Positions 1-57,688 of a stretch of 57,688 nucleotides of DNA are shown piece after piece. Source of the stretch: an uncultured delta proteobacterium (GTDB lineage: Bacteria > Desulfobacterota > Binatia > Bin18); contig CAVTCR010000014.1 of the NCBI GenBank assembly GCA_963733195.1, positions 1 to 57,688 on the forward strand, written 5' to 3'. How positions within the stretch are numbered: position 1 is the stretch's first letter; each line of letters opens with the position of its first letter. The translations under genes were made by a program, and so were the position numbers. The notes under the pieces were generated by a model. The model ran no database searches. It was not told where the DNA came from and was given only the letters and a program-made list of their open reading frames with translations.

Positions 1-392
1 GCGAAAGCAAATTGTGGACAGCGACTGTCCTTCAGAGTTCAATCCATTCGTACGCTCCCTCACCGAACAGTGGATGTCTTTCCATTTTGCACGTCGTTTG
101 CTGTCTTCGCCATAGATCACAACATCGCCAGGTATCAAGAACGGAGACCCTCACGGGGATTGTCGATACGGCATAAGGCTGGCACAGAGGCCTCCCCCTT
201 CTTCTTTCGTTGAGCACGTGACAGTGGTACAAGAGAGGCGGGGAAATTGGACGCGAGGTGTGAGTCCGTTCTCCAACCATCGCCCTACGGTCTGCTTCGT
301 CGTCGCGCCCTTGCGGATTCGGACTCAGCCTCAGGACTCATCACTCGGTAGTACTACATTTACCGGCTCACGCGAGCCAAAGGAGGGTTCTC

Positions 393-2129
393 ATGGCGGA
401 CTACGATCTGTTGATTAAAAACGGCACGATTGTCGACGGCTTACGCATGCCTGCCTTCAAGGGAGACATTGGTGTCCGCAGCGGGAGAATCGTTGCTATC
501 GGCAATGTCCAGGGGACGGCGACGCGAGAGATCGACGCGACCGGGTTAATCGTCGCGCCAGGCTTCATGGACATCCACACGCACTACGACGCTGCCCTCA
601 GCGGCTGGGACCCCTATGCCACGCTATCTGGCTGGCATGGCGTGACGACCGTCGCTATCGGCAATTGCGGCTTTGGCTTCGCTCCTGTGCGTCCAGCAGA
701 CCGCGAGCGGGCAATGCTGCGCATGGAACGGACTGAGACCATTCCGCTGTCGATGATGCAAGCGTCAATGCGCTGGGATTGGGTCACCTTCCCGGAATTT
801 CTGGACAGCCTCGACCGGCATGGACTTGGGGTCAATGCAGCCTCGCTTGTACCCTACTCGCCATTGCGCGCGTGGGTCATGGGTAATGAGGCGGCGCGAG
901 ATCCCAACTACAAAGCCACAACCGACCAGATTGCGCAAATGAAACACATTCTGCGTGAAGCATTGAATGCCGGTGGCTTTGGTTTCTCGGGCACCTTCAG
1001 CATGGCCAACCGTGACTACGACGGGGGCTATTTGCCGACCCAAGTGGCGTCGCGCGAAGAATTCCTGGAGATGGCGACCGTGCTGCGCGACTACAACCGT
1101 GGCTCGATCGAGTGGACGATGGGCCGTGCGTTGCAAGGGCTCAAACTCGATTTCTTGCTGGAGTTGGCCAAGACCAGCGGACGACCGGTGAATTGGAATG
1201 CGATTGCCTATGATCCGACTAACCCGACGCAGTGGCGTCGGCAACTGGATTGGAATGAGAAGGCGTACCGCGAAGCCGTTGTGCTGCCTGTCGATATCTG
1301 CCTGCCGATCGAGTTCGAGTTAACCTTTGAAACGATGGGACTCTTTGATCAATTGCCCGCGTGGAACGAAGCGACCATCGGCACCTTAGAGGAACGTAAA
1401 GTGAAACTGGCCGATCCCGCCCGACGCCCGAAGTTGCGTGCGGATATGGAGCGAGCGCGGATAACCGGACGGCGACAGGATGACGGCGAGGCCGGTCAAA
1501 TATCCATGTTCCGCTGGAACGAAACCTTTATCGATAAGGTCTGCCTCGAAAAGAACAAAGTGTTACAAGGCAAGACCGTGGCCGAACTGGCGCAGGAACA
1601 GAACAAACATCCGGTAGACGCCATGCTCGATTTAGCGGTCGAGGAAGATCTCAAGACGGAATTTTCCATGCCGAGCTTTGCTAACTCGGATGAAGAAGCG
1701 CTAGCGACGATTATCAAGCACCCGTTGTGCCTGATCGGCGCTTCTGATGGCGGCGCGCACACCAAGTTCCTCACCACGGGCCGGTATCCAACCCACTTTC
1801 TGGCCCACTGGGTACGTGACAAACAGTTGATGTCGCTGGAAGAAGCGCACTGGCGACTCTCGACGATGCTGGGGTGGGCGATCGGCATTCGTGATCGCGG
1901 CTGGCTCCGGGAAGGGATGCCAGCAGATATCGTCATCTACGACCTACAAAAGCTGCGTGTGCTACCGATGGAGACGGTCTACGATCTGCCGGACAACGAC
2001 TGGCGGCGGGTGCAGAAGGCGGATGGCTATCACTTCACTATCGTCAATGGCGTCATCACCTTCGAGGGGCAGCGGTGTACCGGGACGTTGCCGGGCAAAA
2101 TGCTACGCAGCTACGAGATGGGGGCATAA
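393..2129 (+). CDS. N-acyl-D-amino-acid deacylase family amidohydrolase
   Basis: 578-aa ORF; N-terminal DLLIKNGTIVDG, PGFMDIHTHYD metal motif, GNCG, SDGGAH, ADIVIYD; GGAGG RBS upstream. Confidence 0.9.
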   Translation: MADYDLLIKNGTIVDGLRMPAFKGDIGVRSGRIVAIGNVQGTATREIDATGLIVAPGFMDIHTHYDAALSGWDPYATLSGWHGVTTVAIGNCGFGFAPVRPADRERAMLRMERTETIPLSMMQASMRWDWVTFPEFLDSLDRHGLGVNAASLVPYSPLRAWVMGNEAARDPNYKATTDQIAQMKHILREALNAGGFGFSGTFSMANRDYDGGYLPTQVASREEFLEMATVLRDYNRGSIEWTMGRALQGLKLDFLLELAKTSGRPVNWNAIAYDPTNPTQWRRQLDWNEKAYREAVVLPVDICLPIEFELTFETMGLFDQLPAWNEATIGTLEERKVKLADPARRPKLRADMERARITGRRQDDGEAGQISMFRWNETFIDKVCLEKNKVLQGKTVAELAQEQNKHPVDAMLDLAVEEDLKTEFSMPSFANSDEEALATIIKHPLCLIGASDGGAHTKFLTTGRYPTHFLAHWVRDKQLMSLEEAHWRLSTMLGWAIGIRDRGWLREGMPADIVIYDLQKLRVLPMETVYDLPDNDWRRVQKADGYHFTIVNGVITFEGQRCTGTLPGKMLRSYEMGA

Positions 2130-2135
2130 CAATCG

Positions 2136-2327
2136 TGTTCGGCACTTTTTATACAGGTGTGCCAATGGGTTCCTTCTCCCGCCGGGAGAAGGACAGGATG
2201 AGGGGAAGAAGGTAGAGGATTCCTTGTTACATTCCCTCACCCTAACCTCCTCCGACTACGCGAAGGACAAGCTCTCCCGGCGGGAGAGGGGATTCCTGTG
2301 CCCAACGCCAATAATTCGTGCCGAACA
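2136..2327. repeat. REP/MITE-like palindromic element
   Basis: 10-bp terminal inverted repeat TGTTCGGCAC (2136-2145) / GTGCCGAACA (2318-2327) enclosing inverted CCTTCTCCC..GGGAGAAGG..GATGAGGGG / CCCTCACC..CTCTCCC..GGGAGAGGG units; immediately after a stop codon. Confidence 0.75.
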
Positions 2328-2531
2328 GTATTGGGGGCGTAAAGCGCGGGTGGATTTTTCCTGTGGTTTGCACATGTAGGGAAAAGATCTAACTACCTGT
2401 TCATTCTAGCTAGAAGGATACAACTGGCGGCCTGCCCCCTCTGTCGGGGGGCTTGTCCGCCAGTGTAACTGTCTCGCACGGGCAGCGTGCTGCCCGTAAC
2501 GCCCAAAAATTCAGATCAGCGAGGATCACGC

Positions 2532-3489
2532 ATGGCACACTCTGACAAAAAGCGGTCTAGCCGGCAAGGTGGCGATCATCACCGGCAGTGGCAGAGGCAT
2601 CGGTCGTTGCGAGGCGCTCCTGATGGCGCAGCAAGGAGCCAAAATCGTCGTGAGCGATATCGGGACTGACACCGACGGAACAAGTACGGCAGGAAAAGTT
2701 GCCGAAGAGATCCGAGCGGCCGGCGGTGACGCCATCTCGTCTACGGACAATGTCGCCTCGCTGGAGGGCGCGCAGCACACCGTCGAGGCAGCATTACAGT
2801 CGTACGGTCGATTGGACCTCCTGGTCAATAACGCTGGCTTGCGAGCCGGTAATCCAATCGACAAGCTCACGGAGGAACAATGGAATCTGGTCCTGGATAG
2901 CCATCTCAAATCGTCGTTTGCCATGACCAAATTTGCCGTGCCTGTGTTCAAGCGTCAGGGGGGCGGCGTCATTGTCAACACTGGTTCCGAAGCGGGCTTG
3001 GGCATGATTTTCAACTCGGCTTATGCTGCGGCCAAGGAAGGTATTGCTGGACTCACTCGGAGTGTTGCTCGCGAGCAGGGCCGATTCGGCATTCGTTGCA
3101 ATATGATTCGTCCACGCGCGACGGTGAACACTGGTGGAGGTGCATGGGGACAAGAGGTCTTTGCGAAATGGCTGCCAATGGCCAAAGCGTTGGGCCGCTA
3201 CTGGATTGGCGATCGTGGCTTGGTCGGATTCAATCGTCCAGCCCATCCAGAACAGGTTGCGGAGTTAGTCGTGTGGCTCTGTACGGACGCCGCGATCAAC
3301 GTGAACGGGCGCTCTTTTTATGTTGCCGGTGAAGAAGTCGGCCTCTGGTCTGAACCGGAACTCAGTCGGAGTTTGACGCGACCCGGAGGCTGGGATCTCG
3401 ACTCGCTCGATATGTTCGCCCGCGACACCATGATCGGCGATCTGACCAATCCCTTCTTGATTGAAGACCCTTTGAAAGGCAACGAGTAG
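2532..3489 (+). CDS. Short-chain dehydrogenase/reductase (probable frameshift near the start; ORF called from 2569)
   Basis: LAGKVAIITGSGRGIG (TGxxxGIG), NNAG, YAAAK catalytic motif. Confidence 0.9.
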
Positions 3490-3543
3490 GGTGGGTAATG
3501 AGAGTATCCCATCTTGCCTTTTGATTTGCCTGAGTGCTGGACT

Positions 3544-6500
3544 CTAGACGTTGGACTCTAGACCATCGAGCAACGCCTTCGCCTCTTGCAAGTCCTTCGT
3601 GTCGAATCCTTCGGTGAACCAGCCGTAGATCTCGGATAACATCTGGTGAGCTTCTTTCTGCTTGCCTTGTTGCTGCCACAGGCGCGCGAGGCTGGTCGCG
3701 GCGCGGAGTTCGAGCGACTTGGCTTGCTGCTTTCGCGCGATATCGAGGGCCTTCAGAAAACATTCCTCAGCCTCTTTGACCTTAGACTCTAGACTCTGAA
3801 CTCTAGACTGGGCGAGCATAAGCTCGCCGCGTAGCCGATACAGCTCGGCCTCGCAGTACCGCTCCCCAGTTTTGTCCACCACAGCCAGCGCCTCGGCCAG
3901 CACGTTCAGCCCTTCCTCGGTCTGTCCTACTTTTCCATATGCCTCGGCCAGCAGAGCCAGACAATACGGCTGTCGCAGTCTCTGCTTCCAGTGGCTCGGT
4001 AGGCGGCCAGGCCCTGGCGCATCTGGGCAATACCGTCTTCTCCTTGTCCTTGCTCGGCCAGCGCCCAGCCCCGCTAGATAGTTCCAATCGCCAACAGAAC
4101 GGAAACCCCTGGTCGGTAGACAGTGCAATCATTGCCTCTGCCTGCTCTTGGGCTGCGTTGCTCTCCCGGCGGAACTGATGGAGCATGGCAGCAAAGCCAA
4201 GGGCAAGCCAGACTAAAGGGGTGAGACAGCTCTTCGGCCAGGGCGAGTGCCTCCTGGCTCCTCTTCCGGGCCTGGTCCGGATAGCCCAGATAGCCACAGG
4301 GCCCAGACGCATAGGAGAGGCAACCCACCCTGGGGTCCTGTCCTGATAGACGAGAGTGATCGGGCCGGTGCGTCTGGGGGTCGTAGAGGGCAATGCTCTG
4401 CTCCAGATGGGCGAGAGCAGAGTCAATTCTCCAAGGTGGCACAAAGTATCCCTAGCGCACGATAAGGCTACGACAGCAGAGCCGGATCTGCAATTCTGGG
4501 CTAGCCGCAGGAATTGCTCCGCCAGCTCTCGCGCCGTCTGGAGTTCCCCCCGGATTAATATAAAACCGCCACAGACCATACAACACCCGGAAGAGCTGAG
4601 GCGTCTCCCCACCTGCCGGCACAGCTCCCGCGCCCGAGTGTAGGTTTTTTCCACTTCCGGGGCCGCATAGCCTTTGGTAGCATCACGGCGACCCAGAGTA
4701 ATTTGCAGCGTGAGTTCTTGCTGGGTGCGCTCGGGAGTGTCCGGCAGGGTCTTGAGCAACTCCAGCCCCTTGGTGAGGTGAGCTGATTGCTTCCACATTG
4801 GCCGAGCGTTGGCTCGCTCGCTGTCCAGCTTTTTGCCAGTAAGGAATGGCTTGCTCCTTGAGGCTGGCTTCGGTGTAGTGGTGAGCTAGCAGTTCCGGTT
4901 GGGTTTCTGACCGTCTCGGGAAACGGTCCGTTAACACCTGGGCAATCTGCTGATGAAACTGTTGGCGCTTGCTCTTCAGCAACGATTGATAGGCGGTATC
5001 CTGAATCAGGGCATGCTTGAACAGATAGTGGGCCTGCGGCAGCTAGCCCGCGCTGATACACCAACTCCGCCTCGACCAACTGTTTCAGTCCCTGCTGTAA
5101 CGTCTCTTCGTCAAGTCGGGAGACCGCTTGCAGGAGCTCATAGCTAAACTCCCGCCCGATGGTGGCTCCCAGTTGGGCAATCTCTTTGGCGTGGCCGAGC
5201 GATCCAGCCGAGCCATCAGCGAATCCTGCAAGGTGGCGGAATGCGAACGCGGTAGGGGCGACCGACTCAGTGTCTTCGCTCCCTACGGACTCCAAGACAG
5301 TCTTGGTCAATTCTTCCACAAACAACGGCACCCCATCGGTCTTGTCACGATCTGTTGCAGGACTTCTCGCGGTAGGGCTTTGCCGCCAGTCACTTTCTCT
5401 ACCATCGCTTCGACGTGCTGTGCCCCAAGCGGCTGAGCGTGAGCTGACTGAGATGGAGCGGTTGCCCCAGGGTGGCATGAACTCGGGGCGAAAGGTCAGC
5501 AGCACGTACAGCCGTGTCGGTCGGGAGCTTGGTCCAAGAACAGGTTGAGCAATTCCAGAGTGGATGGGTCGGCCCAGTGCAGATCTTCCCACGCACAGTA
5601 GACGGCTGCCTTCTTTGCCTCCTCGACTATCCACGCCACTAAGGCGGCGTGGGTTTTCTCTTTCTGCTTCTGGGGACTGAGGGTAATCGGTGGATAACCT
5701 TCGGGATGCGGGAGTGAGAGCAGGGCGGCCAACAGCGGAAGTGTCTCAGCCTGCGGGAAGCGATCAGTAGCTAAGCATTGCTCGCGAGTTTTATCCAGCT
5801 TTGTTGTAGGCAAATCTTCGCGCTGCAAACTGCAGCAGACGCTGTAGGTGGTCAATGATGGGATACAGCGCACTGTGCTGGTGATAGGGGGAGCAGCGAA
5901 ACTCAAGGCGGGTCGCTCCTTCGTGTTCGACAGATGCTCTTTGAGCTCCTGTACCAACCGTGACTTGCCAATCCCTGGCTCGCCGCTGAGCAACACGACT
6001 TGGCCTGCACCGCTTTTGGCTTGCTCCCAGCGTCGCGTAACAGCCCGTATTCGTGTTCGCGTCCGATCGAGCGGAGTGAGTCCTTTGCGCTCCACCACCT
6101 CAAAGCGACTCTGGGCTTCGCTCTCCTTAATCACACGATAGAGCGTCAGCGGGGTCGATACTCCTTTGAGTTCTGGCTGTCCACGATCCTCACACTCAAA
6201 CAAGCCTTCGACGAAACGATAGGTGGCTGCACTGATCACGACTTCGTTGGGTGCAGCTTGCCCTTGGATGCGCGCGGCAATGTTCGGCGTTTCCCCTAAG
6301 GCCAGGATCTTCCGTTTGCTCGCCGCGCCAATCTCGCCTACCACGACCGGCACCGGTATGAATGCCAATGCGCACCTGGAAGGGTGGCAACTGCTGATCG
6401 TGGCGTGCAGCCGTGCATTGAGCGCTGTCCACAATTTCTAGTCCAGCCCGCACCGCCCGTGCGCATCATCTTCATGCGCAACGGGATAGCCGAAGTACAC

Positions 6501-6971
6501 CAACAATCCATCGCCCAAGATACTGCGCAATGTGCCCGTCATAGCGTTCAATCACACTGGTGCAGATCTGCTGATAGGCGTGCACCACCTCCCGGTAGTT
6601 CTTCGGGGTCGAGTTGGTGCAGAAAGGGTGGTTGAACCCACCAGGTCACAGAACATCACCGTCAGTTGACGGCGTTCAGCGGCAGAGTGTAGGGTCTGGC
6701 GTCTAGGATCTAGAGTTTGGACGGAGGAAGTTCGTCCTTGCCCTTCTGACTCTGGACTCTGGACTCTAGACTCTGGACGCTTGTGGCCGACCCAGACTAG
6801 CACTTTGCCATCTTCATCCGTAGCTACACGCTCGGCCTCGATCAATTCGTCTTTGAGCCCTTCGAGATGCTCTTCGTCCAGATTGAACTGGAGCTTCAGA
6901 GCGCGGTACGACACCCGGCCTTTGTTCTGCAGTAGCTCCCGCACCTGCACCAGTAGCTCATCGAAGGTCAT
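3544..6971 (-). CDS. Class III adenylate/guanylate cyclase - AAA ATPase - TPR protein, copy 1 (multiple frameshifts)
   Basis: Colinear fragments: [37 protein letters not shown], Walker [17 protein letters not shown]-terminal [16 protein letters not shown]...[17 protein letters not shown]. Confidence 0.85.
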
Positions 6972-6994
6972 TGATCCTCTTCTTCTACATAAGT

Positions 6995-8092
6995 TCACAT
7001 CTGCAGCGACACTCGAATGGCCTGCCCTTCGTTCGCAAAGGGGAACGCGGTGTTGATCTCGGCAAAGGGGAAGGTGTGTGAGATGATCTTTTCAAACGGA
7101 TAGACGTGCTGGCGTCGCGCCAGAAAATCCAGCGCTCGCGGCAGCACCCATGGCGCATAGACTATCACGCCACGGATCATCTGTCCCCCGCGTACCACGG
7201 TGCCAGGATCGAGGTTGGAGGGCTGACCCGGAGTGATATTCCCGACCCAGAAATACCGCCCAGCTTGGCGCAGCAAGCGAGTCCCTTCTTCTACTGCCTG
7301 GGGCACGCCAACAAACTCTGCTACTACATCCGCACCCTGTCCTCGCGTGCGCTCGAACACGAGCTCTCGCCGCTGTTTCTCTGGTGTCTGTTCGATGTTT
7401 ACCGTCAGATCTGCCCCAAAGGCTTTAGCGAGCTCCAGCCGCGCAGGAAACTTATCGAAGACGATCACTTGGCCGGCGCCCATGTCTTTCGCAATGGCGG
7501 TTGCATAGAGCCCTAAACCACCCGCACCTTGAATGATGACGGTGTCTCCTAAGCGAATGCCAATTTGGTCGAGCCCATAGAGCGCCTCACATAGAGCGCA
7601 GTTCACTGGGGAAACAATCGCATCACTCAGCTCCGCCGGCACCTTGCAAATCGTCTGCCCTTTGCGCAAGTAATAGTATTCTCCATATGCGCCACGAAAG
7701 TGTGGAGGGTCACTCACATCGTTCATCCAATATCGGTAGCGGTGCGGGCAGGCAGACGAGCCGTGTAGACAGGCCGGACACGCTCCGCACGGAACGAAGT
7801 AGGCGTAGGCGAGACGATCGCCCTCTTGCAATGACTGGCCTAGACAGTCCGTCCGTACATTCTTCCCGAGGCGGAACACCTCACCGACCATCTCGTGGCC
7901 AGGAACGATAGACATATTCTTGGGAAAGCCAGGTCCGTGACCCCGCCAAATATGCAGGTCTGAGCCACAAATGTTAGCGCAGCGCACCTTGACCAAAATG
8001 TCATCAGGTCCCACTTCTGGCAGAGGATACTCACGGATATCCATTGCTTGCCGGGGGCCAGTGAAAACGGCAACCTTCGCGTGCATTATCAC
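6995..8092 (-). CDS. Zinc-binding alcohol dehydrogenase (MDR family)
   Basis: ICGSDLH, GHE, CGACPAC..C structural Zn site, GAGGLG. Confidence 0.9.
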   Translation of the reverse strand: MIMHAKVAVFTGPRQAMDIREYPLPEVGPDDILVKVRCANICGSDLHIWRGHGPGFPKNMSIVPGHEMVGEVFRLGKNVRTDCLGQSLQEGDRLAYAYFVPCGACPACLHGSSACPHRYRYWMNDVSDPPHFRGAYGEYYYLRKGQTICKVPAELSDAIVSPVNCALCEALYGLDQIGIRLGDTVIIQGAGGLGLYATAIAKDMGAGQVIVFDKFPARLELAKAFGADLTVNIEQTPEKQRRELVFERTRGQGADVVAEFVGVPQAVEEGTRLLRQAGRYFWVGNITPGQPSNLDPGTVVRGGQMIRGVIVYAPWVLPRALDFLARRQHVYPFEKIISHTFPFAEINTAFPFANEGQAIRVSLQM

Positions 8093-8264
8093 CTCCTGAG
8101 CTCGGTGAGCTTCGGTCTCTTCTCAAATCAGGCTGTTGTTACCAGAGCTGGGTGAATAAGGAGAGTAGCAAGGAAGCTACAACCGGAGTCATAAGCCATA
8201 TAACCCAAGTTTGACCTTATCCACCACGAACTGTCAGTTTGTCAAGCGTTTGTTCGACGACAGG

Positions 8265-8837
8265 CTATTCCTGGCGATTGTGGATCAGCCCACCCCCGAC
8301 AGCGTAGGCCTCGATAACCGTGCGTGCTGCTTCACGCTGCACACCTCGTACGATGGCCACCCCACGCTCCTCAAGATATCGGTACGAGGCTGGAAAGACA
8401 GGTCCCTCGTCAAAGCCAATCTGTTGGGCATCCTCACGCGTTGCCCCACACACTAACCGTGTCACGCTACTCCAGTGCGTTGCTCCTAGACACATCGCGC
8501 AGGGCTCGCACGACGAGAACAACTCATGCCGTTGGCCTCCGACGCGGAGATTAAAGACTTGGAGTCGTTGCTCCGCCAGCATGATGGCCATGACCTCCGC
8601 ATGGAGGACCGAATTGTTCTGCTGGACGACTTGGGACATGCCGACAGAAACCAATCGTCCATCGTCGCTACGGAAGATCGCCGCGCCAAAGGGTTCACCG
8701 GTGCCGTGTGTGACATTCAACCGCGAGAGGAGAATCGCGACAGCCATCTTATCGTCATCCCCGAGGTATCGCTGCTCCCAATCGATCGCCCCAGCGAGCC
8801 AGGGAGGATATTTTATGTTGATCAATGGAATTTCCAT
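8265..8837 (-). CDS. Nucleoside/nucleobase deaminase (TadA/guanine deaminase-like)
   Basis: PFGAAI, HAE and SCEPCAMC zinc motifs. Confidence 0.85.
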   Translation of the reverse strand: MEIPLINIKYPPWLAGAIDWEQRYLGDDDKMAVAILLSRLNVTHGTGEPFGAAIFRSDDGRLVSVGMSQVVQQNNSVLHAEVMAIMLAEQRLQVFNLRVGGQRHELFSSCEPCAMCLGATHWSSVTRLVCGATREDAQQIGFDEGPVFPASYRYLEERGVAIVRGVQREAARTVIEAYAVGGGLIHNRQE

Positions 8838-8946
8838 GGTTGTGTCTTTCGAGGAAATCAGGCGCAAGTCTTTCTCTCACTGTGGGTGATCACAACGAGA
8901 TCGAGCGTGTGCAAAGCCAGGTCGAGTCTGCTCTTGTTCGAGAAGA

Positions 8947-9399
8947 TCAATACTTCCCGCCCAGCTTCGTATGATCCCAACTCGCGACTTTTTCAGGCGT
9001 GATCTTGAGGATGACGCGTTTCGGGGCACTCAAGATCGCTTCACGCGGCGCCTCCGATTTCCCGCTCTGCGCTTCTTGCAACGTGCGAATTGTCTCTGCT
9101 ACTAGCGCCGGGTCCTCAATGATTTCGCAGTGACCGCGAATCATCAGTCCGCGGAAATCTCCATAATTTTTCCCCGTCTCAATCATGATCCCGACTTTGG
9201 GATTACGTCGGATATTGAGGACTTTTTGCGCTTTACCGTAGGAGGTCATGTAGATCACACCTTCCTTCGCCATGAACCCCATCGCTACTACGTGGGGAAA
9301 TCCGTCTTTATCTAAGGTTGCTAACGCAGCTTTGTGGCCTTCTTGCAGGAAGGCGGCTTGTTCTTCGGGCGTGAGCTGAATCTGACGTTGTTTGTTCAT
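8947..9399 (-). CDS. Pyridoxamine 5'-phosphate oxidase-like (PPOX class, probably F420-dependent) oxidoreductase
   Basis: ALATLDKDGFPH, KVLNIRRNPKV, C-terminal SWDHTKLGGKY. Confidence 0.85.
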   Translation of the reverse strand: MNKQRQIQLTPEEQAAFLQEGHKAALATLDKDGFPHVVAMGFMAKEGVIYMTSYGKAQKVLNIRRNPKVGIMIETGKNYGDFRGLMIRGHCEIIEDPALVAETIRTLQEAQSGKSEAPREAILSAPKRVILKITPEKVASWDHTKLGGKY

Positions 9400-9560
9400 T
9401 CTGCACTCCTTGTTTTGAGTCGTAGGGACTTCTCCAGAAGATTCAGTTCCTCCTAGGTGAAAATCCGAGAAGTATGTATACCAAGGAAGAAGAATCTCCC
9501 AAAGTATGTTTTGGAGTCAAGTCTTTATTTTGGCACGGAAAGCTTGTCCGCCTCTGGATC

Positions 9561-9640
9561 GTCGTTGCGAGGCGCTCCTGATGGCGCAACAAGGAGCCAA
9601 AATCGTCGTGAGCGATATCGGGACCGACACCGACGGAACA
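9561..9640 (+). repeat. 80-bp copy of the 5' part of the SDR gene (2603-2682)
   Basis: 78/80 identity read directly; both differences are at synonymous third positions (CAG/CAA, ACT/ACC). Confidence 0.9.
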
Positions 9641-9754
9641 CGTAATGAAGGAACACACCTGGTGAGGTGCTCCTGTCTGCTTGTCAGAGATGGACAAGCG
9701 GAGTAGAGAGGAGACGTATAAGGAGTGACTGTATTTTGCAAAGTGAGGTGATGT

Positions 9755-9982
9755 ATGTGTAAGCAAATGCTCACACTGATTCTGCTGCTCTGCGTGTTTG
9801 GAAATGGGTGTGCGGTGTCGCAAAGTCAACGACTATCCTCGACTCAGGATGAGGTGACGAGCACGCCACGGGAACGCAGGTTTGTGAGAGTTCCTCGTCC
9901 ATTTATCGGTATCCCCTATGTCGGTATTGGTGGCATCGGGGCTGGCATAGGAGGTGTAGGCGGTGGGGGCGTCTGCCATTGA
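9755..9982 (+). CDS. Small putative secreted/lipoprotein with Gly-rich C-terminus
   Basis: GAGGTG RBS; hydrophobic signal-like stretch ending GNGC; tail GIGGIGAGIGGVGGGGVCH. Confidence 0.5.
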   Translation: MCKQMLTLILLLCVFGNGCAVSQSQRLSSTQDEVTSTPRERRFVRVPRPFIGIPYVGIGGIGAGIGGVGGGGVCH

Positions 9983-10121
9983 AGAGAAGGTAAGGTGTGA
10001 GGCAAAAGGTGTGAGGCGTGAGACAAGACAAATGAAGCGAAACCTGCCTTAGTGGATATTTGTCTGGGGATTGGGGTGTTGGCTGACACGGTGCGGATGC
10101 TAGCCGAAAAGAAATGAGCAT

Positions 10122-10856
10122 ATGAAGATACATGTTATCAACCCCAACACCTCACTGGCTATGACAGAGTCGATCGGCGTCGCGGCGCGCTCGGTAGCGC
10201 GAGCAGGGACTGAGATCGTTGCGGTCTGTCCGACATTTGGTCCAGCGTCGATCGAATCGTACTACGACGAATATCTGTGTATCCCCGGCATCCTCGACGA
10301 GATCGGCAAAGGCGAAGAGGACAACGCCGAGGCGTATATCATCGCCTGTTACGGTGACCCCGGTCTGGCTGCCGCGCGGGAAATGACGACGAAGCCAGTG
10401 ATCGGGATTGCCGAAGCCTCATTGTACATCGCCTCGATCTTGGCAGCGCGTTTTTCCATTGTCACGGTGGTGCCACGTGTGCAGACGATGCTGGAGGAGA
10501 TGGTAGCCCGGTACGGGTTTCGTGACCGAGTGGTCAGTATTCGTACGACGCCGCTTTACGTTCTTGATGTAGAAAAAGATCCAGCCCGGGCGTTACAGAT
10601 GCTGCACGCCGATGCTCGGAAAGCCAGAGACGAAGATGACGCGGAAGCGATCCTGTTGGGCTGTGCGGGCTTTGCTCAGTTTGCCCAAGAGCTTGAGGAG
10701 GATCTGAATATCCCCGTACTTGATGGAGTGGTGTGTGCTGTGAAAATGGCCGAGGCGATTGTTGAGTTGGGGAAGACCACGAGCAAGTACAAGACCTACC
10801 GTCCCCCAGAGAAGAAAGTGTTTACGGGTCTGTTCGCGAAGTTCGGCAGACCTTAA
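10122..10856 (+). CDS. Asp/Glu/hydantoin (allantoin) racemase family protein
   Basis: INPNTS, IACYGDPG, LGCAG catalytic cysteines, KTYRPP tail. Confidence 0.9.
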   Translation: MKIHVINPNTSLAMTESIGVAARSVARAGTEIVAVCPTFGPASIESYYDEYLCIPGILDEIGKGEEDNAEAYIIACYGDPGLAAAREMTTKPVIGIAEASLYIASILAARFSIVTVVPRVQTMLEEMVARYGFRDRVVSIRTTPLYVLDVEKDPARALQMLHADARKARDEDDAEAILLGCAGFAQFAQELEEDLNIPVLDGVVCAVKMAEAIVELGKTTSKYKTYRPPEKKVFTGLFAKFGRP

Positions 10857-11867
10857 TCAGTTGCAGTCGCGGCAGGAAAGAGATCGCGCATTTCCGGGAT
10901 GACCCACCAGGGCGGTTGGCCGCGGGCGACCCGCTCGATATTGGCGTAGCCATTGTGGAACCGCTTGCGAAAGCTGTCCACCGTTGGTCCAGCGCTATGC
11001 GGGGTCAGCGTGACATTCGGCAACGTCAACAAAGGATTGTTGGGATCAGGCGGCTCCTTCGCCTGCGTATCGAGACCGGCCGCCAGTATCCGCCCGTGTT
11101 GCAGCGCTTCGATCAGCGCTCGTTCATCGATGACCTCCCCACGACAGGTGTTGATCACAATCGCCGTGGGTTTCATGCGGCCCAAGGCCTGGGCATCAAT
11201 CATGTGACGAGTGCTCTCGTTGAGGGGAACATGCAGGCTCACGATGTCGGCGGTCGCGAGCAGCGTGTCGAGTGGAGCATACTGGACACCCAACTTTCCC
11301 TCCTCCTGAGGGCTCAGACGGAAGGCGTCGTAGTAGATCACCTGGGCATCAAAGGCTTGCACACGGCGGGCCACCTGCCGACCGATATTGCCCAATCCCA
11401 CCAGGCCAACCGTTTTGCCTTCCAGCTCATAGATGTCCACGGTGCGCGGGATGCCCTGATGCCACTGGCCACCGGCCACGTTCTGATGGAACGTCACCAG
11501 CTTACGATAGACCGCCAGCATGAGCATGATGGCGTGCTCGGCCACAGCCACGGAATTGGCGCCGCCATTCGAGCAAATAGGGATGCGGGCCTTGCGTGCC
11601 CCGGCGATGTTGACGTAGTCGTAGCCGGCACTCAGCACCTGGAGCAGCTTGAGACGCTTCGCTTCCGTATAGGCTTCGTCCGGCAGGAAGCGAGGAAAGC
11701 CCAGCAGGTATTCGGCTTCGCGTATCGCTGTGGCAATCTCCGCGGCGCTGGCAGCTGGGCGGCAGCATCTGCAACGTAAAGCCCGCCGGTTTCATTTGCT
11801 GCACCTGCGCGAGAATGTCCGGCGGCATCTCGATCCCTTGGGCAAAGACGATCGTCTGTTCGGCCAT
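10853..11867 (-). CDS. D-isomer-specific 2-hydroxyacid dehydrogenase (frameshifted)
   Basis: SAGYD, VAEH, GLGNIG, LHVPL, INTCRG, TPHSAG; 5' part MAEQTIVF in another frame. Confidence 0.85.
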
Positions 11868-12085
11868 GACGCTTTTCCTCTTTCCGTATAGATCCTTGTG
11901 CTCGCGTACTCATCGCGAGTTCGTGGCTTCAAGCTTCGCAACTGCTGTAGGCATTGTCAAGTTAAGCCATAGCTAGATGTAAAACCCCTCCAATTCCAGT
12001 TTGGTTATATTCTTATCTATTCATAACTATTCTTATTGTGGTATACTTTCATTCGGTTGCCCAGTTACCGAGAAAGGGAAAGGGT

Positions 12086-12367
12086 ATGAGCACGGTCACG
12101 ATTTCTATGCCGGAGTCCTTGCGGGAGTTTGTCGATGCCCAGATGAAACGGCAAGGCTTCGACAATGTCAGTGAGTATTTTCGCGCTCTGGTGCGAGAAC
12201 AGCAGGCTAAGGAAGCAGACAGCCAGCTAGAAGCACTGCTCTTGGAGGGGCTGGAGTCCGGGGAAGAGATCAAGGTCACCCCGGAATTCTGGAAAGACTT
12301 GAAAGCCGAAGCTGCCGCGCTCCTGAAGAAGCATCCGCCGAAACTCCGGCAGAGGCGGAAGAAGTGA
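12086..12367 (+). CDS. ParD-like (RHH) antitoxin
   Basis: TISMPESLREFVD..NVSEYFRALVR..LEALLLEGLESG; overlaps the downstream toxin start. Confidence 0.85.
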   Translation: MSTVTISMPESLREFVDAQMKRQGFDNVSEYFRALVREQQAKEADSQLEALLLEGLESGEEIKVTPEFWKDLKAEAAALLKKHPPKLRQRRKK

Positions 12368-12702
12368 CGCGCCAGAGGTTAATTGTCCGGTCTGCCGCGC
12401 GCACTGATATTTTGCGATATGTCCGCTATCTGTTGGAGCATGATGCACGAGCAGCAGCTGAACGCTTTCCTGACGCAGTAGAAAACGCGCTGGGGCAACT
12501 CCTGGATATGCCCGGTCTGGGAGCGCCACAAGCCTTCGTACACCCCCAATTAGGCGACATGCGGGCGTGGCAGATTCCGGGATTCCAATACATGTACATC
12601 TACTACCAGGAGATTTCGGGCGGCATCCGCGTCATTCGCATCCTCCACTCCAAAAGAAATCTCCGGCGCATTTTCTCACTCAAGAGAAAACAAATGCACT
12701 AA
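12364..12702 (+). CDS. ParE/RelE family toxin
   Basis: AARTDI..Y, MPGLG, YIYY..IRVIRILHSKRNL. Confidence 0.85.
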   Translation: MTRQRLIVRSAARTDILRYVRYLLEHDARAAAERFPDAVENALGQLLDMPGLGAPQAFVHPQLGDMRAWQIPGFQYMYIYYQEISGGIRVIRILHSKRNLRRIFSLKRKQMH

Positions 12703-12775
12703 CAGAGCAGAGGGGAGGGAACTCAGGTTATCCCAGCCGCAAGCGAGAAGGCGATGGGACGGAAATGGGACGGCG

Positions 12776-13126
12776 CTACCAGACTACGCACCCCCTTTTG
12801 CAGAATTTACGGGACTGGCGAATTAAAGGGTTTGAGAAGTATCTCTCTTGCTCATGCTTTGTCACATTATCGGTGTGCTGGATGACCGCAAGCTCCGCAA
12901 GGCCGAAGCGATCGGCTGCACACCAGGTTCTTGATGCACTCGTGAAGGACTGTTCCCAACACCGTTCGGCAGTTTTTACCCATCGCTCACCCCGACACAT
13001 GTACATAGTCCTGTGCATACAAACCCGCGCCCCTTCCGAATAGGGAACCCCGTGATAGATGCACTCGGCAGCGACTGGTCCATCCAGCAGCAGAGCCATT
13101 ACGATCCCTAGCATACACCTTTTCAT
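12776..13126 (-). CDS. Small secreted Cys-rich protein (DUF1496/YnjH-like)
   Basis: Signal peptide then CIYHGVPYSEGARVC..YMC..W. Confidence 0.6.
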   Translation of the reverse strand: MKRCMLGIVMALLLDGPVAAECIYHGVPYSEGARVCMHRTMYMCRGERWVKTAERCWEQSFTSASRTWCAADRFGLAELAVIQHTDNVTKHEQERYFSNPLIRQSRKFCKRGCVVW

Positions 13127-13589
13127 TCCCACTCCCGTGGCTTGTCCGCGACTTCAGCGTAGAAATACTGCACCTTCTCTGATCGTATCTGCCATAGCTT
13201 CGGAGAGGTAAAAAAGTCAAGCCTTGAGGACGACAAAAAGGACGCTGATGCAGAAATCCGTCCGGCCCAGCAGATTGCCTTCCACAACGACCGTTCTCCG
13301 CCGCATCTGATCCTGCTGGTCATTCTCCGCGATCGGAGGCGTCGTATCCAGAGTTGCCTGCCAGAGTGCGCCAGCACTGGCCGCAAGCAAAGGAGAAGCG
13401 TCCGTCGTGGTCCGTGGGCGGCGTGGTTCTATCGCCACCCACGTCGTGCTATCCACAGCATGCGAACGAAAAAAGATCACGTCATAACGCGGAGGTCATG
13501 AGGATTTGATACGATGTGCTGCAGGCGGCGCATGACCAGCATCGCACGACCCACGTAGAGAACACTCCAAGCAGGAAAGGTAGGAAGGC

Positions 13590-14390
13590 ATGTCTACAGT
13601 CAGTTTGACTTTGGATACTCAAGAGCTTGCGCACCACTACGAACAAGTCAGCGCCGCACACCAGTTCAAGGCGGGGCAGCTACTGATTGAAGAACTCGCT
13701 GTTACACCGGGGGAAAAGGTACTCGATGTGGGCAGTGGCACTGGTCTGCTAGCAGAGTATGTAGCCGGACTCGTCGGTCCCACAGGTTCTGTTGTCGGGA
13801 TCGACCCGCTGCCACTGCGGATCGCGCTCGCGCAGCAGAAAGGGCGGTCGAACCTGAGCTTTAAGGTTGGCACGGCCGACGATCTGCGTGAATTTCCCGA
13901 AGCAAGCTTCGATGCTGTGTATCTCAATGCGGTGTTGCACTGGCTGCCGGACAAGCTGGGGCCGCTGCGAGAGTTCTTCCGCGTACTGAAAAGGGGGGGC
14001 CGACTCGGCATTTCGACTGGTTCCAAGGATCATCCGCTGCAGGTGCTCAAGACGCAGATCCTCGCACGCGAACCGTACCGTCATTACGCCGAGGTCTCGG
14101 GTGGGATAGCGCATCGCGTCAGCGCGGACGAACTTGAGAGCCTCCTACATCAGACTGGGTTTGAGATAAAGACAATTACCGTGCGGCCCCATGTGCGTCA
14201 TTACCCGACACCAGAGGCGGCCATCGAATTCGTCGAGGCGAGTTCGTTCGGTAATTTCCTCGGCCACTTGCCGACAGAGCTGCGCACGGCAGCCCGCGAA
14301 GAGATCATGCGCGAACTGGAGCAGTACCGCACGCCTGAGGGCATACGGTGGGACGGAGCCCGTATCATCGCGGTGGCTCTCAAGCCGTGA
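13590..14390 (+). CDS. Class I SAM-dependent methyltransferase
   Basis: VLDVGSGTG, SFDAV, LHW, RVLKRGGRL. Confidence 0.9.
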   Translation: MSTVSLTLDTQELAHHYEQVSAAHQFKAGQLLIEELAVTPGEKVLDVGSGTGLLAEYVAGLVGPTGSVVGIDPLPLRIALAQQKGRSNLSFKVGTADDLREFPEASFDAVYLNAVLHWLPDKLGPLREFFRVLKRGGRLGISTGSKDHPLQVLKTQILAREPYRHYAEVSGGIAHRVSADELESLLHQTGFEIKTITVRPHVRHYPTPEAAIEFVEASSFGNFLGHLPTELRTAAREEIMRELEQYRTPEGIRWDGARIIAVALKP

Positions 14391-14689
14391 AGCCCAAAGC
14401 CAACCCCCGCTCAGATTGCCCAGCCTACAAATGTCCGCGATGATCTGTCATGTGTGGTGCAGGCGGATCGGAGACCAACAACCCGATGTGGATCCACTCG
14501 GTCACCTGAGCAGCAGCTGCGGCATTATGAATTTCCCTTGCTCGACGTTGCTAACCTGAGCTCCGATTTCTGCCGGCATTCGCCCGCACAGTTGGGCTGT
14601 GCGATCTGGATCGGCGATTGCTGCTCCGCAATGTGTTGAGCTCCTGTTGCTTCCGCTGGCCCGCTACGGTCACTGCCAGTATGCTGCGT

Positions 14690-15106
14690 TCAGGCAATGC
14701 GCGTGAGCACGAAGACCGGTATCTGCCGCGTGGTCTTTTGCCGATACTCGTTAAAAATCGGCAGCTGTGCGGCTTGGCGGTCAAACAGCCGCTGGCGTTC
14801 CTCACCAGCTGTTACTGCTGCCTTGACCCGAAAGCGTTCGCTGCCCACTTCGACTGTCGCCTCCGGGTTGGCGACTAAGTTGTGGTACCACGGTGGATTC
14901 TTAGGGCCTCCCGCGAACGAAGCGATTATGACAATACGATCGCCATCCTTGGTGTACACCAGTGGCTTGGTGATCGTCCGACCACTTTTAGCGCCGGTCG
15001 TCGTCAGGAGAAGCATGGGCATATTGGCAAGCTGACCGCCAACTTTCCCTTGATTCGCCCGGAATTCTTTAATCACCTGTTGGTTGAAATCATTCAATTC
15101 CGACAT
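14690..15106 (-). CDS. Deazaflavin (F420H2)-dependent nitroreductase family protein (Ddn-like)
   Basis: LLLTTTGAKSG, IASFAGGPKNPPWYHNLVANP, TTRQIPVFVL. Confidence 0.9.
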   Translation of the reverse strand: MSELNDFNQQVIKEFRANQGKVGGQLANMPMLLLTTTGAKSGRTITKPLVYTKDGDRIVIIASFAGGPKNPPWYHNLVANPEATVEVGSERFRVKAAVTAGEERQRLFDRQAAQLPIFNEYRQKTTRQIPVFVLTRIA

Positions 15107-15307
15107 ATTTCCTCCATGCCTCAACTGGGTTCAACGTCGTAACGTGCGCTGTTCCTCTAAGAGGGGCTATCAGTAGCCCCACACTACACCGATTATCGAG
15201 AGCATCAAGGGGAAGACGAATGTGCAAGAGGACAGAGTGGGGTAGTCGACTAACCCCTCATCCCTTGAAACAAAAAGGTGCATAATCTCTGCATACGGAG
15301 GCGAATA

Positions 15308-16249
15308 ATGGAGTACACAATACTTGGGCGAACTGGGTTCCGGGTGAGTGTCGCTGGCTTGGGGTGCGGCGGCCATAGTCGTTTAGGACAAGCGACCGGC
15401 AAGAGCGAACAGGAATCGGTAGCCGTGGTGCGACAGGCGCTTGAGCTCGGGATCAACTTGATCGACACGGCGGAAGTGTACGGCACTGAGTCCATCGTCG
15501 GCAAGGCGCTGGAGGGAGTGACTCGTGATCGAGTGGTCATTGCGACCAAAAAACTGCTCCCATCCCCCGAGCAGCCCGATCCAAGCGGAGAACTGCAACG
15601 CGGATTGGAGCAGAGTTTGCGGCGCCTCCGCACCGACTATGTCGATATCTACTTTCTGCATGGGGTCCGCCCTGAGCAATACCGCTATGCCTACGACACC
15701 TTCGTCCCGGTGCTGCAACGGATGCGTGAAGAAGGAAAAATACGAGCGGTGGGAATCACCGAAGCGTTTACCTTTGATCCGCAACACCGGATGCTGCAAC
15801 AGGCCGTGGAGGCCGATTGCTGGGACGTTATGATGGTGGGCTTCAGTCTGTTAAATCCTTCGGCTCGCACTCGTGTGTTTCCGCACACGCGGCGAAAAAA
15901 TATTGGGGTGCTGGACATGTTTGCGGTGCGACGTGCGCTCAGCCAACCGCAATCCCTTAAAGCACTGATCGCCGAGTTACAAAACAGTGGACAGCTCGCT
16001 CCCGGCGCCTGTGATGAAAGCAATCCTTTAGGGTTTCTGACCGCGGATGGAAAGGCGACAACGATCCCAGAGGCGGCCTACCGCTTTTGCCGATATGAAC
16101 CGGGCATTCATACCGTGTTAACCGGGACAGGAAATGTGGAACACCTCAAGGAAAATGTTGCTTCCCTGCTGAAGCCTTCGCTCGCCCAGGCAGACCTCCA
16201 GCGGTTGGAACACATTTTCGGCAACATCGATTCAGTGTCGGGAAACTAA
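15308..16249 (+). CDS. Aldo/keto reductase
   Basis: LGRTG..VS..GLG, IDTAEVYGTE, ATK, SLRRLRTDYVDIYFLH. Confidence 0.9.
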   Translation: MEYTILGRTGFRVSVAGLGCGGHSRLGQATGKSEQESVAVVRQALELGINLIDTAEVYGTESIVGKALEGVTRDRVVIATKKLLPSPEQPDPSGELQRGLEQSLRRLRTDYVDIYFLHGVRPEQYRYAYDTFVPVLQRMREEGKIRAVGITEAFTFDPQHRMLQQAVEADCWDVMMVGFSLLNPSARTRVFPHTRRKNIGVLDMFAVRRALSQPQSLKALIAELQNSGQLAPGACDESNPLGFLTADGKATTIPEAAYRFCRYEPGIHTVLTGTGNVEHLKENVASLLKPSLAQADLQRLEHIFGNIDSVSGN

Positions 16250-16322
16250 GGATTGTTCCGTCCACGTCAAATATGGTAGCGATAGCTGAACACGGTGTTC
16301 AGAAACAAAAAGGGAGGCAGCT

Positions 16323-17189
16323 ATGAGTACCGTTGGCCAAGGTCAGTACGAATATGAGATTGTGGAGCGCTGGGGCTCATTACCCAATGGCTGGACGTTC
16401 GGGGCGGTCAGCGCCATTGCGGTCGACTCACAGGATCGGGTGTACGCGTTCCAACGCAAAGACCCGCCAGTCCTCGTCTTCGACCGTGAAGGGAATTTTT
16501 TGAACGCCTGGGGCCACAGCGCCATCAGAGACCCGCACGGCATCTATATCGGCCCCGACGACATCGTCTATCTCACAGATCGTGACGATCACGTCGCCCT
16601 CAAGTTCACGCTTGATGGACGGCCGCTCGCCCTCTTAGGTGAACGAGGAAAACCCTCAGATACGGGTTGCGAAGAGGATGGCGCGCTTGTGCCGCGCGCC
16701 GCTGGTCCTTTCAATAAACCGACGGAGATGGTGGTGGCCCCTTCCGGCGATTTGTACGTCACCGATGGCTATCGCAATAGTCGCGTGCACCGTTTTTCCG
16801 CTGACGGCCGGTTGATTGAGTCATGGGGAACGCCTGGCAAGTCCGCGCCTGGAGAGTTTCACCTACCGCATAGTGTGTGGATCGACGGTCAGGGAACGGT
16901 CTACGTGTGCGATCGAGAAAATAATCGCATCCAGGTCTTCACCGCCACTGGACAGTATCTCACGCAGTGGACAGATATTCACCGTCCCACGGACATTTAT
17001 ATGGACGCTCAGGACATTGTTTACATCAGCGATCTCAAACCAACTGTCACCGTCATGAATAAGCAGGGTCATGTCATTGCCCGCTGGGATTCCCCGATGG
17101 GGCACGGACTCTGGGTAGATTCCAAGGGAGACATCTACCTGGCGGATGTCTTAGAGAAGGGCATCACGAAATACATGCGAAAGCGGTAA
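16323..17189 (+). CDS. NHL-repeat beta-propeller (peptidyl-alpha-hydroxyglycine lyase-like)
   Basis: Repeated PHGI/PT/PH blades, DGYRNSRV, DRENNRIQVF. Confidence 0.85.
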   Translation: MSTVGQGQYEYEIVERWGSLPNGWTFGAVSAIAVDSQDRVYAFQRKDPPVLVFDREGNFLNAWGHSAIRDPHGIYIGPDDIVYLTDRDDHVALKFTLDGRPLALLGERGKPSDTGCEEDGALVPRAAGPFNKPTEMVVAPSGDLYVTDGYRNSRVHRFSADGRLIESWGTPGKSAPGEFHLPHSVWIDGQGTVYVCDRENNRIQVFTATGQYLTQWTDIHRPTDIYMDAQDIVYISDLKPTVTVMNKQGHVIARWDSPMGHGLWVDSKGDIYLADVLEKGITKYMRKR

Positions 17190-17235
17190 AGACTATAAGG
17201 GACGTTACAGGGAAATTCGTGGTACGCACGGCGAT

Positions 17236-17300
17236 ATGCCACGTGTCCCCGGCTGGATGCCCCCGGTGTGCTGCACCATGTAATGACGCGGGGGATTTAT
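17236..17300 (+). pseudogene. 5' remnant of a REP-associated tyrosine (Y1) transposase
   Basis: Reads MPRVP/RLDAPGVLHHVMTRGI with one frameshift, resembling RAYT N-termini; no continuation. Confidence 0.6.
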
Positions 17301-17407
17301 TGGAGTTTTCGAGCGGGTTAAAAAGTCTGTTTTGGGATGTATTGAACCATTTAGCCAAAACTCCCATTCATTGGAACGCGAGCAACAATGCGCAAGGGGA
17401 AGGGGGA

Positions 17408-17665
17408 TTATCGAGCGCCGGAAAACTCATAGATAGGAGTTTCTATCTTTCGGATGGGCTGGCCTTCTTTGATCAGCCGGTCAATTTCTCGTAACGTCAT
17501 CTCTTCAATCCAAATCTCCCCGCAAGCGCTACACACCTGAGCGGGGACATGCTGGAAAAGATAAATCTTCTCCCCGCGCTTCTCCTCGTGGGTAATCGTG
17601 GTGTTCTGCAGCTTACCGCCACAGACGGCGCAGATGTTCTTCTTTTGTTGTGAGGGTGTTTTCAT
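17408..17665 (-). CDS. YgiT/MqsA-type zinc-finger antitoxin-like protein
   Basis: CAVCGG..VPAQVCSACGE. Confidence 0.85.
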   Translation of the reverse strand: MKTPSQQKKNICAVCGGKLQNTTITHEEKRGEKIYLFQHVPAQVCSACGEIWIEEMTLREIDRLIKEGQPIRKIETPIYEFSGAR

Positions 17666-18003
17666 GGTTTTTCACTTCTCCTTTTAGGCGCGCGTGTCCA
17701 GGGATCATCCCATTTTTCTGGATCAAGCCAATGAACGGTTATGATGTAGAGATAATCCTCCGCCCGATCGTAGCCAAGAGACACGTAGAGGGGTTGCTTA
17801 TTGGGTTCCATCATTGCCATCATGAGGCATTTCGGGAACGGTTTAGCCCGTGAACGCTCCTCAAGTATCTCTCCCTCTTTAATAACACGTAAGGCCATGT
17901 CTCGGGTAATCCCACGCTCGGATGCACGGAGGAGGGCATGGTATCGCCACTTGATGCGGCCTGCCTGGGCTGCTTGTCGGATTGTCGGCAGAGAGAAAGT
18001 CAC
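17662..18003 (-). CDS. DUF4258 family putative toxin
   Basis: HALLRASERGI..GEILE..PFPKCL..PLYV..YIITV..DPEKW; overlaps the zinc-finger gene. Confidence 0.8.
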   Translation of the reverse strand: MTFSLPTIRQAAQAGRIKWRYHALLRASERGITRDMALRVIKEGEILEERSRAKPFPKCLMMAMMEPNKQPLYVSLGYDRAEDYLYIITVHWLDPEKWDDPWTRAPKRRSEKP

Positions 18004-18123
18004 TACGACTGAATCCCTATCGCTTCTTCAAGACACTTTACACGGGTAAGAAGCTTTTTGTAGTCCTCCTGGCTCACGCACGTTTCTTCGAGTCCATCAA
18101 ATCGCTCGTCCATATGGTAGCCG

Positions 18124-19238
18124 TTACGACAAACCGTAGCAGCGAGCGGCATTCGCACCCATAATCTTTTGCCGCGAGTCTTCGGGCAGTGCGGCACAAT
18201 GCTCGCGCAATTCCTCTACGGCGCCCGGGAATTGGCAGTCGTAGTGCGGGTAATCAGACGCCCACATCAGATACTCCTCCACGCCGAGAGCGGTCGCGGC
18301 CTTCAGCGCGAGATCGTCCGGCTCGCACGCGCAGAAGCATGCCGCCGGAAATACTCACTCGGTTTCAGCTTGGCCTTCGGGACCATGTAGCCGATCTTGT
18401 CGTAGAATTCGTCCAGCCGCGCCAGCCAGTACGGAATCCAGCCGCCGCCCGCTTCGAGGAACGCGACTCTCAGCCGCGGGAATCGATCGAGCACGCCACC
18501 GCAGATCATGTCCATGCAGGCCATCTGTTGTTCCAGCGGATGGGAAATGATCATGCGCTGAAAAAAATCATGGTAGCGGTCGAATCCCGCCGTCGGCATA
18601 TCACCAGTGACAGCGGCATGGAGCGCGATCGTGCAGTTCAGCTCCTGCGCCTCAGCCCAGAACGGGTCGTACGCCGGATCGCTGAGGCGGCGATTGTTGT
18701 ACGGATTTGAGCGGACGAGTACCGACTTGACGCCATGTTCCTTGACCACTCGGCGCATTTCCACGATCGCCGCCTCGACGTCGTGCAGCGGCACCGGCGC
18801 GACACTATAGAGCCGGTCAGGAGCCACACGGCAGAAATCTGCCATCCAGTTGTTGTAGGCGCGGCACGCCGCAGCCGATAGCTCGGGGTCCTTGATCGCG
18901 ACAAAGCCGATGCCGATGGACGGGAAAAGCACGGAAACGTCTATGCCCTCTGAGTCCATGTCCTGGAGACGGGCATGCGGATCGTAGCTGCCAGGGCGTA
19001 GATCGTCCCACGAAAGTTTGCGCGCCAGCTCCGGAGCGGCCAAGCCTCCTGGTATGCACATCGCGGCCGGCGCGTAGATACTGTTTGTGTTGATCTTGTC
19101 TCCGATCGCGATCCGATCGATACCGTCGGAGTCTTTGGCGATGCGTGGCAGCCGGTCACGAAACTTGGGTTCGATGTAGTCCTGCCAGAACGTGCGGGGT
19201 TCAACGATATGCCCATCTGCGTCAATGATCTTTGTCAT
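18124..19238 (-). CDS. Amidohydrolase_2 family protein (one frameshift near 18335)
   Basis: IIDADGHIVEP, AYNNW, AFLEAGGGW, and in the shifted frame MWASDYPHYD..KIMGANAAR. Confidence 0.85.
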
Positions 19239-19531
19239 TGTCGGCCCTCCTTTGAGGTAGACTGCAAGGCTAAGCTACACCTCAGAATTGAGCTACGCTA
19301 TGCTTTTGTTTTCAGCACTGCTATCTCCCTATGTATTGAGGTGGACGTTTCTCCATAAACGTGCGGGGGCCTTCCTTGCTCACGGCATTGCGCCCGAGCG
19401 TCTCCCTAACTCTTCGAGTGTGAAATAGACAAAGCTCTGCGCCCCAAGGGATGTGCCTTTCTCAGGTTCTCCCGCATCGCAACATAGCGATGATGCGGTG
19501 CAGTGCCATAGGCAGCAGCTTTTCCAATTGC

Positions 19532-20153
19532 TCAGGACGGCAGCGGACGTGTATGGACGAGTTGGCCGCTGGCCAGGTAGGCGAGTTCCTCTGGAGTATT
19601 GCCGCCCCAAGACGGCGTTGCGATGGGGATGACGACCAAAGCGGGCAATAACGTCGCGATGGCCACGGGCTTGCGACGCCGAATGCTCCAGCACTTTCCG
19701 TAGCTCCGGGGGTGCCTGTGCCACAAGTTCCTCTGCCAGCGTGACCGCTCTCTCCAAGTGCATGAGCTCCTCGGAGTGCCCCAAGGGTAAGAAGAAAAAC
19801 GTCTTCTCCCACGAAGTATCGAGTGCCGCGTAGTGATCGTTCTCGAGTCCTTGCAGCGCTAGAGCAAGAGCCTGCTGATCTTGCGCAAACGCCCGCTCAG
19901 TGCCCCGATAGAGTGAGCGGGAGAACTCATCAAGGACGATGATGAGTGCGAGTCGAGGCCGTGGCCTGTGCGCCCAGTGGTCGAGTTCCCCTCGCGTCGC
20001 CCGCTCCAGCAGGAGTGGAAACCTTTCGGCGATGGCAGAGTCCGCTCCTCCACGAAACCACCATTCGAATTGGCGGACCATCGTCGCATGCTCGCCGCGC
20101 AAGTGCTGAGGGAACCAGAATCGGAGCACATCTTCGAATTCTTCAACCGGCAT
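19532..20153 (-). CDS. DUF924 family protein (frameshift near the 3' end)
   Basis: VLRFWF, LALIIVLDEFSR, PLGHSE, IARFGRHPHRNAVLGR/TPEE. Confidence 0.85.
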
Positions 20154-20279
20154 CGTCAATACACCTCTACCGCCTCACCGCGCAGTAAAAAGTAATCCGT
20201 AGGCCATGATTAACATCCAAACCGAAATTACGACATCGAACAGTTCCATACCAGTCACTCCTTATCTTGCGCGCAGTCC

Positions 20280-20633
20280 TCACTGCTTCTCAATATCCCC
20301 ACAGGGGGTGGGGGCCCGGGATGCGATACCCCTCAATCTCCAACCCGGTACCGTAGCGAGCATCCCGCTCCAGCGACTGTCCTGCTCCGCCGCTTCGGAC
20401 TGCATACGCCACGCGAAGCTGGACGCCGGTTGCGAGAACGAGAGGAGCGAGGCAAGCGCAGGGAGTGAAGGGTGGGCCAGCACGTGCTGGATCTCCTCCA
20501 GAGAGAAAAAGAGTACGGTTCCGTCACGCTCGGCTGCCTTAGCGACCGGGGGCATCAGCAGAGTAGTGACAGTAAGGAGAGCAAGGAGAGCCAAGCGAAA
20601 TTTAGGACTACCAGTGGAGCGTAATGGTGTCAT
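20280..20633 (-). CDS. Hypothetical secreted protein
   Basis: GAAAGGAG RBS, ATG at 20633, signal peptide LALLALLTVTTLLMPPVAKA; no recognisable domain. Confidence 0.45.
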   Translation of the reverse strand: MTPLRSTGSPKFRLALLALLTVTTLLMPPVAKAAERDGTVLFFSLEEIQHVLAHPSLPALASLLSFSQPASSFAWRMQSEAAEQDSRWSGMLATVPGWRLRGIASRAPTPCGDIEKQ

Positions 20634-20947
20634 GATCGGACTCCTTTCTAGTATGTGACTGTGCCTTTGAGCAGATCCCGTGCCAGCTGCAATTGGTGCT
20701 GGGGCGATGGTGCGGATTGCTCTAACCAGTGGAAATCGTAAGCAGTTCTTTTCTCGTCGCTCTCCTGTGGAAGTCCCCAAGGGAGCTGTTCTTATTATCT
20801 GTGATATCCAACGGATATATCGGCTTGATATGGTTAGAGAGCAGAGGTGACGGTGGTCAGTTTCGGAATCTAACACTGTGTGATATGACTTGGTAGAGAA
20901 TTGACCTAGAGCAGATGAGCGGACGTAAGAGAAAAGGGTGGCTTTTG

Positions 20948-21225
20948 ATGGCGCGACTGTAAAGCCTTCATCTCCTATAGCCATGCCGCCGATGGCAAGC
21001 TCGCGCCGGCGCTGCAGCTCGCCTCCAAAAGTTCGCTTGCCCTTGGAATCAACTTCGCGCCATTCGCGTCTTCCGTGACAAGACCGGGCTGACCACTACT
21101 CCGGGACTGTGGAGCTGGCCGGGCGAAGCCTGCAAACGTCTTCCCCTCGCTGCTGCGGAAGCGCAATGGCGACAGCTTTTCGTGGATCGCCTGTTTCCCG
21201 CTGCCTGCGTCAACAATAGACCTTC
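20948..21225 (+). pseudogene. Collapsed remnant of a TIR-domain (probably TIR-WD40) gene
   Basis: Manual translation: KAFISYSHAADGKLAPALQ / LQKFACPWNQLRAIRVFRDKTGLTTTPGLW, then ACKRLPLAAAEAQWRQLFVDRLFPAAC. Confidence 0.7.
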
Positions 21226-21301
21226 CAGCAGTACCCGTGCGATTGTTTTCGGAGAGGTGTGGTCTTGTTTTCGCTGTTCGTATCTGGCAACGCCTACTGA
21301 T

Positions 21302-22473
21302 ATGAGTAAGCAAGACGAGACCTTCTTCGCCCCGTGCCCGCGTGGGCTGGAGGTGGTGCTACGGGCCGAGCTAGAGCCATTAGGCGCGCAGAATGTGACT
21401 GACCTCCCTGGCGGGGTATCTTTCACCGGCCCATTTGCCCTCTGCTACACAGTCAATCTCCACAGCCGGATCGCCAGCCGGGTTCTGTGGTGTCTTTCAC
21501 GGCGCCTACCGCGACGAGCACGATATTTTTCAGGCTGCGCATGCGTTACCCTGGCAGGAATGGTTTCCTGTCAGCCGCACGATCAAGGTGAAGGTCAGTG
21601 CCCAGCAGTGCCCGCTGCACAGCCTGGATTTTGTCACCCTCAGGATCAAGGATGCGGTCTGCGATCGCTTCCGCGTGGCCACCGGCGGTCGTCCCCACGT
21701 GGCGACGCGCCGGCCAGATATCCGCATTGACGCGTTTCTGGATCGTCAGACTGTGACGCTCTACCTCGATACGTCGGGTGAGGCACTTTTCAAGCGCGGA
21801 CTCCGTACCGCCGTTACCGAGGCGCCTGTGCGTGAGAATCTCGCGGCGGGCATTCTGCGGCTGGTGGGCTGGACCCCACAGCAACCGTTGCTTGACCCGA
21901 TGTGCGGGAGCGGCACGTTCCTCGTGGAAGCTGCGTTGATCGCGCGGAATATCCCGCCTGGGCTGGGGCGGCGCTTTGCGTTCGAAAAGCTGAGCAACTT
22001 TGACGCTCGTGAGTGGCGGGCACTGTACGAGGCTGGAAGAGCGCGGCAAATGCCGAGGCGCCCTGTGCTATTTACGGGAGCGACATCGACGGGGCCACAG
22101 TCCAGGCGGCGCAGGTTAATCTCAAGGCAGCCGGATTGGTTGATGCGGTGGCACTCAAGCAGGCCGACATACTAGACGTCAAGCCGCCAGCGGAGGAGGG
22201 GCTGGTTACGAACCCACCTTATGGTGTCCGCCTCGGTGATCAGCGCAGCTGGCCGCGTTCTACCCGCGGCTCGGCGACAGCCTGAAGCAGAACTTCGCTG
22301 GCTGGCATGCGTACCTCTTCACGGCGGATCTCCGTCTGTCTAAGCTAATCGGTCTGGCAGCCAGCCGTCGCACGCCCCTCTTCAACGGCCCCCTCGAATG
22401 CCGGCTCTTCGAATTCAAAATCGTCAGCGGTACGATGCGAAAGCAGAGAGTCACGGTGAGTGGGAGCAATTGA
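21302..22473 (+). CDS. THUMP-domain RNA methyltransferase (RlmL/RlmK N-terminal type; frameshifted)
   Basis: FFAPCPRGLE, YLDTSGEALFKRG, APVRENLAA, DPMCGSGT, TNPPYG, LFNGPLEC. Confidence 0.85.
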
Positions 22474-22547
22474 AAGTGAGAGTGTAAAGCGTAAAACGTA
22501 AACCCAGAGGTGAGGGATTATTCGTTCCGTTCCACGGAGGGTGACGT

Positions 22548-23626
22548 ATGGCAATGCAAGCTGGAATCCGCACACAGGAAGTGAATCCCGCGAAATTGGG
22601 CATGCTGTATCGCAAAGAGTTCGAACTGAGCCGAGTGCAACCGGGAGAAACCGTGGTCTTGCTTACTGACCTCTCGACCGGCGAGAGATGTGGAGGCATC
22701 ATTCGCTGCGGCAGACGAACTCGGGGCAGATGTGTACGAGATGTGCGTCAACTCACTCCCTTCGTGGACCAAGGTGGGGGTGCCAACGGTTGGCAAAGCG
22801 AAGGGCACACTGGCAGCCGTCAAGGCCGCGGATCTGATCGTCTGTTTCCATGTCCCGCTCTTTACCGCCTGGTTGAAAGAAGTTCTCACCGGCGGTTCGC
22901 GGGTGTTAATGATTATCGACGGGCCGGATGAATTGGAGCAGTTGATGTCGCCTCCCGGTCTCAAAGAAGCCGTGGTGTATGCCCACCAGCGATTAGCACG
23001 GACGCGGGAAGCGCGGGTGCTCAGTGAGGGTGGCACTGATCTGCGCTATCAGTGTGGGGAATATCCGGTCATGAGTCAGTATGGGTTCGCGGATGAACGG
23101 GGGCATTTCGACCATGGGGTGCGGGTCATGTGCATACCTTCCCGAATGAAGGATCAGCCAATGGCACGGTGGTCTTGCAGCCGGGCGATATCGTCATCCT
23201 ACCCTACTGTCGGTATGTCCAAGACCCGGTGCGACTTGAGATTCATGATGGCTCATCACCAACATTGAGGGAGGTCTCGACGCCAAACTCATGGCCGAGT
23301 GGTTGGCCGATAATAAACGACACCCCGACGATAGAGATCCGTACGCCGTCTCGCACCTCGGGTGGGGGTTAAATCCGCAAGCCTTGTGGTACGGGATCGC
23401 GCTCTCTGGGGACGCGCCCGAACGGAGTCGCGCGGCGGCCCGGACCTTCCCTGGCAATTTTCTGTTTTCTACTGGGCCTAACACCCAGGGAGGAGGAAAG
23501 CGGAATACGTTGGGACACTACGATGTGCCAATGCGCGACTGCACGGTGAGCCTCGACAACGAAGTGATTATCGAGCGTGGCAAATTGGTCGACAATAAAA
23601 TGAGAGTCTCACGTGTAGCACGCTGA
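22548..23626 (+). CDS. NicX (2,5-dihydroxypyridine dioxygenase)/thermophilic metalloprotease M29-like protein (frameshifted)
   Basis: GTDL, QYGFADERGHFDH, FPNEGSANG, SHLGWGLNP, FLFSTGPN..GG.R.T.GHYDVPMRDC. Confidence 0.75.
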
Positions 23627-23675
23627 ATCGAACCAATAGATTCGATGGGGAGGCTAATCATAACCGAGTCTACTC

Positions 23676-23876
23676 TCAGCTGTCTGACTCTCGATCGTTC
23701 TCAGACTCCTCACGCATCAGTCGGTCCAGCTCCTCTGGTCGCATTCTCTGGACAAGACGCTCAATCTTTCGATCATAACGGCGGTCATTGGGGTCGATGG
23801 TCTTGTACGCCTTTCGGGCGTACTGACGTAAGAAGGCTCCTAGCTCTTGAGTTAGTTTCTTGCCCCGCTTACTCAC
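23676..23876 (-). CDS. Small basic hypothetical protein
   Basis: 66 aa; FLRQYARKA..DPNDRRYDRKIE..MRPEELDRLMR looks like a natural protein. Confidence 0.55.
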   Translation of the reverse strand: MSKRGKKLTQELGAFLRQYARKAYKTIDPNDRRYDRKIERLVQRMRPEELDRLMREESENDRESDS

Positions 23877-24235
23877 TTGGTCTTATCTCTCCATTTCCGT
23901 CTAACTTCATGGCTGCATCAATGTTATTAACCTGTTTTCTCATTACTATTTTACCTCATCTCTCACAAGATTAACGTTAGGCGCGGAAGTCGAAGATCGC
24001 TAGGCTGACAAAATTGGTAAGGTTTCTGTTGTCCGAAGAGTAAGAATTTCCGGACGGTAAGAAAAAGCCATCCGCTTGGAGCGAATTATCTGTTCCCTGG
24101 CTCTCCAATACCGAAGTTCGTCCCTTGGTTCCTTAGCTCGACGTATTAGTGCATGCCAGGTGATAAGCGGCGGTTTTTATGTTAACGATTCCCTGACCAC
24201 TAAAACGACCTGACCATTATACGGAGGGTACGAAC

Positions 24236-26008
24236 ATGGAGAAGTCACAGGGGGTCCCGGAGGCCCAAACCATAGGCGCCTTTAACCCGTTGCGGCAGCC
24301 CGCAAAGCCGCAAACATACTACGAGAGCATCAAGCAGAAGTTCGCCGAGGAACGCGACCTGAGGCTGAAATACCGACCGGAAGGCACGGCACAGTACACG
24401 TCCGACCTCACGGGGTTGCTGGAGAAGTACGAGGGCGACCCCTACGGCGGCGAGATCACGCCCCGTGAGCCCATCAACGATACTGTCGAATGTCTGTTCA
24501 TCGGTGGTGGGTTTTCCGCGCTCCTCACGTCCGCGCGGCTGCGAGAGGTTGGTGTCGAGAGCATCCGCATCGTGGAGAGGGGAGCGGACGTGGGTGGCAC
24601 ATGGTACTGGAACCGGTACCCCGGTGTAGCGTGCGATGTGCCATCCTATGATTATCTCCCCCTGCTCGACGAGATGGATTATGTGCCCAAGGACCGCTAC
24701 GCCAAGGGCTCTGAGATCTACGCCCACTGCCGAGCCATCGCCAAGAAGTACAACCTGTACGAACTGGCGGTCTTCCAGACCACTGTCACCTCCACCGTGT
24801 GGAACGAAGCTGAACAGATGTGGCACCTTACCACGGACCGGGGCGATCACATGAAGGCACGGTTTGTGATCTGCGCTAATGGCACGCTCTCTAAACCCAA
24901 GCTGGCCAAAATCAAAGGCATGGAGTCCTTCAAAGGGCACTCCTTTCACACCTCGCGCTGGGACTACGACTACACCAAGCAGGATCTGTCGGGCCTAGCA
25001 GACAAAGTTGTGGGCATCATCGGCACGGGGGCGACGGCGATCCAGGCCATTCCCGGCCTCGGCGCAATGTCCAAAGAGCTGTACGTGTTCCAACGCACCC
25101 CCTCATCTATTGACGTTCGCAACGACTGGGCCACCGATCCCAACTGGGCGCGGAGACTGCAACCAGGGTGGCAGGCCAAGCGGCGTGCTCGTGCGTTGAT
25201 GGAACCGCAGTTAACCGATGAGCAGAAGGCGAAGCTGGCTGCCATGTCGCGTGAGGAGAAGATCCACCGACAGGAAAACGCCAACATCGATCATATGATG
25301 AGGATCCACCAGCGCATTGAAGAGATCGTGAAGGACAAGGCAACAGCCGAGTCGCTCAAGCCGTGGTACATGTTCATGTGCAAGCGCCCGTGCTTCCACG
25401 ATGAGTACCTCCCCACCTTCAACCGGCCTAATGTCCATCTGATCGATACCAAGGGTAAAGGTATTACTGAGATCACTGAGAAGGGGCCAGTCTTTGAGGG
25501 TAAACAATACGAACTCGACGTTCTCATCTATGCCACGGGCTTTGAGGTACAGAAGACGGGTATTTACAACCAGATTAAGGGACAACTTAGCCTCGACCTC
25601 AATGATAAATACAGTGAAGGCATCCGTACCCTCGTGGGCATCCATTCACAGGGATATCCTAACCTCTTCATCATGGGCGGCTACCAAGCTTCATTTCAGT
25701 TCAACTTAACCGACATGTTGCAGACTCAGGGCGACCACATCGCCGCGTGCATCGATTACGCACGCCGCAATGGCTACCAGTCGATGGACGCCACCGCAGA
25801 GGCCGAGGAGTGGTGGGTGCAGGAAGTTATCAAGCACCGCGGCAAGACCACCCGCAACCATGACTGCACTCCGGGTTACTACAACTTCGAGGGTGAATCC
25901 AATCGCAGGCAGGACGGCAACTACAACGGCGGCTTCCGCCAGTATTTTACCCACATGAAGGAGGTGAGGGCGAAGATGGAAGAGCACTTCGTCTTCACGA
26001 AGAAGTAA
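24236..26008 (+). CDS. Baeyer-Villiger monooxygenase
   Basis: GGGFSA, GGTWYWNRYPG, BVMO fingerprint FKGHSFHTSRW, GTGATA, ATGF. Confidence 0.92.
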   Translation: MEKSQGVPEAQTIGAFNPLRQPAKPQTYYESIKQKFAEERDLRLKYRPEGTAQYTSDLTGLLEKYEGDPYGGEITPREPINDTVECLFIGGGFSALLTSARLREVGVESIRIVERGADVGGTWYWNRYPGVACDVPSYDYLPLLDEMDYVPKDRYAKGSEIYAHCRAIAKKYNLYELAVFQTTVTSTVWNEAEQMWHLTTDRGDHMKARFVICANGTLSKPKLAKIKGMESFKGHSFHTSRWDYDYTKQDLSGLADKVVGIIGTGATAIQAIPGLGAMSKELYVFQRTPSSIDVRNDWATDPNWARRLQPGWQAKRRARALMEPQLTDEQKAKLAAMSREEKIHRQENANIDHMMRIHQRIEEIVKDKATAESLKPWYMFMCKRPCFHDEYLPTFNRPNVHLIDTKGKGITEITEKGPVFEGKQYELDVLIYATGFEVQKTGIYNQIKGQLSLDLNDKYSEGIRTLVGIHSQGYPNLFIMGGYQASFQFNLTDMLQTQGDHIAACIDYARRNGYQSMDATAEAEEWWVQEVIKHRGKTTRNHDCTPGYYNFEGESNRRQDGNYNGGFRQYFTHMKEVRAKMEEHFVFTKK

Positions 26009-26145
26009 GCAGTTGACGATGGCAGGCACAGCCTGCCCTACTCTGAACCCACAAAGACGCGAGGGCGGGCTGCGCCCGCCACAGCGCATTTATCACAACT
26101 TAAAGGCAGATCTTGGCTTTTGGGCTGTGAAGCGGCGGATTGGGG

Positions 26146-26270
26146 TTCCTTCTCCCTCCAGGGAGAAGGCCAGGATGAGGGGAAGAGAGAAGAAACGTCT
26201 TCCTTTTTGATCCCCTCACCTTTACCTCCTCCGACTACGCGAAGGACAAGCTCTCCCGGTGGGAGAGGAA
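26146..26270. repeat. REP-like palindromic element, second copy
   Basis: Same architecture as 2170-2291; 36 bp identical (26224-26259 = 2245-2280); lies between convergent genes. Confidence 0.75.
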
Positions 26271-26322
26271 CTTGCTGCCCAACAAACGACGACGCGCTCC
26301 AGTAATGACCAGGTGCACTCGC

Positions 26323-27526
26323 TTACTTCCACACTCCGGACGCGTTCGACTGATACCCTAACGCGCGGTACGTCGCATCGACTAAACTTTGCCCACGATC
26401 GTAACTAACATTCCAGAACCCATACGATTCATCGTATAGCCAAACGACATTTCGGCTTTTGGATCGGCAAAGCCAAATGAGCCTCCCGCACCGACATGAC
26501 CAAAGGCATCCTCAGCCATGATGGCACTTTCGCGCACGCCAGCGGGCGCTCGACGGTTGTCCATCGATTTCATGAAGCCAAGTGAGAACCGGCTTGGCAT
26601 GACCAGTACGGCGTCCCTACCTGTAGCAGAGGCCACTAACGCCATCCGTGTCAAATGTCTGGAGTCACCAATTGTAACGCCTTTAAGTGTTCCTCCGCAG
26701 GCGAGTGGCGCATACATGCCTGCCAAGCCGCGTGCGTTGGTGATGCCACCAGCTCCCCAATCTCCGCGGCATGGGCTGCGCGAAAGTCATACTCTGGTTT
26801 CGCACCCATGTAGCCCCCCGAGTTGAGAATAGCAAGCGAGGAAGAACCCGGTTTGCTCATTTCCTGATACAAGAGGCTGTCAGGATCTGGCGCGGCGGCG
26901 ATCATCGGCGCAACCCGCGACTCTTTGTCTTCCGGCAAACCGATCCAGAAATCTAACCCCAGCGGTTTGGCGACTTCATCCTGAAAGAAGGTTCCGAGCG
27001 ACTTACCAGAGACACGCCGGACAACTTCTCCTACCAGCCAACCAATCGTCAACGCATGATAGCCATTCCGTGTGCCAGGTTCCCAAAACGGCGCTTCTTT
27101 GGCGAGCGCGTTCACCATCAGATCCCAGTTGGCGTAAGCTCCCTGTGGTAATGGCTCTCGCACCGCTGGGAGGCCAGCTTGATGGTTCAGGAGCATTTTC
27201 ACCGGTATCTGTTCTTTGCCTGACTGCGCAAACTCCGGCCAGTATTTTACGACTGGCGCATCGAGATCGAGTTTCCCACGTGACGCCAGTATGTGGGCAC
27301 AGAGGGCAGTCGCACCTTTGGTTGACGAGAAGACAATACTGATCGTGTCCGCTGTCCAAGGCGTCTGGGTCTCGGGACGCGCCATACCGCCCCACAGGTC
27401 CACCACTGTCTCGCCACGCACTGTGATACATACCGATGCACCGACTTCTCCGCGCTCGCGAAAATTCCGTTCAAATTCCTGTCGTACAGATTGAAACTTC
27501 GGATCACATGAGCCATGAACTTCCAT
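26323..27526 (-). CDS. Serine hydrolase, beta-lactamase-related esterase (frameshifted)
   Basis: SxxK (FSSTK), LLNHQAGLP, YHALT, FGHVGAGGS. Confidence 0.88.
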
Positions 27527-27637
27527 GCTTTTTTCTCCTCCTTACTTTGCTTGAACCGTCTCCCTACAGACGTTCTTTACGTTTATCGTTCTTGCCACTG
27601 CAAGTTAGAGCCTCTGATGCCGAGATAGGCGTCAATT

Positions 27638-27904
27638 TCACAATCCAATCACCTTAAATGGCATCCACGCGACTCGTTGATAAAACAGCAGCGTCCTGTG
27701 TAATCGGGCGTAGGCTTGTACCCGTGCCGTCCCGTCACGCGCGCGGCGACACGCGGGTAGCCACCCGCCAATGTCTTCTTCAATCGTTATAATTGTTGTT
27801 GCCACCGCATCTGTGGGGGACAAGGCGTGTAGGTGCTGAAGGACGGTCGGGTGCGCTTGCTGCACGAATCCGACAATATCGGTATCGAGAATGTAAGCGC
27901 TCAT
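27638..27904 (-). pseudogene. PIN-domain (VapC-like) toxin, C-terminally incomplete
   Basis: YILDTD..TTIITIEE; only 88 aa, and the later conserved acidic motifs are absent. Confidence 0.65.
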
Positions 27905-28206
27905 GCGGCAGCGGTGCGCTGCTGCTGCCGTTTGGCAGCGAGGTCGGCGAAATGCTGGCTCTGGTCCTGATCTCCCTCGAAGGTTCCAGCCGCATCAAGC
28001 CACGCTTGTGCACTGCCGAGGTGCAGCGCAGGTAAATCAACCTCGATAGTAGCCACTGCGACCCGCGATAAATAAGACGCTGCCTCTTGCCGTGCTCCCT
28101 TGAGCGCTTCCTCCAGAGTGGTCCCTTCAGCCGAGAGCCCTGGTAAGCTAGGTATCTGTGCCCTGTAGAGCCCATTTTCGCATTCTACGATGACAGTATA
28201 TCTCAT
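27901..28206 (-). CDS. HicB-like antitoxin
   Basis: YTVIVE..YRAQIPSLPGLSAEGTTLEEAL; overlaps the PIN gene by ATGA. Confidence 0.8.
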   Translation of the reverse strand: MRYTVIVECENGLYRAQIPSLPGLSAEGTTLEEALKGARQEAASYLSRVAVATIEVDLPALHLGSAQAWLDAAGTFEGDQDQSQHFADLAAKRQQQRTAAA

Positions 28207-28267
28207 AACACTGGTCGTCCTTTTGATTAGTATAACCCTTACGGTCTCTGTCGTTAATCCTACTCCA

Positions 28268-31200
28268 TCATCTTAGTTCGTCGAGCAGCGCCTTCGCCTC
28301 TTGCAAGTCTTTGGTATCAAACCCTTCAGTGAACCAACCGTATACGTCCGACAACAGCTTGTGAGCTTCTTTGTGCTTACCTTGTTGCTGCCATAGGCGC
28401 GCGAGGCTGGTTGCGGTGCGTAATTCCCAGGACTTTGCCTGTTGCTGGCGTGCCCAGTCGAGTGAAGCGAGATAGTTTTGCTCTGCGCCGTCGAGGTCGC
28501 CTTGGAGCGAAAGCATCCAGCCCTTGAGCCGCAGGATTTCGGCCAGGTGACGACGCTCCTCCCAGCCCGGCCGCGCAATCTGCCTAAGACTCTCTTCGAT
28601 CAACCGCAATCCGCTCGCGCTATCACCGCTCAACGCCAGGCCTTCGGCCAGGACCGCTCGCCAGTACGGCATACAAATCTCGTTGCCATGCGCGTTCCAC
28701 GTTTCCAGTGCACCCCGCAACTGCGGAATGCCCTCGGCGAGGCGCCCGGCCCGCAGCCAGGCGAGACCCTTCAACAGCTGCGCCAGCACGTCCGAGATAA
28801 AGGGCAGACTATGCGCGCGGCCCAGCCGCTCGGCCTCCTCGGCCCGCGCCAGCAGCTGCGCGGGTTCGCAGCGGAAATCCCAAACCTGGCTACCCAGAGT
28901 GAGCGCAAAGCCGAGGTCGAAGGGGTGGCCGCACCGGCGTGCGTGCGCATCGTTGGCCTCGCAGCACCTGCACCGCACGATCCGGATAGCCCAGCATCCA
29001 GGTCCCAGGGAGATGAAGATGCCGACAGACGTTTTCGGGTCGATGTTCATAAGGTCCGCGAGGTGGCGGTGCTGCTCCTCGTCATACAGCGCCATCACTC
29101 TGTCGCCATGCACGCGGGACTGGGTCAAATCTCCCCGCCAATAGTGGGTCACGCATGCCGCCCGGTGTGCCACGAGCAACAGATCCGGATCGCCACTGGC
29201 TTCCGCCGTCGCCAGCATTTCATTGACCCAGTCGAGGGATTCAGCGATGCGGCCCTGGACCAGCACGCTGTTCCACAGTCCGTAGTAGATCGGCAGTAAC
29301 GCCTCGTGGCGACCGAGGGCCTTGGCCAACCCCAGCGCCGGGTGGAGGCTGGTCCACACCTCAGGCGCTCACCAGCCTTTGAGCGCCATCCAGGCCGTAC
29401 CAAGCGGCGTGCGCAGGTCCAGTTCTTTCCCGTCGCGCTCCGGGGACGGCGGCAGCGTGCCGATCAGCTCCATGCCCTGGTTCAGGTGCGCAATCGCTTC
29501 CTTCAGCGCCAAACGTTTGAGGGCCAGCGTGCCCGCCTGCTGCCAGAACGGGATCGCCGCCGCGGCCTGCCCCGCCGCCGTCAGGTGATGCGCCAGCAGC
29601 TCAGGTTCGGTGGCGGTGGTCTGCGGGAAGTCTGCTGCGAGCACCCGCGCGATCGTGGCATGCAGCTCTTGTCTACGGCTCTTCAACAGCGAGTCATAGG
29701 CCGCATCCTGCACCAGCGCGTGTTTGAAGGTGTAGGTCCGCTTCGGGCGGGATGCCGCGCCGGAACACCAGACCAGAGTCGGTCAAATGTTCGAGCGCGC
29801 GATCAAGCTCGGGCTTGGGTATGGGAGTCACCGCAGCCAGCAGCGTCGTAGCTGAACTCCCGCCCGATCGCCGCGCCTATCTGCGCGATCTCTTTGGCGG
29901 CCCCAAGCCGATCCAGTCGAGCCATCAGAGCATCCTGCAGCGTTGCAGGAATTGCGAGTTGGAGGGGCGAGCCGGCGCGACTCGTTCGACTCCCTAGACT
30001 CGCTTGACTCAATGGACTCCAAGACGGTTTTCGTCAATTCTTCCACAAACAACGGCACGCCGTCCGTCTTACTCAGAATCTGTCTGTACAGCTCCGGCAG
30101 TGCCTTCCCGCTGGTGAGCTTGGCGACGATCGCACCACTTTGCGCACGCGTAAGCTTGGAGAGATTCAACGCCGTCACATGCCCATGCCGCGACCAGCGC
30201 GACTGAAACTCAGGCCGATGCGTGAGCACGATCAGCAGCGGGGTGGTTCTCACCCGGTCGATCAGCAGATCGAGCACTTCCAGGCTGGTGGGATCGGCCC
30301 AGTGCGCATCCTCGAACAGCATCACTGTGGGCTGTTTCCTGGCGGCCGCTTCGGTAAGATCGACCAAGCTCCGCAGCGTCTCGTCCTTGTGTTTCTGCGG
30401 TGTCATCGCCAGCGCCCCGTACCGTTCCTCACACGGAATCGACAGCATCGCGGCGAGGAAACGCACGTCCTCAAGCGGCCGGCCATAGTGAGTGACAATC
30501 AACGCTTCGAGCTTGTCGAGCTTAGACTCAGGCGTCTCGTCGCGACCGAACTTCAGCGCGCGTTCAAAGTTGTCGATGATCGGATAGAGTGCACTGTTGA
30601 CGTGATAGGGCGAACACTGGAAGCGCAGCGTGCCTACACCTTCTGCCCTTCCAGCCGCTCCAGGAGCACACTCACGATCCGACTCTTGCCAATGCCCGGC
30701 TCGCCCGACAAGAGTACGACTTGCCCTTCGGTATCCTGCGCCAACTGCCAGCGCTCCAGCAGCATCGCGATTTCATGTTCGCGTCCGACTAATGGCGTCA
30801 GTCCTGCCTGGGTCGCCGCCTCGAAGCGACTCTGCGCCGCACTTTCCCGCACGACACGGTACAGCGTTAGTGGAGCAGTGACCCCTTTCAGTAATTGAGC
30901 CCCCAGATCCTGATACTCAAACACTCCTTGCACAAGGCGACGCGTGGCCGCGCTGATCACCACTTCATCTGGGCTGGCTTGTCCCTGGATGCGGGCCGCG
31001 ATGTTTGGCGTCTCACCTAGGGCTAGCATCTCTCGCTTCTCGCTGCTGCCGATCTCGCCGATGACTACAAGGCCGGTGTGAATGCCAATGCGGACTTGAA
31101 GTCTCCTCTGACTTGCCCCGCTGCCAAATCGCGCTCCGCGATCGGCCTCCCTCACCACTCGCGCTCTCGTGCTCCCCCTTAGAGGGAGAGGGAGAAAAGC

Positions 31201-31782
31201 GTCTCCGGGGGAGAGGGACCTTCTTTTGGAGGGCGGTAATAATCTCCAACCCCGCTCGTACTGCCCGCGCGGCATCATCTTCGTGTGCGACGGGATAGCC
31301 AAAGTAGACGAGCAGACCGTCGCCGAGATACTGGGCAATGTGTCCGTCGTACCGCTGGATTACCTCCGCACAGGTCTGCTGATACTGTCGTACGACCTCA
31401 CGCAGTTCTTCGGGATCAAGTTGGGCTGACAATGCCGTCGAGTCTACCAAATCACAGAACAGTACGGTCAACTGCCGCCGCTCGGCGGCAGCGTCTAGGG
31501 TCTGGCGTTAGGGGCTAGGGTCTGAAACTGGACTGGAAGCTCGCCACTTGCTCCCTCTGACTCTCGACTCTGGACTCTAGACTCCAGACTGTTGTTGCCG
31601 ATCCATACGAGCACGGCACCGTCTTCATCGGTTGCTAGCCGCTTAGCTTTGATGATCTCTTCTTTCAGATCTTCGATATACTCGTTGTCCAGGTCAAACT
31701 CGCGCTTGAGGGCTCGATAGGAGATCCGCCCTTGGCGTTGGAGCATCACGAGGACCTGTTCTACTACTTCTGAGAACTTCAT
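28268..31782 (-). CDS. Class III cyclase - AAA ATPase - TPR protein, copy 2 (multiple frameshifts)
   Basis: [55 protein letters not shown]. Confidence 0.85.
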
Positions 31783-32007
31783 TGTCTACATTATGACTCT
31801 ATATGAATTTTCTCTGCATCTCTTCACGGATTTTCGCACTTGTCGCTGCTGTGTTATGAGTAGGCTTATTGCACTCACCTTTACGCCCTTTTGCCTCATG
31901 CTCGCAAGAGTAATGCAAGACTCTGTGTCAAACGTTTCCTGTCTCATTGCAGTATGACCTGGAGTTCTGTATAGCCCAAAGACGATAAGACGCACTTTGG
32001 AGGGGAC

Positions 32008-34431
32008 ATGTCTATGCAAGGACTGGAGGGTGTGAAAGTCCTGGAACTCGGGGACCAGGTGTCGGCAGCCTATGCGACGAAGATCATGGCCGATCTTGGA
32101 GCTGATGTCATCAAAGTAGAAGAGCCCAACGGCGATCATGCCCGGCGGCGTGGCCCCTTTCCCAAGGGAGTCGTTGATCCTGAACAAAGCGGGCTGTTTC
32201 TCTATCTTAATACCAACAAGCGTGGCTGTACGTGTGACCTTGGTCGCGAGAAAGACACGTTGAGGCACTTGGTAGCCTGGGCGGATATCCTGGTCCACAA
32301 CTATCCACCTGCTCAGATGGTTACCCTTGGCATTGACTACAACACTTTTCGTGAGATCAATCCGCGTTTGGTGATGACCTCGATTACGCCTTTTGGACTG
32401 ACTGGACCGCATAAGGACTATAAGGCTTATGAACTGACAATTGCCCACGGCGGTGGGCTGGGCATGGCTCAGTCCTGGCGGCTCAGATCGTCCAGACTTA
32501 CCGCCACTAAAAGCCGCGGGACATCAGGCGGATTTTCAAGGTGGAGTAGCTGCGGCCACTGTGACGCTCGCTGCTTATTACCGAGCCCTGCAGACAGGGC
32601 AGGGCGAACACATTGACTTTTCCACGCAGGCTTACATTACGTCATTTGTCGATGTGAGTGCGCCGAATTACACTTATCAGGGGCAGGTAGCGACGCGCTT
32701 GGGAAAACGGGTCTTGTCGCCGTGGGGGATTTATCCATGCCAGGATGGACTCATGTTTATCGTGGTCGGAGAAGAAGACCAATGGCAGCGGCTCGTGGCC
32801 TTGATGGGCAATCCAGAATGGGCGACTTGGGACATCTTCCAGGGGCTCGCCAACCGCAACGCGAACCAGGACATGTTAGACCACTATCTCACCGAATGGA
32901 CCACGGGATGGAAAGTCGAGGAGCTGTTTCATGCGGCGCAGGCCCAGCGCATTTGCTTTGCGCCGGTCTTTTCTATGGCCCAACTTGCTCGACAGGAGCA
33001 TCTGCATGCACGTCAGTTTTTTGTTGATGTCACTCACAGTCGGGCGGGGACGCTCACACAGCTTGGTGCACCTTATCAGCTGCACGAACCTTGGTGGCAG
33101 ATTCGCCGGCCCGCGCCGTTGTTAGGTGAACATAATGCGAAAGTTTCGAGACGAGTTTCAGGCAAGTCCAGACAAGTCCAGCGCAAGTCGACAAACAGGA
33201 CGCCCAACTCTTCGGGCCCACCTTCCCCTCGAAGGCGTCCGCGTTGCCGATTTTAGTTGGGTCTGGGCAGGTCCGTTTTGTGCCATGCATCTTGCGCATC
33301 TTGGTGCGGAGGTCATCAAGATCGAGTCGCAAGTGCACCTCGATCTCGCTCGACGTCTTATCTACTACCCCAAAGATATGGAACCAGGGGTGAACCGCTG
33401 CGCGCTATTCAACCAATGGGGCCAGGGGAAGAAAAGTCTGTTGTTGAATCTCACCTCCGAAAAGGGTCTCGCTATTGTCAAAGAACTGATCGCGAAGAGT
33501 GACGTGGTGCTGCAGAACTTTGCTACGGGTGTGATGGACGGTTTCGGGCTAGGGTATGACGAACTCAAAAAGATCAAGCCCGACATCATTATGGCGTCGA
33601 TCTCAGGCTACGGACATACCGGACCAAATCGCAATTATATGGCATATGGTCCAGCCATTCCGCCGGTGGCCGGTTTATCCTCGATTACGGGCTACGAGGG
33701 AGGGCCACCACAAGAAGTCGGTATGGCGTATGGAGACCCAACCTCTGGCATTCATGCTGCGGTAGCTATCTGCGCAGCTCTGGCGGCACGAAAGCGCACA
33801 GGGCGTGGTCAGCACATAGATGTCTCGTTATGGGAATCAGTTGCCGCGCTTATCCCTGAAGGATGGATGGAGTACGCCATGAATAAGACACAAGCGCAGC
33901 GACAAGGCAATCGCGATCCATGGATGGCACCGCACAATTGTTTCCGTTGCCTTGGCGATGATGAATGGGTGACGATAGCTTGCGGGACTGATGCCGAGTG
34001 GCATGCATTATGTCAGACGATCGGCCAGCCACAACTTGCGAATGATGCACGATTTTGTACTGCCACAGCGCGTAAAGCCAATGAAGATGTCTTGGATCAG
34101 ATTCTTACAGAGTGGACGGTAACGCGAGAAAAGTGGGCTGTGACTCACAGTTTGCAGGCAGTTGGTGTGGCAGCGTTTCCGTCGATGAACGGCAAAGATT
34201 TGGTTGAAGATCCGCATCTGAATGCGCGTGGATTTTTTGTGCGGCTGGCGCATCCGGAAGTCGGCGTACGAACACACATGGGCATACCCTGGCTGCTGAC
34301 TAACGCTCCGAATGGCGTGCGTAGTCCAGCCCCATTGCTCGGCCAGGATACCGACCAAGTCATGCACGATGTCCTTGGCTATTCAGCACAACAGATTGCT
34401 CAATCTCAAAGCCGAGCGGGTGTTGTATTGA
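32008..34431 (+). CDS. Double-domain family III CoA-transferase (CaiB/BaiF; frameshifted)
   Basis: Two LEGV(K/R)V..LGA(D/E)VIK(V/I)E units, each ending PAPLLG(E/Q). Confidence 0.88.
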
Positions 34432-34542
34432 TTGCCGTCAATATTGCCGGGTGATTCTTCACCCGGCTCCTGTTTAGATTACTCCTGAGGCGTGTGGGTT
34501 ATCGTGAACGGTTACCTTGTCGTATGCAAAGGAGGGCGACAG

Positions 34543-35943
34543 ATGTCTTGTCGTGCGTGTGGCGTTTGCCTGAGAACCTGGAGGCAAAAGATCGGGTCTT
34601 GCTTCTTATTCTTGCTGGTGTTTTTAGGGTATCTTGCTCCGGTTCCATTTGTATGGAGTGCAAGCGAGAATAGCGAGGGGCAGCGCACTTGGAAAACTCT
34701 GAGTGAGTTATCTCCTGACGAGTTAACGCACGTCGACCTGCGTACCGACACGCCACGTCACGCCGAATACTCATACCTGCCTGTGGAACCGTACCCTTTT
34801 ACCCCGCCCTACACGGCTGAAGAGATGGGGTATCGCAGCATGGAATTTACGCAGCGCCCACGCTGGTCGTGCGCATTGGCAAACCTCTTTGGCTCGATCT
34901 CAAGTGAGGGGGCGCTCCTGGGACTGGGACGTGCGGTGAATTTAATTCTGTACCCAACACCAGAAGGCGCTGGGATAGAACTCCTGAGAAAGCCGGGCGA
35001 AGAAGTGTATCGTCAATTAACCCAGCAACTTTTCCCTCCTGAATCCTATACCTCGCAAACTCTGGTCATTCGCTACCGCACCGATCAACAGTTTGTGAAA
35101 AAAGAAGATATGTTCTCTTATTCACCGACATTGCGGCGTGTCCGCCATCAGAACTCTATGCGTCGCAATGATCGCTTCCCGCAAATGGCGATGACCCTTG
35201 ATGATGCGTCGGGCCGCAGTGCCTGGGAGTACAACTGGACCGTATTAGGAAGCGACGTGCTGTTTGAGACAGTGCGGTTTCCAGTAACGCGGCCCACGGT
35301 CACGATCACAGAGGCAGATAATTCCTATCGTGCGCGGGAAACGAAGAGCCTAAAGTTGATGGGAGACGACTACCAACACTACACAGCCAATGGCGGGGTC
35401 GAATGCTACGTGGTTGATGCTCGCCCGAAGGAAGATTGGCTGCCAGACTATCATGCCTCACACGTAGTGTACTGGCTGGAGAAACGCAGCTTCTTTCCGC
35501 TGCGGACCGAAACCTACGGTCGTGATGGAAAACTGAGTCGGGTTGAGGTGCGATTGACCAAGATGGTCCATAAGGCACTAGGTGACCGTGGTTATAGTCC
35601 ATTTATCCAAGTGTACTGGGATGTGGCTTCGGATATCATTACCTACAATGTTCGTGACGGCATTCGCTTGATGCAGTGGTCAGCGGCTGATACGCAGACC
35701 TACTTCAGTCCGGATTTTATGCGGCGGCAGTGGTATTTGGTACCGGTACGCAGTTACCTCAGCGTGGAGCAACCAGAAGACTTTTATCTGCGCCCGAAGC
35801 TCGAGCCGGGAAAGTTTCCCGAGCAGCGCAATCTTGAGCTGCCTGCCTTCCTTATGGAACGAATCCAGGCACAAGATACGGCTGGACGGTTAGTTTTCTC
35901 AGGACAGGTTGCGACGACCAGCAATAACAACGGAGGACGCTAA
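34543..35943 (+). CDS. DUF1329/outer-membrane lipoprotein-sorting-like secreted protein
   Basis: Signal peptide; YSPTLRRVR, CYVVDARPK, RTETYGRDGKL. Confidence 0.7.
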   Translation: MSCRACGVCLRTWRQKIGSCFLFLLVFLGYLAPVPFVWSASENSEGQRTWKTLSELSPDELTHVDLRTDTPRHAEYSYLPVEPYPFTPPYTAEEMGYRSMEFTQRPRWSCALANLFGSISSEGALLGLGRAVNLILYPTPEGAGIELLRKPGEEVYRQLTQQLFPPESYTSQTLVIRYRTDQQFVKKEDMFSYSPTLRRVRHQNSMRRNDRFPQMAMTLDDASGRSAWEYNWTVLGSDVLFETVRFPVTRPTVTITEADNSYRARETKSLKLMGDDYQHYTANGGVECYVVDARPKEDWLPDYHASHVVYWLEKRSFFPLRTETYGRDGKLSRVEVRLTKMVHKALGDRGYSPFIQVYWDVASDIITYNVRDGIRLMQWSAADTQTYFSPDFMRRQWYLVPVRSYLSVEQPEDFYLRPKLEPGKFPEQRNLELPAFLMERIQAQDTAGRLVFSGQVATTSNNNGGR

Positions 35944-35997
35944 TGGAATACACGACAGAGCGAAGAATCTCTTTGAGAGATCCTTCGCCTCACTCGC

Positions 35998-36877
35998 CTA
36001 CATCAGAAAACGCGTAAACCACTCGCATGCGAGACGCGAGGATTCGTCGAGCCATTTACCAGCGTAGATCTCGTAGTGCGTGATCGGCAGCACCACCAGT
36101 TTCTTCGGCTCGCTTGCTCGTTCGTAGAGCTTCTCATATCCTTCGATCGGACAGGTATCGTCATCACGCGCACCGATTAACAGGAGCGACCGCGGCGAGA
36201 TTTTATCGACGACGTTGATTGGTTTGTACTCTAGCGTTTTCTCCACCGTCTCCCACGACAGATCACATTTCATTGCAGGGTGCTCCTTGAGCAGAGGCTC
36301 CAGGAACGCGCGTGTTTGTGCAGCGTTCAAGATCGTGATCGGGTCGAGGGTTTCACCCATCCCTTCACGCACGCGTCGGTGCTGATCTTCTTGGATCTTC
36401 TGCCGCAGTCGCAGCCGGTCAGCGTACCCGCGCGAATCGAGAATCAAGCGTTCTCCATCACCAAAGCCAACCTGACCAACGGCAGCTTTCACCCGCGTAT
36501 CGATCCCAGCAACATAAGGAGCATGGCCGCCGCCGAAGCTGGTTCCCCAGAGTCCGATCCGTTCTGGGTCAACTCCTGCTTGTCCTTGCAAGAACGTGAT
36601 TGCGTTACGAATGTCATCAACCTGTTCCAGAGGGATCAATCGCCATTTGGTTCCCTGGCTCCCGCCGAAGCCGCGATAATCGAAGGTCAGCGCGACAAAT
36701 CCTGCCTCCAGCGAAGACCTTGGCATAATCTGGCAAGATTCCTGCTCGTAAGCCAGTAAAGCCGTGGCAGAGCACGATCCCCGGTCGCTGCTCTCCTGCT
36801 TTGAAGCCATCAGGTAAGAAGAGATCGCCTTCTAACCGTGTCCCTTCGCTGAAGAATGTAACAGTTCGTTTCTCCAT
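35998..36877 (-). CDS. Alpha/beta hydrolase (frameshift near 36716)
   Basis: VLCHGF, FDYRGFGGS, nucleophile elbow WGTSFGGG, C-terminal His. Confidence 0.88.
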
Positions 36878-36933
36878 GGTTCGTTCCTCCTTTATTGAGA
36901 TACGCAGGCAATGCTCGGTATAGTCTGCCCCCC

Positions 36934-37398
36934 TTATCTTTGTGTGGCTTTTTCCGTCGTCCATTCCAGCTCGCAGTGCAAGCGTGTTAATAAAATACGT
37001 TTAATTTTCCACTGGCCATTCTCCTTAACATAGTCCTCGTCATAATGGCCGTACCCTTTGAACGTAAAATTCGGCAAGTACAGATAATCCACCATCGCCC
37101 AGATGCCATGCGCAGTGGTTGGGCTTGTAAGTTCAATCTCCGGCATATGGCCGTGATGGATAGACGTGCCTTTCGACAGAAACCCACTCACTTTTGCTAC
37201 CAGGTCTGCCCGTCCGCTGCAGTGGAGCTCCGTGAGCCCTTCACTCTTATTCTTCCCCGGTACTCCTTGGTAGACTGCAACGACATCATCAGTGAACACC
37301 GCATTCCACTCGTCCCACCGCTTCTGATCCATGAGCCGAAAGTACCGCGCTTTTACTTGTTTGACCTGCTCAATGTCTTCGGGGCTGTGTTGTGCCAT
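36934..37398 (-). CDS. SnoaL-like/NTF2 family protein (BaiE/LinA-like)
   Basis: KARYFRLMDQKRW, HHGHMPEI, GIWAMVDY, GYGHYDEDY..WKI. Confidence 0.85.
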   Translation of the reverse strand: MAQHSPEDIEQVKQVKARYFRLMDQKRWDEWNAVFTDDVVAVYQGVPGKNKSEGLTELHCSGRADLVAKVSGFLSKGTSIHHGHMPEIELTSPTTAHGIWAMVDYLYLPNFTFKGYGHYDEDYVKENGQWKIKRILLTRLHCELEWTTEKATQR

Positions 37399-37571
37399 GC
37401 AAATTCCCTCCTGAGTATGTTGCGACCGTGTGAACGATTCTGACGGCATAGTGTTTTCACTAGCGCGTCCTTCCTCCCTCACTTCCTCGTTATGCTCTTG
37501 AACATTGAAGGTCAAGAAGAGCTGTGCCATATACAGACCATGATAATTGCGGTGGCAAAAAGGAGGACCGT

Positions 37572-38015
37572 ATGGCAGCCAAGAGTACAAAGGCAGTACT
37601 ACAGGAAGTGATTGATCGCGAGGAGATCCGCACTTTACCCGTGCGGTATTGTCACACTGTGTGGCAGAAGGATCTGGACGGCTATGTCAGTCTCTTTACC
37701 GAGGACGGCTCGATGTCCACTAACGACCCCACCCTCCCACGGGCGCAAGGCCATGAGGCACTGCGCAAGATGATCGGTGAGGGCCTGGACACCATGAAAC
37801 CGCGCCCATTTATTCATAATCATGTGGTCGAGCTGCTAGGTCCGGATCGCGCCACAGGGACATGCTATATCGAGGTGAAACTGTTCCGCGACGGCAAGAA
37901 GTGTGCGATGTCCGGCTGGTATAACGATGAGTACGCCAAGGTCGGTGGGGAGTGGAAGTTCAAGTCACGCCAGATCACTATCGACTCGTCTGCTCCTGTG
38001 AACGAGAACTCATAA
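37572..38015 (+). CDS. SnoaL-like/NTF2 family protein
   Basis: DREEIR..RYC, LFTEDG, GWYNDEY..WKFKSR; AGGAGG RBS. Confidence 0.85.
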   Translation: MAAKSTKAVLQEVIDREEIRTLPVRYCHTVWQKDLDGYVSLFTEDGSMSTNDPTLPRAQGHEALRKMIGEGLDTMKPRPFIHNHVVELLGPDRATGTCYIEVKLFRDGKKCAMSGWYNDEYAKVGGEWKFKSRQITIDSSAPVNENS

Positions 38016-38121
38016 AAGTCAGCTTGGCAGAAAAGGGAAGCACGCGCATGTAACGATGGGCCACGCGGGGTGACTGAACGCCGGTGAGGAAAGGAGGTCC
38101 TCATACGTCTTTACCGCTCCA

Positions 38122-38269
38122 CTAAATCAAGCCACAAAAGATTGGTACACCAGGGTTGTCACCCTGAGTGAAACGAAGGGTCTCTCAGAGAGATTCTTCG
38201 CTCTGCTCAGAATGACACGACTGAAGGGCCGGAGCGTAAAGTGTACGAATGTTCTGTGGTCCGATTTAG
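38122..38269. mobile_element. MITE-like element with 29-bp imperfect terminal inverted repeats
   Basis: 38122-38150 matches the reverse complement of 38241-38269 at 23/29; internal hairpin TGTCACCCTGAG..CTCAGAATGACA (38157-38217); related fragments near 35956-35996 and 56840-56938. Confidence 0.65.
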
Positions 38270-38404
38270 ACTGTCTTCGTGCACGGTATTTGGGGTAGAG
38301 GCGGTCACGCCGCGTTGCTAATCGGACTCAGTCAGGGAAAGAGAACAAGAAGTTATTAAGTGTATGAATCCTTAGTGCTGCGCGGTAGTGGTCGTGCAGT
38401 CTCG

Positions 38405-39613
38405 TCAGTCGCTATGTACAGCAATCTTCTCACTGGTAGTGCTGGAAACTGCTGGTGGAGGCTTAGTAAACCCCAAGGCCGTTTTGATCTCATCGTTGGC
38501 GATCGGCGTGACGCCTTTAGAGGTCAAGGCGAATTTGTCCATGTACTGCTGCGGAGGAAGAAGAGTAACACTCTGTGTCTTGAGAAACGTCGCCAACCCG
38601 TCTGTTCCGGTTACCGACGTGTACGGAAAAGGCAAGCCAGCAAAAAATGGCGAGAACAGCCCATCCCAGTGATGAGGAATATGCGCTTGTGGCCGCAACA
38701 CACTACACACCACTTCACTGAGGCGACGATCACTATAGCCAATCCATAGCCCAACGTGATCCAGTCCTGCGGCGGTTAGCGCTGCGCGGAGATTATCCTG
38801 AGGAGATGTCTGCTGTGGGGCAAAAACCAAGTTGTCGAGCGATAAACCCTGCGCTTGGAAGAACCCCTTATCCACCATGGCTGGCGAGAGAAAGGTATCA
38901 GCGTTGCCAGTATTGGAATAGAACCAACTCACCGGTCCTTCCGACGTTGTGACAGTGAACAGATAGGCACGCGCGCCGCCACCATTAGGAAAATCTTGCA
39001 AAGTACCCGGACGTAATCCATCGGTCGCAGATACCGCAGTCGGACTCTTCATCAACTCCAACGGTGTATAGAGAACCCTCCCCATTGGAGTCGACACATC
39101 ACCACTGTGGTTCCAACGCACGACCCGGACGGAGAGGTGCTCCCCCAAGGGTAACACTTCTCCTCCTTCCACCGCCGTGCATTGGGAGGACGGTATGCCT
39201 TGGGCAACGGCTTGCAGGCACGTTGAGCGCGAGCCAATGATCTGTGCCCCAGTTAGTTTGGCCCATGCCGCGGTATCAAAGGAATGATCAAAGTGGCTAT
39301 GGCCGGTCAGGATGAAATCGACCTTACCGCTGGCTCCGAGCCCTGCGATGAGCCGCTGGATGGCTGGGACATCAGGTTTGGCAGGAGCGGCAGTTGCGAA
39401 GCCAAGGCCGGAAAAAGCCTTTTCTGGAATACGAGTGATATATCCATCTGTGACGATGCGTGTATTTCCTACCTCAAACAGCCAATTCGTCACTGACATC
39501 CAGGTCAGGAACACCGTGCTGGGCTTTACTGTCTGAGCGTCACTCAGAGAACTCGGCCCGAGAGTGAGCAATCCACCCACAAGCATCAGGGCCAATATTT
39601 TGCGGGCAATCAT
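38405..39613 (-). CDS. Secreted metallo-beta-lactamase-fold hydrolase
   Basis: Signal peptide; GHSHFDH motif, NHS, PHHWD. Confidence 0.85.
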   Translation of the reverse strand: MIARKILALMLVGGLLTLGPSSLSDAQTVKPSTVFLTWMSVTNWLFEVGNTRIVTDGYITRIPEKAFSGLGFATAAPAKPDVPAIQRLIAGLGASGKVDFILTGHSHFDHSFDTAAWAKLTGAQIIGSRSTCLQAVAQGIPSSQCTAVEGGEVLPLGEHLSVRVVRWNHSGDVSTPMGRVLYTPLELMKSPTAVSATDGLRPGTLQDFPNGGGARAYLFTVTTSEGPVSWFYSNTGNADTFLSPAMVDKGFFQAQGLSLDNLVFAPQQTSPQDNLRAALTAAGLDHVGLWIGYSDRRLSEVVCSVLRPQAHIPHHWDGLFSPFFAGLPFPYTSVTGTDGLATFLKTQSVTLLPPQQYMDKFALTSKGVTPIANDEIKTALGFTKPPPAVSSTTSEKIAVHSD

Positions 39614-39769
39614 GTAGTCCTCCCTTGAGCAGTCCGCACTCCTGGTGTCTGTAGGGGTTGCCGTAATCGGGGAATCCCCCTCATGAGAACGTCCTCCTGT
39701 TGCAGAAACACATTGCTCCTTTCGGCTTGTGAGCCAAAACTGCTGCGGAAGTTGGGTGTTATACCGTCT

Positions 39770-41098
39770 TTACAATTTTGTCTTGGCCTGTAGATCTTGG
39801 ACTAAGGTCTTACTGGCGAGCCAGAAAAAGAAGCTCGCGCTGAGGCTCATCACCACGGAAGTTCCGAGGAGAGAGTAGCGCACGGCATCAGGTGTCCCAA
39901 TCACATCATTGAGAATCCCCACTGTCTGTGGGCCAGCACCTAACCCAATGACGGTGACAATGAAGAGATAAACCGCTGATGCCATCGCCCGCATCGTGGG
40001 CGGAACCAACTCCTGAATAACTGCAACCGATGGCCCTAACCAGAAGGTGCCGAAGATATTCGCGGGAAACAGGCATAAGAGCGCGAGTCGATGGTCGGGA
40101 AGCAACAGCGCGGCAACGGTAAACGGGATCGAGAGTAGCACCCCGATCAGGCTGACATACAGCCGTGCCCGCGGTTCGTGCCGGCCCCAGCGGTCAGCGA
40201 GCCACCCGCCAGCAAAGGTGCCGATACCGCCTCCAAGCGCGACAGTCCACGAGAGCCACAGCCCCAACTCGCCAGGTGTCATATGATGCACGCGGATAAA
40301 GAACACCGGCCCCCAGGTTCCACCGCTATACGCTGCAAATGATTGCAATGCCGCCGCCAGGCTAAGTCGGCGACCTGTTGTCAGCGTTCTGAAAAAACGC
40401 CCAACTTCCTGGAGGCTGTACGCACGCAGATTGGTCGTGTGCTGCTCCCGCCAGCCACGTGGCAATTCACGAACTGTGAAGCGTACAACCAATGCCATCA
40501 CTACCCCAGGCAAACCAACAGCAAAAAACGCTGCCCGCCATCCATAGGCATCATTAATCCATCCACCCAGCCAAAACCCCAATCCGACACCGACGTAGAC
40601 TCCACAAGCATAAATGGAGAGGGCCGTTGCGCGCTTTTCTGGAGGGAAATAATCCGATAACAACGAGTGTCCTGGCGGTGCAGAGCCTGCTTCTCCGATG
40701 CCCACCCCGATCCGTGCGAGAGCTAAGTCAGTAAATCCCCGTGCCAGACCAGAGACCGCGGTCATCAGACTCCAGATTGCCAAGCAGATAGCAATGAGGC
40801 TGCGTCGACTCCACCGATCCGCGATGCGCGCGAGTGGAATGCCAGCGACTGTATAAAAGATCGCAAAGGCAAGACCTGTCAGAAAACCTAGGGCAGTATC
40901 CGAAATCTTGAGGTCGTCTTTGATCGGCTGGAGCAAAATCGAGAGGATCTGCCGGTCGATGTAATTAAAGATGGTAACAACGAACAACACCCCTAAGACA
41001 TAATAGGCATAGGCTTGGCTCACATCTGGACTTGCGACGCCCTCGGGGCTCACCCCTTGTGCTGAGGTTTGCTCTCGCTCCTCCGCCGACGTCGGCAT
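39770..41098 (-). CDS. MFS transporter (spinster-like)
   Basis: FNYIDRQ, ARIADRWSRR motif A, RIGVGIGEA, about 12 hydrophobic segments. Confidence 0.9.
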   Translation of the reverse strand: MPTSAEEREQTSAQGVSPEGVASPDVSQAYAYYVLGVLFVVTIFNYIDRQILSILLQPIKDDLKISDTALGFLTGLAFAIFYTVAGIPLARIADRWSRRSLIAICLAIWSLMTAVSGLARGFTDLALARIGVGIGEAGSAPPGHSLLSDYFPPEKRATALSIYACGVYVGVGLGFWLGGWINDAYGWRAAFFAVGLPGVVMALVVRFTVRELPRGWREQHTTNLRAYSLQEVGRFFRTLTTGRRLSLAAALQSFAAYSGGTWGPVFFIRVHHMTPGELGLWLSWTVALGGGIGTFAGGWLADRWGRHEPRARLYVSLIGVLLSIPFTVAALLLPDHRLALLCLFPANIFGTFWLGPSVAVIQELVPPTMRAMASAVYLFIVTVIGLGAGPQTVGILNDVIGTPDAVRYSLLGTSVVMSLSASFFFWLASKTLVQDLQAKTKL

Positions 41099-41280
41099 CA
41101 GTTGCTCCCCCCTTTTTTGCCAAACACCAGATTGTGCGGCCCCACTATACTCATGCAAAAACGCACCCCCCTCCTAGCATACTGCGATACGCAAGACCAG
41201 CAGACGCCCCTTCATCTCTCTTGCGTTTCACCGGTGGCATGCTACAGCACAAAACAAGAAAACCCGGAAGGGACACGTCA

Positions 41281-41728
41281 ATGCGTTGTACAAGCTGTGG
41301 GGAGACAAATCCTGAGGAGGGGAATGCAGCAGAGGACTGGCGGTGCTGACCCCAATGCTGACGATGGTACAGAAGGGAGGCGAACTGTGGTACGAGGCGG
41401 AGTTGTATCGACTCTACGGAGAACTGTCGCTCCGAGCGGGCGAAAAGGCGAAAGGGCGAAGGAGTTCCATGTCGCCCCATCGCCCGGTCTCCCAGTCGCC
41501 CCTTCGTCTCCAGAAGAGTGTTTCCTGAACGCTATCGAGATCGCCCAACGCCAGCAAGCGAAGTCGCTCGAATTACGTGCTGCCACGAGCCTCGCTCGTC
41601 TGTGGCAACGACAAGGCAAGCAACACGAAGCTCACCAGATGTTATCCGAGATCTACGGCTGGTTCACCGAGGGGTTTGATACGAAGGATCTGCAACAGGC
41701 AAAGGCCTTGCTTGACGAACTGTCCTAA
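41281..41728 (+). pseudogene. Collapsed remnant of a third cyclase-AAA-TPR gene
   Basis: Zinc-ribbon start MRCTSCGETNPE joined almost directly to the terminal TPR segment [39 protein letters not shown]. Confidence 0.75.
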
Positions 41729-41800
41729 GCCCTGCTGCTCTGTTCTTTTAAGGACAAAAAACTGGACTGCCCGCCCTTCGACAGGGGCTGTTCAGAAACA

Positions 41801-41896
41801 AAATGCCCAACTGGTGCTACCAACTCGATAATAGAGTTGACGTGTAACATTGCGGCACATTCCAATCCTCACCCAACCAGTGAGGTTGGGTGCTAC
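41801..41896 (-). CRISPR. Detached trailer segment of the CRISPR array
   Basis: Repeat at 41859-41896 (36/38 to consensus), 38-nt spacer 41821-41858, degenerate repeat ending GGTGCTAC at 41820. Confidence 0.8.
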
Positions 41897-42052
41897 CGAA
41901 GCTAGGCAAACGCAACGCCGCTTCGCAAGAGAATCCCGTCCCAGCGAGCTCGCTGGTGTACGTCGGTATGATGTCAATGAGCTTGAACACATTGAGGGTG
42001 TTCTGGCGATCTTTTGGGTCTTTCGCTATAGTGATCCCAGAGAGGAAACTGT

Positions 42053-42319
42053 ATGGCGACGGCTACGGTAACTCAGATCGTCAAGCAAATTCAAAAACTG
42101 TCTCCCAACGAACAACAAGAATTGCGTACAGCCTTAGGCGTCCTCCTCACCCCAACTCCCTCGCTTACCGAGGAGGAATTGCATCGCCGATTGGCCGCTC
42201 AGGGGCGGCTCAGCGTCCCGTCTCCTGACTCGCGTTCCCGTGCACCACGCCGCTCTTTCAAACCAGTCCCAGTCCGTGGTAAGCCGGTCTCGGAAACCAT
42301 CATCGAGGAGCGTCGCTAA
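42053..42319 (+). CDS. Putative antitoxin (VapB-like) inside the CRISPR array
   Basis: 88 aa, C-terminal PVRGKPVSETIIEERR typical of PIN-associated antitoxins; GAGG RBS; abuts the PIN gene. Confidence 0.8.
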   Translation: MATATVTQIVKQIQKLSPNEQQELRTALGVLLTPTPSLTEEELHRRLAAQGRLSVPSPDSRSRAPRRSFKPVPVRGKPVSETIIEERR

Positions 42320-42784
42320 GTGGCGGCGTACTTCGTCGATAGCAGCGCTCTCGTCAAACGGTACGTCATTGAATCCGGCACGCCGTGGGTACGCAACCTT
42401 TGCGCTCCTGCGGCAGGTAATACCCTCTACATTGCTCGCATCACCGGCGCGGAAGTCATTGCTGCCCTGAGCCGCCGTGCGCGGATGGGAAGTTTGACAC
42501 AGAGTACGGCACAAAGCGCCCTGGTAGCGTTCCGGACTGACTATGCCAGCGTTTACTTCGTCTCGGAGATTACCGCTATCCTGATTGACCGCGCCATGGA
42601 TTTGGCGCAAAGACGGGGACTTCGTGGTTATGATGCAGTGCAGCTTGCCGCTGCGCTTGACGTCAATGCCGAACGGAGCGGATATAGACTGTCTCTGCTG
42701 ACACTGGTCTCTGCCGATACAGATCTCAATCATGCTGCCGTAGCCGAAGGGCTTACCGTTGAAAACCCTAACGATAATCCCTGA
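42320..42784 (+). CDS. vapC: VapC family PIN-domain toxin inside the CRISPR array
   Basis: YFVDSSALVKRY..E..LRGYDAVQLAAA..VSAD..L..AA..EGL.VENP; all acidic motifs present. Confidence 0.9.
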   Translation: MAAYFVDSSALVKRYVIESGTPWVRNLCAPAAGNTLYIARITGAEVIAALSRRARMGSLTQSTAQSALVAFRTDYASVYFVSEITAILIDRAMDLAQRRGLRGYDAVQLAAALDVNAERSGYRLSLLTLVSADTDLNHAAVAEGLTVENPNDNP

Positions 42785-42882
42785 CCAGCTCGACAGACTT
42801 TTTCTTCTCCTTCCGTAAGTTTGTTTCTTCTTGTCTTGTTGTTTTCATAGCTGCGCGAGGCTTATTACTGTCCGTAGTTCTC

Positions 42883-43126
42883 AGGTTGGGTGCTGCACGC
42901 CGGAGGACCGCTGTGGGTTAATCCGCTGCATGAGTTTCAATCCTCACCCAACCAGTGAGGTTGGGTGCTACGAGCATTCGCGGTCCAGTGGATGAGCTTT
43001 ACTTGATCCGTAGGTTTCAATCCTCACCCAACCAGTGAGGTTGGGTGCTACCTCACCCATCCTGAGGGAGCGTACCTAGGCCCATAGTGTTTCAATCCTC
43101 ACCCAACCAGTGAGGTTGGGTGCTAC
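42883..43126 (-). CRISPR. Type I-C CRISPR array; repeat GTAGCACCCAACCTCACTGGTTGGGTGAGGATTGAAAC (38 nt)
   Basis: Identical repeats at 42934-42971, 43014-43051 and 43089-43126; partial repeat at 42883-42896; spacers of 37, 42 and 37 nt; 9-bp stem; ATTGAAAC 3' handle gives minus orientation. Confidence 0.95.
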
Positions 43127-43335
43127 GCCGACCTCCCAAGCCCTTGTGAGGCTTGGGGTTTTTCTCTCGTTTGCGCGATCCGAATTGTCGACGGACAAAA
43201 GCGGACAAGCCTCGAAATCGCGGAACGAGAAAGTTGTTAAAAATAAGCATCTTAGAGCCAACGCGATCCTCCCTGGGTTTGTGCTGTCGCTCTAGGTTCG
43301 CGCGACGCCTGTCCTCCTGTCGCCAAACGGGGCTG
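43127..43335 (-). promoter_or_regulatory. CRISPR leader
   Basis: Non-coding, adjacent to the first perfect repeat; minus strand has GCGAACCTAGAGCG..AAACCC..GGATCGCG, resembling type I-C leader motifs. Confidence 0.75.
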
Positions 43336-43548
43336 TCAGAGCAGCTCGCGAAATTCTTCCAGGCTTAACCCTGCATCCCGGACGATTCCTCCCATCGTAA
43401 TGGCATTGATCGGATTGTGTCGTGGGATAGTGAGAATACGCACACCGTCTGACATCACTATGTGTTTTCCTTGTCGCACGATACGAAAACCTGCCTTCTC
43501 CAGTGCCCGGACAGCGTGTTGATGATTGATGCCTGGCAGCTTCGGCAT
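43336..43548 (-). CDS. hicA: HicA family toxin
   Basis: AVRALEKAGF..RQGKHIVM..TIPRH..TMGGIVRDAGLS. Confidence 0.9.
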   Translation of the reverse strand: MPKLPGINHQHAVRALEKAGFRIVRQGKHIVMSDGVRILTIPRHNPINAITMGGIVRDAGLSLEEFRELL

Positions 43549-43550
43549 GG

Positions 43551-43757
43551 CTATACCACGACATCCACTTCTCGCACCTCGGCCTCGGGCGTCTCTTGGA
43601 GTAAGTCATTAACAGCGGCGAGATACTCTCGAATGGCATCTTGAATATTTTCCATCGCTTCTGTTTCAGTGGCCCCCTGCGACCAACAACCAGGCAACCC
43701 GGGGCAAGACACACTGTAGCCTTCTTCAGATTTCTGCAGGACAATTTTGTATCGCAT
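43551..43757 (-). CDS. hicB: Short HicB family antitoxin
   Basis: EEGYSVSCPGLPGCWSQGATETEAMENIQDAIREYL; 68 aa with no DNA-binding extension. Confidence 0.9.
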   Translation of the reverse strand: MRYKIVLQKSEEGYSVSCPGLPGCWSQGATETEAMENIQDAIREYLAAVNDLLQETPEAEVREVDVVV

Positions 43758-43782
43758 AATCGCTTCTTCTCTCTTGCCGGTT

Positions 43783-54188: not shown

Positions 54189-56418
54189 CTATGCAATTAA
54201 GTCGTTTGGATCGGGGATCGTCTCACCGACCAACACACCCAGGTCTGGGTGATACAGCGCATCGGCAGTCTGGGCGAACATGCCGGGATAAATCTCTTGT
54301 ACGTCGCCGTTCCCGAGCAGTTTCTTGAATTGATATTCCGGTAGTGACACCGTGTAGCGCTGGAGCTTGCGCATCAGCCAGCGTTCTGGGCCGCCTTTCT
54401 GTAGTCGACCAATTAACGTCGGGCTTTCGCCGTAGCGGACGATAACGCTGCGATAGCCAGACTCGTCGATCAACTGGAAACGTTGTGCGGCAGTACGAAA
54501 CTGGACTTTCAGTGATCCTCGCTTTGCCCTCTGGTTTAAGCAGTCCGGTAATATCGTGTTTATCCAACGATCGCGCACGCATATAGAAATGCTCGAAGTA
54601 ACTGCGAAACAAATCACGCGTGAGCGGATGGGTGGTCACGCCAGTCAGCAGCGAAATAGTGGTTTCGGCTGAGCAGTAAGTGACCACGTGGTAGCTTGGG
54701 TGGCACGAACACAATTACTTGCCAAGTTCCAGTTTGCCTTCGCGGTTGCAACGTCCTGCCGCTTGCGCAATAGAGTCCAATCCCGCAAGCGCGCGATACA
54801 CGACAGGAAAATCTACATCCACGCCGGCCTCCACGAGTTGCGTACTCACGACACGCACCGCTTCACCTGCAAGCAGTCGTTGTTTGATGTCAGCGATAAC
54901 CCGCGAACGATGTTCACCGCACATCAAGGCTGACAGGTGTAGGGTGCCTTCTGGCATGCGACGATGAGTTCTCGGGCGTCGGTACGCGAGTTCACCACTA
55001 CCAAGACAGAAGGGTGTTGTTGCACTTGCTGCTGCGATGTCGTCCCACTCCTGTGTCAGGTGAAAGTCTTGCGGCATTGCACGGTAACGCGCTCTAGGTC
55101 GCGATACAGAGCGTCTGGGTCGGCGATGATTTCGTGCATGTTGTCGAGACCACGAAGCGTACGTTGAAAAGTCCGCAGCGTACCAAGCGCTGGTTGGGTC
55201 GCGGTCGATAACACAAACGTTACGCCATAGTGACGCACCAGCAGATTCATCACATCGAGGATGGGTTGTAAGAACTCAGGTGGTAACAGTTGTGCCTCGT
55301 CCAGCACTACCACACTGTTGACAATACTGTGTAGCTTGCGACAGCGACTTGTCTTAGCCGCGAATAGCGACTCAAAGAACTGGACGTTGGTGGTCACAAT
55401 CAACGGTGCGTCCCAGTTTTCCGTTGCTAGACGACTCTTCACCGTTTCGTTGTCTGGATCGAGATTGCTGTGATGTTCAACTACAGCGTCGGGAAAAATG
55501 TCACGAAAAATGTTCGCAGTCTGTTCGATAATACTAGTGTATGGAATGGCGTAGATCACTCTTCGTTTGTTGTGAAGAACGGCGTGTTCAAGAGCAAAGG
55601 CAAGGCTCGATAATGTTTTGCCGCCGCCAGTAGGTACTGTTAATGAAAACACACCTGGCGTGTTCGTGCCTGGTCTCGACACTGGCGGAGCACCTCAGCG
55701 CGGATACGGTTCACGAGTGTAGACGGAGCACTGGCGAATTGTTTTTCCATGTAGGCGTTGAAGTGCGGCAATAACTCTTGCATGGAGAGAGTGCCTATAC
55801 GTTGTACTGCCTTGCCTTCGTCCATAAAGGCTTCGGTATCGAGGAAATCGGCATCCACCAAGCACGAAAACAACATGCGCACCCACAAGGCAAATCCCTC
55901 AGCCTTCCAAGCAACGGGCTCACGGGCTTAGTCTGTGTGAGAATCTCGGATGAAATTGTTTGGCTGAGGGCGCGTTGTAAGTGGCTTTTATCTTCAAGAC
56001 GCACTTTCAGTGCCCCGCCACCAGTTTCGCTTATATGCCAGTCAGGTAACCCGGCGTGATGCCCTGCGATAATGTATGCCAGAATGCGCCCAAGTATGCC
56101 GAATTGCTCCACGGCATGCTGCGCCCCAGCGGTGGAGTGATCGACACGGCCAACCTTCCCTTCAAGGTGCGCATCAGGATCATAGCCGGATACGGACTTG
56201 ATGCGCCGTTGGAATTCCGCACTATATTTCCCCAGGTCATGCCACAGCCCGGCCACCTGCGCCCAATCTCCACTGCCAAAATTTCGTGCATATTCCTCAG
56301 CACGTTGCGCCACGCCGCGCAGGTGCTCGTTGAGGTCGTGCGGAATGAACGTCTCGCCGTCTTGGCGGACGTGGGCAAGATAGCTGACAGGGTTATGTTG
56401 TTTTGCTTCTTTTGCCAT
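54189..56418 (-). CDS. cas3: Cas3 HD nuclease-helicase (multiple frameshifts)
   Basis: [65 protein letters not shown]. Confidence 0.92.
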
Positions 56419-57125
56419 TGGTGTTTTTCGTGGGCAAAGCTCCGCCGATTGGCCGTGAGAGTGCCTCGCGGTCGAAATTCGACGCTGGGCACCTAGGTCC
56501 TTCTGTCCAAGACGTCTACTCGTTGTGAGCGTAACGCTCGCAGAGCTGCGCAGAAGAGAGTTGCTGATGAGGTGAATGGAAGAGGTTGATCTCTCTGGCT
56601 GTGCAACTCGGTGTACGTTTCCCCAATGCCCACTTTAACACTTGTGGTGAGCGATCCGCAAATTGATGAGGAGTCCGTGTGAGGTGAACCTTAAACCGAA
56701 GAGCATGACAGCAGAAACCGGATGCTCCTGGATTCCGGGTCGCGGCCTGCAGCCTTGCCCGGAATGACGGGCTGCCACTTGTCCCAGGTTCTACCGGGAC
56801 GAGTGTCCGATACAGGTCGAAAATTTTGTTTCTGAGCAGCCCTTCGACTCCGCTCACCTGTGCCTGCGGCACTGGCGCAGGCAGGATAAACTCCGCGAAG
56901 AATCTCACTGAGAGACCCTTCACTGTGTTTAGGGTGATAATTCTGGGGTGCTAATTTCTTGAAGTCTGGGTTAGTAGCTCTCTGAACATTCCGAGGGGAA
57001 GTCGAACCTGGGTTCCTATTTGCAGAGGATGACGGAAGTCAGGAAACTGTCGTCAAGCGGTAGCACGGTAATGAGGTGGGAGAAACGTTTGAAGTCGTCG
57101 AGAAAATCCTTCTACCGTCCCCATT

Positions 57126-57335
57126 AGTCATACATATCCTCACGTCTGAGTGAGATCCTTCAGGCCAAGGTCCATAATCACGAGCCGGTAGGTTCAAGGA
57201 TGGTCGATCGTGCTTAGTTGCAAGCTGCTCCTCAATCACCATCACGATGTGATGCTCTCCTGGCGGAATATCCGAGGGTACCTGGATGGTCATTTTGCCA
57301 TCGTCTGTGACTGTAACCGTTGTCTCAATAGTTTT
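57126..57335 (-). pseudogene. Small antitoxin-like gene cut off from its start codon by ISL3
   Basis: KTIETTVTVTDDGKMTIQVPSDIPPGEH..WPEG/LRREDMYD begins at the first base outside the IS end. Confidence 0.55.
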
Positions 57336-57688
57336 GGTTCATCGTGGAATTTTGGGGTAAATTTTCGTGGGATTTTTATAGTTCTGGTAGATTTGCTGTC
57401 AGGATTTTCAGCTTGAGATACTCTTCGTCGCGCAGACCGTAGGCGCGACGTTGGATAACTCTGATCTTGTTGTTGAGCCCTTCGACGAAGCCGAGGGCGA
57501 CTTTGTTTTCGGGTTTGCAGTAGGCGGCGATGCCGTCCCAGTGACGCTCGATCAGAGCGGCGAACTTTTTGTAGGGCGCGAGTCTCTGCCAACGAAGTTG
57601 CATCCTCCAGTTGTCAAAAAACTTCCGCGCCCAGACTTCCGAGTTGTAGGTCCACAGCTGATCAAAAGACTCGCGCAGGATGTACGCC
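57336..57688 (-). mobile_element. ISL3-family IS, right end (transposase C-terminus, stop at 57376; runs off the window)
   Basis: WDGIAAY..GFVEGLNNKIRVIQRRAYGLRD.EYLKLKI; terminus GGTTCATCG at 57336. Confidence 0.85.

What the first reader, a model, noticed from the sequence alone, without database searches (positions are those of the whole stretch)
41801..43126. CRISPR array split by an intact antisense VapBC-like toxin-antitoxin operon
Seen: three perfect repeats, a 37-nt spacer, then only 14 nt of the next repeat (42883-42896). About 1 kb of antitoxin plus full PIN toxin follows on the opposite strand, then a 36/38 repeat, a 38-nt spacer and a terminal degenerate repeat. No transposase, IRs or TSD are visible around the insert. 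Inference: a TA cassette entered at a repeat hairpin (recombination or aberrant Cas1-Cas2 integration). Pre-crRNA read-through would be antisense to vapC mRNA, which could tie toxin level to array transcription. Together with hicBA, the leader and array core are bracketed by two protein TA modules, an addiction-like or abortive-infection-like layout.
Basis: partly seen in the sequence, partly recalled or inferred. Interest (0 to 1): 0.8.

Follow-up and report, generated by a model that had tools for sequence, protein, structure and literature searches.

The report
Toxin-antitoxin operon inside a CRISPR array
A short CRISPR array belonging to a half-broken type I-C system is interrupted by about 1 kb of foreign DNA that carries an intact VapBC toxin-antitoxin pair; similar cases turn up in two unrelated genomes, so this may be a recurring accident kept by the pair's addictive nature rather than a designed circuit.

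Summary
On the minus strand lie cas1, cas2, a degenerate repeat, hicB, hicA and a leader. Then come three perfect 38-nt type I-C repeats, a copy cut after nt 14 (42883-42896) and a 986-nt insert. The array ends with a 36/38 repeat, a spacer, a degenerate terminal repeat and a terminator-like hairpin. The insert carries a full-length, convergent vapB-vapC (PIN) pair: catalytic residues are conserved and the pair is predicted to bind.

- The 14 nt duplicate the first 14 nt of the distal repeat, so they look like a target-site duplication. The cut lies in the hairpin loop.
- This locus is decaying. cas3, cas5, cas8c and cas4 are broken, and an intron and an IS are present. A second locus on another contig keeps those genes.
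- Of 163 other loci encoding this VapC family, two also sit between CRISPR repeats, convergent with the array. All three belong to separate clades.

The mechanism is unresolved: break repair, repeat recombination or staggered Cas1-type integration. No data bear on antisense regulation. My best reading is a rare rearrangement at a repeat, retained because a toxin-antitoxin pair resists repeat-mediated deletion. It is a new variant of known TA-CRISPR associations.

The parts
44193..45224 (-). cas1, intact (343 aa)
   Evidence: Pfam Cas_Cas1, E 9.7e-100; 85% identical to Cas1 of relative G010
43889..44179 (-). cas2 (the ORF finder extends it to 44248 from an upstream TTG)
   Evidence: Pfam CRISPR_Cas2, E 7.4e-24, matched from residue 24 of the long ORF; start placed by comparison with the C51 copy
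43783..43819 (-). degenerate repeat-like element between cas2 and hicB
   Evidence: Alignment to the repeat beats all but 1 of 2000 shuffles; a full repeat stands at the same place, straight after cas2, in G025
43551..43757 (-). hicB antitoxin (start taken at the ATG shared with G010)
   Evidence: Pfam HicB_lk_antitox, E 1.3e-9; sequence
43336..43548 (-). hicA toxin
   Evidence: Pfam HicA_toxin, E 1.4e-8; 93% identical to the G010 copy at the same position
43127..43335 (-). leader
   Evidence: Lies between hicA and repeat 1; homologous to the leaders on C51 (90%), G010, G025 and G012
42897..43126 (-). array core: three perfect 38-nt repeats and spacers of 37, 42 and 37 nt
   Evidence: each repeat folds into a 9-bp hairpin, -17.1 kcal/mol
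42883..42896 (-). truncated repeat: its first 14 nt (13/14), ending at the first loop nucleotide
41897..42882 (.). 986-nt insert with no similarity to the repeat or the leader
   Evidence: Only 41996-42784 is shared with vapBC loci elsewhere. The flanks 41897-41995 and 42785-42882 matched nothing
41996..42052 (+). upstream region conserved with the cassette, including a CGCTATAG(T) block; probable vapBC promoter (inferred)
   Evidence: Conserved in the three-way DNA alignment with G018 and G005. Not found by the sigma-70 scan
42053..42319 (+). vapB-like antitoxin, 88 aa, no Pfam or NCBIfam family
   Evidence: Homologue directly upstream of the PIN gene in 139 of 163 loci; conserved C-terminus; predicted to bind VapC
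42320..42784 (+). vapC PIN-domain toxin, 154 aa, GTG start abutting the vapB stop
   Evidence: Pfam PIN, E 5.4e-7; E45, D105 and D133 invariant and D7 nearly invariant in 16 sequences
41859..41896 (-). distal repeat, 36/38, both changes at its 3' end; hairpin intact
41821..41858 (-). distal spacer (37-38 nt)
   Evidence: no match elsewhere in the genome beyond chance
41784..41820 (-). degenerate terminal repeat (keeps GTAGCACC and GTTGGG only)
   Evidence: Read; it stands in phase, but the alignment score is not above shuffles
41757..41784 (-). terminator-like hairpin plus T run just after the array
   Evidence: consensus scan only
45331..45971 (-). cas4 split into two frames (75 + 138 aa)
   Evidence: Pfam Cas_Cas4 profile positions 3-52 and 54-159 on two ORFs; the C51 copy is whole, 223 aa
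45975..46874 (-). cas7, intact
   Evidence: Pfam Cas_Cas7, E 2.7e-110
46874..48627 (-). cas8c (Csd1) in two pieces
   Evidence: Pfam Cas_Csd1 profile 345-559 and 1-262 on separate ORFs
48624..48923 (-). cas5 fragment (C-terminal part only)
   Evidence: Pfam Cas_Cas5d profile 123-217
54715..56418 (-). cas3 in at least three ORF fragments (HD, DEAD, C-terminal)
   Evidence: A group II intron reverse transcriptase (49891-50859, +) and a DDE transposase (51218-52048, -) lie between cas5 and cas3

Best explanation
What it is. This is a small type I-C array, transcribed on the minus strand from the leader next to hicA. One DNA rearrangement at a repeat broke it. The fourth repeat is cut in its hairpin loop after nt 14. 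There, 986 nt of foreign DNA were joined in. They carry a self-contained vapB-vapC (PIN) type II toxin-antitoxin operon pointing towards the leader. Beyond the insert the old array end survives: a near-perfect repeat, one spacer, a degenerate terminal repeat and a terminator-like hairpin.

How it got there (inferred). Repair of a break at the hairpin-forming repeat, or recombination through repeats followed by a deletion. This happened in a locus that is otherwise being pseudogenised.

Why it stays (inferred). Recombination between repeats normally removes array segments. A deletion that took out vapBC would free the stable toxin from its labile antitoxin. Toxin-antitoxin inserts would therefore outlast other junk. 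That would explain why the same VapBC family is found inside arrays in two unrelated genomes.

Consequences (inferred from sequence). Spacer 3 has no 3' repeat hairpin. Any read-through pre-crRNA would therefore run about 1 kb antisense across vapC and vapB to the next repeat. vapBC transcripts would in turn run antisense into spacers 3 to 1.

No regulatory coupling needs to be assumed.
For: Anatomy.

The pair is whole and looks functional:
- PIN domain, with E45, D105 and D133 invariant and D7 nearly invariant in 16 sequences.
- A VapB homologue lies directly upstream of the PIN gene in 139 of 163 loci.
- The complex model scores ipSAE 0.85 against a best control of 0.00. That mark was reached by 58 of 80 solved complexes and 2 of 110 mismatched pairs. 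Partner pLDDT is 80 and the runs agree in at least 93% of contacts. The VapB tail touches VapC residues 8-10 and 133. VapBC complexes have been solved, so this pass may partly reflect likeness to them.

The cassette is foreign to the array:
- Its nearest relatives (76-77% aa) lie in non-CRISPR contexts in G018 and G005.
- Homology stops 57 nt upstream of vapB and at the vapC stop codon.

The locus is decaying: cas3, cas5, cas8c and cas4 are broken, and an intron reverse transcriptase and an IS are present.

The break is sharp: 13 of 14 positions match, then about 10 of 24 (counted by hand; the gapped alignment gives 11).

The cut is in the hairpin loop. In same-genus G001 a partial repeat also starts in the loop, at position 17.

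Recurrence:
- Among 163 other VapC-family loci, G010 and L157 have the pair between CRISPR repeats, convergent with the array.
- The three VapCs fall in three separate supported clades, each with non-array sisters (the tree agrees for the window and G010).
- Cas1 and HicA of G010 are 85% and 93% identical to the window's, but VapC only 54.5%.

Precedent: an 899-bp plasmid fragment between two repeats in Sulfolobus solfataricus (PMC4390879, passages).
Against: - The geometry is also exactly what a staggered cut would give: a 14-nt duplication, with the insert ending flush at the 5' edge of a full repeat. A single break in one repeat would leave nt 15-38 on the far side, not a whole repeat. My reading therefore needs a second, invisible breakpoint inside a lost spacer.
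- Three of three array-embedded pairs are convergent with the array. In L157 and G010 the vapB side is also followed by type I-C-like repeats. That hints at more than survivorship.
- HicA is better conserved than Cas1 at the same place in two genera. Toxin-antitoxin modules may therefore be working parts of this I-C lineage.
- Nothing here tests addiction, toxicity or transcription.
- Contiguity of the assembly across both junctions is unverified.
Confidence: 0.5

Rival explanations
1. Staggered, Cas1-type integration. The 986-nt DNA was integrated at an internal repeat. One strand was attacked at the canonical spacer/repeat boundary and the other only 14 nt away, in the hairpin loop. Gap repair then duplicated the first 14 nt of the repeat.
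For: The 14-nt piece copies the start of the distal repeat at 13/14, and the insert ends flush against that repeat's 5' edge. cas1 and cas2 of this locus are intact while cas4 is split. Casposases, which are Cas1 homologues, make 14-15-bp target-site duplications, against 25-50 bp for Cas1-Cas2 (PMC6977970, passages).
Against: In the rival readings the 14 nt are simply what is left of a cut repeat, so the 'duplication' is not an independent coincidence. I know of no report of kb-sized integration by Cas1-Cas2 in cells (recalled; not searched specifically). The insert has no terminal inverted repeats. In G010 the gene-bearing segments lie between full repeats with no 14-nt pieces. No donor or empty site was found.
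Confidence: 0.13
2. Two arrays, not one split array. The 14 nt are the decayed terminal repeat of a three-spacer array. vapBC is an ordinary trailer-flanking gene pair. The distal repeat-spacer-repeat is a separate orphan mini-array.
For: Orphan mini-arrays exist in this lineage. One is on contig C86 of the same genome. Another is in same-genus G001, where it abuts a ParDE-type pair. Terminal repeats in this locus do decay.
Against: Decay would not leave 13/14 identity followed abruptly by near-random sequence. The distal repeat is 36/38 and shares the orientation of the core array. A terminator-like site follows only the distal end.
Confidence: 0.15
3. A selected architecture. VapBC placed convergently inside an array works with it. 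It could lock the array against repeat-mediated deletion. Or pre-crRNA read-through antisense RNA could tie toxin release to array transcription.
For: Three independent VapC clades are embedded in arrays, all convergent. The rate of 2 of 163 loci is far above what the tiny genome share of arrays would predict (that share is my own estimate, not a call). No minus-strand terminator is predicted in the insert, and spacer 3 lacks a processing hairpin. Published links between toxin-antitoxin modules and CRISPR exist: hicA-CRISPR-hicB with Cas13a (PMC13448076, abstract and section 6) and CreTA (PMC10097628, abstract in the listing).
Against: 160 of the 163 loci, and 26 of 26 further loci, show no repeats nearby. 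The interference genes next to this array are broken. The distal spacer has no partial match to the vapBC region or elsewhere in the locus. Three of three in one orientation has a chance of 1 in 8 (my arithmetic). There are no expression data.
Confidence: 0.17
4. Assembly artefact. The contig joins sequences from two loci or strains through the shared repeat.
For: The genome is a draft of 87 contigs with 4.5% contamination. It holds a second locus with the identical repeat, and that array runs off its contig end. The distal repeat shares 34 nt with the consensus.
Against: The leader-side junction has only 14 nt of repeat, too short to mislead an assembler. A public run independently holds 42582-42898. 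Even a wrong join at the distal repeat would leave vapBC flanked by repeat sequence.
Confidence: 0.05

Closest known systems
899-bp plasmid-derived fragment between two repeats in CRISPR locus F of Sulfolobus solfataricus (PMC4390879, section 4.5, passages seen)
   Same: About 1 kb of foreign DNA takes the place of spacers between repeats of an otherwise regular array.
   Different: In the passage seen, that fragment is described only as partly matching a conjugative plasmid; no gene content is given. It is in an archaeon with another CRISPR type. Here one junction cuts a repeat at nt 14.
vapBC pairs interspersed in cas gene cassettes of Sulfolobales (PMC4390879, section 8, passages seen)
   Same: The same toxin class (PIN VapC with VapB) is physically mixed into CRISPR-Cas loci and proposed to help maintain them.
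   Different: Those pairs lie among cas genes, not between repeats of an array.
Integrated CRISPR-Cas toxin-antitoxin system: hicA-CRISPR-hicB with cas13a (PMC13448076; abstract and section 6 read)
   Same: [quoted passage not shown] The window also has hicB-hicA wedged between a repeat-like element and the leader.
   Different: There the array splits the pair, the system is type VI-A, and protein and crRNA contacts were shown. Here a whole pair splits the array, the system is type I-C, and nothing has been tested.
CreTA, CRISPR-regulated toxin-antitoxin (PMC10097628; abstract in the listing only)
   Same: A toxin next to degenerate repeat-spacer units in a class 1 locus makes the cell dependent on the CRISPR effector.
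   Different: CreT is a small RNA, and CreA is a crRNA-like RNA that guides the effector to repress it. Here the toxin and antitoxin are both proteins, and the adjoining spacer has no partial match to the vapBC region.
Casposon integration by Cas1-family casposases (PMC6977970, passages seen)
   Same: A duplication of 14-15 bp flanks kb-sized DNA integrated by a Cas1 homologue.
   Different: Casposons carry terminal inverted repeats and their own casposase and polymerase. The insert has none of these.
Toxin-antitoxin cassettes in chromosomal integron arrays (recalled; no call, no paper opened)
   Same: Addictive pairs embedded in a repeat-rich array are thought to prevent loss of array segments by recombination.
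   Different: Integron cassettes move by an integrase acting on attC sites. No such recombinase or site is seen here.

Membership tests
Type I-C CRISPR-Cas locus and array | Signature genes cas3, cas5, cas8c (Csd1), cas7, cas4, cas1 and cas2 in one direction | tested here: met
   All seven were found by Pfam in the expected order on the minus strand. cas3, cas5, cas8c and cas4 are fragments.
Type I-C CRISPR-Cas locus and array | Regular direct repeats with a stem-loop, separated by unique spacers, downstream of a leader | tested here: met
   38-nt repeats with a 9-bp hairpin and spacers of 37-42 nt. Rfam CRISPR-DR9 scores 44.5 bits, just under its gathering score of 45. The ...ATTGAAAC 3' end being typical of I-C is recalled.
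Type I-C CRISPR-Cas locus and array | crRNA production and interference activity | not testable with these tools
   No RNA reads could be laid. The cas5 next to the array is truncated; an intact copy is on contig C51.
VapBC type II toxin-antitoxin | PIN-domain toxin with the conserved acidic residues | tested here: met
   Pfam PIN, E 5.4e-7. E45, D105 and D133 are invariant and D7 nearly invariant.
VapBC type II toxin-antitoxin | Small antitoxin gene directly upstream, in one operon | tested here: met
   The vapB stop abuts the vapC GTG start. A homologue is adjacent in 139 of 163 loci.
VapBC type II toxin-antitoxin | Antitoxin binds the toxin and covers its active site | tested here: inconclusive
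   The model supports binding (ipSAE 0.85, best control 0.00; the mark was reached by 58 of 80 solved complexes and 2 of 110 mismatched pairs; partner pLDDT 80). It is a prediction, and solved VapBC complexes exist.
VapBC type II toxin-antitoxin | Antitoxin has a known DNA-binding fold (AbrB, RHH, Phd and the like) | tested here: not met
   No Pfam or NCBIfam hit for VapB. I call it VapB-like by position and predicted binding only.
VapBC type II toxin-antitoxin | Toxicity that the antitoxin neutralises | not testable with these tools
   Needs expression tests.
HicAB type II toxin-antitoxin | HicA and HicB domains in adjacent genes | tested here: met
   Pfam HicA_toxin, E 1.4e-8, and HicB_lk_antitox, E 1.3e-9.
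CreTA or crRNA-like regulator of a toxin | A spacer of the flanking mini-array partly complementary to the toxin promoter | tested here: not met
   The distal spacer and spacers 1-3 have only chance-level matches of 11-16 nt elsewhere in the genome and none in the locus.
CreTA or crRNA-like regulator of a toxin | RNA toxin | tested here: not met
   The toxin is a PIN protein.
Insertion sequence or transposon | Transposase gene and terminal inverted repeats | tested here: not met
   The only ORFs with a family or relatives are vapB and vapC. No inverted repeats at the ends.
Insertion sequence or transposon | Target-site duplication | tested here: inconclusive
   A 14-nt direct duplication (13/14) flanks the insert. 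It is equally explained as a cut repeat.
Casposon or Cas1-mediated integration | Element-borne casposase and terminal inverted repeats | tested here: not met
Integrated CRISPR-Cas toxin-antitoxin system (Cas13a-HicAB) | cas13a with an array between hicA and hicB | tested here: not met
   The locus is type I-C. hicB and hicA are adjacent and lie upstream of the leader.

The most novel reading that the evidence does not exclude
One VapBC family is recurrently and non-randomly lodged between CRISPR repeats, always convergent with the array, and sometimes travels with a piece of type I-C array. This would mean that repeats act as capture sites for defence and toxin-antitoxin cassettes, possibly through Cas1-type staggered integration that leaves a 14-nt duplication. 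The embedded pair would then be functional: it would lock the array against repeat-mediated deletion, or its toxin would be released according to antisense pre-crRNA read-through.
Probability: 0.17. Interest if true: 0.8.

Novelty: new variant of a known kind. Interest (0 to 1): 0.58.

Why it matters
Toxin-antitoxin modules are known beside cas genes, and in one published type VI case an array sits between the two genes of such a pair. Three literature searches found no description of an intact protein toxin-antitoxin operon lying inside an array.

If the recurrence seen here holds up in a systematic survey, it bears on two questions. The cases are the window, the G010 array with TIR, Schlafen-like, methylase and VapBC genes between repeats, and contig L157.
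- How arrays break up and seed orphan mini-arrays.
- Whether CRISPR repeats can capture genes, and whether addictive modules shape which array segments survive.

The 14-nt duplication also suggests a concrete bench test of whether a type I-C integrase can make short-stagger insertions of long DNA.

If it does not hold up, this is one more scar in a dying CRISPR locus.

Tried and rejected
Leads that gave nothing or were dropped:
- CreA-like regulation. The four spacers were compared with the whole genome. Only chance matches came back (11-16 nt, best E 0.039) and none in the locus.
- Source of the insert or protospacers. blastn of 41780-43130 against plasmids gave one 89-nt, 75% hit inside the vapB/vapC junction. 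Phages gave none.
- Relatives with the same distal spacer in metagenome contigs: 0.
- This repeat type in viral contigs: 0. VapC relatives in viral contigs: 0 of 19 candidate stretches.
- My degenerate repeat pattern had the wrong spacing for G010-type repeats. Its zeros for other family genomes therefore say little. It did find the G001 mini-array.
- L050, L162, L086, L045 and L039 were flagged by my crude repeat finder. They are tandem or irregular repeats, not CRISPR. L034, L101, L151 and L169, each flagged with two copies, were not looked at further.
- The PIN gene upstream of cas3 on C51 is not the source of the cassette (28% identity).
- Public runs: no run held half of the words, and the best share was 0.17. 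The parts of the stretch without cover are not evidence. One X1 contig joins 42582 to 42337 on opposite strands; I did not explain this. X5 laid nothing.
- The sigma-70 promoter scan found 0 sites in 41600-43900, so the promoters named in this report are inferred.
- The careful treekit search did not finish. A repeat quick run timed out. The trees used are the quick tree and the FastTree. treekit dropped row L110, and I removed L031 as a duplicate of G010.
- Supplementary files of papers were not consulted. Those of PMC13448076 may list further toxin-antitoxin/array layouts.
Full report
THE WINDOW AND THE LOCUS

The window is a whole 57,688-bp contig (C14) of a draft genome with 87 contigs, 93% completeness and 4.5% contamination.

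On the minus strand Pfam finds a type I-C gene set:
- cas3: fragments carrying the HD, DEAD and C-terminal domains, 54715-56418.
- cas5: C-terminal fragment only, 48624-48923.
- cas8c/Csd1: two pieces, 46874-48627.
- cas7: intact.
- cas4: split into two frames.
- cas1 and cas2: intact.

A group II intron reverse transcriptase and a DDE transposase lie between cas5 and cas3. An ISL3 transposase end sits at the contig edge. The interference half of this locus is therefore a set of pseudogenes.

After cas2 come:
- a degenerate repeat-like element at 43783-43819 (only 1 of 2000 shuffles aligns to the repeat as well);
- hicB and hicA;
- a 209-nt leader;
- the array.

THE OBSERVATION

- Three perfect 38-nt repeats and one 36/38 copy stand at the stated coordinates (0 of 100 shuffles gave any match).
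- Rfam CRISPR-DR9 matches all four on the minus strand, so the repeat orientation agrees with the cas genes. The three perfect copies score 44.5 bits against a gathering score of 45; the distal copy scores 33.1.
- The repeat folds into a 9-bp stem (positions 5-13 with 19-27) with a 5-nt loop, at -17.1 kcal/mol.
- After spacer 3 only the first 14 nt of the next repeat remain, at 42883-42896, 13/14 identical. That piece ends at the first loop nucleotide.
- The next 24 positions match the repeat at about 10 of 24 (hand count; the gapped alignment gives 11). The 38 nt there cannot form the hairpin (-1.3 kcal/mol).
- 986 nt follow (41897-42882). Then come the 36/38 repeat (41859-41896), a 37-38-nt spacer, and a remnant that keeps only two short blocks of the repeat in the right phase.
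- A terminator-like hairpin with a T run lies on the minus strand at 41784-41757.

One correction is needed. The 14-nt piece is a direct copy of the start of the distal repeat, exactly 1000 nt away start to start. A duplication of the kind a staggered cut leaves is thus present.

THE INSERT

- vapB (42053-42319, 88 aa) has no Pfam or NCBIfam family.
- vapC (42320-42784, 154 aa) is a PIN-domain protein.
- In an alignment of 16 family members E45, D105 and D133 are invariant and D7 nearly so. The length equals that of the relatives.
- A VapB homologue lies directly upstream of the PIN gene in 139 of 163 relatives' loci. In 19 none was detected although there was room, in 4 the contig was too short, and in 1 it was not adjacent. 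Its C-terminal motif is conserved.
- A complex model places that C-terminus on VapC residues 8-10 and 133. The score is ipSAE 0.85 against a best control of 0.00. That mark was reached by 58 of 80 solved complexes and 2 of 110 mismatched pairs. Partner pLDDT is 80 and the runs agree in at least 93% of contacts. This supports binding but does not show it, and solved VapBC complexes may help the model.
- The closest copies are in two other genera of the same family: G018 (77% nt) and G005 (74% nt). Both are in non-CRISPR surroundings.
- Similarity to them begins 57 nt upstream of vapB, where a CGCTATAG block is conserved, and ends at the vapC stop.
- The outer 99 and 98 nt of the insert match nothing found.
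- There are no inverted repeats at the ends and no recombinase.

A SECOND LOCUS IN THE SAME ASSEMBLY

Contig C51 carries a paralogous type I-C locus with the identical repeat and at least 14 repeats running off the contig end. From cas1 to the array it is 90.5% identical to C14 over 2314 nt.

Its decay is complementary to that of C14:
- cas3 (711 aa), cas5, cas8c (631 aa), cas7 and cas4 (223 aa) are whole.
- cas1 is split (152 + 182 aa), hicB is frameshifted and hicA truncated.

Processing and interference proteins could thus be supplied in trans, if both contigs belong to one cell. I cannot verify that.

RELATIVES: IS THIS A ONE-OFF?

I collected 163 other loci that encode this VapC family: 80 from species genomes, 80 from metagenome contigs and 3 from the family. 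I scanned them for CRISPR-like periodic repeats and for type I-C repeats (only L031 hit, and the reversed-repeat control gave 0). Two real cases emerged.

(a) G010, another genus of the same family (L189).
- Layout: cas8c, cas7, cas4, cas1, cas2, hicB, hicA, leader, then 33 repeats.
- After these come same-orientation repeats at L189 9884, 13747 and 15393, plus a degenerate one at 9813.
- They are separated by segments of 1.4-3.8 kb. All the genes I examined there (ORFs of 80 aa or more) lie on the strand opposite the array:
  - a TIR protein plus a 215-aa ORF;
  - a Schlafen/AlbA_2-ATPase-TPR protein plus an N6-methylase fragment;
  - a second TIR protein plus vapC and vapB.
- The repeat plus 197 nt, and the TIR gene, are each present twice, at 90.6% and 84% identity.
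- The repeats flanking these segments are sequence variants of the main array's repeat.

(b) L157, an AT-rich metagenome contig.
- A CRISPR-like array of 72-nt period has 4 copies to the contig end, a copy with altered outer bases at 2690-2729, and two more copies at 1596-1704.
- It encloses vapB (1858-2124) and vapC (2121-2585).
- 16 nt upstream of vapB stand two copies of a different repeat whose complement ends in GGATTGAAAC, as in the window's repeat.
- Rfam gives only a weak CRISPR-DR33 match on the minus strand (E 0.05, below the gathering score). If that orientation is right, vapBC is again convergent with the array.

A further 26 loci from a class-wide search had no repeats within 1.5 kb. 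The family is common: 93 of 401 sampled genomes of the class carry it, four copies in this genome. Four unpublished genomes enter that tally only.

In a FastTree of 160 VapC sequences the window, G010 and L157 copies sit in three separate supported groups (support 100, 100 and 96). Each group contains non-array copies (the tree agrees for the window and G010). Between the window and G010, Cas1 is 85% and HicA 93% identical, but VapC only 54.5%. The embeddings are therefore independent events, not one inherited insertion.

OTHER REPEAT REMNANTS NEXT TO TOXIN-ANTITOXIN OR DEFENCE GENES IN THE LINEAGE

- Same-genus G001 has an orphan unit made of the last 22 nt of the repeat, a 36-nt spacer and a full repeat. 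An RHH antitoxin and a ParE toxin follow about 200 nt later. Its partial repeat starts at position 17, again inside the loop.
- G018 contig C261 has a solitary type I-C repeat convergent with a TIR operon homologous to that of G010, next to a gene that I read as restriction-like from its translation alone.
- Solitary repeats also stand between cas4 and cas1 and straight after cas2 in G025, and between cas1 and cas2 in G012.
- G017 has 79 uninterrupted repeats.

HOW IT MOST LIKELY AROSE AND WORKS

Shown:
- the anatomy;
- the intactness of the pair;
- the foreign origin of the cassette;
- the decay of the neighbouring cas genes;
- the recurrence.

Inferred:
- A rearrangement at a hairpin-forming repeat brought in the DNA.
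- The insert persists because deleting it by repeat-repeat recombination would release VapC.

This 'survivorship' reading explains why array inserts that we see carry addictive or defence genes. It needs no regulatory design.

Its weak point is geometry. A single break in one repeat should leave nt 15-38 on the far side, whereas a whole repeat is there. A second, hidden breakpoint in a lost spacer must therefore be assumed.

The integrase rival explains the geometry without that assumption. It also matches the 14-15-bp duplication size of Cas1-family casposases (PMC6977970). However, it asks a type I-C integrase to insert 1 kb with a short stagger, for which I have no evidence.

The two-array reading is weakened by the abrupt loss of similarity after nt 14.

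For function, the sequence allows a long antisense RNA:
- no minus-strand terminator is predicted in the insert;
- spacer 3 has no 3' hairpin.

It also allows plus-strand read-through into the array up to a terminator-like hairpin in the leader at 43134-43158. No transcript data could be obtained.

COMPARISON WITH WHAT IS KNOWN

- Foreign DNA of about 0.9 kb between two repeats is described for Sulfolobus solfataricus locus F, and vapBC pairs among cas cassettes for Sulfolobales (PMC4390879, passages).
- A type VI-A system has an array between hicA and hicB, with demonstrated Cas13a-HicB and crRNA-HicAB contacts (PMC13448076, abstract and section 6).
- CreTA uses an RNA toxin and a crRNA-like antitoxin (abstract in the listing). 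The window fails both tested CreTA features.
- Three full-text searches gave no report of an intact protein toxin-antitoxin operon inside an array. Subscription journals and supplements were not covered.

VERDICT

- It is a new variant of the known association between toxin-antitoxin modules and CRISPR loci.
- It is made more interesting by two further independent cases and by the 14-nt duplication.
- It is made less so by the decayed state of this locus and the absence of any functional data.

Noticed in passing
G000 contig C51 (L103 = C51:760-20759), whole locus: A second type I-C locus has the identical repeat and at least 14 repeats running off the contig end. Its interference genes are whole, but cas1, hicB and hicA are broken, which is the mirror image of the window's decay. 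A PIN gene lies upstream of cas3 (L103:9092-9649). In the window the matching PIN gene appears to be internally deleted (57039-57293 and onward, read from the ORF translations).
   Followed up: partly
window 43783-43819 (-): A degenerate repeat-like element lies between cas2 and hicB, so hicBA sits between a repeat remnant and the leader. In G025 a full repeat overlaps the cas2 stop and is followed directly by the leader, with no hicBA. In G010 hicB follows cas2 within about 25 nt.
   Followed up: partly
window 43336-43757 (-) and L189:5387-5807: hicBA stands between cas2 and the leader in two genera. HicA is 93% identical there, more conserved than Cas1 (85%). This may be a working part of this type I-C lineage, given the published Cas13a-HicAB system.
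   Followed up: partly
window 43134-43158 (+): A strong terminator-like hairpin with a T run lies on the strand opposite the array, 8 nt from repeat 1, inside the leader. A similar sequence is present in the C51 leader. It could stop antisense transcription entering from the array side.
   Followed up: no
L189 (G010:C1:4001-24000) 8420-15430: The trailer end of a 33-repeat array is interleaved with gene-bearing segments between same-orientation repeats: two TIR genes, a Schlafen/AlbA_2-ATPase-TPR gene, a methylase fragment and vapBC. All the genes examined are antisense to the array. The unit of repeat plus 197 nt plus TIR gene occurs twice.
   Followed up: partly
L157 1596-3594: A metagenome contig has a VapBC pair of the same family between CRISPR-like repeats of one type. 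A two-repeat mini-array of a second, type I-C-like repeat lies 16 nt upstream of vapB. The vapBC promoter there must lie in or beyond the mini-array.
   Followed up: partly
L200 (G001:C1152) 1570-2426: A same-genus genome has an orphan unit (last 22 nt of the repeat, spacer, full repeat) followed by an RHH antitoxin and a ParE toxin on the same strand.
   Followed up: partly
L202 (G018:C261) 431-1662: A solitary type I-C repeat lies convergent with a TIR two-gene operon homologous to that in the G010 array, next to a gene that looks restriction-like (my reading of its translation; not tested). No array is on this 2.4-kb contig.
   Followed up: no
G000 contig C86:28939-29050: An orphan pair of degenerate type I-C-like repeats with a 35-nt spacer lies far from any cas gene. 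No toxin-antitoxin pair is evident beside it.
   Followed up: no
L012 (G018:C658) 1079-2747: The closest vapBC relative lies between two 88%-identical copies (300 nt or more) of the 3' part of a short-chain dehydrogenase gene. There too the cassette is flanked by direct repeats of its target.
   Followed up: no
L192 18600-18621; G012 region of L194/L195: Repeat fragments or full repeats stand inside the adaptation module: between cas4 and cas1 in G025, and between cas1 and cas2 in G012. A weakly similar stretch precedes cas1 in the window (about 45255-45275).
   Followed up: no
window 41380-41725 (+): The ORF abutting the array end (41069-41728) ends with a domain present in many copies in this and related genomes but lacks the rest of such genes. 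The trailer flank is therefore also a truncation.
   Followed up: no
window 42972-43013: Spacer 2 is 42 nt long, against 32-38 nt for the 13 spacers seen on C51.
   Followed up: no
window 42337-42385 / 42582: In public run X1 one 366-nt contig joins 42582 to 42337 on opposite strands inside vapC. This could be an assembly artefact or a rearranged variant.
   Followed up: no
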